A stretch of DNA of 64,000 nucleotides from Escherichia coli (GTDB lineage: Bacteria; Pseudomonadota; Gammaproteobacteria; Enterobacterales; Enterobacteriaceae), in NCBI RefSeq assembly GCF_009931435.1, contig NZ_CP043414.1. The stretch is one strand, 5' to 3'. This document shows, piece after piece, positions 1-64,000 of the stretch (within the stretch, counting starts at the first letter, position 1; the number at the start of each line of letters is the position of its first letter). Under the pieces are notes generated by a model. It was given only the letters and a program-made list of their open reading frames with translations. It made no database searches and had not been told where the DNA came from. A program made the translations under genes and the position numbers.

Positions 1-8751: not shown

Positions 8752-11070
8752 ATGAAAATTAGCGACGGAAACTGGTTGATTCAACCTGGCCTCAATTTGA
8801 TTCACCCGCTTCAGGTGTTCGAGGTTGAACAGCAGGGTAATGAAATGGTGGTCTATGCTGCCCCCCGTGATGTGCGTGAACGTACCTGGCAGCTTGATAC
8901 GCCTTTATTTACGCTGCGCTTTTTCTCCCCACAGGAAGGTATTGTCGGTGTACGGATTGAGCATTTTCAGGGGGCGCTGAATAACGGTCCTCATTACCCG
9001 CTCAATATTTTGCAGGACGTGAAGGTCACAATCGAAAACACAGAACGTTACGCTGAGTTTAAAAGTGGCAACTTAAGTGCGCGTGTCAGCAAAGGTGAGT
9101 TCTGGTCACTGGATTTTCTGCGCAACGGCGAACGTATTACCGGTAGTCAGGTGAAAAATAATGGCTACGTGCAGGACACGAATAATCAACGAAATTATAT
9201 GTTTGAGCGGCTGGATCTTGGCGTTGGCGAAACAGTTTACGGTCTGGGAGAGCGCTTTACTGCCCTGGTGCGCAATGGCCAGACGGTAGAGACCTGGAAC
9301 CGGGACGGCGGCACAAGTACTGAACAGGCGTATAAAAATATCCCGTTCTATATGACTAACCGTGGTTATGGTGTACTGGTCAATCATCCTCAATGCGTCT
9401 CTTTTGAAGTGGGATCGGAGAAAGTCTCCAAAGTGCAGTTCAGCGTTGAGGGTGAATATCTCGAATACTTTGTTATTGACGGCCCGACGCCGAAAGCGGT
9501 ACTTGATCGTTATACCCGTTTTACTGGTCGTCCGGCGCTGCCGCCCGCGTGGTCCTTCGGCCTGTGGCTAACCACTTCATTTACCACCAACTACGACGAA
9601 GCGACGGTTAACAGCTTTATCGATGGTATGGCGGAACGCAATCTGCCACTGCATGTTTTCCACTTTGACTGTTTCTGGATGAAAGCCTTCCAGTGGTGCG
9701 ATTTTGAGTGGGACCCGCTGACTTTCCCGGACCCGGAAGGGATGATCCGCCGCCTGAAAGCGAAAGGGCTAAAAATCTGCGTCTGGATTAACCCCTATAT
9801 CGGGCAAAAATCCCCTGTCTTTAAAGAGTTACAAGAGAAAGGTTATTTACTCAAACGCCCGGACGGTTCGCTGTGGCAGTGGGATAAATGGCAGCCAGGT
9901 CTGGCGATTTATGACTTTACCAATCCGGATGCCTGCAAATGGTACGCCGACAAACTGAAAGGTCTGGTCGCGATGGGCGTTGATTGCTTTAAGACCGACT
10001 TTGGCGAACGTATTCCAACCGATGTTCAATGGTTTGACGGTTCCGATCCGCAGAAAATGCATAACCATTATGCGTACATCTACAACGAACTGGTGTGGAA
10101 CGTGCTCAAGGAAACCGTTGGCGAGGAAGAAGCCGTCTTGTTTGCCCGCTCGGCCTCCGTCGGTGCGCAGAAATTCCCGGTACATTGGGGTGGCGACTGT
10201 TATGCTAACTACGAATCAATGGCGGAAAGCCTGCGCGGTGGTTTGTCTATTGGCCTTTCTGGTTTTGGCTTCTGGAGCCACGATATCGGCGGCTTTGAGA
10301 ATACCGCTCCGGCGCACGTTTACAAACGCTGGTGCGCGTTTGGTTTGCTCTCCAGCCATAGCCGTTTACACGGCAGCAAATCTTATCGTGTGCCGTGGGC
10401 CTATGATGATGAGTCCTGTGATGTGGTGCGCTTCTTCACGCAACTGAAATGCCGCATGATGCCGTATCTGTATCGTGAGGCTGCTCGTGCGAACGCGCGG
10501 GGTACGCCGATGATGCGGGCCATGATGATGGAGTTTCCGGACGATCCGGCTTGTGATTACCTTGACCGTCAATACATGTTAGGCGACAACGTGATGGTTG
10601 CTCCGGTGTTCACTGAATCGGGCGATGTGCAGTTCTACTTGCCGGAAGGTCGCTGGACACACCTGTGGCACAACGATGAACTCGATGGTAGTCGCTGGCA
10701 TAAACAGCAGCACGGCTTCCTGAGTCTGCCCGTTTATGTGCGTGATAACACCCTACTGGCGCTGGGCAACAACGAGCAACGTCCCGATTACGCGTGGCAC
10801 GAAGGCACGGCATTCCAGCTCTTTAATCTGCAAGACGGGCATGAAGCCATCTGTGAAGTGCCCGCTGCCGATGGTTCCGTTCTTTTCACCCTGAAAGCGG
10901 CGCGTACTGGCAACACAATTACTGTGAATGGTGCGGGCGTGGCGAAGAACTGGACGCTGTGCTTGCGCAATGTTGTGAAAGTAAATGGTCTGCAAGGCGG
11001 TTCGCAGGCTGAAAGTGAGCAGGGGCTGGTGGTGACGCCTCAAGGGAATGCGCTGACAATTACGTTGTAA
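8752..11070 (+). CDS. yicI: Alpha-xylosidase (GH31) YicI
   Basis: 772-aa product matching K-12 YicI; operon partner of yicJ. Confidence 0.95.
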
Positions 11071-11364
11071 TCTATTGAAGAATGCCGGATACGAATGGTT
11101 TTGTGTCGTATCCGGTAAATAATCTCACATCTGGTAATAAATATTTCTTCCATCGTATTTGCGAGCATGATCACGATTATTCATCGCGAAAATGTGATCT
11201 GTGCTGAAAAATATCCCTTAACCGCCTTGCTTTGTTTTATCACTGTCCGGATTACGGACAGATTTTAGTATTGTTGTGAAATTATTCTGCTTTATATTTA
11301 CCCTCAGAGATGGCAACTGAAGCTCTTCCTCATGGGGCTTCTTAATCTGTGATAAGGGTAAAAA

Positions 11365-12918
11365 ATGCAAATGATTACCTCGCGACAAAACAGATTATTA
11401 CGATTCCTTCTACCACGAAGGGAATATACGACTATTGTTACGATTGCCGGCTATTTAAATGTTTCGGAAAAAACCATTCAACGTGATTTACGTTTACTTG
11501 AGCAATGGCTGGGGCAATGGAGAATAAATGTTGAGAAGCGTGCTGGCGCGGGTGTGATGTTAAGCGCGGAGAATATTGCTGATTTGCTGCATCTTGATCA
11601 TTTGTTGGTGGCAGAATGTGAAGAGATTGATGGTGTAATGAATAATGCCAGGCGCGTTAAAATAGCGTCGCAGTTATTAAGTGAAACACCGAATGAAACG
11701 TCGATCAGTAAATTGTCAGAACGCTACTTTATCAGCGGAGCCTCTATTGTTAATGACCTGAGAGTAATTGAGTCCTGGCTTGCGCCGTTGGGGTTATCGT
11801 TGATCCGCAGCCCAAGTGGTACGCATATTGAAGGTAGTGAAGGGCAAGTCCGACAGGCAATGGCATTACTGATTAACGGCATTATTAACCATAATGAGCC
11901 GCAAGGTGTCGTGTATTCACGTCTGGATCCCGGAAGTTATAAAGCATTAGTCCATTATTTTGGAGAGGAAGAAGTGTTATTTGTCCAGTCATTGTTACTG
12001 GATATGGAAAATGAATTAAGTTGGTCTTTGGGAGAACCTTATTACGTTAACATTTTTACTCACATCCTTATTATGATGTATCGCAACACGCACGGGAATG
12101 CGTTATCAAGAGAAGAAGATCAAACCAGGCAATATGATGAAAATATCTTTAATGTTGCCAGTCAGATGATTCATAAGATAGAACAACGAATTGCACATAC
12201 GTTGCCCGATGATGAAGTCTGGTTTATTTATCAATATATCATTTCATCAGGTGTGGCGATTGATGGACAAAAAGATGTTAGCATTATTTCACATATGCAG
12301 GCCAGCAATGAAGCGCGTCTGATTACCTGGCGTTTAATTACGGTATTCAGTGACATCGTGGACTGCGATTTTAGTGAAGACAGCGCATTATATGATGGCT
12401 TGTTGGTTCATATTAAGCCGCTGATTAACCGTTTAAATTATCGCATTCATATCCGTAATCCATTGCTGGAAGATATTAAAGCAGAATTAGCGGATGTCTG
12501 GCGGTTGACGCAATATGTGGTGAATCAGGTATTTAAAACCTGGGGTGAGAATGCAGTGAGCGAGGATGAAGTGGGTTACCTGACCGTTCATTTTCAGGCT
12601 GCGATGGAGCGGCAAATTGCCCGTAAACGTGTATTACTGGTCTGTTCAACCGGAATCGGAACTTCGCATCTACTGAAAAGCCGTATTCTGCGAGCATTTC
12701 CTGAATGGACGATTGTTGATGTTATTTCAGCAGCGAATTTATCACAGGTTTTGCCTGACAATATCGAACTGATTATTTCGACCATTAATTTGCCTACAGT
12801 CACTATGCCGGTCGCTTATGTTACCGCTTTTTTTAATGATGCCGATATTAAGCGGGTCACTGAAATGGTGATTACGGAAAAATTACATCATGCGACGTCT
12901 CGGGTCGTTGAAATTTAA
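11365..12918 (+). CDS. PRD-domain-containing transcriptional activator with N-terminal HTH and PTS EIIB/EIIA-like regulatory domains (frz operon regulator)
   Basis: 517-aa product; HTH segment (YLNVSEKTIQRDLRLLEQW), EIIB-like LLVCSTGIGTSHLL motif; first gene of the PTS/aldolase cluster. Confidence 0.8.
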   Translation: MQMITSRQNRLLRFLLPRREYTTIVTIAGYLNVSEKTIQRDLRLLEQWLGQWRINVEKRAGAGVMLSAENIADLLHLDHLLVAECEEIDGVMNNARRVKIASQLLSETPNETSISKLSERYFISGASIVNDLRVIESWLAPLGLSLIRSPSGTHIEGSEGQVRQAMALLINGIINHNEPQGVVYSRLDPGSYKALVHYFGEEEVLFVQSLLLDMENELSWSLGEPYYVNIFTHILIMMYRNTHGNALSREEDQTRQYDENIFNVASQMIHKIEQRIAHTLPDDEVWFIYQYIISSGVAIDGQKDVSIISHMQASNEARLITWRLITVFSDIVDCDFSEDSALYDGLLVHIKPLINRLNYRIHIRNPLLEDIKAELADVWRLTQYVVNQVFKTWGENAVSEDEVGYLTVHFQAAMERQIARKRVLLVCSTGIGTSHLLKSRILRAFPEWTIVDVISAANLSQVLPDNIELIISTINLPTVTMPVAYVTAFFNDADIKRVTEMVITEKLHHATSRVVEI

Positions 12919-12944
12919 TGTCAGAATTTTATGAGGTATGACGA

Positions 12945-13415
12945 ATGGACATAACAAAAATCCTGAATACGAATCGCGTTATTTTAGATATGCAAGCGAC
13001 GAATAAAGCGGAGGCGATTGAAGAATTAACTAATCTTCTCAAAAAAGATGGTGCGATCGATTGTCGGGAAACCTTTATTAAAGATGTCTGGCAGCGCGAA
13101 GCGGAAGGCTCGACTGGTTTTGAAAATCATATTGCGATCCCGCATGGTAAATCTTCAGCTGTGATTAATACTACGCTGGCAATTGGCCGTACCCGGCAGG
13201 ATATTCCCTGGGAAACGCTGGATGGCAGTAGCGTGCGCTGTATTATTTTATTTGCGGTACGTCTTGAAGATCAAAATACCACCCATATCCGTTTACTTTC
13301 CCAGGTCGCGGGCGCGCTGGCGGATGATGACATCATAGAACAATTGTTAGTTGAGACGAGTCCGCAAAAAATCATTGATCTCTTTAGTCAGTATGCACAA
13401 TCCGATGTCTGCTAA
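12945..13415 (+). CDS. PTS fructose-family EIIA component
   Basis: 156-aa product with conserved HIAIPHGK phospho-histidine motif. Confidence 0.85.
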   Translation: MDITKILNTNRVILDMQATNKAEAIEELTNLLKKDGAIDCRETFIKDVWQREAEGSTGFENHIAIPHGKSSAVINTTLAIGRTRQDIPWETLDGSSVRCIILFAVRLEDQNTTHIRLLSQVAGALADDDIIEQLLVETSPQKIIDLFSQYAQSDVC

Positions 13416-13432
13416 ATAACAGGGAGTATGTC

Positions 13433-13747
13433 ATGAATATTGTCTGTGTTGCCGCCTGTACGGCGGGTATTGCTCATACCTATATTGCTCGTGAAAAGTT
13501 AATCAAAGGAGCAAAAGCTCTGGGCCATACCATTAAAGTTGAAACCCAGGGAACCATTGGTACAGAAAATGAATTACAGGCGGCAGATATCTCTGCTGCT
13601 GACGTCGTGATTCTTGCTGTAGATGTGAAAATAAAAGGAGAAGAACGCTTCACCAATAAACGTATTGTGCGAGTAAAGACAGAGATCGTCATTAAATCGC
13701 CCGTTCAATTTCTTGAAAAGGTCGAAAAATCACTGGGAAACAAATGA
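13433..13747 (+). CDS. PTS fructose-family EIIB component
   Basis: 104-aa product with N-terminal CVAACTAGIAHTY cysteine phosphorylation motif. Confidence 0.85.
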   Translation: MNIVCVAACTAGIAHTYIAREKLIKGAKALGHTIKVETQGTIGTENELQAADISAADVVILAVDVKIKGEERFTNKRIVRVKTEIVIKSPVQFLEKVEKSLGNK

Positions 13748-13771
13748 TCCTTATACTGGAGGGATCTTAAT

Positions 13772-14863
13772 ATGAAAGACAATAAAATTCCGGTTTCACA
13801 GGAAATTAAAAAACATTTATTAACCGGCATCTCGTGGATGATACCCCTTATTGTGGCCGCCGGGATATGTATTGCGTTGGGGCAAGTTCTTGGCGGTACA
13901 GATGTTGGTGAAAAAACAGGAACAATCCCGTGGATGCTTAATCAGATTGGCGGCTGGGGAATGGGGCTGATTGTGCCGCTGATTAGCGCGGCAATTGCCT
14001 ATTCTATTGCCGATCGTCCCGGATTTGCCCCGGGCCTGATTGTCGGCTTTCTCTGCGGGCAAATCCATACCGGATTTATTGGCGGTATGTTGGGTGGTTT
14101 CCTGGTGGGCTACACCATTTTGCTACTTAAACGCTATATCCGCCTGCCGCAGTCGATGCAAGGACTCATGCCAATCATGGTGTTGCCGGTATTAAGCACC
14201 ATTATCGGTGGGCTGTTAATGATGACGCTGATTGGTAAACCCATCGCCTGGTTACAAGAAGCACTGATTCATTTGCTCGAGTCGATGCAGGGCGGATCGC
14301 GCTTCCTGATGGGGGCCATACTTGGCGCGATGGCAACCTTCGATTTCGGTGGTCCGGTAAATAAAACAATGTCGTTGTTTTCCGATGGCTTGCTGGTCAG
14401 CGGCGTCTATGGGCCAGAAGCCGTGAAATTTGTCGGCTCAATCATCCCTCCGTTTGGCATCACACTTTCGTTCTTACTGACACGCCATAAATACACCCGT
14501 GCGGAGCGCGAGGCGCTGAAAGCCGCGTTTCCGATGGGGATCTGCATGATCACTGAAGGAGTCATTCCGATCGCCGCGCGTGACTTGCTGCGAGTGGTGG
14601 GATCTTGTGTGGTGGCTTCTGCGGTAGCTGGCGGCTTGATCATGGTGTGGGGCGTGGAGAGTCCGGTTCCGCATGGCGGCCTGTTTGTTGTGCCTTTGTT
14701 CACCCATCCTCTGCTGTTTTGCCTGGCGCTGGGTATAGGCACGGTGATTTGTGGCGTGATGCTTTCACTCTGGAAGAAACCGGTAACGGAACGTGACGAA
14801 GAGTTTGACGAACTGAGCGATCAAAAGCTGAAAGATGAAGAGATCACTTTCACCCTCGAATAA
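13772..14863 (+). CDS. PTS fructose-family EIIC permease
   Basis: 363-aa polytopic membrane protein immediately downstream of the EIIB gene. Confidence 0.85.
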   Translation: MKDNKIPVSQEIKKHLLTGISWMIPLIVAAGICIALGQVLGGTDVGEKTGTIPWMLNQIGGWGMGLIVPLISAAIAYSIADRPGFAPGLIVGFLCGQIHTGFIGGMLGGFLVGYTILLLKRYIRLPQSMQGLMPIMVLPVLSTIIGGLLMMTLIGKPIAWLQEALIHLLESMQGGSRFLMGAILGAMATFDFGGPVNKTMSLFSDGLLVSGVYGPEAVKFVGSIIPPFGITLSFLLTRHKYTRAEREALKAAFPMGICMITEGVIPIAARDLLRVVGSCVVASAVAGGLIMVWGVESPVPHGGLFVVPLFTHPLLFCLALGIGTVICGVMLSLWKKPVTERDEEFDELSDQKLKDEEITFTLE

Positions 14864-14874
14864 CCGGAGGCCCT

Positions 14875-15726
14875 ATGTTTGCCGATATGAAAAGTATGGT
14901 GATGAAAGCCTGGCATGAACATTACGCCTTGCTGGCGATCAACTGTATGAATCTGGAAAGTGCTCACGCAGCTATCCGCGTGGCGGAGAAGAATCGCGCT
15001 CCGATCATTCTCAATCTCTATCAGGGGCATCTGGCGCATTTTCCTGCACCCGTCGCGGCGGCAGTGGTTAAAACGCTCGCGGAATCTGCCTCAGTACCGG
15101 TCGCTCTGGCGCTTGATCATGGCAAAAATCCGGACTGTATTCGTCAGGCGTTTCGTGCTGGTTTCAGCGGATTAATGATTGATGCTTCTGCTTTTCCCCT
15201 GGAGGAAAACGTGCGCCAGACCAGGGCGGTGGTGGAACTCGCCGCCAGCGCGCAGCTCTGCGTGGAAGGCGAACTGGGCCATCTGGCAGATGCGCCGCGT
15301 TACGACCAAGCCACCAATGCCGACCTGATGACGCAACCCACTGATGTGGAACCGTTTATCGCGCAGACAGGCATTGATCTACTGGCCGTCTCGGTAGGCA
15401 CGGCGCACGGCATGTACGCGCCTGGTGTTGTACCTGCTATTGATTTTCAGCGTCTGGCGGAGATTTTCCACTGCTCGAGCGTGCCTCTGGCATTACATGG
15501 CGGTAGCGGTACGCCGTTCGATCAGCTCCAGCTCTGTACGACGCTGGGGGTAGCAAAAATCAACGTGGGGGCGGCCATTTTTGAACGGGGGAAATCCGCG
15601 CTCCTGCATACCCTCTGTCACGATATATCCATTGAACTGGTGGACGCGCTGAAAGCTATGGAACTGGCCTTCGAAGAAGCGGTTACACCGTATTTACAGG
15701 CGAGCGGCTCTATCGGCAAAGCCTGA
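14875..15726 (+). CDS. Class II ketose-bisphosphate aldolase family protein (GatY/KbaY/FbaA-like)
   Basis: 283-aa product with LALDHG and HG..G motifs of class II aldolases. Confidence 0.8.
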   Translation: MFADMKSMVMKAWHEHYALLAINCMNLESAHAAIRVAEKNRAPIILNLYQGHLAHFPAPVAAAVVKTLAESASVPVALALDHGKNPDCIRQAFRAGFSGLMIDASAFPLEENVRQTRAVVELAASAQLCVEGELGHLADAPRYDQATNADLMTQPTDVEPFIAQTGIDLLAVSVGTAHGMYAPGVVPAIDFQRLAEIFHCSSVPLALHGGSGTPFDQLQLCTTLGVAKINVGAAIFERGKSALLHTLCHDISIELVDALKAMELAFEEAVTPYLQASGSIGKA

Positions 15727-15806
15727 TTCATTTTCTGTCATGGCCTTTATGCCAGTGCAATAACGCACCGGCAGGGCGGACTACACGCTGAAACTGGAGA
15801 TTTAAC

Positions 15807-16667
15807 ATGTTAGTTTCGATGAAAGAATTACTGCAACCTACCCGCCAGCACGGCTTTGCCATTGGCGCATTTAATGTGGCGGATAACTGTTTCCTTCGCG
15901 CAGTCGTGGATGAAGCAGAAGCGACAAATACTCCGGCGATTATTGCCATCCATCCCAGCGAACATGATTTTGTGGGCGATGCCTTTTTCGCTCACATTCG
16001 CGAAATTACCCAGCGTAGTCCGGTCCCGTTTGTACTGCACCTCGATCATGGTGCCTCTGTAGAGCATGTTTTGCGTGCGATTCGCTGCGGATTTACCTCA
16101 GTAATGATCGACGGTTCGCTGCTGCCGTATGAAGAAAACGTGGCGCTGACCGCAGAAGTGGTTCGCCTCGCTCATGCGGTTGGCGTGTCGGTTGAGGGTG
16201 AACTGGGGACCATCGGACAAACAGGAACGTCAGTGGAAGGTGGAGTTTCACAAGTTACCTACACTGACCCGGCGCAAGCCGCCGATTTTATTGCTCGTAC
16301 AGGTGCCGACACACTGGCTGTGGCGATTGGTACAGCGCATGGCATCTATCCAAAAGGGATGCAACCGAAGCTGCAAATGGACATTTTGCGCGACATTGCC
16401 GGACGTATTGATATTCCGCTGGTGCTACACGGTGGTTCGGCAAACCCGGACGCGGAGATTGCTGAATCAGTTACGCTCGGCGTCGGCAAAATCAATATCT
16501 CCAGCGATATGAAATACGCCTATTTCCAGAAAGTGCGTGAAATTCTCGCTAAAGAGAGCTGGTGGGACCCGAACGTCATCTATCCGGATGCGATTAACGC
16601 GGCGCGGGAAGTCATTCGCCACAAAATGAAACTGTTCGGTTCGCTCGGTAAAGCATCACTGTACTAA
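15807..16667 (+). CDS. Class II ketose-bisphosphate aldolase (tagatose/fructose-bisphosphate aldolase-like)
   Basis: 286-aa product; HLDHG, LVLHGGS motifs. Confidence 0.85.
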   Translation: MLVSMKELLQPTRQHGFAIGAFNVADNCFLRAVVDEAEATNTPAIIAIHPSEHDFVGDAFFAHIREITQRSPVPFVLHLDHGASVEHVLRAIRCGFTSVMIDGSLLPYEENVALTAEVVRLAHAVGVSVEGELGTIGQTGTSVEGGVSQVTYTDPAQAADFIARTGADTLAVAIGTAHGIYPKGMQPKLQMDILRDIAGRIDIPLVLHGGSANPDAEIAESVTLGVGKINISSDMKYAYFQKVREILAKESWWDPNVIYPDAINAAREVIRHKMKLFGSLGKASLY

Positions 16668-16714
16668 GCCAGAAGGGCGGGGTGACCCGCCTTTTACGCA
16701 ACAAGGAACGAGAT

Positions 16715-17647
16715 ATGCACTATCTGGGGTTGGATATTGGTGGGACCAAAATCGCCGCCGTCGTCATGGATGCGCATGGCTGGGAGATTCGCCGTTACCG
16801 CTGCCCGACGCAAAAGTCGACATATCAACAATTTGTCTCATGCGTTGTGGCGCTTATCGAGCAGATTAGGCGGGACGTTCAACGACCGATGCTGACAGGG
16901 ATCGCCTTACCCGGCAGTATCTCGCCACTCACTGGCCTGATTAAAAATGCGAATATTCAGGTGATTAACGGTCATGCGTTACAGGCTGATTTGCAGCAAT
17001 TGCTTGGGCAACCGGTGGTGATAGCCAATGATGGTAACTGTTTCGCGCTATCAGAAGCTTGCGACGGTGCCGGGCAAGATTATGACGTGGTATTTGGTAT
17101 TACGCTTGGCACGGGCTGCGGCGGTGGCATTGCCATCAAGCAACGACCGTTTATAGGGGCCTGGGGAAATGCTGCCGAATGCGGTCATATCACGTTGCCA
17201 GGCTATACGGAGCAGGAAGATGGTCCATCAGTCAGTTGCTATTGCGGCAAACACAACTGCGTGGAGTCGTTTGTTTCCGGCAGCGGTTTTAGTGAACGCT
17301 ATCAACAGATGACTGGTAACTTGCTCACTCCTGCGGCGATTGTCACCCTGGCACAACGTGGTGATGCTTGTGCCATGCAGCAGGTGGCACGTTTTCGCCA
17401 ACAGCTTGCCCGCACGCTGGCAACCATCGTTAACGTTGTTGACCCTGGCGTGATTGTGATCGGCGGCGGGCTTTCGAATGTGGAACTGCTTATCACCGAT
17501 CTGAACGCAGAAGTCGCTCCACTGGTTTTCACCGATCAATTCACCACTCCCATTGTAAAAGCACAGCACGGCGACAGTAGCGGAATGCGTGGCGCTGCCT
17601 GGCTTGCTATGCGCAACGGAGAAGCCAATGAAACGCTCACAAATTAA
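16715..17647 (+). CDS. ROK-family sugar kinase
   Basis: Start chosen at MHYLGLDIGGTKIAAV (ROK ATP-binding motif) with an upstream AGGAACGAG ribosome-binding site; the ORF track begins 33 nt earlier. Confidence 0.8.
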   Translation: MHYLGLDIGGTKIAAVVMDAHGWEIRRYRCPTQKSTYQQFVSCVVALIEQIRRDVQRPMLTGIALPGSISPLTGLIKNANIQVINGHALQADLQQLLGQPVVIANDGNCFALSEACDGAGQDYDVVFGITLGTGCGGGIAIKQRPFIGAWGNAAECGHITLPGYTEQEDGPSVSCYCGKHNCVESFVSGSGFSERYQQMTGNLLTPAAIVTLAQRGDACAMQQVARFRQQLARTLATIVNVVDPGVIVIGGGLSNVELLITDLNAEVAPLVFTDQFTTPIVKAQHGDSSGMRGAAWLAMRNGEANETLTN

Positions 17648-18308
17648 TTATGTTATTGATAAAGCACATGCCATTGCGCAGACCTTCCGCGTTTGTTTGC
17701 CTGAGTTCGCCTATTTTACGGTGGATGACTGGCTGCAGCGGGAACGGGATAACTGGCAAGAAGTAGTCGACTTACAGCTCGGTTGGGATATCACCGATTT
17801 TGGTCGTGGTGATTTCAACCAAACGGGACTAACACTGCTAACGATGCGCAACGGCGCGCTGGGGTCGGCGGCATATCCAAAACCGTATGCTGAGAAAATG
17901 TTGCAGATCCAACAAGATCAGCAGACTCCCTGGCATTTTCACACCCACAAAATGGAAGATATCCTCAATCGGGGCGGTGGAGACTTATGCATGCAGTTGG
18001 CCTGGGCCAACGAAGCCAATCTCTGTGATGATCAACGAGTCATTACCGTGAATGTTGATGGTCAGCGGCGTACCATGAAACCTGGTGAAACGCTGGTGTT
18101 AAAGCCGGGGCAGGGCATTTGCCTGCCGCCGCGTCTGTATCATCGCTTCTGGGCGGAAAAAGCGTTTGTTCTCGGCTGGGAAATTTCGATGGTAAATGAT
18201 GACCAACACGATAATTATTTTCTTGAGCCGGGAGGACGTTTTCCGGCGATAGAAGAAGATGAACCGGTGAAATGGTTATTGTGCAGTGAGTATGGAATTT
18301 TGCGCTAA
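17628..18308 (+). CDS. Cupin-superfamily protein (putative sugar isomerase)
   Basis: Start chosen at MKRSQINYV preceded by GGAGAAG; HFHTHKMEDI metal-binding-type motif; 20-nt overlap with the kinase gene end. Confidence 0.7.
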   Translation: MKRSQINYVIDKAHAIAQTFRVCLPEFAYFTVDDWLQRERDNWQEVVDLQLGWDITDFGRGDFNQTGLTLLTMRNGALGSAAYPKPYAEKMLQIQQDQQTPWHFHTHKMEDILNRGGGDLCMQLAWANEANLCDDQRVITVNVDGQRRTMKPGETLVLKPGQGICLPPRLYHRFWAEKAFVLGWEISMVNDDQHDNYFLEPGGRFPAIEEDEPVKWLLCSEYGILR

Positions 18309-18317
18309 TAACGGGGA

Positions 18318-18353
18318 ACGCTAGCGCTGATATCCGCTAGCGTCCTAATTTTT
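18318..18353. terminator. Bidirectional terminator hairpin between the frz operon and yicH
   Basis: Perfect 9-bp stem ACGCTAGCG/CGCTAGCGT with 8-nt loop, followed by CCTAATTTTT. Confidence 0.5.
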
Positions 18354-20061
18354 ACTGCACCGGCTCCGTCGACGTAACTTCACCACTGGAAACTACGCCC
18401 GCATTCATGGTTTGAGTCACTTGCTGCTTTGCGGCATTCACGGCATGCAATTGCCCGCTAACCGTAGGTTTCAGCGGGACATTGACCTGAATATCGCCAC
18501 TGGCGGCAAGCTGAATATTGCCGTCGCCAGTCAACGGTAGTTCAGGCCATCCCCACTGTTGCAAAATATTCACCGGCACACCGCGTCCATTCAGGCTGAT
18601 ATGGGTCTGACGTTGTGGCGTTTGTGAAACACTGGCGGTGGCTTCCAGAATACCTTTTTCGGTAAATGCGCTCAGTTCGCTGATATTTACCGTACTGCTA
18701 TTGGCAGTCAGCGCCAGCGACGGGCGACGGACATCAACACGATTAAACGTCGCGGCGGCGGCATTCAGATTCACCGAACCACTCCAGACGCCCCATTTAT
18801 GATCGGTAACCAGCGTCAGATTCGCGCCGTAACCATCGAGCGCGGTGAGTTGCCACGGGAAGTCAGGGTTGATATCAATAATTAGATTGCGGCTGGCGCT
18901 AAATCTCTTCAGTTGCAGACTGTTTAACCAGCCGGGTGTCATTTCCATCCACAACTGTTGCCAGTTTTTCGGCAAGGTATATTCCAGCCCGGCAATTGCC
19001 GCATCATCAAGCAACAGCGTTTTCCCGTCACGCAACCAGTTCCCTGACGTTCTGACCATGCCACCTTCCCAGCGGCTGGTGAACTGGCGGAGCGCTACGC
19101 CCTGCGGGGAAAATTCCGCGTTTATAATAGGGTCAAATAAATGCAGCGAACCATAAATGAACTCGCTGGCGTTCATCGACAGTTTGCCTTCCTGTGTCTG
19201 CCAGTCATCTTTACTGAAGGTCATGTTGCGCAAGCTGAGATCGAGATCGGTCACCGCCCAGTCCGGGCCTTGCAGGCGAGCATCGATGACTTCCAGACGA
19301 CCAATCTGCAAGGACGGGACAGAGCGTAATGGTGCAAAGAAGTCAGTTAGCGATTTTTCGCTTTGTAGACGGATATCCGCCAGGCGCAGATTTTCCACCT
19401 GCCAGCTGCCGTCGGCGTTACGCTGCGCGTTTCCGGTTAATGTCCCGCGGGTGATGTCAGCACCCAGATTAGTCAGCGTAACGCGATCGTTATCAATACT
19501 GCCTTCAATCAGTACATTGGTAGCAGGAACATTATTGAGCGAAAGCGATCCGGCGCTGAATTGAATCTGCGCCTTCGTACCCAGCACTTTACCGGCTTCT
19601 GGTGACCACGGAACCACGCCGCCATTTACCCGTTGCGCGCTCAGTTTCCATTCGCTATTCGGGCTATTAAACGCCATATCACGCAGTTGCAGACGATCGG
19701 CTTTGAACGGCAGCGGCGCGGTCTGGTCGGTGAGATTCAGCGTCCCGTTTTCCAGCAGGATGGTATCGACATGGCGTGGTTCGGTCAGTTGCCGACTGCT
19801 TAGCGCAATGTCGACACTTTTTGCCACCAGGGTCGCGGGCTGACCATCACGACCAAACGTGACGTTCTCCAGTACGATATGAGATGGCGCGGAAAAACGG
19901 TGATCCATCGCCCCGAAGGCCAGATGATAGTCGCTATTATCGGAAACCCATGCGCTGATATGTTCTGCTCCCCAGCGGGTTTGCAGAAGGAAATAGAGGC
20001 CAGCGATCGCCACTAACAGAGCGATGAGAATGTAGAGAAGCAGCTTCCCAATAAATTTCAT
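18352..20061 (-). CDS. yicH: AsmA-family protein YicH
   Basis: Start at MKFIGKLLLYIL gives 569 aa as in K-12. Confidence 0.9.
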   Translation of the reverse strand: MKFIGKLLLYILIALLVAIAGLYFLLQTRWGAEHISAWVSDNSDYHLAFGAMDHRFSAPSHIVLENVTFGRDGQPATLVAKSVDIALSSRQLTEPRHVDTILLENGTLNLTDQTAPLPFKADRLQLRDMAFNSPNSEWKLSAQRVNGGVVPWSPEAGKVLGTKAQIQFSAGSLSLNNVPATNVLIEGSIDNDRVTLTNLGADITRGTLTGNAQRNADGSWQVENLRLADIRLQSEKSLTDFFAPLRSVPSLQIGRLEVIDARLQGPDWAVTDLDLSLRNMTFSKDDWQTQEGKLSMNASEFIYGSLHLFDPIINAEFSPQGVALRQFTSRWEGGMVRTSGNWLRDGKTLLLDDAAIAGLEYTLPKNWQQLWMEMTPGWLNSLQLKRFSASRNLIIDINPDFPWQLTALDGYGANLTLVTDHKWGVWSGSVNLNAAAATFNRVDVRRPSLALTANSSTVNISELSAFTEKGILEATASVSQTPQRQTHISLNGRGVPVNILQQWGWPELPLTGDGNIQLAASGDIQVNVPLKPTVSGQLHAVNAAKQQVTQTMNAGVVSSGEVTSTEPVQ

Positions 20062-20181
20062 GGTCTTCCATCCCGTGAAATGCACATAAGGGAGTTATGC
20101 ACGATTTACGCGCAATCCTCAAGGCGGGAATGGTGAAAGAGGTGAGACTGCGGCGGTAATTATCTTACCGCCGTCAGTGAA

Positions 20182-21573
20182 TTACTGTTTTTCTGGTGGG
20201 AAAATCAGATTCAGCACGATGGCAGTAATACCGCCCGCGGCGATCCCGGAGGAGAGCAGGTTTTTCAGCCATTCAGGGGCAAACTGCAAAATCAGCGGCT
20301 GCTGAGACACGCCCAGACCGACCGCCAGCGACAGCGCGATAATCAGAATCGCCCGACGGTTCAGCGGCTCACGAGAAACGATACGCACACCGGAGGCGGC
20401 GATGGTGCCAAACATTACAAGCGTTGCGCCGCCCAGAACCGGTTCTGGAATGTGTTGTACAAAACCGCTCACTGCCGGGAACAGACCCAGCACGATCAAC
20501 ATCAGCGCGACGACAAAACCGACATAGCGGCTGGCAACACCGGTCAACTGGATCACACCGTTGTTCTGCCCGAAGCAGGAGTTCGGGAAAGTGTTAAACA
20601 CCGCCGAGACAAACGAGTTCAGACCGTTTGCCAGCACGCCGCCTTTCAGACGTTTCATGTATAGCGGACCGGACACTGGCTGTTCGGAAACGTCAGAGGT
20701 CGCCGTGATATCGCCAATGGTTTCCAGCGAAGTGATCATAAAGACCAGCATCAGCGGTAGCAGCAGACTCCATTCAATGCCAAGACCGTAATAGAGCGGC
20801 GTTGGCACCATAATCAGTTCTTGCGTCATCGGTTCGTTGCTTTCTGGCAACATGCCCATAAACCACGCCAGCGCATATCCGGCCGCCATCGCAATCACCA
20901 GTGAGGCCACGCGCAAATATGGGTTACGTTGACGGTTAAGCAGGATAATTAAGGCCAAGACCACGCCTGCCAGCAACAGATTTTTCGGTGCGCCGAAGGT
21001 GTTATCGCTCATGGCTGCGTAACCGCCGCCAATGGATGTTAGCCCAACCTGAATTAGCGACAGGCCGATAATCATCACCACAACGCCAGAAACCAGCGGC
21101 GTAATAATGCGGCGCGCCAGATGCAGAACACGGGAGATCACCATCTCGGTGCAACTTGCCAGCATCAGCGTGCCGAACAAAGCCGCCATCATGGTAGGAA
21201 CATCAGCACCACCAGTCTTAAGCGCTGTACCGCCCATAATCAGCGGGGCAACAAAGTTGAAGCTGGTGCCCTGAATAGACAACAGCCCGGAGCCAACCGG
21301 ACCCCAGGCCTTAATTTGAATAATCGACGCCACACCGGAGGCAAACAGCGACATACTAATAATGTGTTGCGTGTCTTGTGCCGGTAAACCCAGCGCCTGG
21401 CAGATTAATAGCGCTGGCGTGATCACCGCAACGAACATCGCCAGCAGATGCTGGCAGGCGGCAAACAGAGTTTGAGGAAGCGGCGGACGATCTTCAAGAC
21501 GGTAAATCAGTTCGCTGTTTTGAGTCTGCGCAACCGGTTGCGCATTTTCTGACTCGAGGGTGGAAACAGACAT
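20182..21573 (-). CDS. xanP: Xanthine permease XanP (NCS2 family)
   Basis: Start at [12 protein letters not shown] gives 463 aa matching K-12 XanP (YicE). Confidence 0.95.
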
Positions 21574-21852
21574 CGAAAACAATCCCGTGGTAGCAAAGCG
21601 GGCATTTTAGCTGACCGAAAGAGAAAAGCAAACGTTTGCCACGGCCTCTGCTAAATATTTAAATGAGATAAATGCACTTTTTTATATAACTTTTGGTATT
21701 TTTCTGCTTAAAATCCATGCCATTTGTTCATTAACAGCTGAGAATTTGACCCAGGAAAGCATGACTCGATACCCGTCATATTTCATGAAGGTGCCACTGC
21801 GCGATGAAGTATGACGAGTATGAAAGAGTGATGCGGATACAAAGGAGTAACT

Positions 21853-23058
21853 ATGTTTCATCTCGATACTTTAGCAACGCTTGTTGCCGCAACGCTGACG
21901 TTGCTGCTCGGGCGTAAGTTGGTCCATTCCGTCTCCTTTTTGAAGAAATACACCATACCGGAACCTGTTGCGGGTGGTTTGTTGGTGGCGCTGGCGCTAC
22001 TGGTACTGAAAAAAAGCATGGGCTGGGAAGTCAACTTTGATATGTCCCTGCGCGATCCGTTAATGCTGGCTTTCTTCGCCACCATTGGCCTGAACGCCAA
22101 CATTGCCAGTCTGCGCGCTGGTGGGCGTGTGGTTGGTATTTTCCTGATTGTGGTTGTTGGCCTATTGGTGATGCAAAATGCCATTGGCATTGGTATGGCT
22201 AGCCTGTTAGGGCTTGATCCACTGATGGGGCTGCTGGCCGGTTCTATTACGCTTTCGGGCGGTCACGGTACGGGTGCTGCCTGGAGTAAATTGTTCATTG
22301 AACGTTATGGCTTCACCAATGCGACGGAAGTGGCGATGGCCTGTGCAACGTTCGGTTTGGTGCTGGGCGGCTTGATTGGCGGTCCGGTGGCGCGCTATCT
22401 GGTGAAACACTCCACCACACCGAACGGTATTCCGGATGACCAGGAAGTCCCGACGGCGTTCGAAAAGCCGGATGTGGGCCGCATGATCACCTCGCTGGTG
22501 CTGATTGAAACTATCGCGCTGATTGCTATCTGCCTGACGGTGGGGAAGATCGTTGCGCAACTTTTGGCTGGCACTGCTTTTGAACTGCCGACCTTCGTCT
22601 GTGTACTGTTTGTTGGCGTGATTCTGAGCAACGGTCTGTCAATGATGGGCTTTTACCGCGTCTTTGAGCGTGCGGTATCCGTGCTTGGTAACGTAAGCCT
22701 GTCGTTGTTCCTGGCGATGGCGCTGATGGGGCTGAAACTATGGGAGCTGGCTTCGCTGGCGCTGCCGATGCTGGCGATTCTGGTGGTACAGACCATCTTC
22801 ATGGCGTTGTATGCCATTTTCGTCACCTGGCGCATGATGGGTAAAAACTACGATGCGGCAGTGCTGGCAGCGGGTCACTGTGGTTTTGGCCTTGGTGCAA
22901 CGCCAACGGCAATCGCCAACATGCAGGCAATCACCGAACGTTTTGGCCCGTCGCACATGGCGTTCCTGGTCGTGCCGATGGTTGGTGCGTTCTTTATTGA
23001 TATCGTTAACGCGCTGGTGATTAAACTGTATTTGATGTTGCCGATTTTTGCGGGTTAA
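21853..23058 (+). CDS. gltS: Sodium/glutamate symporter GltS
   Basis: 401-aa product MFHLDTLATLVAATLTLLLGRK... matches GltS. Confidence 0.95.
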   Translation: MFHLDTLATLVAATLTLLLGRKLVHSVSFLKKYTIPEPVAGGLLVALALLVLKKSMGWEVNFDMSLRDPLMLAFFATIGLNANIASLRAGGRVVGIFLIVVVGLLVMQNAIGIGMASLLGLDPLMGLLAGSITLSGGHGTGAAWSKLFIERYGFTNATEVAMACATFGLVLGGLIGGPVARYLVKHSTTPNGIPDDQEVPTAFEKPDVGRMITSLVLIETIALIAICLTVGKIVAQLLAGTAFELPTFVCVLFVGVILSNGLSMMGFYRVFERAVSVLGNVSLSLFLAMALMGLKLWELASLALPMLAILVVQTIFMALYAIFVTWRMMGKNYDAAVLAAGHCGFGLGATPTAIANMQAITERFGPSHMAFLVVPMVGAFFIDIVNALVIKLYLMLPIFAG

Positions 23059-23167
23059 TTGATGAAGCGGCGGTAGAAGTGCCGCCGCAACAAAGACAAA
23101 AGCCTGATATGCTTCGCTTATCAAGTCTGCGTATTGATTCACAATTTATTGAATTTGTAGTTTTTTT

Positions 23168-23203
23168 GTAGGACGGATAAGGCGTTCACGCCGCATCCGG
23201 CAG
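23168..23203. repeat. REP (repetitive extragenic palindromic) element
   Basis: GTAGGACGGATAAGGCGTTCACGCCGCATCCGGCAG matches the E. coli REP consensus; lies in the gltS-recG convergent intergenic region. Confidence 0.7.
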
Positions 23204-23246
23204 GAAGGTAGGGTAACCTGAAATGGCGGTTTCTCACCGCCGCCTT

Positions 23247-25328
23247 TTACGCATTTGAGTAACGTTCTGTTTCTGGCATCCAGCGTTCTATCAGGGCTTT
23301 TGCCTGCTGTGGGTAACGTTCGTGAATATGGCGTGCCAGGCGCTGAACTTCCGGGATCATCGCCTGATCGCGCAGCAAATCCGCCACTTTAAATTCAGCA
23401 TTACCCGTCTGACGCGTGCCTAACAATTCGCCAGGGCCGCGAATCTCCAGATCTTTTTGTGCAATCACAAAACCGTCGTTGCTGTCGCGTAGCACTTGCA
23501 GGCGGATTTGCGCGGTTTTGGAGAGCGGCGTTTTGTAGAGCAGCACACAGTGAGAAGCCACCGCGCCACGACCTACACGCCCACGTAGCTGGTGCAACTG
23601 CGCCAGACCCAGACGCTCCGGGTTTTCGATGATCATCAGGCTGGCGTTAGGCACATCAACGCCGACTTCAATAACGGTCGTGGCAACCAGCAGGTGTAAC
23701 TCGCCTTGTTTAAATGATGCCATGACGGCCTGCTTCTCGGCTGGCTTCATCCGTCCGTGTACCAGGCCAATATTCAACTCTGGTAGCGCCAGTTTCAACT
23801 CTTCCCACGTGGCTTCTGCTGCCTGCGCTTCCAGTAACTCTGACTCTTCAATCAACGTACAAACCCAGTACGCCTGACGACCTTCAGTCATGCAGGCGTG
23901 GCGCACGCGGTCGATAATGTCGTTGCGGCGGGTATCCGGGATAGCCACCGTCGTCACAGGCGTACGACCTGGCGGTAACTCATCAATGACCGAGGTATCG
24001 AGATCGGCATATGCAGTCATTGCCAGCGTGCGGGGGATCGGCGTGGCGGTCATGATCAACTGATGCGGATGGAAGCCCTGCTGCTGGCCTTTCTCCCATA
24101 ACGCCAGACGCTGATGCACGCCAAAACGATGCTGTTCGTCGATGATCACCAGCGCCAGGCCGTTAAACTGCACCTGTTCCTGGAAGATGGCGTGTGTACC
24201 GACAATCATCTGCACCTGACCGCTGGCGATGGCTTCCTGCTGTGCCAGTCGTGCTTTACCTTTCTGTTTACCGGCGAGCCAGCCCACTTCGATACCGAGC
24301 GGAGCAAACCAGTTACGGAAGTTATTGGCGTGCTGCTCGGCGAGTAATTCGGTTGGTGCCATCAATGCCACCTGTTTGCCGTGCGCAATCGCACGCAACG
24401 CGGCGAGGGCGGCGACCAGCGTTTTACCGGAACCTACATCGCCCTGCACCAGGCGCATCATCGGCACATCCAGCGCCATATCGCGCTCGATCTCCGCCAC
24501 CACGCGTGCCTGTGCGCCCGTTGGCTTGAACGGTAAGGCTGCGAGGAGTTTATTTTTCAGCGCGTCATTGGCGCTCAGCGGCTGGGCATGAAAACGCTGT
24601 GCTCCGGCACGTAAGGCTAACATGCTGAGGTTGTGCGCCAGCAGTTCTTCCAGAATCAGACGGCGTTGTGCCGGATGCTGCCCGATCTCCAGATCGCTAA
24701 GCTGCAGCGTCGGCGGCGGGCGATGCAGAGTGCGCAACGCTTCCGGCAGCGTCATCATTCCTTGTGACAGTTCCGGCGGCAGGAGTTCTTCAATGGCGCA
24801 GGTGTCGAGCAGATCCAGCGCCTGGTCGGTTAATTTACGCAGCGTGGCCTGCTTTACGCCTTCCGTTGTTGGATAAACCGGCGTGAGCGTCTCCTGCAAC
24901 TCTGGCGTACTGAGATCGCCCTGCACGCGGTATTCCGGGTGGATCATCTCCGCACCATATTTACCGCGCTTTGCTTCTCCATAGGCCAGCACACGGCGGC
25001 CCGTCGCCAGGCTATTTTTCATTGCCGCGTTGAAGTTGAAAAAGCGCATGGTGAGAATGCCGGAACCGTCGCTGATCTGGCAGGTCATCATCCGCCGACC
25101 GCCGAAGGAGATATTGCAATTCAGCACTTCGCCTTCCACCGTGGCATAAAGGCCCGGCAGTAGTTCACCGATGGGGTAGAGATGGGTGCGATCTTCGTAG
25201 CGCAGAGGAAGGTGTAAGAGTAAATCCTGCACGGTATGCAGGTTGATTTTCGCCAGCTTATTACTTTGCGCCGCGCCAACGCCCGTTAGCGAACTGAGCG
25301 GAACAGCATCTAACAGGCGACCTTTCAT
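23247..25328 (-). CDS. recG: ATP-dependent DNA helicase RecG
   Basis: Start at MKGRLLDAVPLSS gives 693 aa; helicase motifs (GDVGSGKT, DEQHRFG). Confidence 0.95.
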   Translation of the reverse strand: MKGRLLDAVPLSSLTGVGAAQSNKLAKINLHTVQDLLLHLPLRYEDRTHLYPIGELLPGLYATVEGEVLNCNISFGGRRMMTCQISDGSGILTMRFFNFNAAMKNSLATGRRVLAYGEAKRGKYGAEMIHPEYRVQGDLSTPELQETLTPVYPTTEGVKQATLRKLTDQALDLLDTCAIEELLPPELSQGMMTLPEALRTLHRPPPTLQLSDLEIGQHPAQRRLILEELLAHNLSMLALRAGAQRFHAQPLSANDALKNKLLAALPFKPTGAQARVVAEIERDMALDVPMMRLVQGDVGSGKTLVAALAALRAIAHGKQVALMAPTELLAEQHANNFRNWFAPLGIEVGWLAGKQKGKARLAQQEAIASGQVQMIVGTHAIFQEQVQFNGLALVIIDEQHRFGVHQRLALWEKGQQQGFHPHQLIMTATPIPRTLAMTAYADLDTSVIDELPPGRTPVTTVAIPDTRRNDIIDRVRHACMTEGRQAYWVCTLIEESELLEAQAAEATWEELKLALPELNIGLVHGRMKPAEKQAVMASFKQGELHLLVATTVIEVGVDVPNASLMIIENPERLGLAQLHQLRGRVGRGAVASHCVLLYKTPLSKTAQIRLQVLRDSNDGFVIAQKDLEIRGPGELLGTRQTGNAEFKVADLLRDQAMIPEVQRLARHIHERYPQQAKALIERWMPETERYSNA

Positions 25329-25333
25329 GGCGC

Positions 25334-26023
25334 TTACCCTGCTGCCTGCATAGTGGCCCACCAGTCGGCATCAGCTTCGATCTCGCCTTGCTGATTAACG
25401 TGGGGGTAAGGTAGGCCTTTGCGTTTTGCGACTTTCGCCAGCACCGGATAGCCGCCTTCAAACAACAGCCGTTGTTGCTCCGCTTCCGGCAACATGCTGT
25501 TTTCCCGCAGATACATGCCTGCGTTTTGCCGCTGGCGCTGGGCTTCGTAAAGAATAAGGGCTGAGGCAACGGAAACATTCAGCGACTGCACCATGCCGAT
25601 CATCGGAATGATGATGTCCTGATCCGCCAGGGCTAACGCTTCCTGCGTGATACCCGTTTTCTCCTGTCCCATCAAAATACAGGTCGGGCGGGTATAATCA
25701 ATTTCGCGGAAATCGACAGCGTTATCAGAAAGATGTGTAGCCAGAATCTGCATGCCCTGGCCTTTCAGATGGGCGACGGCATCGCCAATGGTGCGGTGCG
25801 TTTTTACCTGTACCCAACTGTTGCTGCCAGCCGCAGCCGAAGCCATGGTGCGCATCCGGCTGCCAGGCCAGACGGCATGAACTTCATGTACGCCAACGGC
25901 ATCTGCGGTACGAATAATCGCAGAAACGTTATGTGGTTTGTGGACCTGCTCCATGCAGACGGTCAGATCAGGCTGCCGCCTGGCGAGCATTTCGCAGATG
26001 CGTGCATAACGTGTTGGGTTCAT
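25334..26023 (-). CDS. trmH: tRNA (Gm18) 2'-O-methyltransferase TrmH (SpoU)
   Basis: 229-aa product matching TrmH; last gene of the spoT operon before recG. Confidence 0.95.
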   Translation of the reverse strand: MNPTRYARICEMLARRQPDLTVCMEQVHKPHNVSAIIRTADAVGVHEVHAVWPGSRMRTMASAAAGSNSWVQVKTHRTIGDAVAHLKGQGMQILATHLSDNAVDFREIDYTRPTCILMGQEKTGITQEALALADQDIIIPMIGMVQSLNVSVASALILYEAQRQRQNAGMYLRENSMLPEAEQQRLLFEGGYPVLAKVAKRKGLPYPHVNQQGEIEADADWWATMQAAG

Positions 26024-26029
26024 AAAACA

Positions 26030-28138
26030 TTAATTTCGGTTTCGGGTGACTTTAATCACGTCTGGCATCACGCGGATTTTGCGCATGATATTCGCCAGAT
26101 GCACACGGTCACGGGCGGTCAGACGAATAAAGGCGCTGTAGACGCGACCATCTTTCTCTTCCGTATTCAAACTTTGAATATTCGAGGTCGTGGTGTTAAT
26201 TGCCGCCGTCAGGTTTGCCAGCGCGCCCTGATGATTGAACATCTCCACCTTGATTTCGGTGATGAACTCCTGTGCCGTCTCTTTATCCCATTCCACAGCC
26301 ATAAATTTCTCTGGCTCTTTCTGGTAGCCACGGATGTTACGGCAGGATTCATGGTGGATCACCAGACCTTTACCGGGGCTGACGTGAGCGATAATCGGAT
26401 CGCCAGGAATGGGGCGGCAGCATTTCGCAAAGGTGATCAACACGCCATCAGCACCTTTAATCGGCAGATGCCCGTGGCTTTGAGTCGCCGGCGGAATGGA
26501 GGCGTCCCCATGTTGCAGATTTTTCGCGACCACCACGCTCATCGCGTTGCCAAGACCAATTTCCGCCAGCAGATCGTCAAGCGTTGCCAGCTTCATGCGG
26601 TCCAGCTCGCGCTGAATATTTTCCGGCGGGATTTCATTGAGCTTACGGCTGCCACCCAACGCATGATTGAGCAGACGACGGCCCAGGCTTACAGAATCAT
26701 CACGCTTGAGGTTTTTCAGCAACTGACGAATTTTGGCGCGCGCTTTCGAGCTAACGACAAAGTTCAGCCATGCGGCATTCGGGCGAGCGCCCGGTGCGGT
26801 AATGATTTCAACGGTTTGGCCACTGGAGAGCGGCTGCGACAGCGGGTAAGGCTGACGGTCGACGCGAGCGCCCACGCAGGCATGACCGATATCGGTATGC
26901 ACCGCATAAGCGAAGTCGACGGGCGTTGCACCGGCAGGCAGCTCTACAATGCGCCCTTCCGGTGTGAAAACGTAAATCTCATCCGGGAAGAGATCGGATT
27001 TAACGCTCTCGATAAATTCAAATGAGCTACCGGCACTCTGTTGCAGCTCCAGCAGGCTTTGCATCCAGCGCTGGGCGCGAATTTGTGCGGTAGTACTGGT
27101 TTCGCCGTGCTCTTTATAAGCCCAGTGCGCAGCAACACCCATCTCTGCCATCTGATCCATATCTTCGGTACGGATCTGGACCTCAACCGGCACGCCGTGC
27201 GGGCCAATCATCGAGGTGTGCAAAGACTGATAGCCGTTCGCTTTTGGAATAGCGATGTAGTCTTTCACGCGACCCGGACGCGGCTTGTACAGGCTATGCA
27301 TTTGCCCGAGCACGCGATAACAGGTGTCGGAATCATTGACGATCACGCGGAAGGCGTAGATGTCCATGATTGAGTGAAAACGCTGCTCTTTGAGCACCAT
27401 TTTGCAGTAGATCGAATAAAGATGCTTCTCGCGACCACTGACGCGGCACGGTATTCCCGCTTCCTGCAAACGCCCTTCGATTTCCGAGAGGATTTTTTGG
27501 ATCATCTCTTTACGGTTGCCGCGTGCGGCTTTCACCACTTCTTTGATTACGCGGTAACGGTTGGGATACAGCGCCTCAAAACCCAGCTCTTCGAGTTCGG
27601 TTTTAATGTGGTGGATACCTAAACGGTGTGCCAGCGGGCTGTAAATTTCGAGGGTTTCACGGGCGATGCGGCGACGTTTGTCCGGGCGAAGTGAGCCCAG
27701 CGTGCGCATGTTGTGGGTACGGTCGGCAAGTTTGATGAGAATGACGCGGATATCCTGCACCATCGCCATAATCATCTTGCGAAAGTTTTCGGCCTGCGCC
27801 TCTTTCTTATCGCGGAACTTGAGTTTATCAAGCTTTGATACCCCCTCTACCAGTTCGGCGACGCTTTTACCAAAAAGCTGCTCCATGTCCTGGTAGGTGG
27901 CGGGAGTATCTTCAATCACGTCATGCAGCAGCGCCGCCATTAGCGTTTCATAGTCGAGTTTCATCTCGGCCAGAATGCAGGCAACCGCTACCGGGTGCGT
28001 GATATAGGGTTCACCGCTTGAACGTGTTTGCCCCTCGTGAGCATCACGTGCAACGAGATACGCCTGCCGCAGACGCTTGATTTGGTCTTCCGGCAGGTAG
28101 GTTTGAATCAGTTGATTCAGGCTTTCAAACAGATACAA
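26030..28138 (-). CDS. spoT: Bifunctional (p)ppGpp synthetase/hydrolase SpoT
   Basis: 702-aa product; TTG initiation codon (reverse complement of 28136-28138) as known for spoT. Confidence 0.95.
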   Translation of the reverse strand: MYLFESLNQLIQTYLPEDQIKRLRQAYLVARDAHEGQTRSSGEPYITHPVAVACILAEMKLDYETLMAALLHDVIEDTPATYQDMEQLFGKSVAELVEGVSKLDKLKFRDKKEAQAENFRKMIMAMVQDIRVILIKLADRTHNMRTLGSLRPDKRRRIARETLEIYSPLAHRLGIHHIKTELEELGFEALYPNRYRVIKEVVKAARGNRKEMIQKILSEIEGRLQEAGIPCRVSGREKHLYSIYCKMVLKEQRFHSIMDIYAFRVIVNDSDTCYRVLGQMHSLYKPRPGRVKDYIAIPKANGYQSLHTSMIGPHGVPVEVQIRTEDMDQMAEMGVAAHWAYKEHGETSTTAQIRAQRWMQSLLELQQSAGSSFEFIESVKSDLFPDEIYVFTPEGRIVELPAGATPVDFAYAVHTDIGHACVGARVDRQPYPLSQPLSSGQTVEIITAPGARPNAAWLNFVVSSKARAKIRQLLKNLKRDDSVSLGRRLLNHALGGSRKLNEIPPENIQRELDRMKLATLDDLLAEIGLGNAMSVVVAKNLQHGDASIPPATQSHGHLPIKGADGVLITFAKCCRPIPGDPIIAHVSPGKGLVIHHESCRNIRGYQKEPEKFMAVEWDKETAQEFITEIKVEMFNHQGALANLTAAINTTTSNIQSLNTEEKDGRVYSAFIRLTARDRVHLANIMRKIRVMPDVIKVTRNRN

Positions 28139-28156
28139 GGGCGACCCGCTTTGTGA

Positions 28157-28432
28157 TTAACGACGACCTTCAGCAATAGCGGTAACGGCTTGTAATTCAG
28201 CGGCTTCCTGCTCTTGCTGTTCCTGGCGTTCGCGAACGTCGAGGATCTGGTTGTTGATCAGACCTTCTTCGATTTCGCGCAGCGCGATTACGGTGGTTTT
28301 ATCGTTTTCTTCCGGTACCAGCGGATCCTTTCCGCCTACCTGCATCTGACGAGCGCGACGCGCGGCGACCAGTACCAGGTCAAAACGGTTACCAATTTTC
28401 TCTACAGCGTCCTGAACAGTTACGCGTGCCAT
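28157..28432 (-). CDS. rpoZ: RNA polymerase omega subunit
   Basis: 91-aa [29 protein letters not shown]... Confidence 0.97.
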
Positions 28433-28486
28433 ACTTAAAAAGCTCCACAGGTGAAGAAATGACTGGGCATGATACTGAAATCAGGT

Positions 28487-29251
<765 letters not shown>

Positions 29252-29275
29252 GATTCACTGCAATAAAGACGATTC

Positions 29276-31664
<2,389 letters not shown>

Positions 31665-31955
31665 GGTTCTCTCCCTAAAAATCTGTCTGGCAGGGTAGCG
31701 ATTTGTGCGCATTGTCACGATTGAGATTTTTTAAGGTGAGAGGGAATTGATAACTTGTAGTTATGTGAAATTGTTATTTTCTGTAGCGTAGATGCATTCT
31801 TCTGACTTCTTGTCTGAGAAAATGCATAAGAAAAAATAGGTTAAAATTGAGGGGTGGAAAAGAAAGGTGCAATGTTTAGCCATTGTGTTCACCGCACCTG
31901 GACTTTGGCTTACGCATCGGGTATCTCAATCAACAAAAAGAGTTTTTAGTTTCTG

Positions 31956-32780
31956 CTATTTCTTCTCTGTAATTTTTACACTGTTTTCCAACTGCTTGAT
32001 GCTGACCTGCGGGGTCGGCAACTCCTCAGGCATGGTTCCGCCAAGTTCCTGAATGGTTTGCCTCACCTTGCTACCCACGTCAAAGTGTGTGGTATTAGCT
32101 TGCTGTTTTGAATTCACGCCATCCCGCTTGAGTTTTTCTTCTGTTTGGGTAGCTCGAAAGAGATTAGCCGCCAGTTCTGTTGAACCCATATGATCCAGGA
32201 TCTTCTGACTCTTTTTCAGCCCCTTCCGCTGATGGATGGCTTTCTGATCTAATCCACCATACAGTCCCCGGTAACCATGATTCTGAAATATGGCGAAATC
32301 GATAGCTGTCGCTACCCCAGCTTGCTGCGCTGCCTCAACTAATTGTTTGTTATGTTCTTTCAACTCATTTCTCAGAAAAAGACGCTTTTCGTCTTCACGA
32401 AGTTGCCTGAAAGCTTCATCGTCAGCCAGCTCCTGCCGTCGGGTCTGGATAGCAAAATAAGTTTGCCCTGCCGCAATAACCGGTTTCGCAGGGTCGCCGT
32501 TTTGTACTACCAGGTAACAGGCATAGCGGGAGAGTACGATGTCTTTTAATGCTCTTTTGGCATTTGAGCCAATTTTGACCATATCGAGGATCTCCTCGAA
32601 ATGGTCATCAATTGTGTGACCACTATTCAGACAAGCTTCTTTGGCGCGCGTTAATACAGGTATAAAGTGACGATACTCTGAATAACCCAGTAGTTTTCCA
32701 AGTTGTCTTGCTGACCATTGTTCTGCTCCGTTTGCATTAATCAGCTTTATCTCTTCAAAAGGTTGATGATGTTCGTTCAT
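31956..32780 (-). CDS. dinD: DNA damage-inducible protein D
   Basis: Start at MNEHHQPFEEIKLI gives 274 aa; LexA box upstream. Confidence 0.9.
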   Translation of the reverse strand: MNEHHQPFEEIKLINANGAEQWSARQLGKLLGYSEYRHFIPVLTRAKEACLNSGHTIDDHFEEILDMVKIGSNAKRALKDIVLSRYACYLVVQNGDPAKPVIAAGQTYFAIQTRRQELADDEAFRQLREDEKRLFLRNELKEHNKQLVEAAQQAGVATAIDFAIFQNHGYRGLYGGLDQKAIHQRKGLKKSQKILDHMGSTELAANLFRATQTEEKLKRDGVNSKQQANTTHFDVGSKVRQTIQELGGTMPEELPTPQVSIKQLENSVKITEKK

Positions 32781-32825
32781 TGCCCACTCCATGTGATATC
32801 GATTGCAAAGAAAGTAAATCTGCAA

Positions 32826-32841
32826 CTGTATTTATATACAG
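32826..32841 (-). promoter_or_regulatory. LexA operator (SOS box) of dinD
   Basis: CTGTATTTATATACAG, a perfect CTGT-N8-ACAG palindrome, 46 bp upstream of the dinD start. Confidence 0.7.
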
Positions 32842-32933
32842 TTGTGAGTATCTCACGTTCTCAGTGTGCTGGGCAAAAAAACATCGCAAAATCTGGAGCA
32901 GGCACGCAAAACAGAATTGAAGTTGCGGGGAAG

Positions 32934-32966
32934 AAAAATGCCGCTCTGTTTGAGTGGGCGGCATTT
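32934..32966 (-). terminator. Rho-independent terminator downstream of yicC
   Basis: Stem ATGCCGC/GCGGCAT with a T-run following on the minus strand. Confidence 0.5.
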
Positions 32967-33000
32967 GTGAAGGCTGAAAAGTAAGAATTGGCGTTACGAG

Positions 33001-33864
33001 TTATTCAATGTTCTGAATCTGCTCGCGCATCTGCTCAATCAACACTTTCAGCTCAATCGCGGAGTTAGTCACTTCGGCATTGATAGACTTCGAGGCCAGG
33101 GTGTTCGACTCGCGGTTGAACTCCTGCATCATAAAGTCCAGACGACGACCAACGGCTTCTTTTTTCTTCAGAATGTTGTAGGTCTCTTTAACATGCGCTT
33201 CGAGGCGGTCCAACTCTTCGGCAACGTCAATTCGTTGTGCCAGCAGAACCAACTCCTGCTCCAGACGGTTGTTTTCCAGTTGCACCTGGGCGTCTTCCAG
33301 CTTAGCCACCAGACGTTCACGCTGCCATTGCAGGATTTCCGGCATGTGGGCGCGGACTTTGACCACTTCGGCGGTCACGCCTTCCAGACGCTGCTCGATC
33401 AATGCTTTCAGCGCCTGACCTTCGGTTTCGCGCGCGACGATAAAGTCATCCAGCGTACCATCCAGCGCCACGAGAATTTCAGCGGCAATCGCGTCGAGAT
33501 CCTGTTCCTGGGCCGCCATCACGCCTGGCCAGCGGAGAATATCAACCGGGTTGATTTCCCCTTCGTCACTCTGCATTTTTACCCAGTTCGCGGCAGTTAC
33601 CAGCTGTTTAGCCAGTTTTTCGTTGAGGATCAGCTCACCTTGTGCGCTGACATCTGGCTCATAGCGCAGGGTACATTCCACTTTACCACGCGTCAGGCGA
33701 GAACGAATACGCTCGCGAACGACAGGTTCAAGGCTACGGAACTGCTCCGGCAGACGAAAGTAAGTTTCCAGATAACGCTGGTTTACCGAGCGCATTTCCC
33801 AGGTTGCGCTCCCCCATTCACCCTTGATTTCACGCCGGGCGTAGGCGGTCATACTGCGGATCAT
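33001..33864 (-). CDS. yicC: UPF0701 protein YicC
   Basis: 287-aa MIRSMTAYARREIKGEWGSATWEMRSVNQRYLE... Confidence 0.9.
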   Translation of the reverse strand: MIRSMTAYARREIKGEWGSATWEMRSVNQRYLETYFRLPEQFRSLEPVVRERIRSRLTRGKVECTLRYEPDVSAQGELILNEKLAKQLVTAANWVKMQSDEGEINPVDILRWPGVMAAQEQDLDAIAAEILVALDGTLDDFIVARETEGQALKALIEQRLEGVTAEVVKVRAHMPEILQWQRERLVAKLEDAQVQLENNRLEQELVLLAQRIDVAEELDRLEAHVKETYNILKKKEAVGRRLDFMMQEFNRESNTLASKSINAEVTNSAIELKVLIEQMREQIQNIE

Positions 33865-33990
33865 AGACGTTCCTGTTTATAAAAGGAGAGGTGGAAGGAT
33901 TATAGCCATCGATGCCTTGTCAGGATAGGAATAACCGCCGGAAGTCCGTATAATGCGCAGCCACATTTGTTTCAAGCCGGAGATTTCAAT

Positions 33991-34707
33991 ATGCGTCCAG
34001 CAGGCCGTAGCAATAATCAGGTGCGTCCCGTTACCCTGACTCGTAACTATACAAAACATGCAGAAGGCTCGGTGCTGGTCGAATTTGGCGATACCAAAGT
34101 ATTATGTACCGCCTCTATTGAAGAAGGCGTGCCCCGCTTCCTGAAAGGTCAGGGCCAGGGCTGGATCACCGCAGAATACGGTATGCTGCCGCGTTCTACT
34201 CATACCCGTAATGCCCGTGAAGCGGCGAAAGGTAAGCAGGGGGGACGCACAATGGAAATCCAGCGTCTGATCGCCCGTGCTCTTCGCGCGGCAGTAGATT
34301 TGAAAGCGCTGGGTGAGTTCACCATTACGCTGGACTGCGACGTGCTTCAGGCTGATGGTGGCACGCGTACCGCTTCGATTACCGGTGCTTGTGTTGCACT
34401 GGCCGATGCCCTGAATAAACTGGTTGAAAATGGCAAGCTGAAAACCAACCCGATGAAAGGGATGGTAGCCGCGGTTTCTGTCGGGATTGTGAACGGCGAA
34501 GCGGTTTGCGATCTGGAATACGTTGAAGACTCTGCCGCTGAAACGGACATGAACGTGGTGATGACCGAAGACGGGCGCATCATTGAAGTTCAGGGAACGG
34601 CAGAAGGCGAGCCGTTTACCCATGAAGAGCTACTCACCTTGTTGGCGCTGGCCCGAGGGGGAATCGAATCCATTGTAGCGACGCAGAAGGCGGCGCTGGC
34701 AAACTGA
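33991..34707 (+). CDS. rph: Ribonuclease PH, intact (no K-12 rph-1 frameshift)
   Basis: Start at [14 protein letters not shown] gives the full 238 aa ending ...[11 protein letters not shown]. Confidence 0.95.
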
Positions 34708-34712
34708 TTTTT

Positions 34713-34740
34713 AAGGCGACTGATGAGTCGCCTTTTTTTT
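34713..34740 (+). terminator. pyrE attenuator (UTP-sensitive transcription terminator between rph and pyrE)
   Basis: Hairpin GGCGACT-GATG-AGTCGCC followed by T8, placed just after the rph stop and before the pyrE start. Confidence 0.75.
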
Positions 34741-34772
34741 GTCTGTAGAAAAGTAAGATGAGGAGCGAAGGC

Positions 34773-35414
34773 ATGAAACCATATCAGCGCCAGTTTATTG
34801 AATTTGCGCTTGGCAAGCAGGTGTTAAAGTTTGGCGAGTTTACGCTGAAGTCCGGGCGCAAAAGCCCCTATTTCTTCAACGCCGGGCTGTTTAATACCGG
34901 GCGCGATCTGGCACTGTTAGGCCGTTTTTACGCTGAAGCATTGGTGGATTCCGGCATTGAGTTCGATCTGCTGTTTGGCCCTGCTTACAAAGGGATCCCA
35001 ATTGCCACTACTACCGCAGTGGCGCTGGCGGAGCATCATGACCTGGACCTGCCGTACTGCTTTAACCGCAAAGAAGCAAAAGACCACGGTGAAGGCGGCA
35101 ATCTGGTCGGTAGCGCGTTACAAGGACGCGTAATGCTGGTGGATGATGTGATCACCGCCGGAACGGCGATTCGCGAGTCGATGGAAATTATTCAGGCCAA
35201 TGGCGCGACGCTTGCTGGCGTATTGATTTCGCTCGATCGTCAGGAGCGTGGTCGCGGCGAGATTTCGGCAATTCAGGAAGTTGAACGTGATTACAACTGC
35301 AAAGTGATCTCTATCATCACCCTGAAAGACCTGATTGCTTACCTCGAAGAGAAGCCAGAAATGGCGGAACATCTGGCGGCGGTTAAGGCCTACCGCGAAG
35401 AGTTTGGCGTTTAA
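34773..35414 (+). CDS. pyrE: Orotate phosphoribosyltransferase
   Basis: Start at [13 protein letters not shown] gives 213 aa. Confidence 0.95.
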
Positions 35415-35484
35415 AAATATGCGCTGCGCAGGTTTTTACTGTGCGCAGCGTGATGCGGTTTAAGATATCGTGTTAATCTGCTTT

Positions 35485-35678
35485 CGCCAGCAGTGGCAAT
35501 AGCGTTTCCGGCCTTTTATGCCGGGAGGGTCGGCGAGTCGCCGACTTAACGCCAGTAGGTTGTCCAGATACCCAAAGTCGCTCCATTGTACTTAAGTACG
35601 CTTCGCGTACGTCGCGCTGACGCGCTCAGTACAGTTACGCGCCTTCGGGATGGTTTGATGGTATTGCTGCTGTTGGCG
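35485..35678 (+). ncRNA. msr-msd: Retron msr-msd region (template for msDNA), Ec107-like; boundaries approximate
   Basis: Inverted repeats a1 (35485-35501) and a2 (35662-35678) can pair over 17 positions including G-U wobbles; internal perfect stem-loops at 35529-35545 and 35597-35611; lies immediately upstream of the RT gene. Confidence 0.55.
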
Positions 35679-35710
35679 CCTCTTTTGGCCGCCGTGATGT
35701 GGAGAGTGGA

Positions 35711-36670
35711 ATGGATGCTACCCGGATAACCCTTCTGGCGCTCGATTTGTTCGGCTCGCCGGGCTGGAGCGCCGATAAAGAAATACAGCGGCTGTATGCG
35801 CTCAGTAATCATGCCGGACGCCATTACCGACGCATTATTCTTTCTAAACGCCACGGTGGTCAGCGGCTGGTGTTAGCCCCTGATTACTTGCTCAAAACCG
35901 TACAGCGCAACATTCTTAAGAACGTCCTTTCACAATTTCCACTTTCCTCTTTTGCTACCGCCTACCGACAGGGTCGCCCAATCGTCAGCAACGCGCAGCC
36001 TCACTGCCAACAGCCGCAGATCCTTAAACTCGATATCGAAAACTTTTTCGATAGCATTAGCTGGCTACAGGTCTGGCGTGTGTTTAGCCAGACCCAGTTG
36101 CCACGCAATGTGGTAACCATGCTGACCTGGCTTTGTTGCTATAACGACGCGTTACCGCAGGGGGCGCCAACTTCGCCTGCCATTTCCAATCTTGTGATGC
36201 GCCGTTTTGATGAGTGCATAGGGGAATGGTGTCAGGCTCGGGGAATTACCTACACCCGCTACTGCGATGACATGACCTTTTCTGGTCACTTCAATGCCCG
36301 CCAGGTTAAAAATAAAGTATGCGGATTGTTAGCGGAGCTGGGCCTGAGCCTCAATCAACGCAAAAGCTGCCTGATAGCTGCCTGTAAGCGCCAGCAGGTA
36401 ACCGGGATTGTTGTTAATCACAAGCCACAGCTTGCCCGTGAAGCGCGCCGGGCGCTGCGTCAGGAAGTACATTTGTGCCAAAAATATGGCGTTATTTCGC
36501 ATCTTAGTCATCGTGGTGAACTTGATCCTTCTGGCGATCTCCACGCACAGGCAACGGCGTATCTTTATGCTTTGCAGGGAAGAATAAACTGGTTATTGCA
36601 AATCAATCCTGAGGATGAGGCCTTTAAACAGGCGAGGGTGAGTGTAAAGCGAATGCTGGTGGCATGGTAA
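35711..36670 (+). CDS. ret: Retron-type reverse transcriptase (319 aa), consistent with retron-Ec107 RT
   Basis: RT motifs including YCDDMTF (YxDD box); GGAG Shine-Dalgarno 6 nt upstream of the ATG at 35711; inserted between convergent pyrE and slmA. Confidence 0.9.
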   Translation: MDATRITLLALDLFGSPGWSADKEIQRLYALSNHAGRHYRRIILSKRHGGQRLVLAPDYLLKTVQRNILKNVLSQFPLSSFATAYRQGRPIVSNAQPHCQQPQILKLDIENFFDSISWLQVWRVFSQTQLPRNVVTMLTWLCCYNDALPQGAPTSPAISNLVMRRFDECIGEWCQARGITYTRYCDDMTFSGHFNARQVKNKVCGLLAELGLSLNQRKSCLIAACKRQQVTGIVVNHKPQLAREARRALRQEVHLCQKYGVISHLSHRGELDPSGDLHAQATAYLYALQGRINWLLQINPEDEAFKQARVSVKRMLVAW

Positions 36671-36713
36671 GAAAAGCGTCAGGCAGACGTTTCTGCCTGA
36701 ACGTTTGGGAGAA

Positions 36714-37310
36714 TTACTGCAACTGCGCAGCAATTAGCGGCCAGCGGGCGTCAAAGTCATCCGTCGGGCGGTATTTAAACTCGCTGCGGACAAAGCGTGA
36801 CAGCATACCTTCACAGAAGGCCAGGATCTGGCTTGCCAGCAGGGTTTCGTCGGTGGTGTAACCTTCACCCTCACGCATTCTCTTTTCACGCAATACCTGA
36901 CGCAACTGCGCTTCAATACGCTCGAATAGCTGGTTGATGCGCCCTTGCAGGCGATCCTGTTCAAACATTAGTGCATGACCAGTGAGGATGCGGGTCAGGC
37001 CAGGATTACGCTCACCAAAACCGAGAAGCAGCAACACAATCAGACGCAGGCGCGCTGTGGTGTCTTTCTCATCTTTCAGAATCAGATTGATGCGAGTAAT
37101 CAGGCTATCTTCGATAAACTCAATCAGGCTATCGAACATGCGGGTCTTACTGGGGAAGTGGCGATACAGTGCCGCTTCGGAAACGCCGACAGAGGCGGCC
37201 AGTTTTGCCGTCGTGATACGTTGGCTTCCATCGCTGGATTCCAGCATCAGCGCCAGAGACTGAAGTATTTCCTCGCGACGGTTCCTTTTCGCAGTTTGTT
37301 TTTCTGCCAT
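36714..37310 (-). CDS. slmA: Nucleoid occlusion factor SlmA (TetR family)
   Basis: Start at [16 protein letters not shown] gives 198 aa. Confidence 0.95.
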
Positions 37311-37416
37311 GTTACAAAATACCCCTGAAAATAAGCACTTGCCAGGCGGCACCCACGCTATGACCGCAAACGAAATGTTTGCGGCTATGTTATGACGTTA
37401 TTCGGATGCGTATGTG

Positions 37417-37872
37417 TTACTGACGACCAGAGTGACCAAAGCCGCCTTCACCGCGGTCGGTGGCGTCGAAATCTTCCACCAGATTAAATTCAGCCTGTAC
37501 TACCGGAACAAAAATCATCTGGGCGATGCGTTCGCCAGGTTGAATGGTGAAGCTGTCCTGACCACGGTTCCACACGGAAATCATCAACTGGCCCTGATAG
37601 TCAGAATCGATCAATCCTACCAGGTTACCAAGCACGATACCGTGCTTATGTCCCAATCCGGAGCGCGGCAGCATCATTGCCGCCAGTGAAGGATCGGCAA
37701 TATGAATCGCCAGCCCGGTCGGAACCAGCGTAGTGTCACCCGGAGCCAGTTCTACGGCGTCGTCGAGACAGGCACGCAGGTCAAGTCCGGCAGAGCCAGA
37801 GGTGGCATAAGTCGGGAGCGGAAATTCCTTCCCAACGCGCGGGTCCAGAATCTTAACGTCGATTTTTTTCAT
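37417..37872 (-). CDS. dut: dUTP diphosphatase
   Basis: Start at [14 protein letters not shown] gives 151 aa. Confidence 0.95.
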
Positions 37873-39073
37873 CATAACGGGTCACGATCTCGTCGAGTAA
37901 TAATTGGCCAAGGAGCTCTTTGCGCTCAAGCGGTAAGACTTTATCTCCGTCCTGCCAGAAAAGGTGTAATGCGTTGTTGTCGCTGTTAAATCCTTGAGTT
38001 GGCTGGGAAACATCGTTCGCGCAGATCAGATCAAGGTTTTTACGGATACGTTTTTGCCGGGCGTATTCTTCCACATTATTTGTTTCGGCGGCAAATCCAA
38101 CGACGTAGGGTCGATGGTCTTTTAGTGCGGCAACACCAGCGACGATATCGGGGTTTTTAACCATTTTTATTGTTAATTCATCACCCTGCGTGGCCTGCTT
38201 TTTGATTTTCTCTGGGGCTACGGTAGCTGCGCGATAATCCGCCACGGCGGCGCAACCGATAAAAATATTTTGCTGCTGTACAGAAGCATTCACGGCCGCT
38301 TCCATTTCCAGCGCAGTCATCACATCAACACGTTTAACAAACGGTGGCGTCGGTAGTGAAACCGGACCTGATACCAGCGTGACGTTCGCGCCACGACGGG
38401 CAGCGGCGGCGGCGATAGCAAAACCCATCTTGCCTGAGCTGTGATTAGAGATATAACGCACCGGATCGAGCGGTTCACGCGTCGGGCCGGCGGTAATCAT
38501 AATGTTCAGATGTTTCAGGTCGTTGACGGGCGAAAAATGTGCTACCGCCATATCAACAATGGTTAACGGATCGAGCATTCGCCCAGGGCCGATATCACCA
38601 CAAGCCTGACTGCCGCTATCTGGCCCCCAGATGAGCAAACCACGCGAGGCAAGCAGCTCTAAATTATGCTGCGTGGCAGCTGCACGGTACATCTGCTGGT
38701 TCATGGCGGGCAGCACGGCTACAGGCGCAGGTGTAGCCAGGCAAATCGTCGATACCAGGTCATTCGCCATTCCGGCAGCAACACGGGCAATCAAATCTGC
38801 CGTGGCAGGGGCGAGAATCACTAAATCAGCCCATTTACCCAGCTCAATATGGCCCATAGCGGCTTCGGCTGCCGGGTCAAGCAGACTGTCGGAAACGGGA
38901 TACCCCGAAACTGCCTGCAAGCTAAGTGGGGTAATAAAGGCTTTTGCCGCTTCGGTCATGGCTACGCGGACGTCGGCCCCGCGATCGCGCAAACGACGCG
39001 CCAGTTCAGGGGTTTTATAGGCAGCAATACCGCCGCTGACGCCGAGAACGATTTTTTTACCGGCCAGGCTCAT
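37853..39073 (-). CDS. coaBC: Bifunctional phosphopantothenoylcysteine decarboxylase / phosphopantothenate-cysteine ligase
   Basis: Start at [20 protein letters not shown] gives 406 aa (Dfp). Confidence 0.95.
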
Positions 39074-39238
39074 GATGATTTTTCCTGTTGGGTGACACCA
39101 GAAGTTGGCGATTTTATCACAATACTTTTGTTGTCGTGCCTTCACCTGAAAATCACTTTGCGAGGCGCTTTCCAGGATTGAAAACTGACCGTCGATTTAA
39201 CGGAACGGCTATGACAGGATGCGAGCACCACAAAGGAG

Positions 39239-39913
39239 GTGAAGGTGAAAAACAATGCACAGCTGTTGATGCCGCGCGAAAAAATGCTGAAGTTTGGCAT
39301 TGGTGCGTTAACGGATGTTGAGCTGCTGGCGCTATTTCTGCGTACCGGAACGCGCGGTAAAGATGTATTAACCCTGGCAAAAGAGATGCTGGAGAATTTC
39401 GGCTCTCTTTATGGCTTGTTAACCTCTGAATATGAACAATTTAGCGGTGTTCATGGAATTGGTGTGGCGAAGTTCGCTCAGTTAAAGGGGATTGCTGAAC
39501 TGGCGCGGCGTTACTACAACGTGCGGATGCGTGAAGAAAGCCCTTTACTCAGCCCGGAGATGACGAGGGAATTTTTACAAAGCCAGCTCACGGGCGAGGA
39601 GCGGGAGATCTTTATGGTGATCTTTCTCGACTCCCAACACAGGGTTATAACGCATAGCCGTCTTTTTTCCGGCACGCTAAACCATGTTGAAGTCCATCCT
39701 CGGGAAATTATCCGCGAAGCGATAAAAATAAACGCCTCGGCGCTGATCCTTGCACATAATCACCCTTCGGGTTGTGCTGAACCCAGTAAAGCGGATAAAC
39801 TCATTACCGAACGGATAATAAAAAGTTGTCAGTTCATGGATTTACGCGTGCTCGACCATATCGTGATTGGGCGTGGAGAGTATGTTTCTTTTGCCGAACG
39901 CGGCTGGATTTAA
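39239..39913 (+). CDS. yicR: RadC-like JAB-domain protein YicR (UPF0758)
   Basis: 224-aa product with the HNHPSG metalloprotease-like motif; exact start codon uncertain by a few residues. Confidence 0.9.
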
Positions 39914-40108
39914 CCCGCTATGCGCGATCCTTCGGGATCTTTGTCTGTTCGGGACTTGAGCACATCGCTGAGTCAGCGTATACTACGCCACCTTTGAGAA
40001 TCTCGGGTTTGGCATTTGGGCCTGGCAATCGAGAGTTCACATAGAACTGCGATGACCGGGCTGTAAAGCCTGACGAGGCGCCAATACCCCATACGAAGCT
40101 CGAGCTAA

Positions 40109-40366
<258 letters not shown>

Positions 40367-40383
40367 GTACTTAGAGGAAATAA

Positions 40384-40554
<171 letters not shown>

Positions 40555-40651
40555 TTCTCGCTTTGATGTAACGAAAAACCTCGCTCCGGCGGGGTTTTTT
40601 GTTATCTGCTTGCCCCCATATTGACTGCATCTGTTGATTCCTGGAGATGCT

Positions 40652-41461
40652 ATGCCTGAATTACCCGAAGTTGAAACCAGCCGTCGCGGCATAGAACCGC
40701 ATCTCGTTGGTGCAACCATTCTTCATGCGGTGGTGCGCAACGGACGCCTGCGCTGGCCGGTTTCAGAAGAGATTTATCGATTAAGTGATCAACCAGTGCT
40801 TAGCGTGCAGCGGCGGGCTAAATATCTGCTGCTGGAGCTGCCGGAGGGCTGGATTATCATTCATTTGGGGATGTCTGGCAGCCTGCGCATCCTTTCAGAA
40901 GAACTTCCTCCCGAAAAGCATGACCATGTTGATTTGGTGATGAGCAACGGCAAAGTACTGCGCTATACCGATCCTCGCCGCTTTGGTGCCTGGCTGTGGA
41001 CCAAAGAGCTGGAAGGGCATAATGTGCTGGCCCACCTTGGACCGGAGCCGCTTAGCGACGATTTCAACGGTGAGTACCTGCATCAGAAGTGCGCGAAGAA
41101 AAAAACGGCGATTAAACCGTGGCTGATGGATAACAAGCTGGTGGTAGGGGTAGGGAATATCTATGCCAGCGAATCTCTGTTTGCGGCGGGGATCCATCCG
41201 GATCGGCTGGCGTCATCACTGTCACTGGCAGAGTGTGAATTGTTAGCTCGGGTGATTAAAGCGGTGTTGCTGCGTTCGATTGAGCAGGGCGGTACAACGC
41301 TGAAAGATTTTCTGCAAAGTGATGGTAAACCGGGCTATTTCGCTCAGGAATTGCAGGTTTACGGGCGAAAAGGCGAGCCGTGTCGAGTGTGCGGTACGCC
41401 GATTGTGGCGACGAAACATGCGCAGCGGGCAACGTTTTATTGTCGGCAGTGCCAGAAGTAA
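40652..41461 (+). CDS. mutM: Formamidopyrimidine-DNA glycosylase (Fpg/MutM)
   Basis: Start at [13 protein letters not shown] gives 269 aa; C-terminal zinc finger CRVCGTPI...CRQCQ. Confidence 0.95.
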
Positions 41462-41470
41462 TTGATGCGC

Positions 41471-41492
41471 GCCGGATGGCATACCATCCGGC
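41471..41492. terminator. Hairpin between convergent mutM and coaD (possible bidirectional terminator)
   Basis: Perfect 9-bp stem GCCGGATGG/CCATCCGGC with a 4-nt loop; no clear U-tract, so function is uncertain. Confidence 0.35.
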
Positions 41493-41499
41493 ATAAACG

Positions 41500-43264
<1,765 letters not shown>

Positions 43265-43615
43265 AGTAAATAGCTGACTTATGGATGTGCTGGGGATTCT
43301 ATGTATTTAGCTGTGGCTTTACCATTACTTTTCCCGTTTTTGACTTAAATAGCAATTTACCCGCCAATTCTTGCTGAACATCTATACTTTTTTTGTATTT
43401 TTATGCGATTCATTGATTTCCGCAGTACGTGCAGTAAGGAATCGCGGAGCAACAGTGAAAGAATATTGTTGCTAATGATTTTATTTGATTGATTTCTTTA
43501 TTGAAAAACAACGATGTGCTTAAAAATCATTCGGATCGGATTGCCGCGAAAGAAGTGATACACTAGCGCGTCAATATCAGTACGGTATCAGTATTCAGGT
43601 AGCTGTTGAGCCTGG

Positions 43616-43627
43616 GGCGGTAGCGTG
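43616..43627 (+). promoter_or_regulatory. ops element (within a JUMPstart sequence) in the waaQ operon leader; RfaH recruitment site
   Basis: GGCGGTAGCGTG matches the ops consensus; located about 50 bp upstream of waaQ. Confidence 0.8.
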
Positions 43628-43676
43628 CTTTTTCTGCTTCACCTTAATCGGATAATCTCAACAAAAAGAGTTACTT

Positions 43677-44735
43677 GTGGATAAGCCATTTCGAAGAATT
43701 TTGCTCATTAAGATGCGTTTTCATGGGGATATGTTATTAACTACTCCCGTCATTAGTTCGCTGAAAAAAAATTACCCTGACGCAAAAATCGATGTGCTGC
43801 TTTATCAGGATACCATCCCGATTCTGTCTGAAAATCCAGAGATTAACGCGCTCTACGGCATAAAAAATAAAAAAGCAAAAGCCTCAGAAAAAATTTCCAA
43901 CTTTTTTCATCTCATCAAGGTATTACGTGCCAATAAGTATGACCTTATCGTCAATCTTACCGATCAATGGATGGTTGCTATACTGGTTCGCTTATTAAAT
44001 GCCCGTGTGAAAATTTCCCAGGATTATCATCATCGGCAGTCTGCTTTTTGGCGTAAAAGCTTCACCCATCTGGTGCCGTTGCAGGGTGGAAATGTGGTGG
44101 AAAGTAACTTATCCGTGCTGACGCCACTGGGTCTCGAATCGTTGGTGAAGCAGACAACCATGAGTTACCCGCCTGCAAGCTGGAAACGAATGCGTCGCGA
44201 ACTTGATCACGCAGGTGTTGGACAAAATTATGTGGTTATCCAACCTACCGCGCGGCAAATCTTTAAATGCTGGGACAACGCCAAGTTTTCCGCTGTGATT
44301 GATGCCTTACATACACGTGGCTATGAAGTCGTTCTGACGTCCGGCCCGGATAAAGACGATCTGGCCTGCGTCAATGAAATTGCGCAGGGATGCCAGACGC
44401 CACCAGTAACGGCGTTGGCCGGAAAGGTAACCTTCCCGGAACTTGGTGCGTTAATCGATCATGCGCAGCTGTTTATTGGCGTTGATTCCGCACCGGCGCA
44501 CATTGCCGCTGCAGTTAATACGCCGCTGATATCGCTGTTTGGTGCGACAGACCATATTTTCTGGCGTCCCTGGTCAAATAACATGATTCAATTCTGGGCT
44601 GGAGATTACCGGGAAATGCCAACACGCGATCAGCGTGACCGAAATGAGATGTATCTTTCGGTTATTCCGGCGGCAGATGTCATTGCAGCTGTCGATAAAT
44701 TACTTCCCTCCTCCACGACAGGTACGTCGTTATGA
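43677..44735 (+). CDS. waaQ: LPS heptosyltransferase III
   Basis: Heptosyltransferase N-terminus (RILLIKMRFHGDMLLTTP, compare WaaC MRVLIVKTSSMGDVLHT); GTG start at 43677 assumed, true start may be a few codons downstream. Confidence 0.9.
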   Translation: MDKPFRRILLIKMRFHGDMLLTTPVISSLKKNYPDAKIDVLLYQDTIPILSENPEINALYGIKNKKAKASEKISNFFHLIKVLRANKYDLIVNLTDQWMVAILVRLLNARVKISQDYHHRQSAFWRKSFTHLVPLQGGNVVESNLSVLTPLGLESLVKQTTMSYPPASWKRMRRELDHAGVGQNYVVIQPTARQIFKCWDNAKFSAVIDALHTRGYEVVLTSGPDKDDLACVNEIAQGCQTPPVTALAGKVTFPELGALIDHAQLFIGVDSAPAHIAAAVNTPLISLFGATDHIFWRPWSNNMIQFWAGDYREMPTRDQRDRNEMYLSVIPAADVIAAVDKLLPSSTTGTSL

Positions 44736-45856
44736 TCGTTGCTTTTTGTTTATATAAATATTTTCCCTTTGGCGGTTTGCAGCGCGATTTTATGCGTATT
44801 GCTCAGACAGTCGCTGCCCGAGGTCATCATGTTCGGGTTTATACCCAGTCGTGGGAAGGCGAATGCCCTGATGTATTTGAACTGATCAACGTGCCGGTTA
44901 AATCGCATACTAATCACGGGCGCAATGCGGAGTATTTTGCCTGGGTGCAAAAACATTTACGTGAACATCCCGTCGATAGAGTCGTTGGATTCAACAAAAT
45001 GCCGGGGCTGGACGTTTATTATGCCGCTGATGTTTGTTATGCCGAGAAAGTGGCGCAGGAGAAAGGCTTTTTCTATCGCTTGACGTCACGTTATCGCCAT
45101 TATGCCGCCTTTGAGCGGGCAACCTTTGAACAGGGCAAGCCGACACAGTTGCTGATGCTGACGGACAAGCAAATCGCCGATTTCCAGAAACATTATCAGA
45201 CTGAAGCGGAGCGTTTTCATATTCTGCCACCGGGGATTTATCCTGATCGTAAATATAGCCAGCAGCCAGCCAATAGCCGTGAAATCTTCCGTAAGAAGAA
45301 TGGAATAACCGAACAACAATATTTATTGTTGCAGGTCGGTTCAGACTTCACGCGTAAAGGTGTTGATCGTTCCATTGAAGCACTTGCTTCATTACCGGAT
45401 TCGCTGCGCCACAACACATTGCTATATGTTGTTGGGCAGGATAAACCGCGAAAATTTGAGGCGCTGGCAGAAAAACGCGGCGTGCGCAGTAATGTTCACT
45501 TCTTCTCGGGGCGCAACGATGTCTCGGAATTAATGGCGGCGGCGGATTTATTACTGCATCCTGCCTACCAGGAAGCGGCGGGAATTGTGCTGCTGGAAGC
45601 GATTACTGCAGGATTACCGGTACTAACAACAGCCGTTTGTGGCTATGCGCGTTATATTGTTGACGCCAATTGCGGCGAGGCTATTGCTGAGCCATTCCGC
45701 CAGGAAACATTGAATGAGATTTTACGCAAAGCGTTAACGCAATCTTCATTGCGCCAGGCCTGGGCGGAAAATGCGCGACATTATGCTGATACACAAGATT
45801 TATACAGTCTGCCAGAGAAAGCAGCGGACATCATAACGGGTGGTCTGGATGGTTGA
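44732..45856 (+). CDS. waaG: LPS core alpha-1,3-glucosyltransferase I (GT4)
   Basis: 374-aa product matching WaaG. Confidence 0.95.
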
Positions 45857-46646
45857 ACTTAAAGAGCCGTTTGCCACGTTATGGCGCGGTAAAGATCCTT
45901 TTGAGGAAGTTAAAACCTTGCAGGGTGAGGTTTTTCGTGAACTGGAAACTCGCCGCACTCTGCGCTTTGAAATGGCGGGCAAAAGCTATTTTCTCAAATG
46001 GCATCGCGGCACGACCCTGAAAGAGATAATCAAAAATTTACTCTCATTGCGGATGCCAGTATTAGGCGCAGACCGCGAATGGAATGCGATTCATCGACTG
46101 CGGGATGTCGGCGTTGATACTATGTATGGGGTGGCATTCGGCGAAAAAGGCATTAATCCACTGACCAGAACCTCGTTTATTATAACCGAAGATCTGACAC
46201 CAACCATCAGTCTGGAAGATTACTGTGCTGACTGGGCGACTAACCCTCCAGATGTTCGCGTAAAGCGTATGCTTATTAAGCGTGTCGCGATGATGGTGCG
46301 CGATATGCATGCTGCGGGCATTAACCACCGTGACTGTTATATCTGTCATTTCCTGCTGCACTTGCCTTTTTCCGGTAAGGAAGAGGAGTTAAAAATTTCA
46401 GTAATTGACCTGCACCGGGCGCAGCTTCGCACGCGCGTTCCACGTCGTTGGCGCGATAAAGATCTTATTGGGCTTTATTTTTCTTCGATGAATATTGGCC
46501 TGACTCAGCGGGATATCTGGCGGTTCATGAAGGTGTATTTTGCTGCCCCGCTTAAAGACATTCTCAAGCAGGAACAAGGGCTGCTGTCGCAAGCAGAAGC
46601 AAAAGCCACAAAAATCAGGGAAAGAACGATTCGAAAATCGTTGTAA
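45849..46646 (+). CDS. waaP: LPS core heptose I kinase
   Basis: Start at [14 protein letters not shown] gives 265 aa. Confidence 0.95.
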
Positions 46647-46661
46647 TTTCCGGAGAGAAAT

Positions 46662-47678
46662 ATGAGTGCCCACTATTTTAATCCACAAGAGATGATCAAT
46701 AAGACAATCATCTTCGATGAAAGGCCAGAGGCGTCAGTGGCATCATCATTCCATGTTGCTTATGGCATTGATAAAAACTTTCTTTTTGGTTGTGGTGTTT
46801 CAATCACGTCAGTTTTGTTACATAACAACGACGTGAGTTTTGTCTTCCACGTTTTTATTGATGATATCCCTGACGCCGATATCCAGCGTTTATCCCAATT
46901 GGCGAAAAGCTATCATACCTGTATCCAGATCCATCTGGTAAATTGTGAACGGCTTAAGGTATTACCGACGACCAAAAATTGGTCTATTGCCATGTATTTC
47001 CGTTTTGTAATTGCAGATTACTTTATTGATCAACAAGATAAGATCCTGTACCTGGATGCTGATATCGCCTGTCAGGGAACCTTAAAACCGCTGATAACAA
47101 TGGATCTTGCCAATAACGTTGCTGCTGTTGTTACTGAACGCGATGCTAACTGGTGGTCGTTACGGGCTCAAAGTCTGCAGTGTAATGAACTTGAAAAGGG
47201 TTACTTTAATTCAGGTGTCCTGTTAATTAATACACTAGCGTGGGCGCAGGAGTCCGTTTCTGCTAAAGCGATGTCGATGCTTGCTGATAAAGCCGTCGTT
47301 TCCCGTTTAACCTATATGGATCAAGATATACTAAATCTTATCCTGTTAGGGAAAGTTAAATTCATTGATGCTAAATACAATACGCAATTTAGTTTAAATT
47401 ATGAATTAAAAAAATCATTTATTTGTCCAATTAATGATGAAACCGTATTAATTCATTATGTCGGCCCGACAAAACCCTGGCATTACTGGGCCGGTTATCC
47501 AAGCGCGCAGCCATTTATCAAAGCCAAAGAAGCATCGCCATGGAAAAATGAACCGTTAATGCGGCCAATTAACTCAAATTATGCTCGTTATTGCGCTAAG
47601 CATAATTTTAAACAAAATAAACCAATTAACGGGATAATGAATTATATTTATTATTTTTATTTAAAGATAATAAAATGA
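46662..47678 (+). CDS. waaO: GT8-family LPS outer-core glycosyltransferase; by position the R1-type WaaO
   Basis: 338-aa GT8 protein (DxD, YFNSGVLLIN motifs) immediately after waaP; AT-rich. Confidence 0.7.
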   Translation: MSAHYFNPQEMINKTIIFDERPEASVASSFHVAYGIDKNFLFGCGVSITSVLLHNNDVSFVFHVFIDDIPDADIQRLSQLAKSYHTCIQIHLVNCERLKVLPTTKNWSIAMYFRFVIADYFIDQQDKILYLDADIACQGTLKPLITMDLANNVAAVVTERDANWWSLRAQSLQCNELEKGYFNSGVLLINTLAWAQESVSAKAMSMLADKAVVSRLTYMDQDILNLILLGKVKFIDAKYNTQFSLNYELKKSFICPINDETVLIHYVGPTKPWHYWAGYPSAQPFIKAKEASPWKNEPLMRPINSNYARYCAKHNFKQNKPINGIMNYIYYFYLKIIK

Positions 47679-47694
47679 CATTGAGAAAAGTTAA

Positions 47695-48690
47695 ATGAAT
47701 GAATTTATAAAAGAACGGTTTTCGTATTTAGCAGATAATAAAAAAGAAAACGTCCCAGAGCTAAATGTTTCCTACGGTATCGATAAGAATTTTTTGTATG
47801 GTGCTGGCGTTTCAATTTCTTCCGTTTTGATTAATAATTCAGATATTAATTTTGTCTTTCATGTTTTCACTGATTATGTGGATGATGATTATTTAAAGTC
47901 ATTTAATGAAACAGCAAAACAATTTAATACCTCAATTATTGTATATTTAATTGACCCAAAATACTTTGCTGATCTACCGACGTCACAGTTTTGGTCGTAC
48001 GCGACATACTTCAGGGTATTGTCCTTTGAATATCTGAGTGAAAGTATTTCCACACTGCTGTATCTGGATGCCGATGTCGTTTGTAAAGGAAGTCTGAAAC
48101 CTCTCACAAAAATTATATTTAAAGATGAGTTTGCTGCGGTTATTCCTGACAATGATAGTACTCAGGCGGCATGTGCAAAACGTCTTAACATTCCCGAAAT
48201 GAATGGACGTTATTTCAATGCAGGCGTTATCTATGTCAATCTTAAAAAATGGCATGAAGCAAATTTGACACCGTATTTACTCAAACTTTTACGAGGGGAA
48301 ACTAAATATGGCTCTCTTAAATATTTAGATCAGGATGCGTTGAATATCGCATTTAATATGAATAATATCTACCTTGCGAAGGATTTTGATACTATTTATA
48401 CCCTGAAAAACGAACTTTATGATCGTAGTCATCGAAAGTATCAGCAAACCATTACCGATAAAACAGTGTTGATTCACTATACAGGGATAACTAAACCATG
48501 GCATAGCTGGGCTGGATATCCGTCTGCATCATACTTTAATATCGCGCGTGAACAATCTCCCTGGAAGAAATATCCTCTTAAAGAGGCGCGGACTGTTGCA
48601 GAAATGCAGAAACAATATAAGCATCTGTTTGCCCATGGTGAGTATATAAAAGGCATAACTTCATTAATTAAGTACAAGCTTAAGAAATAA
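47695..48690 (+). CDS. waaT: GT8-family LPS outer-core glycosyltransferase; by position the R1-type WaaT
   Basis: 331-aa GT8 paralog (LDADVVCKG, YFNAGVIYVN). Confidence 0.65.
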   Translation: MNEFIKERFSYLADNKKENVPELNVSYGIDKNFLYGAGVSISSVLINNSDINFVFHVFTDYVDDDYLKSFNETAKQFNTSIIVYLIDPKYFADLPTSQFWSYATYFRVLSFEYLSESISTLLYLDADVVCKGSLKPLTKIIFKDEFAAVIPDNDSTQAACAKRLNIPEMNGRYFNAGVIYVNLKKWHEANLTPYLLKLLRGETKYGSLKYLDQDALNIAFNMNNIYLAKDFDTIYTLKNELYDRSHRKYQQTITDKTVLIHYTGITKPWHSWAGYPSASYFNIAREQSPWKKYPLKEARTVAEMQKQYKHLFAHGEYIKGITSLIKYKLKK

Positions 48691-48699
48691 ATTACTCTT

Positions 48700-49392
48700 A
48701 TGATTACAAGTATACGTTATCGCGGCTTCTCATTTTATTACAAAGATAATGATAATAAATATAAAGAAATCTTTGATGAAATACTGGCCTATAATTTTAA
48801 AACAGTAAAAGTATTACGTAATATTGATGATACCAAAGTATCGTTGATTGATACGAAATATGGTCGCTATGTTTTTAAAGTCTTTGCTCCGAAAACGAAA
48901 AGGAATGAACGTTTTTTAAAATCTTTTGTAAAAGGTGACTACTATCAGAATTTGATCGTTGAAACCGATCGTGTCAGAAGTGCAGGTCTTACTTTTCCTA
49001 ATGATTTTTATTTTCTGGCTGAGCGTAAAATTTTCAACTATGCCAGTGTTTTTATCATGCTTATCGAGTATGTCGAGGGCGTAGAGCTCAATGATATGCC
49101 GATTATTCCAGAAAATGTTAAAGCAGAAATTAAGGTTTCAATGGAAAAATTGCATGCCTTAAATATGCTATCGGGCGACCCACACCGGGGTAACTTTATC
49201 GTTAGTAAAGATGGTGTCAGGATAATTGACCTATCCGGTAAAAGCTGTACGGCAGAGCGTAAAGCTCGTGATCGTCTGGCCATGGAACGTCACCTGGGTA
49301 TTGCCAACGAAATAAAAGATTATGGCTACTATTCAGTAATCTACAGAACCAAACTACGCAAATTTATTAAAAAATTAAAAGGCAAAGCGTAA
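48700..49392 (+). CDS. waaY: LPS core heptose II kinase
   Basis: 230-aa kinase-like protein between GT8 genes, as WaaY in waa clusters. Confidence 0.8.
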   Translation: MITSIRYRGFSFYYKDNDNKYKEIFDEILAYNFKTVKVLRNIDDTKVSLIDTKYGRYVFKVFAPKTKRNERFLKSFVKGDYYQNLIVETDRVRSAGLTFPNDFYFLAERKIFNYASVFIMLIEYVEGVELNDMPIIPENVKAEIKVSMEKLHALNMLSGDPHRGNFIVSKDGVRIIDLSGKSCTAERKARDRLAMERHLGIANEIKDYGYYSVIYRTKLRKFIKKLKGKA

Positions 49393-49417
49393 ACCACACA
49401 GTCAAAACGGAACCAAC

Positions 49418-50446
49418 ATGGATTTATTAGCTGAGAGTATTACTGAAGTCGCTGTCTCTGGGGAAATTGCTAACACCGATCGTGTGTTAAATATCGCTTA
49501 CGGTATTGACCGTAATTTTTTATTTGGTGCGGCAGTATCTATGCAATCAGTTGTTATGCATAACCCGGACCTTGCGGTTAAGTTTCATCTCTTTACCGAC
49601 TACATTGATGAAGATTATCTACAACGTGTTAACGCTTTTACCAGCAAAAATGCTAACGTTGAAGTAAGAATTTATAAAGTCTCCAGTGCCTTTATTGATA
49701 TCTTCCCCAGCCTGAAACAGTGGTCTTATGCAACATTCTTCCGTTTAGTTGCGTTCCAGTATCTGAGTGAAACTATTGAAAATCTGTTATATATCGATGC
49801 TGATGTCATCTGTAAAGGCTCATTAGCTGGATTGCTTGATATTAATTTTGACGGCGATAAGTTTGCAGCTGTTATTAAAGATGTGCCTTTTATGCAGGAA
49901 AAACCAGCGAAGCGTCTGGCTATAGAGGGACTTCCAGGGAATTATTTCAACGCTGGTGTAGTATATCTGCAGCTTGAAGCATGGTCGAAAAATGATTTTA
50001 TGAACAAAGCCATTGCTATGCTGGCAAGTGACCCGCAGCACACGAAATATAAATGCCTTGATCAGGATATTTTAAATATTCTGTTCTTTGGTCATTGTAT
50101 TTTTATTAGCGGCGATTATGATTGCTTTTATGGCATTGACTATGAGTTAAAAAATAAAAGCAATGAAGATTATAAAAAGACCATTACCGATGATACTAAG
50201 CTGATTCATTATGTTGGCGTAACGAAGCCCTGGAACGACTGGACAAATTATCCCTGCCAGAAGTATTTTAATGAGGCTTATCAGGCTTCTTGCTGGAATG
50301 ATGTGGCGTTTATTCCAGCCACGAATGAAAAGCAGTATCAAGTGAAATACCAACATGCAAAGAAAAATGGTGATACGTTTAACGCTTTCATTTACTTCAT
50401 TAAATTCAAATTAAATAAGTATAAAAGAAAACTATTTGGGCAATAA
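49418..50446 (+). CDS. waaW: GT8-family LPS outer-core glycosyltransferase; by position the R1-type WaaW
   Basis: 342-aa GT8 paralog (IDADVICKG, YFNAGVVYLQ). Confidence 0.65.
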   Translation: MDLLAESITEVAVSGEIANTDRVLNIAYGIDRNFLFGAAVSMQSVVMHNPDLAVKFHLFTDYIDEDYLQRVNAFTSKNANVEVRIYKVSSAFIDIFPSLKQWSYATFFRLVAFQYLSETIENLLYIDADVICKGSLAGLLDINFDGDKFAAVIKDVPFMQEKPAKRLAIEGLPGNYFNAGVVYLQLEAWSKNDFMNKAIAMLASDPQHTKYKCLDQDILNILFFGHCIFISGDYDCFYGIDYELKNKSNEDYKKTITDDTKLIHYVGVTKPWNDWTNYPCQKYFNEAYQASCWNDVAFIPATNEKQYQVKYQHAKKNGDTFNAFIYFIKFKLNKYKRKLFGQ

Positions 50447-50524
50447 AAATCATGGATGTCTGAGTTACAATAATAATTAAGGATGAGTACTATCATATTT
50501 TATTAGTTCAGGCAAGAGAACACG

Positions 50525-51508
50525 ATGAGCAATGATTACCCTTTAGTATCCATAATAATACCGACGTATAATTCATCTGATTACATTACTGAAACTCTAA
50601 CGAAATTAGAAAAACAAACTTACCCAAATTTTGAAATTGTTATTGTTAATGATGGTTCTAAAGATAACACATCAAACGTTTTGAGAGAGTATGGGTTAAC
50701 CCACTCGCAATTAATTATTATCAATAAAGAAAATGGCGGTGTTTCGTCTGCCAGGAATACAGGTATCCGCAAGGCGCAAGGACAGTTTATATGTTTTATG
50801 GATGATGATGATGAGATAGATCCTAACTATCTGCTGAAGATGTATTCCAGACAACATGAGACGGGAGGGGATGCGATTTATTGTGGGCTTTATGGCCATC
50901 ATATAAAAAATGGTGTTACTTACTCACCTATAAATACAGAGTTTAATGAAGGGTCTTTACTTTTCGACTTTTTTTATAAAAAGGTCAGATTCCATATAGG
51001 GTGCTTGTTTATAAGAAAACAACTCCTGGAAGATAATAATCTTTTTTTTGATGAAGATTTACGACTAGGAGAAGATCTGGATTTTATCTATCGACTGCTA
51101 ATTACATGCGATATGTATGCGGTTCCATATTATATGTATAAGCATAACTATAGAGAAAATTCCTTAATGAACTCATGTAGAACCATCACTCATTATCGAC
51201 ATGAGTCATTTGCGCACGAAAGAATCTACTCTTCTGTGATGCAGTTATACAAAGGTAACCGGAAAGAAGAAATTCATACATTATTGAGTAAAAATAGAAC
51301 TTATCATAAAACTCGTTATTTATGGAATGTTCTACTTAATGGCGATTTTGAATTATTAAATCAATTAGTTGAAAGCAATGAAAAAGAATTGAAAGATTGT
51401 AATCTTCTTGGCAAGAGAGATAAGAGGCGAGCAAAAATATTAGCATCAAAAAACTATATTCTCTGGAGGATGGTAAGACTGGTAAATAGAAAAAAGAATA
51501 AACGTTAG
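50525..51508 (+). CDS. waaV: GT2-family glycosyltransferase; by position the R1-type WaaV
   Basis: 327-aa protein with the GT2 N-terminus VSIIIPTYNSSDYI...VIVNDGSKDNT and DDDD motif. Confidence 0.65.
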   Translation: MSNDYPLVSIIIPTYNSSDYITETLTKLEKQTYPNFEIVIVNDGSKDNTSNVLREYGLTHSQLIIINKENGGVSSARNTGIRKAQGQFICFMDDDDEIDPNYLLKMYSRQHETGGDAIYCGLYGHHIKNGVTYSPINTEFNEGSLLFDFFYKKVRFHIGCLFIRKQLLEDNNLFFDEDLRLGEDLDFIYRLLITCDMYAVPYYMYKHNYRENSLMNSCRTITHYRHESFAHERIYSSVMQLYKGNRKEEIHTLLSKNRTYHKTRYLWNVLLNGDFELLNQLVESNEKELKDCNLLGKRDKRRAKILASKNYILWRMVRLVNRKKNKR

Positions 51509-51553
51509 GTCTTCCATTAAATAACCCATCCTCGTAGCATAGGTTGAAATTAT

Positions 51554-52807
51554 ATGTCGTTTTGTTGGAATGAAATTAACTCTGGTGTCAAGTCTTTAAC
51601 TCTCATATTATGTATGTTGTCTTTAATGACTTTGTCTTTGTGGGATGATGTTGCAACAAAGTTTCTTCATGCAGCTGGAATTATATCTGCATTATATTTT
51701 CTAGCGACACCAAAAAAAACAATAACTAATAATCCTACGTTGTTAATTTTCATCTCATTATGTCTTTTGGGTATCGTTAATATCATCTGGTATTCACATT
51801 ATAAAGTTTCAGGCTCGGTTTATACCAATGCATATCGTGGCCCAATGGAAACTGGAAAAATTGCCTTGTGTAGTGCTTTTATTTTCTTAGTTCTTTTTGC
51901 TAAAGATGAGATGAGAACCAAAATAAAATTTGGGAAACTAATTCTGTTCGCATCCCTGGCAACGCAGTTACTTTTTTTTGCGCATGCCATGTGGCAACAT
52001 TTCTATTTAAACGTCGACCGTGTTGCATTATCAGCTTCCCACGCTACAACAGCAGGCTACATCATCCTTTTCCCTTCTTTACTGGCATCAATTCTCATTT
52101 TAAAATCCGACTTTAGACATAAAACAACATTATATACAATTAACTTCATGCTTAGCTTATGTGCTGTTATAGTAACTGAAACGCGTGCAGCCATATTAGT
52201 GTTTCCATTCTTTGCGTTACTATTAATCGTAATGGATAGTTATATTAATAAGCGAATTAATTATAAGTTATATTGTTTTATTGCGATTGCATTATTAGCA
52301 GGTGTATTTTCTTTTAAAGATACATTACTTACGAGAATGAATGACTTAAATAGGGATTTAGTTAATTATTCGCATGATAACACCAGAACTTCAGTCGGTG
52401 CCCGTCTGGCAATGTATGAAGTTGGTTTAAAAACATATTCTCCAATAGGACAATCACTGGAAAAACGCGCGGAAAAAATACATGAACTAGAAGAGAAAGA
52501 GCCTAGATTAAGTGGCGCTTTACCCTTTGTAGATTCTCATTTGCATAACGATCTCATAGATACGTTATCAACGCGTGGTATTCCTGGAGTAGTATTAACA
52601 ATTTTAGCCTTTTCAGCAATATTCATATATGCCTTAAGAACTGCTAAAGAACCTTATATTTTAATCTTGCTTTTTTCACTACTGGTAGTAGGCCTAAGTG
52701 ATGTAATACTCTTTTCTAAACCGGTTCCGACTGCTGTGTTTGTCACCATAATATTGCTTTGTGCTTATTTTAAAGCACAATCGGACCAATGTTTATTAGA
52801 TAAGTAA
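51554..52807 (+). CDS. waaL: O-antigen ligase
   Basis: 417-aa highly hydrophobic polytopic protein at the end of the waaQ operon. Confidence 0.8.
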   Translation: MSFCWNEINSGVKSLTLILCMLSLMTLSLWDDVATKFLHAAGIISALYFLATPKKTITNNPTLLIFISLCLLGIVNIIWYSHYKVSGSVYTNAYRGPMETGKIALCSAFIFLVLFAKDEMRTKIKFGKLILFASLATQLLFFAHAMWQHFYLNVDRVALSASHATTAGYIILFPSLLASILILKSDFRHKTTLYTINFMLSLCAVIVTETRAAILVFPFFALLLIVMDSYINKRINYKLYCFIAIALLAGVFSFKDTLLTRMNDLNRDLVNYSHDNTRTSVGARLAMYEVGLKTYSPIGQSLEKRAEKIHELEEKEPRLSGALPFVDSHLHNDLIDTLSTRGIPGVVLTILAFSAIFIYALRTAKEPYILILLFSLLVVGLSDVILFSKPVPTAVFVTIILLCAYFKAQSDQCLLDK

Positions 52808-52817
52808 TGAATATGTG

Positions 52818-52849
52818 AAATAAAATCAGCAAGGAAGCTGATTTTATTT
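52818..52849. terminator. Bidirectional terminator between convergent waaL and waaC
   Basis: Perfect 13-bp inverted repeat AAATAAAATCAGC/GCTGATTTTATTT with a 6-nt loop. Confidence 0.55.
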
Positions 52850-52876
52850 CAAAATTATCTATTAAAGAGTTGTAAT

Positions 52877-53857
52877 TTAAATCATGGCAGCTTTTTCAGC
52901 GTTTTCTTCAATGAATTGCTTAACAGCATTTGCTGTCAATTGAGACAACTCATTCCCCGGTGCCCTACATACCATCTGATTCTTCCCATACCCGCCAATT
53001 AATCCCGGATCGGTTGGCCCATAAACCGTGATATTCGGTCGATCCAGTGCTGCAGTTAAATGGCTTAATCCTGTATCGACTGACACAACAAATTTAGCCC
53101 CCGCCAGCACACAAGCAACGCCTTCCAGACTCATCTTCGGCAATACTTCAACATAAGCAAATCCTTCCGCCAGTCTTTTTGCCCGCTCTTCTTCATGCGG
53201 CGCGCCCCACGGAAGTTTAATGCGAATCCCTGAATCTGCCAGTAAACCAATCAACTCTCGCCAGTGTGCTTCCGGCCAGTGTTTATCATCACGGGTTGTT
53301 GCATGAAGAAATACGGCATATTCGCCAGCATCTGTTGGCAGGTTCGTCAGGAAATGCTGCGCAATAGCATAATCGCCCTGAGTCTGCGGTTTGCTATAGC
53401 CCAGACTTTTGGCAAACAGTTCGCGGGTGCGTTCTACGGCGTGCTGCTGTTTTGCAATATGATGTTTACGATTGTAAAACAGGCTGGCTAAAGGTTCGCG
53501 TGCGGTTTGCCAGTCCATTCCATGCTTTACGCCATGCGCCAGACGCGTAACTAGTGCCGCGCTTTTTACCAGCCCCTGAGCGTCGATAACTGCGTCATAG
53601 TTCTCTGCTTGTAGCGCTTCACGAAACGCTTTGCGTTCAGCTTTTATGGGGGCCGAGAACCAGGCTTTACGCCAGCGACGTATTGCCACAGGAATAACTC
53701 GCTCAACGGCGGCGTGCCAGGAAGGAATTTGTGCGAACCCTTCTTCCACCACCCAGTCAAACTTAATCCCCGGGATTGCCTGCTGGGCATCAGTGAGTGC
53801 GGGCAACGTATGGAGAACATCGCCCATCGACGATGTTTTAACGATCAAAACCCGCAT
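52877..53857 (-). CDS. waaC: LPS heptosyltransferase I
   Basis: MRVLIVKTSSMGDVLHTLPALTDAQ... matches WaaC. Confidence 0.95.
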   Translation of the reverse strand: MRVLIVKTSSMGDVLHTLPALTDAQQAIPGIKFDWVVEEGFAQIPSWHAAVERVIPVAIRRWRKAWFSAPIKAERKAFREALQAENYDAVIDAQGLVKSAALVTRLAHGVKHGMDWQTAREPLASLFYNRKHHIAKQQHAVERTRELFAKSLGYSKPQTQGDYAIAQHFLTNLPTDAGEYAVFLHATTRDDKHWPEAHWRELIGLLADSGIRIKLPWGAPHEEERAKRLAEGFAYVEVLPKMSLEGVACVLAGAKFVVSVDTGLSHLTAALDRPNITVYGPTDPGLIGGYGKNQMVCRAPGNELSQLTANAVKQFIEENAEKAAMI

Positions 53858-53860
53858 CCG

Positions 53861-54907
53861 TCAGGCTTCCTCTTGTAACAATAGCGCGTTGAGTTCTTCC
53901 AGTACGCGCTGGGGAGTAATGTCGATCAAGCTCTGGTGATAACCCTCCGCAGCATCACCTTTACGCACTTTGTGATAGCCGGTAATCAGGCGGATCACGC
54001 GCGCTTTATGGGATAGTGGCGGTGTGAAGTCCGGGCTACTCGGACCATACAGGGCAACCAAAGGACGATTGAGCGCCGCCGCAACGTGCATCAGGCCAGA
54101 ATCGTTAGTGACAATGGCTTTACAGGCTGCAATCAGGATAACCGCTTGATCAAGCTGTGTTTCCCCCGCCAGGTTCCGGCACCATGCCTGCTGCTCGGTA
54201 TTCAAAGCGGCAAGAATCTCATTGCCCGCTTCATGATCTTTCGCCGAGCCAAACAGAACCACCTGATAACCTTCATCAATCAGCTGCTTTGCCAGCTCAG
54301 CATAGTGGTAGTGTGGCCAGCGTTTTGCCGGACCAAACTCCGCCCCCGGGCAAAAGCCAATCATCGGACGTTCTGATGAGAGCGAAAATTGATTACAGGT
54401 ATATGATTTTTCACCTTCGCTCACCTGCAACTGCGGCCATAACAATGGCTGCGGCAGATCTTGTGCGGTACGCATAATGCCTTTGTCATAGGCCAGCGCG
54501 ACATAGCGTTCCACCATTAGCGGCCAGGCTTCTTTATCGAGCACGCGTACATCGTTAAGTAAACCGTAGCGCATCTCGCCGCGCCAGCCGGTGCGATGAG
54601 GAATACCCGCGAAGAAAGGCACTAATGCGGACTTGAAGGAGTTGGGTAAGACGTAGGCGCGGTCGTAGCGCTTTTCACGCAGACTATGACCCAGTTTGCG
54701 GCGTTCGCCGATTTCCAGCGCTCCGTGACCGAGAGGCATAGGGATAGCTTCGTTAACTTCCGGCATCCGCGATAACAATGGACGGCACCATGCCGGTGCC
54801 ATCACGTCGATTATCGCCTGGGGATAGCGCGCCTGGAGCGTGCGATAGAGACTTTGCGACATCATCATGTCGCCAACCCAAGACGGGCCGATCACCAGTA
54901 TTTTCAT
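53861..54907 (-). CDS. waaF: LPS heptosyltransferase II
   Basis: 348-aa MKILVIGPSWVGDMMMSQSLYRTL... matches WaaF. Confidence 0.95.
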   Translation of the reverse strand: MKILVIGPSWVGDMMMSQSLYRTLQARYPQAIIDVMAPAWCRPLLSRMPEVNEAIPMPLGHGALEIGERRKLGHSLREKRYDRAYVLPNSFKSALVPFFAGIPHRTGWRGEMRYGLLNDVRVLDKEAWPLMVERYVALAYDKGIMRTAQDLPQPLLWPQLQVSEGEKSYTCNQFSLSSERPMIGFCPGAEFGPAKRWPHYHYAELAKQLIDEGYQVVLFGSAKDHEAGNEILAALNTEQQAWCRNLAGETQLDQAVILIAACKAIVTNDSGLMHVAAALNRPLVALYGPSSPDFTPPLSHKARVIRLITGYHKVRKGDAAEGYHQSLIDITPQRVLEELNALLLQEEA

Positions 54908-54916
54908 GCAGAGCTC

Positions 54917-55849
54917 TTATGCGTCGCGATTCAGCCAGGCCATGTATTCCGTTACACCTTCAGCAACGGTTTTGAACGGTTTGTCGTAACCCGCCGCGCG
55001 CAGATTCGTCAGATCTGCCTGAGTGAACGCCTGATAGCGGCCTTTCAGTTTATCCGGGAACGGAATGTATTCGATCTGGCCTTTCTTGTGATAAGCAAGC
55101 GTAGCATCTGCTACTGCCTGGAAGGATTCTGCACGACCGGTGCCGAGGTTGAAGATGCCGGAAACGCCGTTTTCCAGGAACCACAGATTCACATCAGCCA
55201 CGTCGCCCACATAGACGAAGTCACGTTTGAAGTTCTCGCTACCTTCGAACAGCTTCGGTGATTCACCGTTGTTAAGCTGAGTGTTGAGATGGAAAGCGAC
55301 GCTCGCCATGCTGCCTTTATGGCCTTCACGCGGTCCATAAACGTTGAAATAGCGGAAGCCAACAATCTGCGAGTTCGCTTCTGGCAGGATTTGGCGAACA
55401 TATTCATCAAACAGGAATTTTGAGTAACCGTAGACGTTCAACGGTTTTTCGTACTCGCGGGATTCAATAAAGTCGGAGGTGCGACCGCCGTAAGTGGCCG
55501 CGGAAGAAGCGTACAGGAACGGGATTTCGCGTTCCAGACAGTAGTGCAGCAGCTCTTTGGAGTATTGATAGTTGTTATCCATCATATACTTGCCATCCCA
55601 CTCGGTGGTGGAAGAGCACGCGCCTTCGTGGAAAATCGCTTCGACATCGCCGAACTCTTCGCCAGCCATAATCTGGATCAGGAAGTCTTCCTTATCCATA
55701 TAGTCCGCGATATCCAGATCCACCAGGTTCACAAACTTGGTGCCGTCTTTCAGGTTGTCCACCACCAGAATATCGGTGATGCCTTTGTCATTCAGGGCTT
55801 TAACGATGTTGCTGCCGATAAAGCCCGCGCCGCCGGTAACGATGATCAT
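54917..55849 (-). CDS. hldD: ADP-L-glycero-D-manno-heptose 6-epimerase
   Basis: 310-aa [23 protein letters not shown]... (Rossmann GxxGxxG) matches HldD (RfaD). Confidence 0.95.
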
Positions 55850-56062
55850 AACTGTAACCTTCGAATTATGGAGTCAGAGACAATCTCAGACACGAATGCT
55901 TCTATCATATCACTACACGGCGTTGGCTTCAGCCATTCGCCAAAAGTGAGATTGATGGACGTTATTTATCCTGAATTTTGCAGAAGTGTTAACGCGTCAT
56001 CTCGTCGCAACCTATAAGTTTGGGTAATATGTGCTGGAATTTGCCCTGTCTGGAGAATCGCA

Positions 56063-57259
56063 ATGCGTGGAGAATTTTATCAGCAGTTAACCAACGATCT
56101 GGAAACCGCAAGGGCGGAAGGGTTGTTTAAAGAAGAGCGCATTATTACGTCTGCGCAACAAGCAGACATCACTGTGGCTGATGGAAGCCACGTCATTAAC
56201 TTTTGTGCCAATAACTATCTCGGACTGGCGAATCATCCGGATCTGATTGCGGCGGCAAAGGCGGGAATGGATTCTCACGGTTTCGGCATGGCTTCAGTAC
56301 GTTTTATCTGCGGCACTCAGGACAGCCATAAAGAGCTTGAACAAAAACTGGCGGCCTTCCTGGGGATGGAAGATGCGATTCTCTACTCTTCCTGCTTTGA
56401 TGCTAACGGTGGCCTGTTCGAAACGCTGTTGGGCGCGGAAGACGCCATTATCTCCGACGCACTGAACCACGCGTCTATTATTGATGGTGTGCGTCTGTGC
56501 AAAGCTAAACGCTATCGTTATGCCAACAACGATATGCAGGAGCTGGAAGCACGTCTGAAAGAAGCGCGTGAAGCCGGTGCGCGTCATGTGCTGATTGCCA
56601 CCGATGGTGTGTTCTCGATGGACGGCGTGATTGCCAACCTGAAAGGTGTTTGCGATCTGGCAGATAAATACGATGCCCTGGTGATGGTAGACGACTCCCA
56701 CGCCGTTGGTTTTGTCGGTGAAAATGGTCGTGGTTCCCATGAATACTGCGATGTGATGGGCCGGGTCGATATTATCACCGGCACGCTCGGTAAAGCGCTG
56801 GGCGGGGCGTCTGGTGGTTATACCGCGGCGCGCAAAGAAGTGGTTGAGTGGCTGCGCCAGCGTTCTCGTCCGTACCTGTTCTCCAACTCGTTGGCACCGG
56901 CCATTGTTGCCGCTTCCATCAAAGTGTTGGAGATGGTTGAAGCGGGTAGCGAGCTGCGTGACCGTCTGTGGGCGAACGCGCGTCAGTTCCGTGAGCAAAT
57001 GTCGGCGGCGGGCTTTACCCTGGCGGGTGCCGATCACGCCATTATTCCGGTCATGCTTGGCGATGCTGTAGTGGCGCAAAAATTTGCACGTGAACTGCAA
57101 AAAGAGGGCATTTACGTCACCGGTTTCTTCTATCCGGTCGTTCCGAAAGGTCAGGCGCGTATTCGTACCCAGATGTCTGCGGCGCATACCCCTGAGCAAA
57201 TTACGCGTGCGGTAGAAGCGTTCACGCGTATTGGTAAACAACTGGGCGTAATCGCCTGA
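56063..57259 (+). CDS. kbl: 2-amino-3-ketobutyrate CoA ligase
   Basis: 398-aa PLP enzyme matching Kbl. Confidence 0.95.
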
Positions 57260-57272
57260 GTGAGGATGTGAG

Positions 57273-64000: not shown

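What the first reader, a model, noticed from the sequence alone, without database searches (positions are those of the whole stretch)
11365..18308. Accessory PTS/aldolase/kinase/cupin operon (frz-like) inserted between yicI and yicH
In K-12, yicI is followed directly by yicH. Here a 7-kb, eight-gene unit is inserted: a PRD-type activator, a fructose-family PTS EIIA, EIIB and EIIC, two class II ketose-bisphosphate aldolases, a ROK sugar kinase and a cupin-type putative isomerase. This composition and location correspond to the frz operon reported in extraintestinal pathogenic E. coli, where it was linked to fitness under stress and host-cell interaction. Its substrate is still not defined, and the cupin protein and the presence of two aldolases are not explained by a simple fructose pathway.
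Basis: partly seen in the sequence, partly recalled or inferred. Interest (0 to 1): 0.45.

Follow-up and report, generated by a model that had tools for sequence, protein, structure and literature searches.

The report
The known frz sugar operon of E. coli
This is the already described frz operon of extraintestinal pathogenic E. coli, intact and in its usual place. The new points are that it looks like an old enterobacterial locus that K-12-type strains lost, and that its enzymes suggest a testable pathway for its still-unknown sugar.

Summary
Window 11365-18308 holds eight intact, co-directional genes between yicI and yicH: a PRD/Mga-type regulator, fructose-family PTS EIIA, EIIB and EIIC, two class II aldolases, a ROK kinase and a cupin.

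It is the frz operon. Published frz PCR primers match exactly and give the published 843-bp product. LF82, reported to share this region with the frz type strain BEN2908, has the same eight genes at 98.4-100% nucleotide identity. 1605 of 5426 complete E. coli genomes carry it; 3810 have the K-12 empty junction.

- The cupin belongs to the D-lyxose/D-mannose isomerase family (48% identical to solved Z5688).
- "Inserted" is probably the wrong polarity. Citrobacter, Klebsiella, Phytobacter and Superficieibacter have frz at the same yicI/yicH site. Its divergence resembles that of the flanks, and its codon GC follows each host. No mobility signature was found.
- Neither aldolase keeps the Arg that binds the distal phosphate in FBP/TBP aldolases, and ROK is missing from about half the species. 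I infer ketose-1-phosphate cleavage, not a 1,6-bisphosphate route.
- A conserved palindrome and promoter lie upstream.

The substrate remains unknown. Already known; low to moderate interest.

The parts
8752..11070 (+). yicI (GH31 alpha-xylosidase), left flank
   Evidence: NF007940 at 1430 bits. Annotated as yicI in LF82 and K-12.
11084..11116 (+). Hairpin downstream of yicI, shared with the K-12 yicI/yicH spacer. It marks the left edge of the frz-specific DNA.
   Evidence: Alignment to the K-12 junction and the sequence itself: GCCGGATACG...CGTATCCGG.
11117..18346 (.). DNA present here and absent from K-12-type genomes (about 7.23 kb)
   Evidence: BEN2908 region GR27 is 7227 bp (PMC12928451). 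No flanking direct repeats, IS element or integrase.
11160..11175 (+). CRP-like site TGCGA-N6-TCACG (inferred)
   Evidence: The half-site columns are invariant across 10 sequences from 8 genera (alignment A4). The pattern count alone is not above chance.
11193..11208 (+). Second conserved TGTGATCT element, a possible CRP half-site (inferred)
   Evidence: Invariant TGTGATCT in alignment A4.
11244..11260 (+). Palindrome TGTCC-N7-GGACA, a candidate operator for the frz regulator (inferred)
   Evidence: One copy in the window and one in each of 22 of the 23 other frz-bearing loci, all upstream of the regulator gene; the HS-02 remnant has one too, and the non-frz loci have none. The Buttiauxella locus differs at one arm base. 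Arm sequence is otherwise invariant while the spacer varies.
11271..11298 (+). Promoter-like TTGTTG-16 nt-TATATT (inferred)
   Evidence: TTATATTTA and ATTTAGTATTGT are conserved at a fixed distance from the palindrome in the other genera. The weak -35 fits an activator-dependent promoter. The consensus scan did not call it.
11365..12918 (+). frz regulator, a PRD-containing activator of 517 aa
   Evidence: HTH_11, Mga, two PRD and PTS_IIB domains. It has an EIIB-like P-loop, RVLLVCSTGIGTS, and no EIIA domain. Weak PDB matches to LicT PRDs, AtxA and AcpB. The frz PCR primers lie inside this gene.
12945..13415 (+). PTS EIIA, fructose family
   Evidence: TIGR00848 above its cut-off. Active-site motif HIAIPHG.
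13433..13747 (+). PTS EIIB, fructose family
   Evidence: TIGR00829 above its cut-off. Cysteine motif ACTAGIAHT.
13772..14863 (+). PTS EIIC, fructose family
   Evidence: TIGR01427 at 312 bits against 157.55. No equivalog cut-off is reached: FruA 299 against 793. ITEG motif present.
14875..15726 (+). Class II (PF01116) aldolase 1. Catalytic residues are kept; the C-terminal region is divergent and lacks both distal-phosphate basic residues.
   Evidence: No NCBIfam cut-off is reached.
15807..16667 (+). Class II (PF01116) aldolase 2. Catalytic residues are kept; it has DPN where bisphosphate aldolases have DPR.
   Evidence: NF006042 at 524.8 bits against 405 and TIGR00167 at 258.8 against 215.6. 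WWDPN is invariant in all 24 sequences with a complete aldolase 2, including the window. Alignments A2 and A3.
16715..17647 (+). ROK-family sugar kinase with no DNA-binding domain
   Evidence: PF00480 E = 1e-73. Best NCBIfam hit is Mak fructokinase at 318.7 bits, below the 443 cut-off. Motifs LDIGGTK, ECGH and CYCGKHNCVE. Nearest solved structures are NagK-type kinases. Absent from 10 of 21 species loci.
17628..18308 (+). Cupin of the D-lyxose/D-mannose isomerase family
   Evidence: PF07385 E = 6e-87. NF051472 at 271 bits, below the 350 cut-off. PDB 3kmh/3mpb E = 5.5e-64. 48% identical to ECs_5070. HxH..E and H metal motifs are conserved.
18314..18353 (+). Terminator hairpin plus T-run between the convergent frz operon and yicH
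   Evidence: Folding gives -19.1 kcal/mol, z = -2.7.
18352..20061 (-). yicH (AsmA family), right flank
   Evidence: PF05170. LF82 annotation.

Best explanation
This is the frz operon of extraintestinal pathogenic E. coli. It is a single chromosomal transcription unit for uptake and breakdown of a carbohydrate that has not yet been identified.

Shown here:
- All eight genes are intact and keep their catalytic or phosphorylation motifs.
- The locus sits between yicI and yicH.
- It matches the published frz diagnostics.
- About 30% of complete E. coli genomes carry it.
- It lies at the same chromosomal site in several other enterobacterial genera.

Inferred regulation:
- Transcription starts at an activator-dependent sigma-70 promoter about 70 nt upstream of the regulator gene.
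- The PRD regulator binds the conserved TGTCC-N7/8-GGACA palindrome just upstream of the -35 element.
- Its activity is set by PTS phosphorylation of its PRDs and its EIIB-like cysteine, so it is on when substrate is being transported.
- A CRP-like site adds catabolite control.

Inferred pathway (my estimate about 0.3):
- The fructose-family EIIABC imports a ketose and delivers it as ketose-1-phosphate.
- The two zinc aldolases lack the distal-phosphate arginine of FBP/TBP aldolases. They cleave ketose-1-phosphate(s), possibly two epimers, into DHAP plus a free aldose or aldehyde.
- The D-lyxose/D-mannose-type cupin isomerises that free aldose to a ketose.
- The Mak-like ROK kinase, or a host kinase where ROK is absent, phosphorylates the ketose into central metabolism.

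Inferred origin: the locus is ancestral at this site and was deleted in the lineages leading to K-12-type E. coli.
For: Identity:
- Exact primer matches and an 843-bp amplicon.
- The same eight genes in LF82 at 98.4-100% nucleotide identity.
- GR27, the frz region, is 7227 bp in BEN2908 and shared with LF82.

Intactness.

Census: 1605 genomes with full frz, 3810 with the empty junction, out of 5426.

Ancestry:
- yicJ-yicI-frz-yicH-xanP-gltS synteny in Citrobacter, Klebsiella, Phytobacter ursingii and Superficieibacter.
- frz protein identity to those genera is 70-97%, against 68-96% for the flanking genes.
- GC3 of the frz genes rises with the GC3 of the host flanks in each genus.
- No repeats, IS element or integrase at the borders.
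- Essentially never found on plasmids.
- An independent deletion remnant in E. coli HS-02.

Regulation:
- The palindrome occurs once per frz locus in 23 of 24 frz loci, and in the HS-02 remnant.
- Conserved -10, SD and CRP-like columns.

Pathway:
- Catalytic residues D-H, H, H, E, K and N are invariant in both aldolases.
- GatY, KbaY and FbaA have DPR. Aldolase 2 has invariant DPN. Aldolase 1 has nothing alignable and has Phe where GatY and KbaY have Lys.
- The ketose-1-phosphate aldolase YdjI, and the aldolases next to the solved isomerase Z5688 and its Salmonella/Yokenella relatives, also lack this Arg.
- ROK is absent from 10 of 21 species loci, with the cupin directly after aldolase 2.
- The ROK and cupin families act on unphosphorylated sugars.
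Against: - No substrate or enzyme activity is known for any frz protein. I could not read the primary paper (Rouquet 2009 is not held).
- The role of the DPR arginine (E. coli FbaA Arg331) rests on my own knowledge of the literature, not on a tool result.
- Aldolase 2 keeps a Lys at the second basic position that GatY and KbaY also have. It also passes the TIGR00167 "ketose-bisphosphate aldolase" subfamily cut-off, so it might still bind an anionic distal group.
- The link between the cupin and a PF01116 aldolase is not universal. Three distant homologues have no aldolase nearby.
- The CRP-like match is not unusual by count.
- The window's frz genes are closer to LF82's (98.4-100%) than its flanks are (95.7-98.3%). 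Recombinational exchange of frz within E. coli therefore also occurs, and simple vertical descent is not the whole story.
Confidence: 0.8

Rival explanations
1. Classical reading of the annotation. A ketohexose (fructose, tagatose, sorbose or psicose) enters as the 1-phosphate. The ROK kinase or host FruK/PfkB phosphorylates it at C6. The two enzymes then cleave it as true ketose-1,6-bisphosphate aldolases of different stereospecificity, as in the fru, gat and aga pathways.
For: - PF01116 hits, and aldolase 2 passes the TIGR00167 ketose-bisphosphate subfamily cut-off.
- The nearest solved structures are FBP and TBP aldolases.
- Aldolase 2 keeps a Lys that GatY and KbaY also have.
- As I recall it, the published description calls them ketose-1,6-bisphosphate aldolases.
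Against: - Neither aldolase has the DPR arginine that is present in GatY, KbaY, FbaA and the Thermus and Bacillus FBAs.
- No equivalog cut-off for any FBP or TBP aldolase is reached.
- The only kinase is a ROK type, a family known for free sugars, and it is missing from about half the species' clusters.
- This route gives no role to an isomerase of free aldoses.
Confidence: 0.3
2. Frz is mainly a sensory or regulatory PTS. Its phosphorylation state, or a metabolite it makes, signals nutrient status and shifts the fim switch and stress fitness. Little carbon flows through it.
For: The reported phenotypes are fitness in late stationary phase, under oxygen restriction, in serum and in the gut, and a bias of the fimS switch to ON (PMC8777976; PMC6727828; PMC6238794). 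A 2021 review lists frz under unknown functions (PMC8069529). The regulator has the domain layout of the Mga/AtxA virulence regulators, without an EIIA domain.
Against: All four enzymes keep their catalytic residues under long-term purifying selection across at least seven genera, most of them not pathogens. The palindrome is found only once per locus, upstream of frz itself, which fits a dedicated catabolic operon.
Confidence: 0.15
3. frz is a horizontally acquired islet that was inserted between yicI and yicH in the ExPEC/B2 lineage.
For: - It is absent from K-12 and from 70% of complete E. coli genomes.
- The first 3 kb are AT-rich, 38-45% GC.
- The window's frz genes are more similar to LF82's than its flanks are, so the segment can move between E. 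coli lineages by recombination.
Against: - Other genera have the same site and order, with flank-like divergence and host-tracking GC3.
- The AT-rich regulator/EIIA/EIIB part is AT-rich in every genus, so it is an old feature.
- No mobility genes or repeats.
- Not plasmid-borne.
- A cryptic-clade Escherichia genome has it at the same site (L006).
- A deletion remnant exists.
Confidence: 0.1

Closest known systems
frz operon of avian ExPEC strain BEN2908 (Rouquet et al. 2009, J Bacteriol 191:4427; GR27 in PMC12928451)
   Same: Eight-gene composition, position between yicI and yicH, size (about 7.23 kb against 7227 bp), exact match of the diagnostic primers and amplicon size, and near-identity to LF82, which is reported to share GR27.
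   Different: Nothing of substance. This copy is 98.0-99.4% identical to the copies in complete E. coli genomes, and it sits in a lineage whose flanks are at most 98.2% identical to any complete genome.
E. coli O157:H7 Z5688/ECs_5070 D-lyxose isomerase cluster (PDB 3kmh, 3mpb)
   Same: The cupin is 48% identical, with its metal ligands conserved. It sits directly next to a PF01116 aldolase that also lacks the DPR arginine, and next to a sugar kinase and a regulator.
   Different: It has an ABC transporter instead of a PTS, a PfkB kinase instead of ROK, one aldolase instead of two, and a different chromosomal site. There the isomerase must act first, on an imported free aldose.
E. coli ydj cluster (YdjH kinase and YdjI L-glycero-L-galacto-octuluronate-1-phosphate aldolase)
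   Same: YdjI is a PF01116 zinc aldolase annotated as acting on a ketose 1-monophosphate. It lacks both basic residues of the distal-phosphate site, as frz aldolase 1 does.
   Different: It uses MFS transporters, a PfkB kinase and dehydrogenases, with no PTS and no cupin. Identity to the frz aldolases is 31-36%.
gat/aga tagatose-1,6-bisphosphate pathways (GatYZ, KbaYZ) and the fru operon (FruBKA)
   Same: A PTS is coupled to a class II aldolase step, and the PTS components belong to or resemble the Fru/Gat superfamily.
   Different: Those pathways need a 1- or 6-phosphofructokinase-type kinase, and GatY/KbaY need a Z chaperone subunit. Their aldolases keep DPR. None contains an isomerase of free aldoses.
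PRD-containing transcription activators: MtlR/LicR/ManR type and Mga/AtxA/AcpB type
   Same: An N-terminal HTH plus Mga DNA-binding domains, two PRDs and an EIIB(Gat)-like domain with a P-loop cysteine.
   Different: It has no C-terminal EIIA(Mtl)-like domain, so its layout is that of Mga/AtxA, not MtlR/LicR. It scores 83 bits against the AcpB/EbpR/MafR model, below the 130 cut-off.

Membership tests
frz operon (ExPEC) | Eight genes: a PRD activator, EIIA, EIIB and EIIC of the fructose family, two class II aldolases, a ROK kinase and a cupin | tested here: met
frz operon (ExPEC) | Located between yicI and yicH, which are adjacent in K-12 | tested here: met
frz operon (ExPEC) | Amplified by the published frz primers to give 843 bp | tested here: met
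   Zero mismatches at 11770-11789 and 12593-12612, giving 843 bp.
frz operon (ExPEC) | Sequence identity to the BEN2908 type sequence | tested here: inconclusive
LF82, reported to share GR27 at more than 95% identity, is 98.4-100% identical per gene.
frz operon (ExPEC) | Phenotypes: stress fitness and a fim switch biased to ON | not testable with these tools
   Known only from the literature.
PTS fructose family EIIA/EIIB/EIIC | Family models passed, and the phosphorylation-site His (EIIA) and Cys (EIIB) present | tested here: met
   TIGR00848, TIGR00829 and TIGR01427 are above their cut-offs. IPH and ACTAGIAHT motifs present.
PTS fructose family EIIA/EIIB/EIIC | Equivalog of a transporter with known substrate (FruA, MngA, Frv/Frw-type) | tested here: not met
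   All equivalog scores are far below their cut-offs, for example FruA at 299 against 793.
Class II ketose-1,6-bisphosphate aldolase (FbaA/GatY/KbaY type) | Zinc ligands (three His) and the catalytic Asp and Glu | tested here: met
   These columns are invariant in alignments A2 and A3. LDHG, GTAHG and LHGGS occur in all orthologues.
Class II ketose-1,6-bisphosphate aldolase (FbaA/GatY/KbaY type) | The arginine of the DPR motif that binds the distal phosphate (FbaA Arg331; role from my own knowledge) | tested here: not met
   Aldolase 2 has DPN. Aldolase 1 has no alignable Arg. GatY, KbaY and FbaA have DPR.
Class II ketose-1,6-bisphosphate aldolase (FbaA/GatY/KbaY type) | NCBIfam equivalog cut-off for an FBP or TBP aldolase | tested here: not met
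   None is reached. Aldolase 2 passes only the subfamily models NF006042 and TIGR00167. Aldolase 1 passes none.
ROK sugar kinase | ATP-binding DxGxT, the ExGH sugar motif and the zinc Cys motif, with no HTH domain | tested here: met
   LDIGGTK, ECGH and CYCGKHNCVE in a 310-aa protein. PF00480.
ROK sugar kinase | Equivalog of Mak (fructo/mannokinase) or NagK | tested here: not met
   318.7 bits against 443, and 245.9 against 380.
D-lyxose/D-mannose isomerase (cupin, PF07385) | Family model passed and cupin metal ligands (HxH, E, H) conserved | tested here: met
   PF07385 at 290.9 bits. Aligned to 3kmh with the motifs kept. Motifs present in orthologues.
D-lyxose/D-mannose isomerase (cupin, PF07385) | NCBIfam equivalog cut-off (NF051472) | tested here: not met
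   271 bits against 350.
D-lyxose/D-mannose isomerase (cupin, PF07385) | Isomerase activity on D-lyxose or D-mannose | not testable with these tools
   Needs an enzyme assay.
MtlR/LicR-type PRD activator | HTH + Mga + PRD1 + PRD2 + EIIB(Gat) + EIIA(Mtl) domains | tested here: not met
   All domains are present except the C-terminal EIIA. The protein ends about 20 residues after the EIIB-like domain. The layout matches Mga/AtxA-type regulators instead.

The most novel reading that the evidence does not exclude
Frz encodes a pathway type that has not been described. A fructose-family PTS delivers a ketose-1-phosphate, possibly a rare ketose or one with seven or more carbons. Two zinc aldolases that lack the distal-phosphate site cleave it directly to DHAP plus a free aldose. 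A D-lyxose/D-mannose-type isomerase and a hexokinase-like ROK kinase then salvage that aldose. On this reading the pathway is an ancient, chromosomally fixed enterobacterial trait that most non-B2 E. coli have lost, and not an ExPEC acquisition.
Probability: 0.25. Interest if true: 0.55.

Novelty: already known. Interest (0 to 1): 0.27.

Why it matters
frz is used as an ExPEC/APEC marker and has been linked to stress fitness, gut colonisation and type 1 fimbriae, yet its substrate has been unknown since 2009. The analysis here does not change what the locus is. It narrows the biochemical question by predicting ketose-1-phosphate aldolases that feed a free-aldose isomerase and kinase. It gives a defined promoter and operator to use as a reporter. 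It also reframes the "virulence-associated insertion" as an ancestral enterobacterial sugar locus whose loss, not gain, distinguishes K-12-type strains. If the substrate were found, it would show which host or dietary sugar gives B2 strains an edge.

Tried and rejected
- Primary papers: Rouquet 2009, Reperant 2011, the YdjI paper and three class II aldolase structure papers are not held. What I say about the frz description, about Arg331 and about the Asp/Ala position that separates FBP from TBP aldolases is marked as my own knowledge.
- Literature searches for a frz substrate, for Z5688 context, for lyxose isomerase with PTS or aldolase, and for Arg331 found nothing useful.
- Mobile-element signatures: no flanking direct or inverted repeats, IS element or integrase at the frz borders.
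- Plasmid carriage: there are only two hits. One is a 4.9-Mb record that is evidently a chromosome, and the other is a 607-bp fragment of the regulator gene.
- Rfam: no RNA family in 10500-19000, even at E <= 1.
- Leader RNA: the E. coli leader folds better than shuffles (z = -3.1), but RNAalifold on 11 genera-spanning leaders gave no consensus structure. I make no riboregulation claim.
- The palindrome was flagged as terminator-like. I reject that reading because the arm sequence, and not just the pairing, is invariant, and because it lies upstream of the conserved -10.
- The CRP consensus count is not above chance in the window (17 found against 25.7 expected). Only the cross-genus conservation supports the site.
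- Pseudo-aldolase idea: I considered that one of the two aldolases is a non-catalytic partner like GatZ. I rejected it because both keep every catalytic residue in all orthologues.
- The link between the cupin and an aldolase is not universal outside Enterobacteriaceae.

Full report
**What is there.** Window 11365-18308 carries eight co-directional open reading frames on the + strand, with short or overlapping junctions and no internal stops. Pfam and NCBIfam identify them as follows:
- a 517-aa regulator with HTH_11, Mga, two PRD domains and an EIIB-like domain;
- EIIA, EIIB and EIIC of the fructose PTS family, with TIGR00848, TIGR00829 and TIGR01427 all above their curated cut-offs;
- two PF01116 class II aldolases;
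- a ROK kinase;
- a PF07385 "D-lyxose isomerase" cupin.

The phosphorylation-site His of EIIA, the Cys of EIIB, the ITEG motif of EIIC, the P-loop Cys of the regulator's EIIB-like domain and the ROK ATP, sugar and zinc motifs are all present. The flanks are yicI (alpha-xylosidase) and the convergent yicH (AsmA family). In K-12 MG1655 these two genes are separated by only 52 bp.

**Boundaries.** The alignment with the K-12 junction shows that the hairpin after yicI (11084-11116) is shared. Homology resumes a few bases before the yicH stop codon, so the DNA absent from K-12 is about 11117-18346, or 7.23 kb. I found no direct or inverted repeats, IS elements or integrase at these borders. A hairpin plus T-run at 18314-18353 (z = -2.7) lies between the cupin gene and yicH.

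**Identity.**
- The frz diagnostic primers listed in PMC6238794 match with no mismatch at 11770-11789 (+) and 12593-12612 (-).
- E. coli LF82 carries the same eight genes between yicI and yicH, at 98.4-100% nucleotide identity per gene.
- The 2026 BEN2908 genome paper reports the frz region (GR27, 7227 bp) as shared by ExPEC and AIEC strains, including LF82, and absent from K-12.
- The primary description (Rouquet et al. 2009) is not in the held library. A 2021 review still lists frz among genes of unclear function.
- I conclude that this is the frz operon, intact.

**Distribution in E. coli.**
- Of 5426 complete E. coli genomes, 1605 carry at least 80% of the operon at 98.0-99.4% identity.
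- 3810 have the K-12-type empty junction.
- About eleven are something else. One of them, strain HS-02, keeps only the first 266 bp of the regulator gene next to yicH, which is an independent deletion.
- frz is essentially never plasmid-borne.

**Origin.**
- A scan of one genome per bacterial species with the regulator found 21 loci: a cryptic-clade Escherichia, many Citrobacter species, Phytobacter, Kosakonia, Superficieibacter and Buttiauxella. Look-ups from cupin homologues added another Citrobacter and a Klebsiella.
- In Citrobacter, Klebsiella, Phytobacter ursingii and Superficieibacter the order is yicJ-yicI-frz-yicH-xanP-gltS, as in the window.
- Protein identity of the frz genes to the window (70-97%) is in the same range as that of the flanking core genes (68-96%).
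- Third-codon GC of the frz genes rises and falls with that of the flanks in each genus.
- The low GC of the regulator, EIIA and EIIB genes, which gives the 38-45% GC stretch at 11000-14000, is seen in every genus, so it is an old feature and not a sign of recent import.
- The most economical reading is an ancestral locus at this site that was deleted in the E. coli lineages represented by K-12.
- One caveat applies. The window's frz genes are closer to LF82's (98.4-100%) than its flanks are (95.7-98.3%). No complete E. coli genome exceeds 98.2% identity over yicH-recG. Exchange of the segment between E. coli lineages by homologous recombination probably also happens.

**Regulatory region.** An alignment of the region upstream of the regulator gene, with 10 sequences from 8 genera, shows blocks of invariant columns. 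In window coordinates they are:
- a CRP-like TGCGA-N6-TCACG at 11160-11175;
- a TGTGATCT element at 11193-11200;
- a palindrome TGTCC-N7/8-GGACA at 11244-11260;
- the block ATTTAGTATTGT;
- a -10-like TATATT at 11293-11298, 16 nt after TTGTTG;
- the ribosome-binding site.

The palindrome occurs once in the window and once in each of 22 of the 23 other frz-bearing loci; the Buttiauxella locus differs at one arm base. It is always upstream of the regulator gene. The HS-02 remnant has it too, and the non-frz loci do not. Its arms are conserved in sequence while the spacer varies, which argues for a protein-binding site and against the terminator that the consensus scan suggested. I infer an activator-dependent promoter with the regulator's operator just upstream of a weak -35, plus catabolite control.

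The CRP match is not significant by count alone. No Rfam family matches. A leader hairpin that folds well in E. coli gave no consensus structure across genera.

**The enzymes and a proposed pathway.**
- *The cupin.* It is 48% identical to ECs_5070/Z5688 of E. coli O157:H7, whose structure is deposited as a D-lyxose isomerase (3kmh, 3mpb). The HxH..E and H metal motifs are conserved. That gene lies in an ABC transporter-cupin-PF01116 aldolase-PfkB kinase-regulator cluster. A third enterobacterial cluster type, in Salmonella and Yokenella, has MFS-epimerase-cupin-PF01116 aldolase-PfkB-dehydrogenase-DeoR. Outside the family the link to an aldolase is not general.
- *Catalytic residues of the aldolases.* I aligned both frz aldolases with GatY, KbaY, FbaA, YdjI and the aldolases of the two cupin clusters. 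Every zinc and catalytic residue is invariant.
- *The distal-phosphate site.* The three proven bisphosphate aldolases have a DPR motif, as do the Thermus and Bacillus FBAs. To my knowledge its arginine is FbaA Arg331, the binder of the distal phosphate. Aldolase 2 has DPN, invariant in all 24 sequences with a complete aldolase 2, including the window. Aldolase 1 has no alignable arginine and has Phe where GatY and KbaY have Lys.
- *Comparison with monophosphate aldolases.* YdjI, annotated as an octuluronate-1-phosphate (monophosphate) aldolase, and the aldolases of the O157 and Salmonella cupin clusters lack this arginine too.
- *The FBP/TBP position.* At the position that, to my knowledge, is Asp in FBP aldolases and Ala in TBP aldolases, aldolase 1 has Gly and aldolase 2 has Ser.
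- *The ROK gene.* It is absent from 10 of the 21 species loci, and the cupin gene then follows aldolase 2 directly. The kinase therefore cannot be an obligatory step between the PTS and the aldolases.
- *The model.* Together these points suggest that the PTS yields a ketose-1-phosphate. The aldolases split it into DHAP and a free aldose or aldehyde. The cupin and the Mak-like ROK kinase, both from families that act on unphosphorylated sugars, bring that product into central metabolism. This would explain why enzymes for free sugars sit beside a PTS and why there are two aldolases (two epimeric substrates). I put this at about 0.3. Aldolase 2 keeps one Lys of the distal site and passes the TIGR00167 subfamily cut-off, so the classical 1,6-bisphosphate route remains a serious rival.

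**Comparison with known systems and verdict.** The locus is a member of the published frz operon by every test I could run. Its parts should not be filed as equivalogs of FruA, FBP or TBP aldolases, Mak, or the Gram-negative D-lyxose/D-mannose isomerase. In each case the curated equivalog cut-off is not reached, and for the aldolases a defining residue is also missing. The regulator has the Mga/AtxA domain layout (no EIIA domain), not that of MtlR/LicR.

Novelty is "already known". Interest is low to moderate. The value added here is the evolutionary reframing, a defined operator and promoter, and a specific biochemical hypothesis that can be refuted for a substrate question open since 2009.

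Noticed in passing
window 92-7067: A selC-associated island. tRNA-Sec lies at 6973-7067 (-). Next to it are a P4-type integrase (5489-6673, -), a TPR protein (4034-5077, -), an IS1 transposase (3278-3781), a chloramphenicol acetyltransferase (2146-2805, -) and a fragment of a Tn3-family transposase (92-1501). This is a chromosomal resistance module next to the frz region.
   Followed up: partly
window 18352-26000 and 7303-11070: No complete E. coli genome in the collection is more than 98.2% identical over yicH-recG. The flanks are about 96-98% identical to both K-12 and LF82, while the frz genes are 98.4-100% identical to LF82. The source lineage is poorly represented, and frz is less diverged than its flanks.
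   Followed up: partly
L027 4001-4266 (E. coli HS-02, NZ_CP172818.1): Only the first 266 bp of the frz regulator gene remain, directly abutting yicH. This is an independent deletion of the operon, annotated as a pseudogene.
   Followed up: yes
L015, L018, L020, L024 (Citrobacter), about 9790-9920: An insertion of about 124 nt in the frz leader, between the -10 element and the ribosome-binding site. It contains GAATCCCCTG...ACATAAGTACGTGAC...GGGGTGAGCG and looks like an ERIC/IRU repeat.
   Followed up: no
L004 10960-14839 (Klebsiella sp.): Here the frz cluster lacks the ROK gene. An extra RpiR regulator, a GH4 glycosidase and a PTS EIICB module lie between the cupin gene and yicH.
   Followed up: no
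L025 15361-15888 and L011 16262-16351: Kosakonia oryziphila has a ROK gene truncated after residue 176 and no cupin. A soil MAG keeps only the first 30 codons of the cupin. The distal end of the operon decays in some lineages.
   Followed up: partly
plasmid NZ_MN335640.1 86250-86856: A 607-bp internal fragment of the frz regulator gene (window 11886-12492, 99.3% identity) sits on a 93-kb conjugative E. coli plasmid. PLSDB record NZ_CP134663.1 (4.9 Mb), labelled as a plasmid, carries the whole operon and is evidently a chromosome.
   Followed up: no
window 11000-14000: The regulator, EIIA and EIIB genes are markedly AT-rich (GC 0.42-0.44, GC3 0.35-0.42) compared with the rest of the operon and the flanks. 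The same contrast is seen in every genus examined. The reason is unknown.
   Followed up: partly

What the first reader, a model, noticed from the sequence alone, without database searches (positions are those of the whole stretch)
32826..32841. Perfect LexA box upstream of dinD
CTGTATTTATATACAG lies 46 bp upstream of the dinD start and fits the CTGT-N8-ACAG SOS operator. This confirms SOS control of dinD in this strain.
Basis: partly seen in the sequence, partly recalled or inferred. Interest (0 to 1): 0.15.

Follow-up and report, generated by a model that had tools for sequence, protein, structure and literature searches.

The report
Known LexA operator of dinD
This is the well-known binding site where the LexA repressor switches off the DNA-damage gene dinD; it is base-for-base the same as in laboratory E. 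coli K-12, so the finding is correct but ordinary.

Summary
The motif CTGTATTTATATACAG is at window 32826-32841 as reported. dinD lies on the minus strand (ATG at 32780). Read on that strand, the 20-mer is AACTGTATATAAATACAGTT (32843-32824). This is identical to the published K-12 dinD LexA box (heterology index 2.2) and sits in the same yicC-dinD-yicG-ligB neighbourhood.

I built a heterology-index matrix from 17 other K-12 LexA boxes. It scores the site 2.95. The next best site in the 64 kb scores 10.9, no dinucleotide shuffle out of 300 reached 2.95, and about 1e-4 such sites are expected per window.

The bare CTGT-N8-ACAG pattern is not significant alone. A second match at 44535 lies inside an ORF and scores 18-22.

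The same box plus its upstream flank occurs once per chromosome in 3350 of 5426 complete E. coli genomes. A one-base variant occurs in 808 more.

In K-12, dinD is induced 9.8-fold by AZT, with 12-fold lexA dependence. The promoter and transcription start are inferred only.

Verdict: already known, low interest.

By-products: ISL3-family insertions exactly in the box spacer in about 275 other genomes, a dimorphic DinD N-terminus, and DinD relatives inside type I restriction-modification operons that mostly lack LexA boxes.

The parts
32826..32841 (-). LexA box core, CTGTATATAAATACAG on the dinD strand (CTGT-N8-ACAG)
   Evidence: Identical to the K-12, O157 and PE164 boxes and to the published K-12 dinD box (PMC3009722).
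32824..32843 (-). Full 20-bp LexA operator AACTGTATATAAATACAGTT: two perfect 8-bp inverted arms (AACTGTAT / ATACAGTT) around ATAA
   Evidence: HI-like 2.95 with dinD left out and 2.14 with it included; published HI 2.2. 0 of 300 shuffles reach this score.
32823..32823 (-). Single-base difference from K-12 just outside the 20-mer (G here, A in K-12: CAGTTGCAG against CAGTTACAG)
   Evidence: The exact 56-mer with this base is found in 427 E. coli genomes. It lies outside the positions scored for LexA, and no effect is expected (inference).
31956..32780 (-). dinD coding sequence (274 aa plus stop), K-12-type allele, Bro-N domain at residues 10-105
   Evidence: 98% identical to K-12 DinD. Pfam Bro-N match. 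Annotated as dinD in matching genomes.
32787..32790 (-). GGAG ribosome-binding site, 6 nt before the dinD ATG
   Evidence: Read directly from the sequence; invariant in the alignment.
32847..32876 (-). Candidate dinD promoter: TTGCCC (32876-32871), 18-nt spacer, TGaGATACT (-10 hexamer 32852-32847). This would put the start near 32840, inside the box. INFERRED only.
   Evidence: Relaxed hexamer search. The stricter consensus scan found no promoter. The alternative -10, TATAAA (32836-32831, 5 of 6), lies inside the box.
32932..32966 (-). Terminator-like hairpin plus U-run after yicC, separating dinD from upstream transcription
   Evidence: Fold gives -12.4 kcal/mol, z = -3.99, 0 of 200 shuffles as stable. 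The simple scan missed it because the loop is 13 nt.
33001..33864 (-). yicC, the upstream neighbour on the same strand (context)

Best explanation
This is the SOS operator of dinD.

In undamaged cells a LexA dimer binds the two CTGT/ACAG half-sites of AACTGTATATAAATACAGTT. Each winged-helix domain reads one half-site, and the AT-rich 8-bp spacer sets the spacing. The box lies 45 nt upstream of the dinD ATG and overlaps the likely -10/start region of the dinD promoter, so bound LexA keeps RNA polymerase off.

After DNA damage, RecA filaments on single-stranded DNA stimulate LexA self-cleavage. The operator is vacated and dinD is transcribed. The box is very close to consensus (HI about 2-3, among the tightest in the regulon), so dinD should be tightly repressed. 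By the usual HI logic it should also be derepressed late or only at low LexA levels.

Shown here: the site, its position, its identity with K-12, its matrix score and its conservation.
Taken from the literature on K-12: damage induction and lexA dependence.
Inferred: the promoter overlap, and that the same regulation operates in this strain.
For: - The site is present and identical to the K-12 dinD box.
- It is syntenic, lying between the yicC terminator and dinD.
- Its HI-like score is 2.95 against 10.9 for the next site. No shuffle out of 300 reaches it, and about 1e-4 are expected per window.
- It occurs once per chromosome in 3350 of 5426 E. coli genomes, plus 808 with a one-base variant that still scores 3.32.
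- K-12 dinD has HI 2.2, is induced 9.8-fold by AZT and shows 12-fold lexA3 dependence (PMC11228462).
- RT-qPCR in lexA71::Tn5 and lexA3 mutants confirms LexA dependence (PMC3009722).
- dinD is listed among genes with known SOS boxes (PMC6590174).
- Both candidate -10 elements place the box over the -10 or the transcription start.
Against: - Nothing in the window tests binding or induction in this strain, and lexA and recA lie outside it.
- No consensus sigma-70 promoter was found by the standard scan, so the operator-promoter geometry rests on weak hexamer matches.
- The dinD transcription start could not be retrieved from the held literature.
- The window comes from a lineage about 97% identical to typical E. 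coli, so transfer of K-12 data is an extrapolation, though a short one.
Confidence: 0.95

Rival explanations
1. The palindrome is a chance AT-rich match to CTGT-N8-ACAG with no regulatory role.
For: The bare pattern is not enriched: 2 found, 0.53 expected, and 10 of 100 shuffles gave 2 or more. A second match at 44535 is clearly not a LexA site.
Against: The full 20-mer scores 2.95 and about 1e-4 such sites are expected per window; 0 of 300 shuffles reach it. It is identical to an operator with published LexA-dependent behaviour. It is conserved at the same place in thousands of genomes.
Confidence: 0.01
2. The operator is intact but dinD is not effectively SOS-regulated in this strain, for example because the promoter is weak or altered, or because the LexA/RecA circuit differs.
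For: No consensus promoter was found. There is one SNP next to the box (32823). The lineage is divergent, about 97% identical to most E. coli. lexA and recA were not seen.
Against: The whole 220-bp intergenic region is 98% identical to K-12, O157 and PE164, including both candidate promoters and the RBS. The SNP lies outside the 20-mer and is shared by 427 genomes. dinD itself is intact.
Confidence: 0.03
3. The box acts mainly as something other than a repressor site: as the -10 element itself (TATAAA lies inside it), or as a preferred ISL3 target.
For: TATAAA (5 of 6) is the only strong -10-like hexamer in the region and lies inside the box. ISL3-family elements have inserted exactly into the 8-bp spacer in about 275 genomes.
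Against: These roles are compatible with operator function and do not replace it. A -10 inside an operator is a common SOS arrangement (established knowledge). IS targeting is a consequence of the AT-rich palindrome, not a function. There is no IS in the window.
Confidence: 0.01

Closest known systems
E. coli K-12 dinD (pcsA) LexA box, AACTGTATATAAATACAGTT, HI 2.2
   Same: Identical 20-mer, the same distance to the same ATG, the same flanking genes, and 98% identity over the intergenic region. It is the same element in another strain.
   Different: One base just outside the 20-mer (G at 32823 instead of A). DinD differs from K-12 at about 2% of residues. The host is a divergent Escherichia lineage.
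Other near-consensus E. coli SOS boxes (umuDC and sbmC TACTGTATATAAAAACAGTA; recN TACTGTATATAAAACCAGTT)
   Same: The same CTGT-N8-ACAG architecture with a TA-rich spacer and a similarly low heterology index.
   Different: They have different outer bases (TA...TA rather than AA...TT) and control different genes.
Variant dinD box of many E. coli (e.g. W224N, IAI39): CTGTATATAAACACAG
   Same: Same locus and same half-sites. HI-like score is 3.32 against 2.95. Found in 808 genomes.
   Different: T to C in the spacer. The window carries the K-12-type box.

Membership tests
Gammaproteobacterial LexA operator (SOS box) | Inverted half-sites CTGT and ACAG separated by 8 bp | tested here: met
   Exact match at 32826-32841.
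Gammaproteobacterial LexA operator (SOS box) | Good fit of the whole 20-mer to a matrix of proven LexA sites (low heterology index) | tested here: met
   HI-like 2.95 from 17 other K-12 boxes, ranking 5th of 18. Published HI is 2.2. No shuffle out of 300 is as good.
Gammaproteobacterial LexA operator (SOS box) | Lies in a promoter region, overlapping or adjoining the -35/-10/start of the regulated gene | tested here: inconclusive
   The box is intergenic, 45 nt before the dinD ATG and downstream of the yicC terminator. Candidate promoters overlap it, but the consensus scan found none and no mapped start could be retrieved.
Gammaproteobacterial LexA operator (SOS box) | LexA protein binds the site | not testable with these tools
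   Needs EMSA, footprinting or ChIP. From my own knowledge, LexA binding at K-12 dinD has been reported (Lewis et al. 1994; Wade et al. 2005), but neither paper was held.
Gammaproteobacterial LexA operator (SOS box) | The downstream gene is induced by DNA damage in a lexA/recA-dependent way | not testable with these tools
   Shown for K-12 with the identical box (PMC11228462; PMC3009722). Not measurable for this strain.
Orthologue of the K-12 dinD operator | Same sequence at the same position in the syntenic yicC-dinD interval | tested here: met
   Alignment with MG1655 shows the 20-mer identical and the region 98% identical. Gene order ligB-yicG-dinD-yicC-rph-pyrE is preserved.

The most novel reading that the evidence does not exclude
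The box itself is textbook. The least ordinary reading that the evidence leaves open concerns what it is attached to.

dinD belongs to a horizontally mobile family. Homologues at 63-80% identity occur across distant phyla. Most of them sit inside type I restriction-modification operons, and the family matches the PADLOC phage-defence candidate PDC-S13. Only 4 of 80 non-Escherichia homologue loci carry a LexA box.

On this reading, the Escherichia LexA box is a lineage-specific rewiring that puts a defence or R-M-associated gene under DNA-damage control. The AT-rich spacer of the box is also a recurrent ISL3 landing site that disconnects the gene in about 5% of E. coli genomes.
Probability: 0.3. 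Interest if true: 0.35.

Novelty: already known. Interest (0 to 1): 0.06.

Why it matters
The finding matters little in itself. It is a correct annotation of a classic SOS operator, useful only as a check that this strain keeps dinD under the expected control. dinD::lacZ fusions are standard SOS reporters. The by-products may be worth a short look by someone working on DinD or on SOS regulon evolution: IS insertions that split the operator, the two N-terminal alleles of DinD, and the link between the DinD family and type I R-M operons.

Tried and rejected
- The standard promoter/terminator scan of 32650-33050 found nothing. A relaxed hexamer search gave only weak candidates. The yicC terminator had to be shown by folding.
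- The original dinD papers were not held: Lundegaard and Jensen 1994; Ohmori et al. 1995, PMC176568; Wade et al. 2005, PMC1276735.
- Transcription-start tables gave nothing: no supplements for PMC4161252, and no dinD entry in PMC3415461. Literature searches for a dinD promoter or start site also found nothing useful.
- The second CTGT-N8-ACAG, at 44535-44550, was rejected. It lies inside the 43677-44735 ORF, has a G+C-rich spacer and scores 18-22.
- The next best matrix hit, 47218-47237 (10.9), lies inside an ORF and is at the level expected by chance, about 0.9 per window at a score of 11 or better.
- Phylogenetic footprinting with the Citrobacter werkmanii dinD region failed. That upstream region is not homologous, although it has its own LexA box.
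- Rfam found no RNA family near the site.

Full report
**Observation.** The sequence CTGTATTTATATACAG is at window 32826-32841. The gene it precedes is on the minus strand. The mechanical ORF 31956-32825 begins at a TTG, but the real start is the ATG at 32780 (MNEHHQPFEE...). RefSeq annotates the same start for dinD in K-12 MG1655 and other strains. The promoter-proximal end of the box (32826) is 46 positions from the A of the ATG, with 45 nt between them, so the stated distance is right. On the dinD strand the 20-bp operator reads AACTGTATATAAATACAGTT (32843-32824). It consists of two perfect 8-bp inverted arms around ATAA. It has three mismatches to the ideal TACTG(TA)5CAGTA, at positions 1, 12 and 20. 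'Perfect' therefore describes the CTGT-N8-ACAG core only.

**Chance.** The bare pattern is not informative. It occurs twice in the window against 0.53 expected, and 10 of 100 shuffles gave two or more matches. I built a heterology-index-type matrix (Berg-von Hippel form, as used for LexA) from the 17 other K-12 LexA boxes listed in Table 4 of PMC3009722, leaving dinD out.
- The site scores 2.95, or 2.14 with dinD included. The published HI is 2.2 (PMC11228462). It ranks fifth of the 18 K-12 boxes.
- The next best site in the 64 kb scores 10.9.
- None of 300 dinucleotide-preserving shuffles reached 2.95 (mean minimum 11.05, lowest 5.04).
- The exact expectation is about 1e-4 sites per window and 0.008 per 4.6-Mb genome.
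- The other CTGT-N8-ACAG, at 44535, lies inside an ORF, has a G+C-rich spacer and scores 18-22.

**Identity.** The window carries ligB, yicG, dinD, yicC, rph and pyrE in the E. coli order. The yicC-dinD intergenic region is 98% identical to K-12, O157:H7 and strain PE164, and the 20-mer is identical in all of them. It is also identical to the K-12 dinD box printed in PMC3009722, ACAACTGTATATAAATACAGTTACA. The only nearby difference from K-12 is one base just outside the 20-mer (G at 32823, minus strand). The exact 56-mer with this base is found in 427 complete E. coli genomes. The box plus 10 nt of upstream flank occurs exactly once, always on the chromosome, in 3350 of 5426 complete genomes. 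A variant with one spacer change (CTGTATATAAACACAG, score 3.32) occurs in 808 more. DinD is intact, 274 aa and 98% identical to K-12.

**Mechanism.** Established knowledge of the SOS system (summarised in PMC6590174) is as follows. A LexA dimer occupies the box and represses transcription. RecA bound to single-stranded DNA triggers LexA self-cleavage, and the gene is derepressed. Lower HI means tighter binding.

For K-12 dinD, which has this same box, RNA-seq shows 9.8-fold induction by AZT and a 12-fold dependence on cleavable LexA (PMC11228462). RT-qPCR in lexA(Def) and lexA(Ind-) strains confirmed LexA dependence (PMC3009722).

The exact operator-promoter geometry is not shown here. A hairpin with a U-run at 32966-32932 (-12.4 kcal/mol, z = -4) ends yicC transcription, so dinD needs its own promoter in the 150 nt that follow. 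The strict consensus scan found none. A relaxed search gives two candidates:
- TTGCCC (32876-32871), an 18-nt spacer, then TGaGATACT (32852-32847), which would start transcription near 32840, inside the box.
- TATAAA (32836-32831), the only 5-of-6 match to a -10 hexamer in the region, which lies within the box.

Either way the box covers the -10 or the start site, so bound LexA would occlude RNA polymerase. This step is inference. I could not retrieve a mapped start.

**Limits.** Sequence identity predicts SOS control in this strain but does not confirm it, and lexA and recA are outside the window. The window is about 97.1% identical to most E. coli and 98.9% identical to one strain (2020CK-00188) over 14 kb. 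It therefore comes from a somewhat divergent Escherichia lineage, and the K-12 data are a short extrapolation.

**Wider context (not part of the finding).** A scan of one genome per species found DinD homologues at 63-80% identity in very distant phyla. Only 4 of the 80 loci kept have a good gamma-type LexA box within 300 bp upstream: Citrobacter werkmanii, Cupriavidus, Paraburkholderia and Burkholderia. Loci from Yersinia, Photorhabdus, Enterobacter, Klebsiella, Morganella, Providencia and Pseudomonas do not.

Many of the homologues lie inside type I restriction-modification operons, between hsdM and hsdS or between hsdS and hsdR. DinD matches the PADLOC models PDC-S13 and a 'Specificity_I' model. 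SOS control therefore looks like a lineage-specific feature of the Escherichia copy, not of the family.

Within E. coli, the N-terminal Bro-N part of DinD (residues 12-83) exists in two very different forms, while the rest of the protein is nearly identical. ISL3-family insertion sequences have landed exactly in the 8-bp spacer of the box, duplicating it, in about 275 genomes.

**Verdict.** The element is already known and of low interest.

Noticed in passing
Not in the window; the equivalent of window 32830-32837. L087 (E. coli IAI39) 6838-6850 and 8720-8735; L005 (WP8-S18-CRE-02) 1220-1245: ISL3-family insertion sequences sit exactly in the 8-bp spacer of the dinD LexA box and duplicate it. 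The junctions read CTGTATATAAAC|GGGTCTTCCCC...GGGGAAGACCC|ATATAAACACAG. The element is ISEc53 with a ClbS/DfsB-family passenger gene in IAI39, and ISKox3 in the opposite orientation in WP8. Junction 30-mers are found in 270 genomes (K-12-type box) plus 5 (C-variant box) of 5426. These insertions split the operator and separate dinD from its upstream region.
   Followed up: yes
window 32532-32747 (dinD codons 12-83), compared with L003 and L004: DinD is dimorphic in E. coli. The N-terminal Bro-N region differs strongly between a K-12-type allele (window, K-12, PE164) and an O157/W224N-type allele, while residues 84-274 are at least 97% identical. Only 1656 of 4855 genomes match the window across this stretch by megablast. 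It looks like a recombined cassette.
   Followed up: partly
L007-L086 (DinD homologues from other species): DinD homologues at 63-80% identity occur in Chlamydiota, Bacteroidota, Campylobacterota, Spirochaetota and other phyla. They are often nested in type I R-M operons (hsdM-dinD-hsdS, hsdS-dinD-hsdR). DinD matches the PADLOC candidate defence family PDC-S13. Only 4 of 80 loci have a LexA box upstream. In Paraburkholderia the gene lies between mnmE and an integrase.
   Followed up: partly
window 35699-36670 (+): An intact 323-aa reverse transcriptase lies between pyrE and slmA. It matches the PADLOC model RT_Ec107-like (retron) at E = 2e-132. The corresponding gene is a pseudogene in strains 2020CK-00188 and IAI39. 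The msr/msd RNA was not looked for, and Rfam reported nothing there.
   Followed up: partly
window 26000-40000: This stretch is only about 97.1% identical to most complete E. coli genomes and 98.9% identical to a single strain (2020CK-00188). That suggests a divergent Escherichia lineage. The closest strain carries the other dinD allele.
   Followed up: no
window 33991-34707 (+): rph is full length (238 aa from MRPAGR...), so it appears to lack the frameshift that truncates RNase PH in K-12 MG1655.
   Followed up: no
window 6977-7067 (-) and 43589-43627 (+): Rfam finds a selenocysteine tRNA (selC, a common island integration site) and a JUMPstart element in front of the 43677-44735 ORF. That ORF is presumably the start of the waa core-LPS operon.
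   Followed up: no
window 47218-47237: The second-best LexA-matrix hit, TAGTGTATTAATTAACAGGA (score 10.9), lies inside the 46662-47678 ORF. It is at the level expected by chance, about 0.9 per window.
   Followed up: partly

What the first reader, a model, noticed from the sequence alone, without database searches (positions are those of the whole stretch)
33991..34772. rph is intact, so rph-pyrE attenuation should be normally coupled
The rph reading frame runs its full 238 codons to ...QKAALAN. The attenuator hairpin plus T8 (34713-34740) sits right after its stop codon and 33 bp before pyrE. K-12 MG1655 and W3110 carry the rph-1 frameshift, which truncates rph and lowers pyrE expression. This strain lacks that lesion.
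Basis: partly seen in the sequence, partly recalled or inferred. Interest (0 to 1): 0.2.

Follow-up and report, generated by a model that had tools for sequence, protein, structure and literature searches.

The report
Intact wild-type rph-pyrE attenuator locus
This Escherichia coli strain has the normal, full-length RNase PH gene followed by the well-known pyrE attenuator; it lacks the one-base deletion peculiar to laboratory K-12 strains, which makes it ordinary for the species.

Summary
The observation and its interpretation both hold. rph (33991-34707, +) is an uninterrupted 238-codon frame ending QKAALAN-TGA. Its protein is 100% identical to RNase PH of E. coli E2348/69 and is a full-length match to the RNase PH equivalog model. 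The run of five G at 34657-34661 is four G in K-12 MG1655 (rph-1, 228-aa product), and W3110 matches that four-G allele exactly. This is the only indel in the alignment. Five bases after the stop codon lies a 9-bp hairpin (34713-34734, -14.2 kcal/mol) with a T8 run (34733-34740). A 32-nt spacer with a GAGGAG ribosome-binding site follows, then pyrE (34773-35414). From 34662 to 34800, and across the upstream region 33880-33990, the sequence is identical to K-12, where UTP-sensitive, translation-coupled attenuation was established experimentally. A ribosome at the true stop would cover about half of the 5' arm of the hairpin; one at the rph-1 stop (34676-34678) would end 25 nt short of it. The exact rph-1 allele occurs in only 167 of 5,426 complete E. 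coli genomes, and the carriers listed are laboratory K-12 lines or named derivatives. An intact rph is therefore the species norm. This is known biology and of low interest. In passing: a retron-Eco5 (Ec107)-type element abuts the pyrE stop codon.

The parts
33880..33990 (+). Region upstream of rph (yicC-rph intergenic; promoter and leader of the rph-pyrE operon)
   Evidence: 100% identical to K-12 MG1655 and E2348/69. The simple sigma-70 scan finds no consensus-like site here, so promoter positions are not mapped by this work.
33991..34707 (+). rph, RNase PH, 238 codons plus TGA, intact
   Evidence: ORF and translation. TIGR01966 equivalog at 380.9 bits against a cutoff of 141.5, covering profile positions 1-235 of 236. 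100% identical to E2348/69 WP_001247087.1. End-to-end match to the solved RNase PH structure 1r6l.
34657..34661 (+). G5 homopolymer; site of the K-12 rph-1 one-base deletion (G4 in MG1655 and W3110)
   Evidence: Alignment column 797 is a gap in K-12 only; run located.
34676..34678 (+). Out-of-frame TAG that becomes the stop codon in rph-1; not in frame here
   Evidence: Simulated deletion of one G gives ...ARGESNPL* at 228 aa, which equals the K-12 product.
34705..34707 (+). True rph stop codon (TGA), 5 nt upstream of the hairpin
34713..34734 (+). pyrE attenuator hairpin, 9-bp stem (5 G-C), loop GATG
   Evidence: Terminator scan; -14.2 kcal/mol; present in the MFE and centroid structures of the 86-nt fold.
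34733..34740 (+). T8 run (U-tract of the intrinsic terminator; its first two T are the last two stem positions)
34741..34772 (+). 32-nt spacer to pyrE with the Shine-Dalgarno sequence GAGGAG at 34760-34765
   Evidence: Read directly from the sequence; no promoter-like site in it.
34773..35414 (+). pyrE, orotate phosphoribosyltransferase, 213 aa, intact
   Evidence: TIGR00336 at 238.9 bits against a cutoff of 106.8. One substitution (G14, where K-12 and E2348/69 have S14).

Best explanation
[quoted passage not shown] Transcription begins upstream of rph and reaches an intrinsic terminator (9-bp hairpin plus U8) in the 65-nt rph-pyrE intercistronic region. Whether RNA polymerase stops there depends on how closely the ribosome translating the end of rph follows it. 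When UTP is scarce the polymerase lags, and the ribosome reaches the rph stop codon (34705-34707) as the hairpin region emerges. There it covers or unwinds the 5' arm of the hairpin (34713-34721), so the terminator does not form and pyrE is transcribed. When UTP is plentiful the polymerase runs ahead, the hairpin forms and transcription ends at the U-tract. Because rph here is read to its natural stop 5 nt before the hairpin, this coupling is geometrically possible. In K-12 rph-1 the ribosome leaves the message 34 nt before the hairpin. Shown here: the anatomy, the intact frame, identity to the characterised K-12 attenuator, and absence of the rph-1 deletion. Inferred: the occlusion geometry and that regulation operates in this strain.
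For: The frame is intact and the protein full length, and it belongs to the RNase PH family. The hairpin plus T8 lies 5 nt after the stop and 32 nt before the pyrE ATG. K-12 shows a single one-base gap at the G-run and no other indel. Positions 34662-34800 and 33880-33990 are identical to K-12 and E2348/69. The attenuator 129-mer is at least 99% identical in 5,339 of 5,424 E. coli genomes. In constrained folding, with UGA in the A site and mRNA occluded to +15 (34717), the best remaining hairpin is -4.1 kcal/mol against -16.3 when free; with the ribosome at the rph-1 TAG the hairpin is unaffected at -16.3. The literature describes UTP-modulated attenuation at pyrE through coupling of translation to transcription (Bonekamp 1984, cited in PMC2784333; summary in PMC7818426). 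It also reports that rph-1 lowers pyrE expression and causes pyrimidine limitation (PMC9997739; PMC5933015).
Against: Nothing in the sequence argues against it. The limits are these. No expression data exist for this strain. The 86-nt fold is not significantly more stable than shuffles (z = -1.24), so the support comes from the local hairpin and its position, not from global folding. The ribosome footprint of +12 to +16 is a textbook figure, not measured here. At +12 the residual hairpin is still -12.7 kcal/mol, so the argument depends on the footprint or helicase reach being at least about +14.
Confidence: 0.93

Rival explanations
1. The hairpin plus T8 is simply the constitutive terminator of a monocistronic rph gene, and pyrE is expressed from its own promoter, so the state of rph is irrelevant to pyrE.
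For: The structure looks like any intrinsic terminator. No experiment was done on this strain.
Against: Only 32 nt separate the T-run from the pyrE ATG, and they hold a ribosome-binding site but no promoter-like site. The sequence is identical to K-12, where the rph-1 frameshift and compensating rph-pyrE deletions that move the stop codon change pyrE-dependent growth (PMC2784333; PMC5933015). That would be hard to explain if pyrE were independent of rph translation.
Confidence: 0.03
2. rph is intact as a reading frame, but the locus is impaired in some other way, for example by missense changes or a promoter defect, so that coupling or RNase PH activity is not normal.
For: Three residues differ from the K-12 sequence (A138 for V, N142 for Q, T216 for I). 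PyrE carries G14 where S14 is usual.
Against: The RNase PH protein is 100% identical to that of the natural isolates E2348/69 and 2020CK-00188 (WP_001247087.1), so the three differences are a common natural allele. The upstream region and the whole attenuator are identical to K-12.
Confidence: 0.03
3. The intact frame is an assembly artefact: homopolymer miscalling turned a true G4 into G5.
For: The difference is one base in a homopolymer, the commonest type of sequencing error. Raw reads are not available.
Against: The haplotype around the run is not K-12-like. It differs from K-12 at many synonymous sites and matches E2348/69. The exact K-12 rph-1 71-mer is in 167 of 5,426 genomes, and the two carriers among the rows sampled evenly down the ranking were MG1655 and J53. 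All 38 other sampled genomes carry one extra base across this stretch.
Confidence: 0.01

Closest known systems
Wild-type rph-pyrE operon and pyrE attenuator of Escherichia coli (UTP-sensitive, translation-coupled transcription attenuation; Bonekamp, Poulsen, Andersen and Jensen, 1984-1992)
   Same: Same gene order, same strand, and same distance from stop codon to hairpin. The hairpin, U-tract, spacer and pyrE start are identical (34662-34800 is 100% identical to K-12 and E2348/69). RNase PH is identical to a natural E. coli allele.
   Different: Nothing structural. There are synonymous and three missense polymorphisms in rph relative to K-12, and one substitution in PyrE (S14G).
K-12 rph-1 allele (MG1655, W3110, EMG2; Jensen 1993)
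   Same: Same locus and same attenuator sequence.
   Different: K-12 has G4 instead of G5 at the position of 34657-34661. This gives a 228-aa product that ends at a TAG 34 nt upstream of the hairpin. The window does not carry this lesion.
pyrBI attenuator of E. coli
   Same: Same logic according to the literature summary in PMC7818426: UTP-dependent pausing, and a ribosome that suppresses an intrinsic terminator upstream of a pyrimidine biosynthetic gene.
   Different: pyrBI uses a short dedicated leader peptide. Here the coupling ribosome is the one finishing a full-size enzyme gene (rph). This comparison comes from established knowledge and was not tested here.

Membership tests
RNase PH (TIGR01966 equivalog) | Full-length match above the curated cutoff | tested here: met
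   380.9 bits against a cutoff of 141.5; protein residues 2-236 on profile positions 1-235 of 236. Residues 2-237 align to 3-238 of the solved RNase PH 1r6l.
RNase PH (TIGR01966 equivalog) | Phosphorolytic 3'-5' exoribonuclease activity | not testable with these tools
   Inferred from 100% identity to the E2348/69 RNase PH and from family membership only.
E. coli rph-pyrE attenuator | The upstream ORF (rph) is translated to a stop codon within a few nt of the terminator hairpin | tested here: met
   TGA at 34705-34707; hairpin starts at 34713; gap of 5 nt.
E. coli rph-pyrE attenuator | Intrinsic terminator (G+C-rich hairpin plus U-tract) between rph and pyrE on the same strand | tested here: met
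   9-bp stem with 5 G-C pairs, T8, -14.2 kcal/mol.
E. coli rph-pyrE attenuator | pyrE immediately downstream with no promoter of its own in the spacer | tested here: inconclusive
   The 32-nt spacer has no consensus-like site in the scan. A consensus scan cannot exclude a weak promoter.
E. coli rph-pyrE attenuator | Sequence identity to the experimentally characterised K-12 attenuator | tested here: met
   34662-34800 is identical to MG1655, and at least 99% identical in 5,339 of 5,424 E. coli genomes.
E. coli rph-pyrE attenuator | Read-through rises when UTP falls and depends on translation of rph | not testable with these tools
   Known for K-12-derived constructs from the literature; not measured for this strain.
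rph-1 allele | One G missing from the G5 run, premature TAG, 228-aa product | tested here: not met
   G5 is present at 34657-34661 and the product is 238 aa. The window is not rph-1.
Retron-Eco5 (Ec107), noted in passing | Inserted between pyrE and slmA in place of the intergenic palindrome; YCDD catalytic box; inverted repeats flanking msr-msd upstream of the RT | tested here: met
   Homology to K-12 ends at the pyrE stop codon. YCDD is in the ORF 35711-36670, as reported for RT-Eco5 (PMC6868368). Repeats at 35485-35501 and 35662-35678. The score is just under the St85-family RT cutoff (228.6 against 235). msDNA production is not testable.

The most novel reading that the evidence does not exclude
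The retron-Eco5 (Ec107)-type element begins directly after the pyrE stop codon, on the same strand. It replaces the palindrome that follows pyrE in K-12, and no terminator-like site lies on that strand between pyrE and the RT gene. Transcripts that escape the pyrE attenuator could therefore run on into msr-msd-RT. That would put part of the retron's expression under the same UTP-sensing, rph-translation-dependent switch. A bolder version follows from the observation that the Eco5 RT branch is sister to retron RTs associated with PRTase-like proteins (PMC7736814): the housekeeping OPRTase PyrE could be functionally tied to the retron. Nothing here tests either idea. The retron probably has its own promoter, and a 9-bp G+C-rich hairpin (35422-35450) right after pyrE may stop or stabilise the pyrE message.
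Probability: 0.08. Interest if true: 0.45.

Novelty: already known. Interest (0 to 1): 0.06.

Why it matters
It matters little beyond correct annotation. rph should be annotated as a functional 238-aa RNase PH rather than as the K-12-style truncated gene. The strain is not expected to show the partial pyrimidine starvation of MG1655 and W3110 or the rph-pyrE 'repair' mutations that laboratory evolution of MG1655 keeps selecting. It also serves as a reminder that K-12 is the exception here: the exact rph-1 allele is in only 167 of 5,426 complete E. coli genomes.

Tried and rejected
1. I tried to read the primary papers (Jensen 1993 PMC204738, Bonekamp 1984 PMC557777, Turnbough and Switzer 2008 PMC2415746, Herzer 1996 PMC178209). 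None is held, so the mechanism is cited through later open-access papers and my own knowledge.

2. The Rfam gathering scan of the whole window gave only tRNA-Sec and JUMPstart. No match at the attenuator reached any family's threshold, so its absence says nothing about the attenuator.

3. Global folding of 34690-34775 is not significantly stable (z = -1.24). I rejected it as a test, because the relevant object is the 22-nt hairpin.

4. The count of terminator-like sites in the 2.2-kb region is not above chance (3 against 2.5). I replaced it with a comparison of all T8 runs in the window.

5. A 129-nt K-12 query could not separate G4 from G5 within the '>=99%' band (348 records). I repeated the search with a 71-nt query, so that one difference drops a hit below 99% (167 records).

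6. I did not run the large cross-species scans (genome contigs, metagenome contigs). Identity to the experimentally characterised K-12 attenuator already settles the question, and the cost was not justified.

Full report
**Observation**

The region was read on both strands and ORFs were listed. On the + strand a frame runs from the ATG at 33991 to the TGA at 34705-34707. It has 238 sense codons and no internal stop, and its product ends ...[14 protein letters not shown]. The mechanical ORF list begins it at an upstream TTG (33967). The ATG at 33991 corresponds to the annotated start in E. coli E2348/69 and K-12.

Five bases (TTTTT) after the stop codon lies the inverted repeat AAGGCGACT/AGTCGCCTT (34713-34734, loop GATG), running into a T8 tract (34733-34740). 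The terminator scan found it independently (9 pairs, 5 G-C), and it folds at -14.2 kcal/mol. Thirty-two bases further on, after GAGGAG at 34760-34765, is the ATG of a 213-codon frame (34773-35414).

The scan's count of terminator-like sites in this 2.2-kb region is not above chance (3 against 2.5 expected). However, of the seven T8 runs on either strand of the 64-kb window, this is the only one preceded by a stable hairpin (-14.4 kcal/mol; all others are -5.3 or weaker).

**Identity of the genes**

- The 238-aa protein is a full-length match to the RNase PH equivalog model TIGR01966 (380.9 bits, cutoff 141.5, profile positions 1-235 of 236).
- It aligns end to end with solved RNase PH structures (1r6l, residues 2-237 on 3-238).
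- The downstream protein matches the pyrE model TIGR00336 (238.9 bits, cutoff 106.8).
- The divergent upstream gene (33001-33864, - strand) is yicC.
- The neighbourhood dinD-yicC-rph-pyrE-(retron RT)-slmA-dut-coaBC is that of E. coli.
- All but 2 of 5,426 complete E. coli genomes hold this 1.5-kb segment once, on the chromosome, at no more than 98.7% identity to the window.

**Comparison with the K-12 rph-1 allele**

I aligned window 33880-34800 with MG1655 (NC_000913.3, where rph is annotated 'truncated RNase PH') and with E2348/69. The only indel is one G missing in K-12 from the run GGGGG at 34657-34661.

At the protein level the window is 100% identical to E2348/69 RNase PH (WP_001247087.1). 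The K-12 product diverges after ...ALARG and ends ESNPL* at 228 aa. Deleting one G from the window in silico reproduces exactly that product, using the out-of-frame TAG at 34676-34678. W3110 (NC_007779.1) and MG1655 both match a 129-nt G4 query at 100% (H69 and H70).

**How unusual is an intact rph?**

It is not unusual. I used a 71-nt K-12 query centred on the G-run, so that any single difference falls below 99% identity.

- It has exact matches in 167 of 5,426 genomes.
- In rows sampled evenly down the ranking, the two exact matches are MG1655 and J53.
- All 38 non-exact rows span one base more than the part of the query they match, as expected for G5.
- The carriers listed are K-12 laboratory strains, named derivatives such as BW25113, HMS174, J53 and MFDpir, or unlabelled strains of the same genome size.

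The literature agrees that rph-1 is a lesion of the EMG2/MG1655/W3110 lineage and is absent from the K-12 strain WG1 (PMC9997739).

**Mechanism**

According to the literature, pyrE expression is controlled by UTP through transcription pausing and attenuation (PMC7818426). [quoted passage not shown] 1984, title cited in PMC2784333).

The rph-1 deletion gives low orotate phosphoribosyltransferase levels and pyrimidine limitation (Jensen 1993, cited). [quoted passage not shown] True reversion of rph-1 has also been engineered (PMC5933015).

The window is base-for-base identical to K-12 across the last 46 nt of rph, the attenuator, the spacer and the start of pyrE (34662-34800). It is also identical across the 111 nt upstream of rph (33880-33990). 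The 129-mer 34662-34790 is at least 99% identical in 5,339 of 5,424 genomes.

I tested the geometry with constrained folding:

| Ribosome position | mRNA occluded to | Best remaining hairpin |
|---|---|---|
| None (free RNA) | none | -16.3 kcal/mol |
| UGA in the A site, +12 from the P-site codon | 34714 | -12.7 kcal/mol |
| UGA in the A site, +14 | 34716 | -6.1 kcal/mol |
| UGA in the A site, +15 | 34717 | -4.1 kcal/mol (a 4-bp stem) |
| UGA in the A site, +16 | 34718 | -0.4 kcal/mol |
| rph-1 TAG in the A site | 34688 | -16.3 kcal/mol (hairpin untouched) |

The anatomy and its identity to the characterised system are shown here. The footprint is a textbook value, and the conclusion that regulation is normal in this strain is an inference. 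I put it at about 0.93.

**Rivals**

- *Constitutive terminator with an independent pyrE promoter.* This is unlikely. Only 32 nt lie between the U-tract and the ATG, and they contain no promoter-like site. The K-12 genetics also show that pyrE depends on where rph translation ends.
- *A hidden defect elsewhere.* This is unlikely. The three residues that differ from K-12 (A138, N142, T216) belong to an allele shared with the natural isolates E2348/69 and 2020CK-00188. The flanking regulatory DNA is identical to K-12.
- *A homopolymer assembly error.* This cannot be excluded without reads. It is improbable because the surrounding haplotype is not K-12-like, and G5 is the state in every sampled genome outside the exact-match K-12 group.

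**Verdict**

The feature is already known and is the normal state of the species, so interest is low.

**Things seen in passing**

1. *Retron next to pyrE.* Homology to K-12 stops at the pyrE stop codon, where about 1.3 kb replaces the K-12 pyrE/slmA palindrome.
   - It holds inverted repeats at 35485-35501 and 35662-35678.
   - It holds a 319-aa reverse transcriptase gene (35711-36670) with a YCDD box, the hallmark reported for retron-Eco5 (Ec107), which 'replaces a palindromic 34 bp' intergenic sequence (PMC6868368).
   - The RT is only 93% identical to that of E2348/69 and is a pseudogene in the closest genome.
   - No terminator-like site separates pyrE from it on the + strand.
   - This underlies the low-probability novel reading that attenuator read-through feeds the retron.
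2. *Island next to selC.* Beside tRNA-Sec (6977-7067) lies an integrase-bearing island. It carries a Tn3-family transposase fragment, a type A chloramphenicol acetyltransferase gene and IS1.
3. *PyrE substitution.* PyrE carries G14 where the other five E. coli sequences examined have S.
4. *Divergence of the window.* The window is only 98.7% identical to its best complete genome over 22 kb and about 97.1% to the next-best matches listed.
5. *Variation in other E. coli.* The attenuator shows small natural variants: T9 in N2409 and a lost C in the 3' arm in MLI106K2. In 23CRST050 an IS200/IS605 element sits immediately after the U-tract. Seventeen genomes in all lack a single match covering at least 80% of the 129-mer; only 23CRST050 was examined.

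Noticed in passing
window 35415-36670 (+): A retron-Eco5 (Ec107)-type element starts right after the pyrE stop codon and replaces the K-12 pyrE/slmA palindrome. It has a2/a1 inverted repeats at 35485-35501 and 35662-35678. Its RT gene (35711-36670) has a YCDD box, is 93% identical in protein to the E2348/69 RT, and is a pseudogene in the closest genome, 2020CK-00188. No terminator-like site lies on the + strand between pyrE and the RT, so read-through from rph-pyrE is conceivable.
   Followed up: partly
window 35422-35450 (+): A perfect 9-bp G+C-rich inverted repeat (CGCTGCGCA ... TGCGCAGCG, 11-nt loop) lies immediately after the pyrE stop, inside the retron-side sequence. It is not followed by a T-run, and its role is unknown (pyrE 3' end, stabiliser or part of the retron).
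   Followed up: no
window 1-7067: An island next to selC (tRNA-Sec at 6977-7067, - strand). It holds a tyrosine integrase (5489-6673), a TPR protein (4034-5077), IS1 (3278-3781), a type A chloramphenicol acetyltransferase gene (2146-2805, -) and a Tn3-family transposase fragment (92-1501). This is a chromosomal resistance gene inside a mosaic of mobile elements.
   Followed up: partly
window 34812-34814: PyrE codon 14 is GGC (Gly), whereas K-12, E2348/69 and three other E. coli examined have AGC (Ser). It is the only PyrE difference from K-12 and E2348/69.
   Followed up: no
window 24000-46000 and 46000-64000: The window is only 98.7% identical to its best complete E. coli genome (2020CK-00188) and about 97.1% to the next-best matches listed, such as E2348/69 and IAI39. 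This suggests a sparsely sampled lineage.
   Followed up: no
L006, L007, L008 (other E. coli genomes), corresponding to window 34730-34745: Natural variants of the attenuator: T9 instead of T8 (N2409), loss of one C from the 3' arm (MLI106K2), and an IS200/IS605 insertion directly after the U-tract, separating the attenuator from pyrE (23CRST050). Seventeen genomes lack a single match covering at least 80% of the attenuator 129-mer; only 23CRST050 was examined.
   Followed up: partly
window 43589-43627 (+): A JUMPstart RNA element (Rfam RF01707, 55.2 bits) lies upstream of the waa (rfaQ) LPS core operon, as expected for E. coli.
   Followed up: no

Follow-up and report, generated by a model that had tools for sequence, protein, structure and literature searches.

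A probable allele of retron Ec107 at the pyrE-slmA site of Escherichia coli, from a clade without an effector gene in cis

Between pyrE and slmA of an Escherichia coli strain (contig NZ_CP043414.1) lies an insert that is very probably an allele of retron Ec107 (Retron-Eco5), a self-contained msr-msd-RT cassette on the stand-alone branch of RT clade 2. The insert was studied within the window, by which we mean the whole 64-kb stretch of DNA that was analysed. The reverse transcriptase (RT) has no effector gene beside it, and comparison of related loci shows that this lack belongs to the clade as a whole. Both the identity of Ec107 and its orphan status are already known, and our results agree with Herzer 1992, Mestre 2020 and the 2026 SPIRE survey.

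The insert and its reverse transcriptase

The gene order in the window is rph, pyrE, insert, slmA, dut and coaBC. The pyrE gene (34773-35414, plus strand) and the slmA gene (36714-37310, minus strand) are convergent. In K-12 the two are separated by a spacer of 36 nt consisting of a single hairpin, and site alignment showed that the insert takes the place of this spacer, much as had been read from the sequence alone (about 1.3 kb instead of a short palindrome). From the alignment of empty with occupied sites, the insert begins within the first bases past the pyrE stop (left junction) and ends at the slmA stop (right junction). The features of the locus outside the structured RNA are the following:

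35415-36713, plus strand: whole retron insert, 1299 bp, delimited by alignment with K-12, where the site is empty, and with three E. coli sites that are occupied
35421-35451, plus strand: hairpin just 3' of the pyrE stop, folding at -20.5 kcal/mol (z = -2.67), without a U-tract
35701-35706, plus strand: ribosome-binding site GGAGAG, 4 nt before the ATG, read from the sequence
35711-36670, plus strand: retron RT of 319 aa, with NAQPH at residues 94-98, YCDD at 184-187 and VTG at 230-232
36679-36700, no strand assigned: hairpin in the 43-bp spacer between RT and slmA, from the terminator scan; fold z = -4.5 on the plus and -4.6 on the minus strand

The published site of Ec107 lies between pyrE and ttk, where a 34-bp palindrome is replaced; the element is described as having no mobile-element features and as carrying YCDD where others have YADD (Simon 2019, PMC6868368). 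The same picture was found here, with the pyrE-ttk/slmA site occupied, the 36-nt hairpin spacer of K-12 replaced and no mobile-element genes in the flanks. The hairpin directly after pyrE, noticed already in the sequence-only reading, is indeed present, and a hairpin of different stem sequence stands at the same place in the related locus L005 and in Pseudocitrobacter. It is probably a replacement terminator for pyrE, even though the U-tract is absent. At the other end, the distance of 43 bp between the stops of RT and slmA was confirmed. On the minus strand the hairpin within this spacer is followed by CGCTTTTCTT, a layout that would fit an intrinsic terminator for slmA, and the same hairpin probably ends the retron transcript as well.

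The RT open reading frame starts with the ATG at 35711 and stops at 36668-36670, which confirms the 319-aa RT with a YCDD box; the GGAG of its ribosome-binding site is kept in all six enterobacterial copies. The protein matches Pfam RVT_1. Among the PADLOC models the best is RT_Ec107-like (2.1e-132, 439 bits) and the second RT_III-A (311 bits), and the NCBIfam retron models score between 170 and 229 bits. Alignment showed 306 of 319 identical residues (96%) and 13 differences to the 90%-cluster member that UniRef names Q05804_ECOLX, which we take to be the Ec107 RT. An RT nearly identical to the reference and with an Ec107-like best profile was thus found, and together with the published site, the size and the YCDD box this bears out the earlier identification of the element as retron Ec107.

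The retron nature of the protein can also be seen at the residue level. The solved structures nearest to it are retron RTs, Ec86 RT being the first (E = 1.7e-38, residues 34-266). The combination of NAXXH, YXDD and VTG is present as N94-A-Q-P-H98, Y184-C-D-D187 and V230-T-G232, and in 15 clade members N94, A95, H98, Y184-D187 and V230-G232 are invariant. NAXXH (region X) and VTG (region Y) are regarded as retron-specific motifs (Simon 2019, PMC6868368; 2026 SPIRE survey).

Weak NCBIfam matches to group II intron RT, Drt2 and Drt3a could be taken to mean that the protein is another kind of bacterial RT, i.e. a group II intron maturase, a DRT defence RT or a diversity-generating retroelement. 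However, these matches are far under the cut-offs (66 of 300, 58 of 390 and 51 of 200 bits, respectively), while retron models give 170-439 bits. As NAXXH and VTG are present and a covarying RNA bounded by a2 and a1 lies upstream, we consider this explanation refuted.

Compared with the Ec107 reference, the window copy has the same insertion site, the same 319-aa RT with YCDD, the same layout of RNA followed by RT and likewise no other open reading frame. The differences are the 13 RT residues and a DNA divergence of about 4%. The window copy is a separate allelic lineage.

The msr-msd RNA

Upstream of the RT lies a non-coding region of 296 bp (35415-35710), which had been recognised from the sequence as resembling an msr/msd region and which does contain a structured RNA bounded by two arms. 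The coordinates given for these 17-nt arms hold; the labels had been interchanged, as a2 conventionally denotes the 5' arm and a1 the 3' one. The features of this region are listed below:

35471-35479, plus strand: extended -10-like element TGtTAATCT, read by eye, the putative retron promoter
35482-35681, plus strand: match to the Ec107-like msr-msd covariance model, 184.4 bits, E = 1.9e-45
35485-35501, plus strand: 5' inverted-repeat arm (a2); 9 of 15 pairs of helix 1 show compensatory change
35502, plus strand: predicted branching G, the first unpaired base past the 5' arm
35502-35559, plus strand: msr, with hairpins 35506-35526 and 35527-35547; 35485-35559 folds at -32.7 kcal/mol (z = -3.1)
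35555-35661, minus strand: msd, its extent taken from the 3' arm and the published length of 107 nt; the 3' end is a predicted one
35662-35678, plus strand: 3' inverted-repeat arm (a1), from arm pairing and covariation

Folding and covariation both speak for this layout. The two arms are 82% Watson-Crick paired over 17 nt, and 17 of 17 positions pair if three G-U pairs are counted. The stretch 35480-35685 folds at -92 kcal/mol with the arms closing the structure (z = -4.66), and none of 200 shuffled sequences was as stable. For covariation, 17 upstream regions from Escherichia, Pseudocitrobacter, Leminorella, Budvicia, Pragia, Neisseria and several Firmicutes were aligned. The RNAalifold consensus of these RNAs has 43 pairs, 26 of them with compensatory change on both sides. 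Paired cells amount to 95.1% and the covariation score to 0.431; sliding the partners by 1-3 columns lowers these values to 29-46% and 0.05-0.10, respectively, and none of 500 shuffles came up to 0.431. Altogether, a structured msr-msd RNA closed by inverted repeats was found upstream of the RT and on the same strand.

None of the 4227 families of Rfam 15 matched this RNA even at E <= 1, and for this reason a covariance model of our own was built. Its match at 35482-35681 is the only one in the window. It is important to add that the window sequence is part of the seed alignment, so that the score of 184.4 bits is partly reached by construction, which is not the case for the uniqueness of the match. 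Applied to 88 related loci, the same model found one RNA in 80 of them, directly upstream of the RT and in its orientation. The Ec107_like model of Mestre 2020 is among the most often matched retron RNA models (2026 SPIRE survey).

Within the msr, 6 of the 9 pairs of hairpin 2 show compensatory change, and the core of this hairpin, GCGAGTCG, is invariant apart from one G-to-A change in Leminorella. G35502 is unpaired and belongs to an ATAG that is invariant in all 17 aligned RNAs; by its position it would be the branch point. In the msd, the plus strand corresponds to the RNA template and the predicted 107-nt msDNA has the sequence of the minus strand. This msDNA would fold as a long stem enclosing two hairpins (-21.1 kcal/mol, z = -2.6), and helices 3-6 covary. 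Its template has 21 invariant positions that are common to Proteobacteria and Firmicutes.

From established retron biochemistry and the geometry of the sequence, the working of the cassette can be proposed as follows. Transcription would start at about 35485 from the extended -10 promoter at 35471-35479, and the two 17-nt arms would pair in the transcript. The RT would then prime on the 2'-OH of G35502 and copy the template from 35661 down to about 35555. After digestion of the copied RNA by host RNase H, the product would be a single-stranded DNA of 107 nt attached as a branch to about 75 nt of RNA. Concerning the promoter, a sigma-70 consensus scan in which a -35 hexamer was required found none upstream of the msr, and TGnTATNNT-like elements precede the 5' arm at the same distance in L005, Pseudocitrobacter and Leminorella. 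The RNA of msDNA-Ec107 is reportedly 75 nt long and branched at its 18th residue, a G. The predicted geometry (template 35661-35555, RNA 35485-35559, overlap of 5 nt) would fit both this RNA length and an msDNA of 107 nt. Branched msDNA has been reported for the Ec107 reference (Herzer 1992, via Mestre 2020, PMC7736814, and Simon 2019, PMC6868368).

Lack of an effector in cis

The sequence-only reading had stressed that no effector adjoins the RT, and this is borne out: the insert has no other conserved open reading frame, its flanks are ordinary pyrE and slmA, and the adjacent or fused effector typical of a tripartite defence retron was found in neither. Alternative open reading frames of at least 35 codons in the insert carry stops in at least one orthologue, with three exceptions. 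These three, namely a 47-codon frame over the conserved RNA, a 59-codon one in another frame of the RT and a 39-codon antisense one, overlap the RNA or the RT and were rejected as coding. Of the four flanking proteins, PyrE included, none matched a PADLOC model at E <= 0.01.

To describe the surroundings in related elements, the open reading frames within 5 kb of 88 related loci (Enterobacterales, Neisseria and many Lachnospiraceae) were clustered. No neighbour family recurs in more than 10 of the 88 loci. The families that do come back reflect synteny or common housekeeping functions; most often seen were an ABC ATPase, aroA and prephenate dehydrogenase, together with pyrE, slmA and rph, which are syntenic in the enterobacterial subset. 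Among the small clusters, a response regulator was seen in 6 loci and a metallophosphoesterase-like open reading frame in 2, too rarely to count. The homologue of Leminorella lies between cyaY and cyaA, and those of Pragia, Budvicia, Neisseria and dozens of Lachnospiraceae lie amid unrelated housekeeping genes. Because the contexts vary in this way and no neighbour family exceeds 10 of the 88 loci, the lack of an effector in cis is a property of the whole clade.

This is in line with the literature. Mestre 2020 (PMC7736814) described the Ec107 clade as having no associated protein and suggested that an effector was lost, and the missing effector of Ec107-like retrons is restated in the 2026 SPIRE survey. 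The point that had been raised from the sequence was already in print. Ec107 was excluded from the set tested by Millman 2020, and in the literature searched we found neither a phage-defence phenotype nor a later phage test of Ec107.

Three other groups of retrons help to place the element. The nearest RT relatives outside the Ec107-like model belong to type III-A (RT clades 2, 5, 6 and 9; the RT_III-A model mentioned above, 311 bits). Type III-A retrons carry a PRTase-like effector, to which a winged-helix protein may be added, and have a node in common with the Ec107 clade (Mestre 2020, PMC7736814). In contrast, a PRTase-like effector or a winged-helix gene adjoins the RT neither in the window nor in the 88 related loci; the sole PRTase near the window RT is the housekeeping PyrE. 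Ec86/Eco1 (type II-A; 7v9u, 7v9x, 8qbk) has the closest solved RT, of similar size, and the principle of 2'-OH priming from a G beside the a2/a1 stem, predicted for the window retron, would be common to both. Ec86, however, is carried by a prophage, with a nucleoside deoxyribosyltransferase-like effector beside it (Simon 2019; Mestre 2020), and the window element has neither. The cassettes of RT clade 11 (Actinobacteria; Mestre 2020, PMC7736814) are the other retron group described as having no associated protein, but they differ in RT clade, in RNA models (clade11-A, clade11-B) and in hosts.

The kinship with type III-A retrons and the position of the insert suggest one candidate close at hand, since pyrE codes for an orotate phosphoribosyltransferase and could have been co-opted as PRTase effector. 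It immediately precedes the retron in the same orientation, the hairpin behind it has no U-tract and read-through into the retron is therefore possible, and type III effectors are PRTase-like, a coincidence noted by Mestre 2020 (PMC7736814). However, in 5 of 7 sampled retron-bearing E. coli strains the PyrE accession (WP_000806177.1) is that of retron-free K-12, PyrE matches no PADLOC model at E <= 0.01, the retron PRTase effectors included, and the relatives in Leminorella, Pragia, Budvicia, Neisseria and Lachnospiraceae are not beside pyrE. A role of PyrE as effector is thus highly improbable and can be taken as largely refuted.

Distribution, inheritance and possible function

Of 5426 complete E. 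coli genomes, 381 carry the insert, each as a single chromosomal copy at pyrE-slmA; the other 93% are without it. In its DNA the window insert is 95.4-96.5% identical to 380 of these 381 copies and 98.6% identical to the remaining one. In this closest complete-genome relative the RT is annotated as a pseudogene with an internal stop; in 7 of 8 sampled complete E. coli genomes it is annotated as intact. The exact RT allele is already public as an E. coli protein, with about 420 blocks in public assemblies. The window flanks reach an identity of at best 97.1% to any complete E. coli genome, and one contig of a draft assembly is 99.986% identical over 6960 bp, which indicates a lineage that is public but uncommon among finished genomes.

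Outside E. coli, the same pyrE-slmA gap is occupied in Escherichia sp. MOD1-EC7003, in an uncultured Enterobacteriaceae and in three Pseudocitrobacter species, with RT identities of 67-87%; for the orthologues of Pseudocitrobacter and the uncultured Enterobacteriaceae the range is 67-72% at the amino-acid level. The called RT gene of Pseudocitrobacter runs 4 nt into the end of slmA. Carriage on mobile elements was considered and rejected, as there are no RT relatives above 43% identity in 50,697 phage or 72,556 plasmid records.

Substitution rates were compared between alleles and between genera. Among E. coli allele pairs with enough differences, dN/dS is 0.13-0.26 (ratio of means 0.16); one near-identical pair gives 0.59, a value that comes from 6 substitutions. 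As dS reaches 0.17 at a dN/dS of about 0.16, several old allelic lineages segregate under purifying selection. Between genera, dN/dS of the RT is below 0.1 and dS is saturated, with a pS of about 0.75 compared to 0.5-0.6 in the codon-biased flanks; the flanking genes of the genera with same-site orthologues differ by a dS of about 0.8-1.2. Within Pseudocitrobacter the dS of the RT (0.53) matches that of the flanking genes (0.38-0.60). Because of the saturation, vertical descent of the retron across genera is plausible and not proven against repeated gain at the same site. Overall, the RT is under purifying selection, thus maintained and not decaying.

These values bear on the idea that the cassette is a decaying type III-A remnant which lost its PRTase-like effector and still makes a functionless msDNA. 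The node in common with PRTase-linked RTs, the effector loss suggested by Mestre 2020 (PMC7736814), the patchy occurrence in E. coli and the one copy with an internal stop would be expected of such a remnant. On the other hand, dN/dS is about 0.16 in E. coli and below 0.1 between genera, the RNA helices are preserved across phyla by compensatory changes, RT and RNA occur together in 80 of 88 loci, and orthologues at the same site are found in genera whose flanks differ by a dS of about 0.8-1.2. Such long intact persistence of a non-mobile gene speaks against a functionless relic, and we consider this explanation very unlikely.

Another explanation keeps the retron within the known scheme, i.e. 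as a tripartite abortive-infection system whose dedicated toxin is encoded at an unlinked locus and kept inactive by RT-msDNA until a phage disturbs the msDNA. According to the abstracts of the literature, all functionally characterised retrons work by toxin guarding; RTs that go with PRTase effectors form the sister group of this RT clade (Mestre 2020, PMC7736814), with RT_III-A as the second PADLOC match, and the DNA examined here covers 64 kb of the genome. However, effectors are tightly linked to the RT in all defined retron types (Millman 2020; Mestre 2020, PMC7736814), and most genomes with orphan retrons have no homologues of any known retron-associated protein (Mestre 2020, PMC7736814). 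Moreover, the contexts of the cassette differ by lineage and have nothing in common, and a toxin-antitoxin pair would be unstable with the retron absent in 93% of E. coli. An unlinked toxin is therefore unlikely in our view.

As a different possibility, which we tentatively favour, the RT-msDNA particle could itself be the working product and act via a factor other than a dedicated neighbour gene, such as a conserved host protein or a phage product. For Ec107, the classical toxin-guarding arrangement seems less likely than such a self-working particle. Induction of Ec107 by starvation has been published, as far as can be taken from its citation (Herzer 1996, cited in Simon 2019, PMC6868368), and would fit a role of RT-msDNA through a non-neighbour factor. 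Whatever the role, it is a dispensable one, as the retron is absent in 93% of E. coli and its RT is a pseudogene in the closest relative. More speculative is the broader proposal that Ec107-like retrons are old, chromosomally fixed, vertically inherited and effector-independent elements, whose RT-msDNA would by itself serve a stress-linked function or interfere directly and whose copy at pyrE-slmA would predate the split of Escherichia and Pseudocitrobacter.

In conclusion, the window adds no new kind of system, since it holds a textbook retron whose orphan status has been in print since 2020. It does make a puzzle more tangible: retrons are explained as toxin guards, yet the widespread Ec107 clade has no toxin nearby, is non-mobile and is kept intact by selection. 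The orthologues at the same site, the deep allelic lineages in E. coli and the conserved msDNA sequence sharpen the question of function without answering it, and E. coli strains carrying Ec107 are a handy place to ask what an effector-less retron does. If RT-msDNA does work independently of an effector, retron biology would have a second mode in addition to toxin guarding.

Conservation of the msd and the hairpin after pyrE

In retron RNAs, the msd, i.e. the template of the msDNA, is usually more variable than the msr, the RNA part. In the alignment of homologous retron RNAs (alignment A5, 17 upstream regions from Enterobacterales, Neisseria and Firmicutes), the mean pairwise identity across phyla was 0.57 for the msd template and 0.53 for the msr. 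Here, msd conservation was scored over 35555-35661 of the window, corresponding to alignment columns 89-225. Invariant msd columns could be identified at 21 positions, among them GTAC...GTAC and the GCAC/GTGC inner hairpin. Because the msd is about as conserved as the msr, the alignment hints at a sequence-specific recognition of the msDNA.

The same region is crossed by an open reading frame:

35586-35729, + strand, 47-codon ORF with a TTG start, overlapping the msd and the 3' arm as well as the RT start

This frame contains no stops in the related loci L016 and L005, and likewise none in L008 over the 38 aligned codons. Most likely, the open frame is a by-product of the conserved RNA sequence.

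The hairpin located 3' of pyrE (35421-35451) lacks a U-tract, and transcription of pyrE may therefore read through into the retron. This hairpin takes the place of the K-12 hairpin, which served both convergent genes.

Gene content around related retrons and in the window

Among the 88 related loci compared, two types of genes recur near the RT in a few loci. In two Lachnospiraceae loci (L078, 8890-9603, and L085) the RT stop is overlapped by 1 nt by a metallophosphoesterase-like ORF. A response-regulator/AraC protein is found 3' of the RT in six Hungatella/Lacrimispora-type loci; in L037, L044 and L046 this gene directly follows the RT, either 42 bp downstream or with a 15-nt overlap with the RT end. 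Both occur too rarely to count as effectors.

Compared to K-12, the yicI-yicH interval carries a 7.25-kb insert (11094-18347). It encodes a PRD/BglG-type regulator, PTS IIA/IIB/IIC components, two class II ketose-bisphosphate aldolases, a ROK fructokinase-like kinase and a D-lyxose/D-mannose isomerase. The insert is a sugar-utilisation islet rather than a defence system.

Additionally, positions 1-7067 form an island that adjoins tRNA-Sec and is missing at the same site in K-12:

92-1501, Tn3-family transposase, C-terminal fragment
1565-1945, GNAT acetyltransferase
2146-2805, - strand, type A chloramphenicol acetyltransferase
3278-3781, IS1 transposase piece
4034-5077, - strand, TPR protein
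5489-6673, - strand, P4-type integrase
6973-7067, - strand, the adjoining tRNA-Sec

Lineage of the strain and retrons at the same site

In a blastn comparison, the LPS core (waa) region, 46542-52959, shares no match longer than 200 bp with the waa cluster of K-12; over the flanking stretch 36713-46542, identity to K-12 is only 90%. The LPS core type of the strain probably differs from that of K-12. Across 5426 complete E. coli genomes, the window flanks (e.g. 28000-35400) reached a top identity of only 97.1% over 7.4 kb; the draft assembly GCA_036950425.1 matches the window with 99.986% identity over 6960 bp. This lineage is poorly represented among finished genomes.

The nearest retron copy in a complete genome (98.6% DNA identity) lies in E. 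coli 2020CK-00188 (L002, 812-1771). In the annotation, its RT is a pseudogene interrupted by an internal stop; seven other sampled copies are intact. Outside E. coli, the pyrE-slmA gap also holds orthologous retrons, with RT identities of 67-87%:

L005, 5690-7006
L008, L011 and L017-L019, Pseudocitrobacter
L016, Escherichia sp. MOD1-EC7003

Orotate phosphoribosyltransferase adjoins only 2 of 59 clade members (Mestre 2020, PMC7736814). The pyrE-slmA site is common to several genera, which may reflect an insertion predating these genera or a repeated gain.

What the first reader, a model, noticed from the sequence alone, without database searches (positions are those of the whole stretch)
43560..43676. 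ops/JUMPstart element in the waaQ leader
The waaQ operon leader contains GGCGGTAGCGTG (43616-43627), a match to the ops motif that recruits RfaH to suppress polarity in long LPS and capsule operons. Its presence upstream of a horizontally exchanged R1 outer-core block shows that the regulatory leader is conserved while the downstream genes vary.
Basis: partly seen in the sequence, partly recalled or inferred. Interest (0 to 1): 0.25.

Follow-up and report, generated by a model that had tools for sequence, protein, structure and literature searches.

The report
RfaH loading site before waaQ
This is the well-known JUMPstart/ops signal in the leader of the E. coli LPS-core operon, where the factor RfaH boards RNA polymerase so that the long, AT-rich operon is transcribed to its end; it is real, intact and ordinary.

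Summary
GGCGGTAGCGTG lies at 43616-43627 on the + strand. It forms the 3' end of a full 39-nt JUMPstart element (43589-43627; Rfam RF01707, 55.2 bits against a cut-off of 35, E 6e-10). The element sits in the 5' UTR of waaQ, 49 nt before its GTG start.

By alignment with the annotated MG1655 sRNA gene rirA, the inferred transcript start is 43571, behind a conserved extended -10 box (TGATACACT). The downstream genes are an R1-type core cluster, collinear and 97.8% identical with strain CFT073. In CFT073, published ChIP-seq shows RfaH loading at this leader and RNA polymerase loss without RfaH.

The leader is base-for-base identical in R3 and R4 strains. Against K-12/R2 strains, divergence starts inside the intergenic region (about 43354) and runs through waaQGP. 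Within that divergence a 48-bp island (43586-43633: JUMPstart, ops, T-run) is identical, and 5422 of 5426 complete E. coli genomes carry it.

One small extra: in most Enterobacteriaceae the leader RNA is predicted to fold into a long hairpin that pairs the RNA copy of the ops 3' half with the 5' end of the transcript. A U-run usually follows. This terminator-like shape may relate to RirA, but it is only suggestive.

Verdict: already known, low interest.

The parts
43556..43564 (+). Extended -10 promoter element TGaTACACT of the waaQ promoter (inferred)
   Evidence: It ends 6 nt upstream of the inferred TSS. TGnTAnAnT is present in 46 of 47 orthologous leaders, 48-57 nt upstream of ops. The simple sigma-70 scan did not call it because there is no good -35.
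43571..43642 (+). [quoted passage not shown] Position 43571 is therefore the inferred TSS.
   Evidence: rirA is annotated in NC_000913.3 at 3808166-3808238 on the - strand. The statement that rirA and waaQ mRNA share a start site comes from PMC8745692 and PMC5736990.
43589..43627 (+). JUMPstart element (39 nt). Its small hairpin has arms 43596-43600 and 43610-43614.
   Evidence: Rfam RF01707, 55.2 bits against GA 35, E 6.4e-10. The hairpin pairs are kept in 46 of 46 leaders, with A-U/G-U/G-C variation at the outer pair.
43616..43627 (+). ops element GGCGGTAGCGTG. The expected RNA polymerase pause is at U11 (43626).
   Evidence: Exact match. The 12-mer is identical in 46 of 47 waaQ leaders from different species. 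Functional bases are taken from PMC5995543.
43629..43633 (+). T5 run immediately after ops (C43628, then TTTTT)
   Evidence: Read from the sequence. At least 6 T in the 9 nt after ops in 38 of 47 leaders.
43579..43629 (+). Predicted long leader-RNA hairpin. The 5' arm AGUACG (43579-43584) pairs with CGUGCU (43624-43629), which is ops C9-G12 plus the next two nucleotides CU. It encloses the JUMPstart.
   Evidence: It is the MFE and centroid structure of the window leader, and the same architecture appears in 7 of 8 leaders folded. 88% of cells are paired against 34-52% in slid controls. Shuffling the 5' arm lowers predicted pairing from 6.4 to 2.7 out of 8. RNAalifold did not predict it.
43666..43679 (+). 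Weak Shine-Dalgarno-like AAGAG (43666-43670) and the GTG start codon of waaQ (43677-43679)
   Evidence: AAGAG in 43 of 47 and GTG in 47 of 47 orthologous leaders. PGAP uses the same start in strains 2013C-4282 and CFT073. The RfaQ equivalog aligns from residue 1.
43677..52807 (+). The operon served by the element, R1-type. Genes: waaQ 43677-44735, waaG 44732-45856, waaP 45840-46646, waaO 46662-47678, GT8 (waaT) 47695-48690, waaY 48700-49392, GT8 (waaW) 49418-50446, GT2 (waaV) 50525-51508, ligase (waaL) 51554-52807.
   Evidence: ORFs, NCBIfam, Pfam, source names, collinearity with CFT073. The gene names waaT, waaW and waaV come from my own knowledge of the R1 cluster.
41987..43264 (-). Divergent waaA (Kdo transferase), which bounds the intergenic region
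   Evidence: NCBIfam NF004385, 905 bits. Annotated as waaA.

Best explanation
The segment is the 5' untranslated leader of the waaQ (LPS core) operon and carries a canonical JUMPstart element ending in a canonical ops site.

The proposed mechanism runs as follows. Transcription starts at about 43571 from an extended -10 promoter. When RNA polymerase has transcribed ops it pauses at U11 (43626). [quoted passage not shown]

RfaH binds, and its C-terminal domain is released and refolds. It then travels with the polymerase. It suppresses pausing, excludes NusG (and so Rho-dependent termination), helps elongation through H-NS/StpA-coated AT-rich DNA, and recruits a ribosome to the weak start (AAGAG, then GTG) 49 nt downstream. 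All nine genes down to waaL are thereby expressed.

Shown here: the presence, integrity, position and conservation of the element. Taken from the literature: the mechanism and RfaH dependence. Inferred: the TSS.
For: - **Motif and family.** Exact ops at 43616-43627. Full-length JUMPstart above Rfam's curated threshold.
- **Placement.** Same strand as waaQ, 45 nt after the inferred TSS and 49 nt before the start codon.
- **Conservation across species.** In 47 leaders: ops 12-mer identical in 46, TGnTAnAnT in 46, GTG start in 47, AAGAG in 43.
- **Conservation within E. coli.** The 48-bp island 43586-43633 is in 5422 of 5426 genomes and exact in 4906. This holds even though the surrounding intergenic DNA and waaQGP are only 45-85% identical to K-12.
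- **Functional bases.** All bases required for RfaH recruitment and for pausing are present (PMC5995543).
- **Experimental evidence in a near-identical strain.** CFT073 has the same R1 gene order at 97.8% identity, and its leader differs at one base (43582), outside JUMPstart/ops. In CFT073, RfaH ChIP-seq signal starts at the rfa leader ops, and RNA polymerase occupancy collapses along the operon in a delta-rfaH mutant (PMC9765446).
- **Substrate type.** The outer-core block is 33-39% GC, the kind of H-NS-bound DNA RfaH is reported to counter-silence.
Against: Nothing in the data argues against it.

Limits: RfaH dependence was not and cannot be tested here for this strain. The TSS is inferred from orthology to the MG1655 rirA annotation and from a conserved -10 box, not measured. 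waaQ does have a weak SD-like AAGAG, so 'lacks a ribosome-binding site' is only partly true.
Confidence: 0.95

Rival explanations
1. The element also works as RNA. The first ~72 nt of the transcript (43571-43642) accumulate as a RirA-type small RNA. [quoted passage not shown] This is complementary to the DNA-level role, not exclusive of it.
For: MG1655 annotates rirA (b4760) at the orthologous position. The window sequence aligns to it over its full length, with an identical JUMPstart/ops core. Reviews report that RirA shares the waaQ TSS, contains ops/JUMPstart, binds RfaH with RNAP in an ops-dependent way, and mimics delta-rfaH when overexpressed (PMC6358824, PMC5736990, PMC8745692). The region folds into one defined hairpin.
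Against: All published evidence is from K-12 and from overexpression. I could not read the primary paper. The window version differs from K-12 rirA at 5 positions in the 5' arm and by one T in the U-run. Accumulation of the short RNA in an R1 strain is untested.
Confidence: 0.5
2. The leader contains an RfaH-sensitive attenuator. The long hairpin 43579-43629 followed by U5 would act as an intrinsic terminator that stops polymerases which failed to load RfaH at ops, producing the RirA-size RNA. RfaH-modified polymerases would read through.
For: - The hairpin plus U-run is the MFE fold in the window and in K-12, Salmonella, Citrobacter, Pseudescherichia, Cedecea and Pseudocitrobacter leaders.
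- 88% of cells are paired against 34-52% in slid controls, and 7 pairs show changes on both sides.
- 5'-arm variants GUGCG, GUACG, GCACG, ACACG and GCGCG all keep pairing with the invariant ops CGUGC.
- Shuffling only the 5' arm drops predicted pairing from 6.4 to 2.7 of 8, and 44 of 46 leaders score above their control.
- A T-rich run follows ops in 38 of 47 leaders.
- RfaH is reported to reduce termination at some factor-independent signals (abstract of PMC2871177).
Against: - RNAalifold did not predict the outer helix.
- The 3' arm is invariant ops, so most support is one-sided transitions opposite G or U, which always preserve pairing.
- The sequences are related, so the shuffle controls overstate significance.
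- The stem base is weak (G-U and A-U pairs), and the terminator scan did not call it.
- The U-run is absent in 9 of 47 leaders.
- The K-12 rfb leader shows the same helix register but no U-run.
- The annotated RirA 3' end lies about 15 nt past the stem, further than typical intrinsic termination.
Confidence: 0.2
3. The match is a chance or vestigial sequence with no regulatory role.
For: None beyond the formal possibility.
Against: Rfam E-value 6e-10. The 12-mer is invariant in 46 of 47 species, at a fixed distance from the promoter and start codon. A 48-bp island of identity sits inside otherwise diverged DNA. ChIP evidence exists in a near-identical strain.
Confidence: 0.01

Closest known systems
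ops (operon polarity suppressor) element, the recruitment site of the NusG paralogue RfaH
   Same: It has the identical 12-nt sequence GGCGGTAGCGTG. It lies on the non-template strand of a 5' leader, a few tens of nt before the first gene of a long, AT-rich cell-envelope operon. All bases shown to be needed for recruitment and pausing are present.
   Different: Nothing detectable at the sequence level. RfaH dependence in this particular strain is untested.
JUMPstart element (Rfam RF01707; Hobbs and Reeves' 39-bp 'just upstream of many polysaccharide-associated gene starts')
   Same: Full-length match, 55.2 bits against GA 35. It has the conserved 5-bp hairpin and ops at its 3' end.
   Different: There is one inserted base in the hairpin loop relative to the Rfam consensus. 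Here, and in most Enterobacteriaceae waaQ leaders, the element is embedded in a longer predicted hairpin followed by a U-run, which the Rfam model does not include.
RirA sRNA / waaQ leader of E. coli K-12 (rirA, b4760)
   Same: Orthologous position. It has the same extended -10 box and the same inferred 5' end. JUMPstart and ops are identical, and the predicted hairpin architecture is the same.
   Different: There are 5 substitutions in the first 15 nt, T5 instead of T6, and one substitution near the 3' end. The window belongs to the R1/R3/R4 leader allele, and K-12 belongs to the K-12/R2 allele.
rfa (waaQ) leader of uropathogenic E. coli CFT073, an experimentally mapped RfaH target
   Same: Same R1 gene order and a 412-bp intergenic region of the same length. 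The leader from TSS to start codon differs at a single base, 43582 A/G. ChIP-seq shows RfaH loading at this ops.
   Different: There are 11 substitutions across the whole intergenic region, 10 of them upstream of the TSS.

Membership tests
ops element (RfaH recruitment site) | 12-nt sequence matching GGCGGTAGnnTG | tested here: met
   Exact GGCGGTAGCGTG at 43616-43627.
ops element (RfaH recruitment site) | Bases needed for RfaH binding (C3, G4, G5, T6, A7, G8, with the C3:G8 pair) and the pause-inducing T11-G12 | tested here: met
   All are present in the sequence. The requirements are taken from the mutagenesis and crystal structure in PMC5995543.
ops element (RfaH recruitment site) | Located on the non-template strand of a transcribed, untranslated 5' leader upstream of the first gene | tested here: met
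   It is on the + strand, the same as waaQ. It starts 45 nt downstream of the TSS inferred from the rirA annotation and the conserved -10 box, and ends 49 nt before the GTG. The TSS is inferred, not measured.
ops element (RfaH recruitment site) | Expression of downstream genes depends on RfaH, and RfaH associates with the elongation complex from this site | not testable with these tools
   This was shown by ChIP-seq and a delta-rfaH mutant in CFT073, whose leader differs at one base outside the element. It was not tested for this strain.
JUMPstart (Rfam RF01707) | Score at or above the curated gathering threshold over the full model | tested here: met
   55.2 bits against 35, model positions 1-38 of 38, E 6.4e-10.
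JUMPstart (Rfam RF01707) | Conserved short hairpin 5' of ops | tested here: met
   Arms 43596-43600 and 43610-43614. Across 46 leaders, the 4 of these pairs that RNAalifold predicted are kept in every sequence, with G-C, A-U and G-U alternation at the outer pair.
JUMPstart (Rfam RF01707) | Lies just upstream of a polysaccharide biosynthesis gene cluster | tested here: met
   It is immediately upstream of the waaQGP-outer core-waaL cluster.
RirA sRNA | Sequence orthologous to MG1655 rirA (b4760), at the 5' end of the waaQ transcript and containing ops | tested here: met
   Full-length alignment with an identical 48-nt core.
RirA sRNA | Accumulates as a discrete ~73-nt RNA that binds RfaH | not testable with these tools
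   Only K-12 data reported in reviews is available. The primary paper is not held.
E. coli R1 core-type waa locus | Gene order waaQ-G-P-O-T-Y-W-V-L, with a GT2 (WaaV) rather than the GT25 (WaaX) of R4, and waaL on the same strand as waaQ | tested here: met
   Three GT8 genes, waaY, a GT2 and a Wzy_C ligase are all on the + strand. An R4 strain has a GT25 at that position. The locus is collinear with CFT073 at 97.8% identity. The definition of the R1 order comes from my own knowledge (Heinrichs, Yethon and Whitfield 1998).
Intrinsic (Rho-independent) terminator / leader attenuator | Stable G+C-rich hairpin immediately followed by a U-run, causing transcript release | tested here: inconclusive
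   A long imperfect hairpin (-20.3 kcal/mol, z -1.6) ends at 43629 and is followed by U4-5. The consensus terminator scan did not call it. Termination itself is untested.

The most novel reading that the evidence does not exclude
Leader architecture: in Enterobacteriaceae the waaQ leader may be more than 'promoter plus JUMPstart'. The RNA copy of the ops 3' half (C9-C13) pairs with a GYRYG segment at the 5' end of the transcript, forming a ~50-nt hairpin that encloses the JUMPstart and is usually followed by a U-run.

Proposed role: this would be an intrinsic-terminator-like checkpoint placed a few nucleotides after the RfaH loading pause. Polymerases that did not acquire RfaH would terminate and release the RirA-size RNA, which in turn binds RfaH. 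RfaH-loaded polymerases would read through.

Wider implication: the K-12 rfb leader shows the same helix register without the U-run. Sequestering ops RNA in a hairpin may therefore be a general, undescribed part of JUMPstart function.
Probability: 0.2. Interest if true: 0.4.

Novelty: already known. Interest (0 to 1): 0.1.

Why it matters
The element is the on-switch for expression of the whole LPS core operon, so its integrity predicts a normal, RfaH-dependent smooth or complete-core phenotype for this strain. Beyond confirming that, it adds little. The ops/JUMPstart/RfaH system, the waaQ leader and RirA are all described, and a near-identical R1 strain has direct ChIP evidence.

Two modest points may be useful:
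- E. coli carries two deep lineages of leader plus waaQGP (R1/R3/R4 versus K-12/R2), and they share only a 48-bp identical core. This is a clean natural delimitation of the functionally constrained part of the leader.
- The leader hairpin plus U-run is conserved across genera. It could explain how the RirA 3' end arises and whether RfaH loading is checked by attenuation.

Tried and rejected
- **Whole-leader fold.** Folding the whole 115-nt leader (43566-43680) gave no more stability than shuffles (z +0.73). Only the RirA-sized part is modestly structured (z -1.6).
- **RNAalifold.** On 46 leaders it predicted only the small JUMPstart hairpin and a tiny ops hairpin, not the long helix. I therefore keep the long helix as suggestive only.
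- **Promoter and terminator scan.** The generic scan found no convincing waaQ promoter and no terminator at the leader hairpin. Its two promoter-like hits are at chance level (2 found, 1.5 expected).
- **Second ops-like site.** GGCAGTAGCGTG at 13224 has a mismatch at the essential G4, lies inside an ORF, and is within chance expectation. Rejected.
- **Extra GGCGGTAG copies.** In Salmonella and Kluyvera loci they lie about 480 nt upstream of the leader ops. I took these to fall in waaA coding DNA and did not pursue them.
- **Loci with no exact ops.** Among loci with no exact ops close upstream of waaQ, 20 (Providencia, Arsenophonus, Moellerella, Siccibacter, Kluyvera intermedia and others) were scanned with Rfam. 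Only Brenneria and Superficieibacter had a JUMPstart, 1.3-1.5 kb upstream. The arrangement is therefore typical of Enterobacteriaceae rather than universal.
- **Primary RirA paper.** Klein et al. 2016 JBC could not be read. A search for Term-seq data on rirA found nothing usable.

Full report
**1. Observation**

The sequence GGCGGTAGCGTG is at 43616-43627 on the + strand, exactly as reported. It is the only exact copy in the window. Allowing one mismatch, shuffles give a mean of 0.20 hits. The only other hit, GGCAGTAGCGTG at 13224, is inside a 156-aa ORF and changes a base that is essential for RfaH recruitment.

An Rfam scan of the whole window at curated thresholds found two RNAs. One is tRNA-Sec. 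The other is a full-length JUMPstart element at 43589-43627 (RF01707, 55.2 bits against a gathering score of 35, E 6.4e-10), whose last 12 nt are the ops motif.

**2. Context**

- The element lies in the 412-bp gap between divergent waaA (41987-43264, - strand; Kdo transferase equivalog, 905 bits) and waaQ (43677-44735, + strand; RfaQ equivalog, 713 bits, aligned from residue 1).
- After waaQ, all on the + strand, come waaG, waaP, waaO, a GT8 gene, waaY, a second GT8 gene, a GT2 gene and an O-antigen ligase. Then waaC, waaF and hldD follow on the - strand.
- This is the R1 gene order, a definition taken from my own knowledge of Heinrichs et al. 1998.
- The block 46647-52876 is found at 80% coverage or more in 1825 of 5426 complete E. 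coli genomes. Some other genomes share only its first 60%. The one such strain examined is R4, carrying a GT25 gene where this window has a GT2.
- The locus 41987-55849 is collinear with uropathogenic strain CFT073 at 97.8% identity.
- The outer-core block is 33-39% G+C, against about 50% in its flanks.

**3. Anatomy of the leader**

MG1655 annotates a 73-nt ncRNA gene, rirA (b4760), between waaQ and waaA. [quoted passage not shown]

Aligned to the window, rirA corresponds to 43571 to about 43642. This gives the following layout:

| Feature | Coordinates |
|---|---|
| Extended -10 box TGATACACT, ending 6 nt upstream of the TSS | 43556-43564 |
| Inferred TSS | 43571 |
| ops, positions +46 to +57 of the transcript | 43616-43627 |
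| Expected pause at U11 | 43626 |
| T5 run | 43629-43633 |
| Weak SD-like AAGAG | 43666-43670 |
| GTG start of waaQ | 43677 |

The 5' UTR is therefore 106 nt long.

**4. Conservation across species**

A scan of one genome per species for WaaQ relatives returned 72 loci. Of these, 46 have GGCGGTAG about 60 nt upstream of waaQ. With the window added, that makes 47 leaders:

| Feature | Leaders with it (of 47) |
|---|---|
| ops 12-mer identical | 46 |
| TGnTAnAnT box, 48-57 nt upstream of ops | 46 |
| AAGAG | 43 |
| GTG start codon | 47 |
| At least 6 T in the 9 nt after ops | 38 |

Morganellaceae and a few other loci lack the element within 1.5 kb. Brenneria and Superficieibacter have it 1.3-1.5 kb upstream.

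**5.

The intergenic region matches in 5424 of 5426 genomes but falls into two classes. 4467 records are at least 95% identical, and 936 are only 60-80% identical. K-12 is in the second class.

Strains with an R3 cluster (2013C-4282) and an R4 cluster (24A16CRGN010) have a leader identical to the window's. Their similarity to the window stops exactly at the end of waaP (46646) and resumes at waaC.

K-12 and R2 strains carry a second allele. Against K-12:
- Identity is 100% for 43265-43353.
- It collapses from about 43354, reaching 43% in the 43400 bin.
- It stays at 60-85% through waaQ, waaG and waaP.
- WaaQ itself is only 73% identical to the K-12-type protein, but 79-81% identical to Citrobacter, Silvania and Kluyvera WaaQ.

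Inside this diverged stretch, the 48 bp from 43586 to 43633 (JUMPstart, ops, T-run) are identical between the two alleles. This island is present in 5422 of 5426 genomes and exact in 4906. The constrained unit is therefore the promoter-JUMPstart-ops core, not the whole leader.

**6. Mechanism**

The mechanism is taken from the literature.

- ops is a consensus pause. Polymerase pauses at U11.
- G4C, G5A, A7T and G8C abolish recruitment. G12C abolishes the pause (PMC5995543).
- Bound RfaH refolds its C-terminal domain, recruits the ribosome through S10, suppresses pausing and excludes NusG/Rho.
- In CFT073, RfaH ChIP-seq signal begins at the rfa leader ops and persists along the operon. RNA polymerase occupancy collapses in a delta-rfaH mutant. 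The operon is coated with H-NS/StpA, and ops lies 40-67 nt from the translation start (PMC9765446).

The window's leader differs from CFT073's at one base, 43582 A/G, outside JUMPstart and ops. This evidence therefore transfers almost directly. What I have not shown, and cannot show, is RfaH dependence in this strain.

**7. A secondary observation: a long leader hairpin**

The RirA-sized RNA of the window folds into one long imperfect hairpin, 43579-43629, at -20.3 kcal/mol with z -1.6. In it, AGUACG near the 5' end pairs with CGUGCU, which is ops C9-G12 plus the next two nucleotides. The hairpin encloses the JUMPstart hairpin and is followed directly by the U-run.

Evidence for the hairpin:
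- The same architecture is the minimum-energy fold in K-12, Salmonella, Citrobacter, Pseudescherichia (z -4.3), Cedecea and Pseudocitrobacter leaders. It is not the fold in one Citrobacter lineage.
- On the 46-sequence alignment, 88% of cells pair, against 34-52% when partners are slid. Seven pairs show changes on both sides.
- The 5' arm varies (GUGCG, GUACG, GCACG, ACACG, GCGCG) while always remaining able to pair with the invariant ops.
- Shuffling only the first 18 nt lowers predicted pairing with ops positions 8-15 from 6.4 to 2.7 out of 8. 44 of 46 leaders are above their control.
- The K-12 rfb leader shows a helix in the same register (AUGCAUGC with GCGUGCAU) but no U-run.

Caveats:
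- RNAalifold did not recover the helix.
- The 3' arm is invariant, so most support comes from transitions opposite G or U. Those can never break a pair.
- The sequences are related to each other.
- The terminator scan did not call the structure.

I rate it about 50% likely that the hairpin is a real feature of the leader/RirA RNA. I rate it about 20% likely that it acts as an RfaH-sensitive attenuator.

**8. Verdict**

The finding is correct and correctly interpreted. It describes a textbook element (ops/JUMPstart/RfaH) in its textbook location (the waaQ leader). The element is annotated at the RNA level in K-12 (rirA) and validated experimentally in a near-identical R1 strain. Novelty: already known. 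Interest: low.

Noticed in passing
window 35416-36712 (ORF 35699-36670, + strand): There is a ~1.3-kb insertion between pyrE and slmA that is absent from K-12 C600 and strain 2013C-4282. It encodes a 323-aa reverse transcriptase: Pfam RVT_1, and PADLOC RT_Ec107-like at 439 bits, E 2e-132. This is evidently a retron Ec107-type element at its classical pyrE-slmA(ttk) site. The msr/msd RNA genes were not located.
   Followed up: partly
window 43354-43515: The middle of the waaA-waaQ intergenic region is allele-specific: about 43% identity to K-12, with indels. In the R1/R3/R4 allele it contains a 10-bp-stem inverted repeat with a T-rich tail (43448-43473, AGCAACAGTGAAAGAATATTGTTGCT), upstream of the waaQ promoter. 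Its function is unknown. It could be a regulator site or an insulator between the divergent promoters.
   Followed up: no
window 43677-43712; L003 (MG1655 waaQ b3632): The MG1655 reference annotation starts waaQ at an internal ATG (344 aa). That is 12 codons downstream of the GTG used by PGAP in other strains. The GTG and the preceding AAGAG are conserved in 47 of 47 and 43 of 47 species, and the RfaQ equivalog aligns from residue 1. The upstream GTG is therefore probably the true start.
   Followed up: partly
window 43677-46646 (waaQ, waaG, waaP): E. coli has two deep lineages of the 'conserved' inner-core genes. R1/R3/R4 strains share one (98% identity to the window). K-12/R2 strains share another (60-85% nucleotide identity; WaaQ 73% amino-acid identity). 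The window's WaaQ is closer to Citrobacter, Silvania and Kluyvera WaaQ (79-81%) than to K-12-type E. coli WaaQ.
   Followed up: partly
L078 (E. coli strain E2, NZ_CP104509.1) 10696-11904: An IS4-like ISVsa5 transposase gene sits in the waaA-waaQ intergenic region of this R2 strain, just upstream of the retained waaQ promoter and leader. It may alter waaQ or waaA expression.
   Followed up: no
window 6977-7067 (- strand): The tRNA-Sec gene (selC) scores 83.8 bits. selC is a known integration hot-spot for pathogenicity islands. Its flanks were not examined.
   Followed up: no
window 43582: This is a polymorphic A/G position within E. coli: A in the window, R3 and R4 strains, and G in CFT073, K-12 and R2. 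It lies in the 5' arm of the predicted leader hairpin, opposite ops U11, so both alleles pair (A-U or G-U).
   Followed up: partly

What the first reader, a model, noticed from the sequence alone, without database searches (positions are those of the whole stretch)
46662..52807. LPS outer-core genes indicate an R1-type core, with waaL inside the waaQ operon
After waaQ-waaG-waaP the cluster contains GT8, GT8, heptose kinase, GT8, GT2 and ligase genes, all on the plus strand and all markedly AT-rich. This order corresponds to waaO-waaT-waaY-waaW-waaV-waaL of the R1 core type. It differs from K-12, which has waaS, waaB, waaZ and waaU and places waaL in the hldD operon. The low GC content marks this block as horizontally exchanged. 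The assignment of the individual GT8 paralogs rests on position only.
Basis: partly seen in the sequence, partly recalled or inferred. Interest (0 to 1): 0.35.

Follow-up and report, generated by a model that had tools for sequence, protein, structure and literature searches.

The report
Standard E. coli R1 LPS core locus

Summary
After waaQ-waaG-waaP, six intact plus-strand ORFs at 46662-52807 carry GT8, GT8, WaaY kinase, GT8, GT2 and O-antigen-ligase domains. Their GC is 35.2%, against 50.9% for the rest of the window.

The R1 interpretation also holds, and it now rests on sequence identity rather than gene position.
- The proteins are 96.6-99.1% identical to those of E. coli B/BL21(DE3), whose core is documented as R1 type. 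WaaT is 99.4% identical to the shared R1/R4 ortholog.
- The GT8 paralogs are at most 43% identical to each other.
- The R4 marker (GT25 waaX) and the K-12 and R3 markers are absent from the window. The ligase is only 36% identical to R4 WaaL.
- Both published R1 typing primers match exactly, 839 bp apart. No primer for another type matches within three mismatches.
- 1825 of 5426 complete E. coli genomes carry the same block.

waaL lies 45 nt after waaV on the same strand. It sits downstream of a JUMPstart/ops element and converges on waaC across a hairpin, which is the known R1/R4 layout.

Sharp homology breakpoints against R3, R4 and K-12 loci support cassette replacement. Low GC alone does not show this, because all core types share it.

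Verdict: already known; low interest.

The parts
41987..43264 (-). waaA (Kdo transferase), divergent from the waaQ operon
   Evidence: ORF. It is collinear with the annotated waaA of RMDEC465 and BL21.
43589..43627 (+). JUMPstart element containing the ops octamer GGCGGTAG (43616-43623), about 50 nt upstream of waaQ
   Evidence: Rfam RF01707 scores 55.2 bits against a gathering score of 35. The exact ops match is and the sequence.
43677..44735 (+). waaQ (heptosyltransferase III)
   Evidence: NCBIfam NF007742 RfaQ scores 713 bits against a cut-off of 467. The protein is 98.9% identical to BL21 WaaQ.
44732..45856 (+). waaG (GT4 glucosyltransferase I); overlaps waaQ by 4 nt and waaP by 8 nt
   Evidence: Pfam Glycos_transf_1 and Glyco_transf_4. 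The protein is 98.9% identical to BL21 WaaG.
45849..46646 (+). waaP (heptose I kinase); start taken as in the PGAP annotation of homologous loci
   Evidence: NCBIfam NF011703 RfaP scores 480 bits. The protein is 99.6% identical to BL21 WaaP.
46662..47678 (+). waaO (GT8; adds Glc II alpha-1,3 to Glc I in the R1 core)
   Evidence: Pfam GT8. It is 97.0% identical to BL21 WaaO and 96.4% to R4 WaaO, but only 51.9% to K-12 WaaO and 53.3% to R3 WaaI. The role is taken from the literature summary read.
47695..48690 (+). waaT (GT8; adds Gal I alpha-1,2 to Glc II)
   Evidence: It is 99.4% identical to the ortholog in R4 strain FDAARGOS_1282. It is collinear with the BL21 gene that IS1 splits, and that gene is named waaT in PMC3446290 and PMC8594841.
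48700..49392 (+). waaY (heptose II kinase)
   Evidence: Pfam WaaY E 4.5e-129. NCBIfam RfaY scores 399 bits against a cut-off of 248. It is 99.1% identical to BL21 WaaY and 52% to K-12 and R3 WaaY.
49418..50446 (+). waaW (GT8; adds Gal II alpha-1,2 to Gal I)
   Evidence: It is 98.2% identical to BL21 WP_000364777.1, annotated UDP-galactose--(galactosyl) LPS alpha1,2-galactosyltransferase. The shared R1/R4 typing primer matches exactly at 50287-50306.
50525..51508 (+). waaV (GT2 beta-glucosyltransferase; the R1-specific gene)
   Evidence: Pfam Glycos_transf_2. It is 97.2% identical to BL21 WaaV. The R1-specific primer matches exactly at 51107-51125. PDB sequence relatives are inverting GT2 enzymes.
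51554..52807 (+). waaL (R1-type O-antigen ligase), the last gene on the waaQ strand
   Evidence: Pfam Wzy_C. It is 96.6% identical to BL21 WaaL, 35.9% to R4 WaaL, 31.2% to K-12 WaaL and 21.3% to R3 WaaL. Its only PDB sequence relative is the 7TPG ligase.
52816..52851 (.). 15-bp-stem inverted repeat between the convergent stops of waaL and waaC; a candidate bidirectional terminator
   Evidence: Terminator-like scan and sequence. Function is inferred, not shown.
52877..53857 (-). waaC (heptosyltransferase I); its last 50-80 nt belong to the type-specific segment
   Evidence: NCBIfam RfaC scores 631 bits. Homology to the R3, R4 and K-12 loci resumes only at 52929-52959.
53861..54907 (-). waaF (heptosyltransferase II)
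   Evidence: NCBIfam RfaF scores 752 bits.
54917..55849 (-). hldD / rfaD (ADP-heptose 6-epimerase), first gene of the hldD-waaF-waaC operon
   Evidence: NCBIfam NF008360 scores 677 bits.

Best explanation
The region is the outer-core part of a canonical, intact E. coli R1-type waa locus: waaO-waaT-waaY-waaW-waaV-waaL, the distal two thirds of the waaQ operon.

Inferred mechanism, from the established R1 pathway. After WaaG places Glc I on Hep II, WaaO adds Glc II by an alpha-1,3 link. WaaT adds Gal I by an alpha-1,2 link, and WaaW adds Gal II by an alpha-1,2 link. WaaV, an inverting GT2, then adds the beta-glucose side branch. This branch is the R1-specific residue and the attachment site for O-polysaccharide. 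WaaY phosphorylates Hep II. WaaL, which is matched to this acceptor, ligates undecaprenyl-PP-linked O-antigen to the completed core in the periplasm.

Transcription probably starts upstream of the JUMPstart/ops element at 43589-43627, which would make it RfaH-dependent. It probably runs through waaL to the hairpin at 52816-52851.

The block is one of five interchangeable low-GC cassettes. These are swapped by homologous recombination in the conserved flanks (waaP and the 5' end of waaO on one side, waaC on the other).

Shown here: gene content, gene order, intactness, orthology, breakpoints and prevalence. Inferred: the enzyme linkages, the LPS structure and co-transcription.
For: - Domain content and gene order.
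- Amino-acid identity of 96.6-99.4% to the R1 genes of BL21(DE3) and to the shared R1/R4 genes. Identity is 43% or less between the GT8 paralogs, and 52% or less to their K-12 and R3 counterparts.
- BL21 / E. coli B is documented as R1 type with IS1 in waaT.
- The LPSTyper R1 primer pair matches exactly, giving 839 bp against the published 842 bp. No R2, R3, R4 or K-12 primer matches with three or fewer mismatches.
- 1825 of 5426 complete E. coli genomes (33.6%) hold at least 80% of the block at 95-99.7% identity. This matches the published R1 prevalence of 35.4%.
- No WaaX, WaaU, WaaZ, WaaS or WaaB homolog is present in the window.
- A JUMPstart element with ops lies upstream of waaQ.
- Intergenic gaps inside the block are 9-78 nt, and a hairpin follows waaL.
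- Breakpoints lie at 46711 and 52929 against R3, and at 50375 and 52958 against R4. Flanks are about 97% identical. Inside the block, similarity is 66% or lower, or undetectable.
- The pathway roles come from the literature summary read.
Against: - No direct comparison with the F470 type-strain sequence was possible, so proxies were used (BL21, PGAP names and published primers).
- The proteins differ by 1-3% from those of BL21. The exact allele set is shared at 99% or more by only 85 of the matching records.
- NCBI labels the first GT8 a 3-alpha-galactosyltransferase. That label conflicts with the glucosyltransferase role assigned to R1 WaaO in the literature. The label comes from a single HMM (NF011718) that covers both WaaO and WaaI.
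- Co-transcription of waaL and the actual LPS chemistry were not tested.
Confidence: 0.95

Rival explanations
1. The locus is the R4 core type, which has the same waaO-waaT-waaY-waaW genes and also carries waaL in the waaQ operon.
For: The first 3704-3714 nt of the block (waaO through most of waaW) are about 98% identical to those of roughly 700 genomes that lack the rest. One of these, FDAARGOS_1282, has the R4 layout.
Against: R4 carries a 257-aa GT25 gene (waaX) where this window has a 327-aa GT2 gene. No WaaX homolog is in the window. The ligase is 35.9% identical to R4 WaaL and 96.6% to R1 WaaL. The R4-F primer is absent. Homology to the R4 locus stops at 50375 and resumes at 52958.
Confidence: 0.01
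2. The strain is an R1/R4 hybrid like ECOR46, with a second waaX-waaL pair elsewhere in the genome, so that its LPS is not purely R1.
For: Such a hybrid has been reported once, for ECOR46 (PMC13293308). Only 64 kb of this genome is visible.
Against: The window locus is uninterrupted and fully collinear with ordinary R1 genomes. There is no second ligase or waaX in the window. Genomes matching the block have a median of one place each.
Confidence: 0.01
3. The locus is of R1 type but functionally truncated, giving a rough or incomplete core as in E. coli B, through an inactivating lesion.
For: R1 loci do suffer such lesions: IS1 sits in waaT in BL21, and IS1 interrupts the block in strain UID2309220033 (H26).
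Against: All nine waaQ-operon ORFs are full length relative to their orthologs and contain no internal stops. Each of the six block proteins occurs as an exact sequence on 16-111 other contigs. The only length change is one extra C-terminal residue in WaaW.
Confidence: 0.03

Closest known systems
E. coli R1 core waa locus (type strain F470; also E. coli B, E. coli C and Shigella sonnei)
   Same: The gene content and order are the same: waaQGP-O-T-Y-W-V-L, convergent with hldD-waaF-waaC. Protein identity to BL21(DE3) is 96.6-99.6%. Both R1 typing primers match exactly. The low GC and the JUMPstart leader are also shared.
   Different: The differences are allelic only. Amino-acid divergence is 1-3%. 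A 3-bp indel at the waaW stop gives 342 aa instead of 341 and an 839-bp amplicon instead of 842 bp. waaT is intact here, whereas IS1 disrupts it in BL21.
E. coli R4 core waa locus
   Same: waaO, waaT, waaY and most of waaW are shared at 91.8-99.4% amino-acid identity. waaL is also the last gene of the waaQ operon.
   Different: R4 has GT25 waaX instead of GT2 waaV. It also has a different waaL (35.9% identity), a different waaW tail and a different waaC tail. The segment 50376-52957 is R1-specific.
E. coli K-12 and R3 core waa loci
   Same: Both share the conserved framework: waaA, waaQ, waaG, waaP, waaC, waaF and hldD. They also have distant GT8 and WaaY homologs at equivalent steps (about 52% identity for WaaO/WaaI and for WaaY).
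   Different: K-12 has waaS, waaB, waaR(J), waaZ and waaU. R3 has waaI, waaJ and waaD. In both, waaL follows waaC on the hldD strand. Both also carry htrL/yibB between hldD and kbl, which is absent here.

Membership tests
E. coli R1 LPS core type | Gene order waaQ-G-P-O-T-Y-W-V-L on one strand, convergent with hldD-waaF-waaC | tested here: met
   The ORF map is collinear without rearrangement with BL21(DE3) and RMDEC465.
E. coli R1 LPS core type | Presence of waaV (GT2 beta-glucosyltransferase) between waaW and waaL | tested here: met
   Pfam PF00535. The protein is 97.2% identical to BL21 WaaV.
E. coli R1 LPS core type | R1-specific waaL allele | tested here: met
   Identity is 96.6% to BL21 WaaL, against 35.9% to R4, 31.2% to K-12 and 21.3% to R3.
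E. coli R1 LPS core type | Positive with type-specific PCR primers (LPSTyper R1-F with R1R4-R) and negative with the other types' primers | tested here: met
   In silico, both primers match exactly at 50287-50306 (+) and 51107-51125 (-), giving an 839-bp product. No R2, R3, R4 or K-12 primer matches within 3 mismatches. The primers come from PMC13293308.
E. coli R1 LPS core type | Near-identity to the F470 reference proteins WaaO, WaaT, WaaW, WaaV and WaaL | not tested
   The F470 sequence is not in the collections available here, and the primary papers are not held. BL21 / E. coli B served as a documented R1 proxy.
E. coli R1 LPS core type | R1 oligosaccharide structure, or reactivity with R1-specific antibody | not testable with these tools
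   This needs LPS chemistry or serology.
E. coli R4 LPS core type | GT25 waaX between waaW and waaL, with an R4-type waaL | tested here: not met
   There is no WaaX homolog in the window. The R4-F primer is absent. WaaL is 35.9% identical to R4 WaaL.
E. coli K-12 / R2 LPS core types | waaS and waaB after waaP; waaZ plus waaU or waaK at the distal end; waaL downstream of waaC in the hldD operon | tested here: not met
   tblastn with K-12 WaaS, WaaB, WaaZ and WaaU finds nothing in the window. waaL is on the waaQ strand.
E. coli R3 LPS core type | waaI-waaY-waaJ-waaD, with waaL downstream of waaC | tested here: not met
   Homology to the O157:H7 locus ends at 46711 and resumes at 52929. The only WaaD hit is a weak GT4 match inside waaG.
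waaQ operon (RfaH-dependent long transcript) including waaL | JUMPstart/ops leader upstream of waaQ | tested here: met
   Rfam RF01707 at 43589-43627 scores 55.2 bits. The ops octamer lies at 43616-43623.
waaQ operon (RfaH-dependent long transcript) including waaL | waaL co-transcribed with the upstream genes | tested here: inconclusive
   waaL is co-directional with waaV and 45 nt downstream of it. The only plus-strand terminator-like site inside the operon lies within the waaW coding sequence, at a frequency no higher than in shuffled sequence. A hairpin follows waaL. Promoter-like matches are at chance level (35 found against 32 expected), so an internal promoter cannot be excluded without RNA data.

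The most novel reading that the evidence does not exclude
This allele lineage of the R1 block is shared at 99% or more by only 85 of about 2500 matching complete-genome records. It carries roughly 3% amino-acid divergence from E. coli B in WaaO, WaaV and WaaL. It might have altered donor or acceptor specificity, for example a changed side branch or a different range of O-antigens ligated. The strain would then type as R1 by PCR but display a variant core.
Probability: 0.02. Interest if true: 0.3.

Novelty: already known. Interest (0 to 1): 0.06.

Why it matters
Core type governs phage receptor range, the compatibility between core and O-antigen ligation, and reactivity with core-directed antibodies. 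Knowing that this strain is R1 is therefore useful annotation. It adds nothing new to biology: the R1 locus, its gene functions and the placement of waaL in the waaQ operon were described in 1998-2000, and the block is present in about a third of sequenced E. coli. The one practical point is that automated annotation leaves waaT, waaW, waaV and waaL with generic names. It also calls R1 waaO a galactosyltransferase, which may mislead readers.

Tried and rejected
- I tried to read the primary papers, Amor et al. 2000 (PMC97256) and Heinrichs et al. 1998 (JBC 273:29497). Neither is held. I relied instead on held papers that summarise them.
- I considered R4, K-12, R2 and R3 assignments. All were rejected on marker genes, ligase identity and typing primers.
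- I considered an ECOR46-like R1/R4 hybrid. Nothing in the window supports it, but the rest of the genome is unseen.
- One genome, EC77 (H22), matched up to 290 nt into waaV, and I followed it as a possible hybrid. Its locus is full of frameshift and partial annotations and looks like assembly noise rather than a variant.
- I checked whether low GC singles out this block as exchanged. It does not, because every core type's outer-core block is 33-35% GC.
- The promoter scan is uninformative in this AT-rich DNA (35 hits against 32 expected).
- The identity-level evidence was already decisive.
Full report
**Observation.** The ORF list shows a plus-strand run of genes:
- waaQ 43677-44735
- waaG 44732-45856
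- waaP 45849-46646
- six further ORFs at 46662-47678, 47695-48690, 48700-49392, 49418-50446, 50525-51508 and 51554-52807

Beyond these, waaC (52877-53857), waaF (53861-54907) and hldD (54917-55849) lie on the minus strand.

Pfam gives GT8 plus the GT8 C-terminal domain for ORFs 1, 2 and 4. It gives WaaY for ORF 3, GT2 for ORF 5 and Wzy_C (O-antigen ligase) for ORF 6. NCBIfam confirms RfaQ, RfaP, RfaY, RfaC, RfaF and the heptose epimerase above their curated cut-offs.

The six genes have 32.7-37.8% GC, and the block as a whole has 35.2%. The rest of the window has 50.9%.

**What it is.** A megablast of the block against 5426 complete E. coli genomes finds at least 80% of it in 1825 genomes, at 95-99.7% identity. 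About 700 further genomes match only the first 3704-3714 nt. The best match is strain RMDEC465, at 99.7% in the block and 98.2-98.4% in the flanks.

BL21(DE3) has the identical gene order, with IS1 splitting the second GT8 gene. E. coli B strains are documented to have an R1-type core truncated by an IS1 insertion in waaT (PMC8594841 and PMC3446290). This anchors both the R1 label and the name waaT for ORF 2.

Amino-acid identities to reference loci are:

| Window ORF | Closest ortholog | Identity | Other comparisons |
|---|---|---|---|
| ORF 1 | BL21 WaaO | 97.0% | K-12 WaaO 51.9%; R3 WaaI 53.3% |
| ORF 2 | WaaT ortholog of an R4 strain | 99.4% | |
| ORF 3 | BL21 WaaY | 99.1% | |
| ORF 4 | BL21 WaaW (PGAP: UDP-galactose--(galactosyl) LPS alpha1,2-galactosyltransferase) | 98.2% | |
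| ORF 5 | BL21 WaaV | 97.2% | |
| ORF 6 | BL21 WaaL | 96.6% | R4 WaaL 35.9%; K-12 31.2%; R3 21.3% |

The three GT8 paralogs are 33-43% identical to each other. The paralog assignment therefore no longer rests on position.

In the R4 comparison strain, a 257-aa GT25 gene (waaX) sits where waaV sits here. tblastn finds no WaaX, WaaU, WaaZ, WaaS or WaaB homolog anywhere in the window.

**Independent typing test.** The published LPSTyper primers (PMC13293308) were run in silico.
- R1R4-R (waaW) matches exactly at 50287-50306.
- R1-F (waaV) matches exactly at 51107-51125 on the opposite strand.
- The product is 839 bp, against the published 842 bp.
- None of the R2, R3, R4 or K-12 primers matches, even with three mismatches.

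The 3-bp difference is a small indel at the waaW stop codon. It makes WaaW end in ...KLFGQ (342 aa) rather than ...KLFG (341 aa) as in BL21.

**Operon context.** Rfam finds a JUMPstart element at 43589-43627, scoring 55.2 bits. It contains the ops octamer at 43616-43623, about 50 nt upstream of waaQ.
- Genes from waaQ to waaL overlap or are separated by 9-78 nt. waaL starts 45 nt after waaV.
- A 15-bp-stem inverted repeat at 52816-52851 lies between the convergent stops of waaL and waaC.
- This is consistent with waaL being the last gene of an RfaH-dependent waaQ transcript, the arrangement known for R1 and R4 (from my own knowledge of Heinrichs et al. 1998, which could not be read here).
- In K-12 and R3, waaL instead follows waaC on the hldD strand.
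- Co-transcription itself was not tested. The promoter scan is at chance level in this AT-rich DNA.

**Mechanism (inferred from the established R1 pathway, as summarised in the paper read).**
- WaaG adds Glc I.
- WaaO adds Glc II.
- WaaT adds Gal I.
- WaaW adds Gal II.
- WaaV then adds the beta-Glc side branch and requires prior WaaW action.
- WaaP and WaaY phosphorylate Hep I and Hep II, and WaaQ adds Hep III.
- The title of Heinrichs et al. 1998 (cited) states that the R1-specific beta-glucosyltransferase provides the O-polysaccharide attachment site. This explains why waaV and a matched waaL travel together.

Sequence relatives with solved structures fit these chemistries:
- LgtC-type retaining GT8 enzymes for the alpha-linkages
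- inverting GT2 enzymes for WaaV
- the 7TPG O-antigen ligase for WaaL

**Horizontal exchange.** Low GC alone does not discriminate. The K-12, R3 and R4 outer-core blocks are 33.3%, 33.1% and 34.5% GC.

The stronger evidence is the breakpoint map.
- Against the R3 locus, identity is 97.2% up to 46711, which is 50 nt into waaO. Inside the block it collapses to 66% or less, or to nothing. It resumes at 96.8% from 52929, inside the 3' end of waaC.
- Against R4, the type-specific segment is only 50376-52957: the waaW tail, waaV, waaL and the waaC tail.
- Against K-12, even waaA through waaP is only 84% identical, while waaC through hldD is 96.6%.

This pattern is what cassette replacement by recombination in conserved flanks would produce, and it agrees with the literature view.

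**Comparison with what is known, and novelty.** Everything matches the R1 core locus as described. R1 is the most prevalent type, at 35.4% of 4,505 typed genomes in PMC13293308, and 33.6% in my own count. The membership features that can be tested in sequence are all met: gene order, waaV, the R1 waaL allele and the typing primers. The defining features of R4, K-12/R2 and R3 were tested and not met. Chemistry, serology and a direct F470 alignment remain untested. The finding is correct, already known and of low interest.

**Annotation caveat.** NCBI names R1 waaO a "lipopolysaccharide 3-alpha-galactosyltransferase". The cause is a single HMM, NF011718, that covers both WaaO and WaaI. The literature assigns R1 WaaO a glucosyltransferase role. 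The protein is equally distant from K-12 WaaO and R3 WaaI.

Noticed in passing
window 1-7067: tRNA-Sec (selC) lies at 6977-7067 (-). It is followed by an island that is absent from the closest genome, RMDEC465. The island holds a P4-type tyrosine integrase (5489-6673, -), an IS1 transposase fragment (3278-3781), a type A chloramphenicol acetyltransferase (2146-2805, -), a GNAT (1565-1945) and the C-terminal half of a Tn3-family transposase (92-1501). Only 3 of 5426 genomes hold at least 80% of this stretch in one place. It looks like a resistance module within a selC-integrated island.
   Followed up: partly
window 35416-36712: A 1.3-kb insert lies between pyrE and slmA and is absent from RMDEC465. 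It encodes a 323-aa retron-type reverse transcriptase at 35699-36670 (+). The best NCBIfam match is the retron St85 family, at 228.6 bits against a cut-off of 235. The insert is present at this site, in single copy, in 407 of 5426 E. coli genomes. By size and location it looks like retron Ec107 (from memory: Herzer et al. 1992). The msr/msd RNA was not examined.
   Followed up: partly
window about 11365-18307 (by collinearity with L006 22328-29270): A non-K-12 sugar-utilisation island lies between yicH and yicI. It holds a BglG-family antiterminator, PTS fructose-type IIA/IIB/IIC components, two aldolases, a ROK protein and a D-lyxose/D-mannose isomerase, as annotated in RMDEC465. The window is collinear with that locus.
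   Followed up: no
window 46662-47678: PGAP and NCBIfam name R1 waaO a 3-alpha-galactosyltransferase through HMM NF011718. The literature describes R1 WaaO as a glucosyltransferase. The protein is about 52-53% identical to both K-12 WaaO and R3 WaaI, so donor specificity cannot be read from this model.
   Followed up: partly
window 50440-50450: A 3-bp indel plus a substitution at the waaW stop codon adds one residue: WaaW is 342 aa here and in RMDEC465, and 341 aa in BL21. It also shortens the R1 typing amplicon to 839 bp.
   Followed up: yes
window 52877-52959: The last 50-80 nt of waaC belong to the core-type-specific segment, because homology to the R3, R4 and K-12 loci resumes only at 52929-52959. 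WaaC is 326 aa in R1 loci, 319 aa in R4 and K-12 and 330 aa in R3.
   Followed up: partly
window 55850-56062: There is no htrL/yibB gene between hldD and kbl in the window, RMDEC465, BL21 or the R4 strain. K-12 and O157:H7 carry it there.
   Followed up: no
window 58710-59744: A second GT2 gene lies downstream of tdh. It matches NCBIfam NF007482 (PRK10073) at 631 bits, and its N-terminus is 32% identical to WaaV. By position it corresponds to yibD/waaH of K-12 (from memory).
   Followed up: partly
window 15499, 23069, 31452 (+); 35955, 38542 (-): The ops octamer GGCGGTAG occurs 6 times in the window, against 1.25 expected. Only the copy at 43616 lies in a JUMPstart context. The others were not examined.
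   Followed up: no
window 32535-32747: A stretch of about 210 bp does not align with RMDEC465 by megablast. The adjacent segment 32748-35415 is only 96.9% identical, against about 98.8% elsewhere. This suggests a local recombination patch near yicC/rph/pyrE.
   Followed up: no
L007 (E. coli EC77, NZ_CP196708.1) 8039-16116: The waa locus of this assembly is annotated with many frameshifted and partial genes, and the similarity ends inside waaV. This is probably assembly error rather than a real variant core locus.
   Followed up: partly

Follow-up and report, generated by a model that had tools for sequence, protein, structure and literature searches.

In Escherichia coli K-12, the genes kbl and hldD are separated by a third gene, htrL (yibB). 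The MG1655 order kbl-htrL-hldD (b3617–b3619) places the start codons of kbl and hldD 1435 bp apart, with htrL (b3618, 858 bp) lying between them, as an earlier note on the DNA analyzed here had stated; it is on the kbl strand. The K-12 HtrL protein matches the Pfam family HtrL_YibB (PF09612) with E = 8e-131, a family of unknown function, and a sequence search of the PDB with HtrL returned no relative among solved structures (best E = 0.24). Genes of the HtrL_YibB family occur in the LPS/LOS loci of several genera (PMC4172580). In addition, htrL/yibB was found to be variably present among UTI isolates, and its accessory status is already known from that pan-genome comparison (PMC8303582).

The K-12 block that carries htrL has a GC content of 36%, compared with 51–54% in kbl and hldD, and htrL is preceded in it by a strong promoter-like site, TATACA-18-TATAAT, and followed by an intrinsic terminator. 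With its own signals, the block has the look of a self-contained gene cassette acquired horizontally. AT-rich foreign DNA is silenced by H-NS. A genomic SELEX study (PMC3946193) gives the same promoter hexamers for htrL and reports H-NS binding at the htrL/hldD spacer.

The window, i.e., the whole 64,000-nucleotide stretch of E. coli chromosomal DNA that was analyzed, presents a shorter arrangement at this locus. The hldD gene lies at 54917–55849 on the minus strand (Pfam Epimerase, E = 4e-45), followed downstream on the same strand by waaF and then waaC. The kbl gene, encoding 2-amino-3-ketobutyrate CoA ligase (glycine C-acetyltransferase), lies at 56063–57259 on the plus strand (Pfam Aminotran_1_2, E = 2e-78), with the co-oriented threonine dehydrogenase gene tdh at 57273–58298. 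All three are ORFs of the window and are annotated in RefSeq strain 2020CK-00188, the source of annotation used here, which is 100% identical over window positions 55400–56500. The divergent spacer between the start codons of hldD and kbl, at 55850–56062, measures exactly the 213 bp given in the earlier note, contains no htrL, and has a GC content of 43%. On the far side of tdh, the tdh-waaH spacer (58299–58709) is 411 bp long in the window versus 238 bp in K-12, the additional length being made up of palindromes of the REP/BIME type (GCCTGATGCGCTACGCTTATC... and GTAGGCCGGATAAGGCGTTTACGCCGCATCCGGCA).

The same appearance would arise if htrL, a small gene or an RNA had gone uncalled in the spacer, or if the junction had been misassembled. 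Nothing was found in favor of either. The spacer does hold tiny ORFs, one of 20 aa (55846–55908, minus strand) and one of 40 aa, but these overlap promoter and leader elements and gene starts. Every ORF of at least 20 aa reaching into the spacer is either an antisense shadow of hldD or kbl or no longer than 40 aa. A search for a gene overlooked by the ORF caller, a possibility raised in the earlier note, ended without a credible candidate. A tblastn search with K-12 HtrL as the query found no homologue anywhere in the 64-kb window (best E = 5.7), and no Rfam family matched within 55700–56200. Moreover, 3465 finished genomes have this very junction in contiguous form, and we regard an artifact or a missed gene as highly improbable. 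The absence of htrL between hldD and kbl, as read previously from the letters of the window, is borne out by the tblastn search, the ORF check and the 213-bp spacer.

The comparison with MG1655 shows where the two arrangements part. The genes on either side agree in orientation and are ~97% identical. Also shared are the 104 bp immediately upstream of kbl and ~63–88 bp upstream of hldD, the latter with the −10 element, the block resembling a −35 element and the leader hairpin described below. Between these shared parts, a strict alignment sets 1267 bp of the K-12 block opposite 46 bp of the window (55913–55958), and a permissive alignment sets 1242 bp opposite 21 bp (55938–55958). The first base of the kbl-side homology with K-12 is position 55959.

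To place the two arrangements within the species, a 1.1-kb query across the hldD-kbl junction was searched in 5426 complete E. coli genomes, 5424 of which gave a match. The contiguous, htrL-less layout was found in 3465 of the 5426 (64%), including UTI89 and LF82, and the remaining matches were split at the spacer. The K-12 htrL block is present in 1959 genomes (36%), always on the chromosome, including K-12, O157:H7 and O103:H2. The two counts add up to 5424, i.e., all genomes that have the locus, implying that htrL has not been relocated elsewhere in the htrL-less genomes. Thus, the suggestion that the locus could serve as a strain-background marker holds, since the 5424 genomes divide cleanly into these two groups. 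A class of matches at 92.5% identity was considered as a third layout and rejected, because it reflects a divergent hldD allele whose annotated spacer is also 213 bp.

In E. coli PKF8 (L084, 5500–6700), the locus is in a third, rare state: an IS1 element adjoins 202 bp left over from the htrL block, and the remainder of htrL has been deleted together with kbl, tdh and most of waaH. The idea that htrL is tied to the outer-core type was rejected on two examples: PKF8 has R1-type genes together with htrL remnants, and FORC 064 carries waaL in the hldD operon, yet is without htrL. The window itself has an R1-like waa outer-core operon at 43677–52807, comprising waaQ-G-P-O, a GT8 gene, waaY, a waaW-like gene, a GT2 gene and waaL, the last of which is encoded on the other strand from hldD. 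In the window, the waaW-like ORF (49418–50446, 342 aa) is intact; in 2020CK-00188, it is annotated as frameshifted.

The earlier note described htrL as missing, which implies a loss, and this part of its reading is not borne out by the wider comparison. Kbl-probed loci were taken from 80 species-representative Enterobacteriaceae genomes, in 78 of which hldD and kbl were both on the contig. In 67 of these 78 species, the two genes are separated by a divergent spacer of 202–229 bp, most commonly 215–216 bp, with S. enterica arizonae at the lower end (202 bp) and E. albertii at exactly 213 bp, the length and very nearly the sequence of the spacer in the window. Citrobacter, Enterobacter, Klebsiella and other genera, like E. 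albertii and Salmonella, have the same divergent adjacent genes, a spacer within the 202–229 bp range and the same order of blocks, and differ from the window only by ordinary sequence divergence in the unconserved center. Because the short spacer is the majority state within E. coli and is shared so widely among the outgroup species, we consider it, with a probability of roughly 90%, to be the ancestral state of the family, which the window retains without anything having been deleted.

The window carries the common ancestral allele in each of the features that were compared. Its hldD and kbl genes are adjacent and divergently transcribed, its spacer falls within the ancestral length at 213 bp with neither an insertion nor a credible ORF, and this spacer is collinear with those of the outgroups across the center, with all conserved blocks present in both an alignment of 20 genera (A1) and an alignment of 79 loci (A2). 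Both features tested as typical of K-12, i.e., an HtrL_YibB gene between kbl and hldD and a linked hldD-promoter haplotype (TGGTATGATTAC...CATCACAT), are absent from the window.

An opposite history would have the ancestors of this strain carrying htrL, followed by deletion or by replacement with an htrL-less E. coli spacer. The occurrence of htrL at the same site in some Escherichia and Citrobacter genomes shows that the cassette did not arrive very recently, recombination is known for the waa region, and core type does not dictate htrL status, as PKF8 and FORC 064 illustrate, all of which would give such a loss some room. However, the spacer of the window is collinear base for base with those of E. 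albertii, Citrobacter and Salmonella, and this holds through the central segment missing from K-12. Neither a scar nor any htrL fragment or AT-rich remnant is present in this 43% GC spacer. A simple deletion could not have rebuilt the ancestral center; allelic replacement could, but the product would again be the ancestral allele. Secondary loss is thus unlikely, although a lineage-specific return from an htrL-bearing to the ancestral allele through recombination might have taken place in the strain of the window. 

Under the favored reading of a retained ancestral spacer, the K-12 state is the derived one: K-12 and roughly a third of E. coli strains carry a horizontally acquired, AT-rich cassette composed of the htrL promoter, htrL and its terminator, located in the ~25-bp unconserved center of the spacer, between the two sets of promoter elements.

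These promoter elements are assigned by conservation and by resemblance to consensus, from which we infer their positions. On the hldD side, the putative extended −10 element, TGATATGAT (TGnTATGAT), is located at 55904–55912 on the minus strand, and its TG and TATGAT are invariant in 79 of 79 aligned loci. A conserved GGCTGAAG block at 55927–55934 on the same strand, 17 bp upstream of the −10 element, is the putative −35 element, matching 3 of the 6 consensus positions. The sequence CTTCAGCC is kept in most genera of A1, as well as in K-12 and in the htrL-bearing Citrobacter loci. Downstream, RNAalifold on the 79 loci predicts a hairpin in the hldD 5′ leader at 55874–55890 (minus strand), with compensatory changes at 4 of its 7 pairs; one pair is AU in 43 loci and GC in 30, and another is AU in 65 and GC in 10. 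This hairpin, for which no Rfam family was matched, is found in htrL-bearing and htrL-less alleles alike and may be an mRNA-stabilizing or regulatory stem. Transcription of hldD-waaF-waaC would accordingly be driven by GGCTGAAG-N17-TGATATGAT, the transcript then passing through the leader hairpin.

On the kbl side, a block with the consensus CGTGATTTATGCTGCAAAA at 55959–55983 (plus strand) is nearly invariant in A1 and is a candidate Lrp site, its likeness to the Lrp consensus being our own reading. The putative core promoter of kbl-tdh follows at 55994–56030 on the plus strand and consists mostly of columns that are invariant in A1. It begins with a conserved GCGTCATCTCGT (55994–56005), which includes the −35 region at about 56002–56007, and ends with a putative −10 element, TAATAT, at 56025–56030 within a conserved TTTGGGTAATATGTGC (56019–56034). 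In Salmonella, an up-mutation at −60 relative to kbl has been assigned to the −35 element, with Lrp sites reported further upstream (PMC6593847). The Salmonella data fit a −10 element at 56025–56030 and a −35 element near 56002–56007. Thus, kbl-tdh may be driven by the TAATAT −10 element together with a weak −35 element, with conserved Lrp-type sites upstream. A simple consensus scan of the spacer found neither a sigma-70 promoter nor a terminator. The likely promoters do not satisfy its rules, the −35 element of kbl being weak and that of hldD matching only half of its positions.

The earlier proposal that the two promoters share this short region is right insofar as both lie within the 213 bp; however, they stand back to back and do not overlap. 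Between them lies the center (window 55935–55958), which is poorly conserved in A1 and is the position of the insertion in K-12 and in other taxa. K-12 retains every conserved block on either side, flanking the insertion point, and since the insertion falls between the two sets of elements, both operons would keep their core signals in either allele. The alleles differ in the AT-rich, H-NS-bound DNA upstream of the K-12 hldD −35 element and in the haplotype between the −35 and −10 elements. From the sequence comparison, the regulatory difference between the alleles is probably modest, and we infer that the allele difference is functionally neutral. The change in local regulation raised in the earlier note is possible for upstream elements only, and if regulation does differ, it is K-12 that has changed. 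K-12 hldD (htrM) is said to possess a heat-shock promoter, reportedly described by Raina and Georgopoulos in 1991. Any K-12 hldD promoter located inside the inserted block would be absent from the window. Reviews describe the hldD operon as heat-induced.

The center of the spacer is occupied by other insertions elsewhere in the family. The htrL gene is found at the same site in one Escherichia sp. (MOD1-EC7003, L003) and in three Citrobacter genomes, the proteins having 96% and 79–85% amino-acid identity to that of K-12, respectively, so that the insertion must be either old or have moved between genera. At the point corresponding to the K-12 htrL insertion, the Citrobacter youngae group (L006:2696–3847, L007 and L008) carries instead a gene for a 383-aa GT4 glycosyltransferase (Glycos_transf_1/Glyco_transf_4). 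Five genomes of Lelliottia, Enterobacter, Huaxiibacter and Pseudenterobacter (L025:3754–3884, L026, L031, L036 and L044) have an ERIC-like non-coding repeat of 131–144 bp, which we take to be related to ERIC from its match to the ERIC1R and ERIC2 primers (16 of 19 and 14 of 17 positions, respectively). For all three kinds of insertion, i.e., htrL block, GT4 gene and ERIC-like repeat, the junctions fall at the equivalent of window positions 55934–55959. These occupants thus share the same central ~25 bp and differ in cargo, and the spacer of the window is without any insertion.

A further difference between the alleles concerns the sequence between the −35 and −10 elements of hldD, which was compared over window positions 55898–55937. 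The htrL-bearing loci of both Escherichia and Citrobacter (K-12, L001:6398–6440; L003; L017; L068) have their own haplotype between the −35-like block and the −10 element, and the htrL-less loci of the two genera have another in common. The window has the latter, TGATATGATAG...CACTACAC, as do the htrL-less E. albertii and C. braakii. That the htrL-bearing haplotype is common to different genera suggests that the cassette travels with the flanking spacer by homologous recombination. Tentatively, and at somewhat less than even odds, we propose that the spacer center serves recurrently as a landing site, both for accessory LPS genes and for mobile repeats of small size, and that the htrL cassette moves between Escherichia and Citrobacter by homologous recombination in its flanks, bringing along its own variant of the hldD promoter. 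This reading of a landing site with a co-transferred promoter variant is the one mildly new point of the analysis, and if it is true, htrL status also marks a different hldD promoter allele.

The absence of htrL in the window is real, ordinary and of little consequence. It corrects an expectation centered on K-12, in that the reference strain has the insertion and the window has the default enterobacterial layout. Among finished E. coli genomes, htrL is a clean binary marker, 64% being without it and 36% with it, and studies of hldD or kbl promoter regulation in K-12 have used a derived, H-NS-bound spacer. For most strains, the conserved blocks point to the probable positions of the hldD-waaFC and kbl-tdh core promoters.
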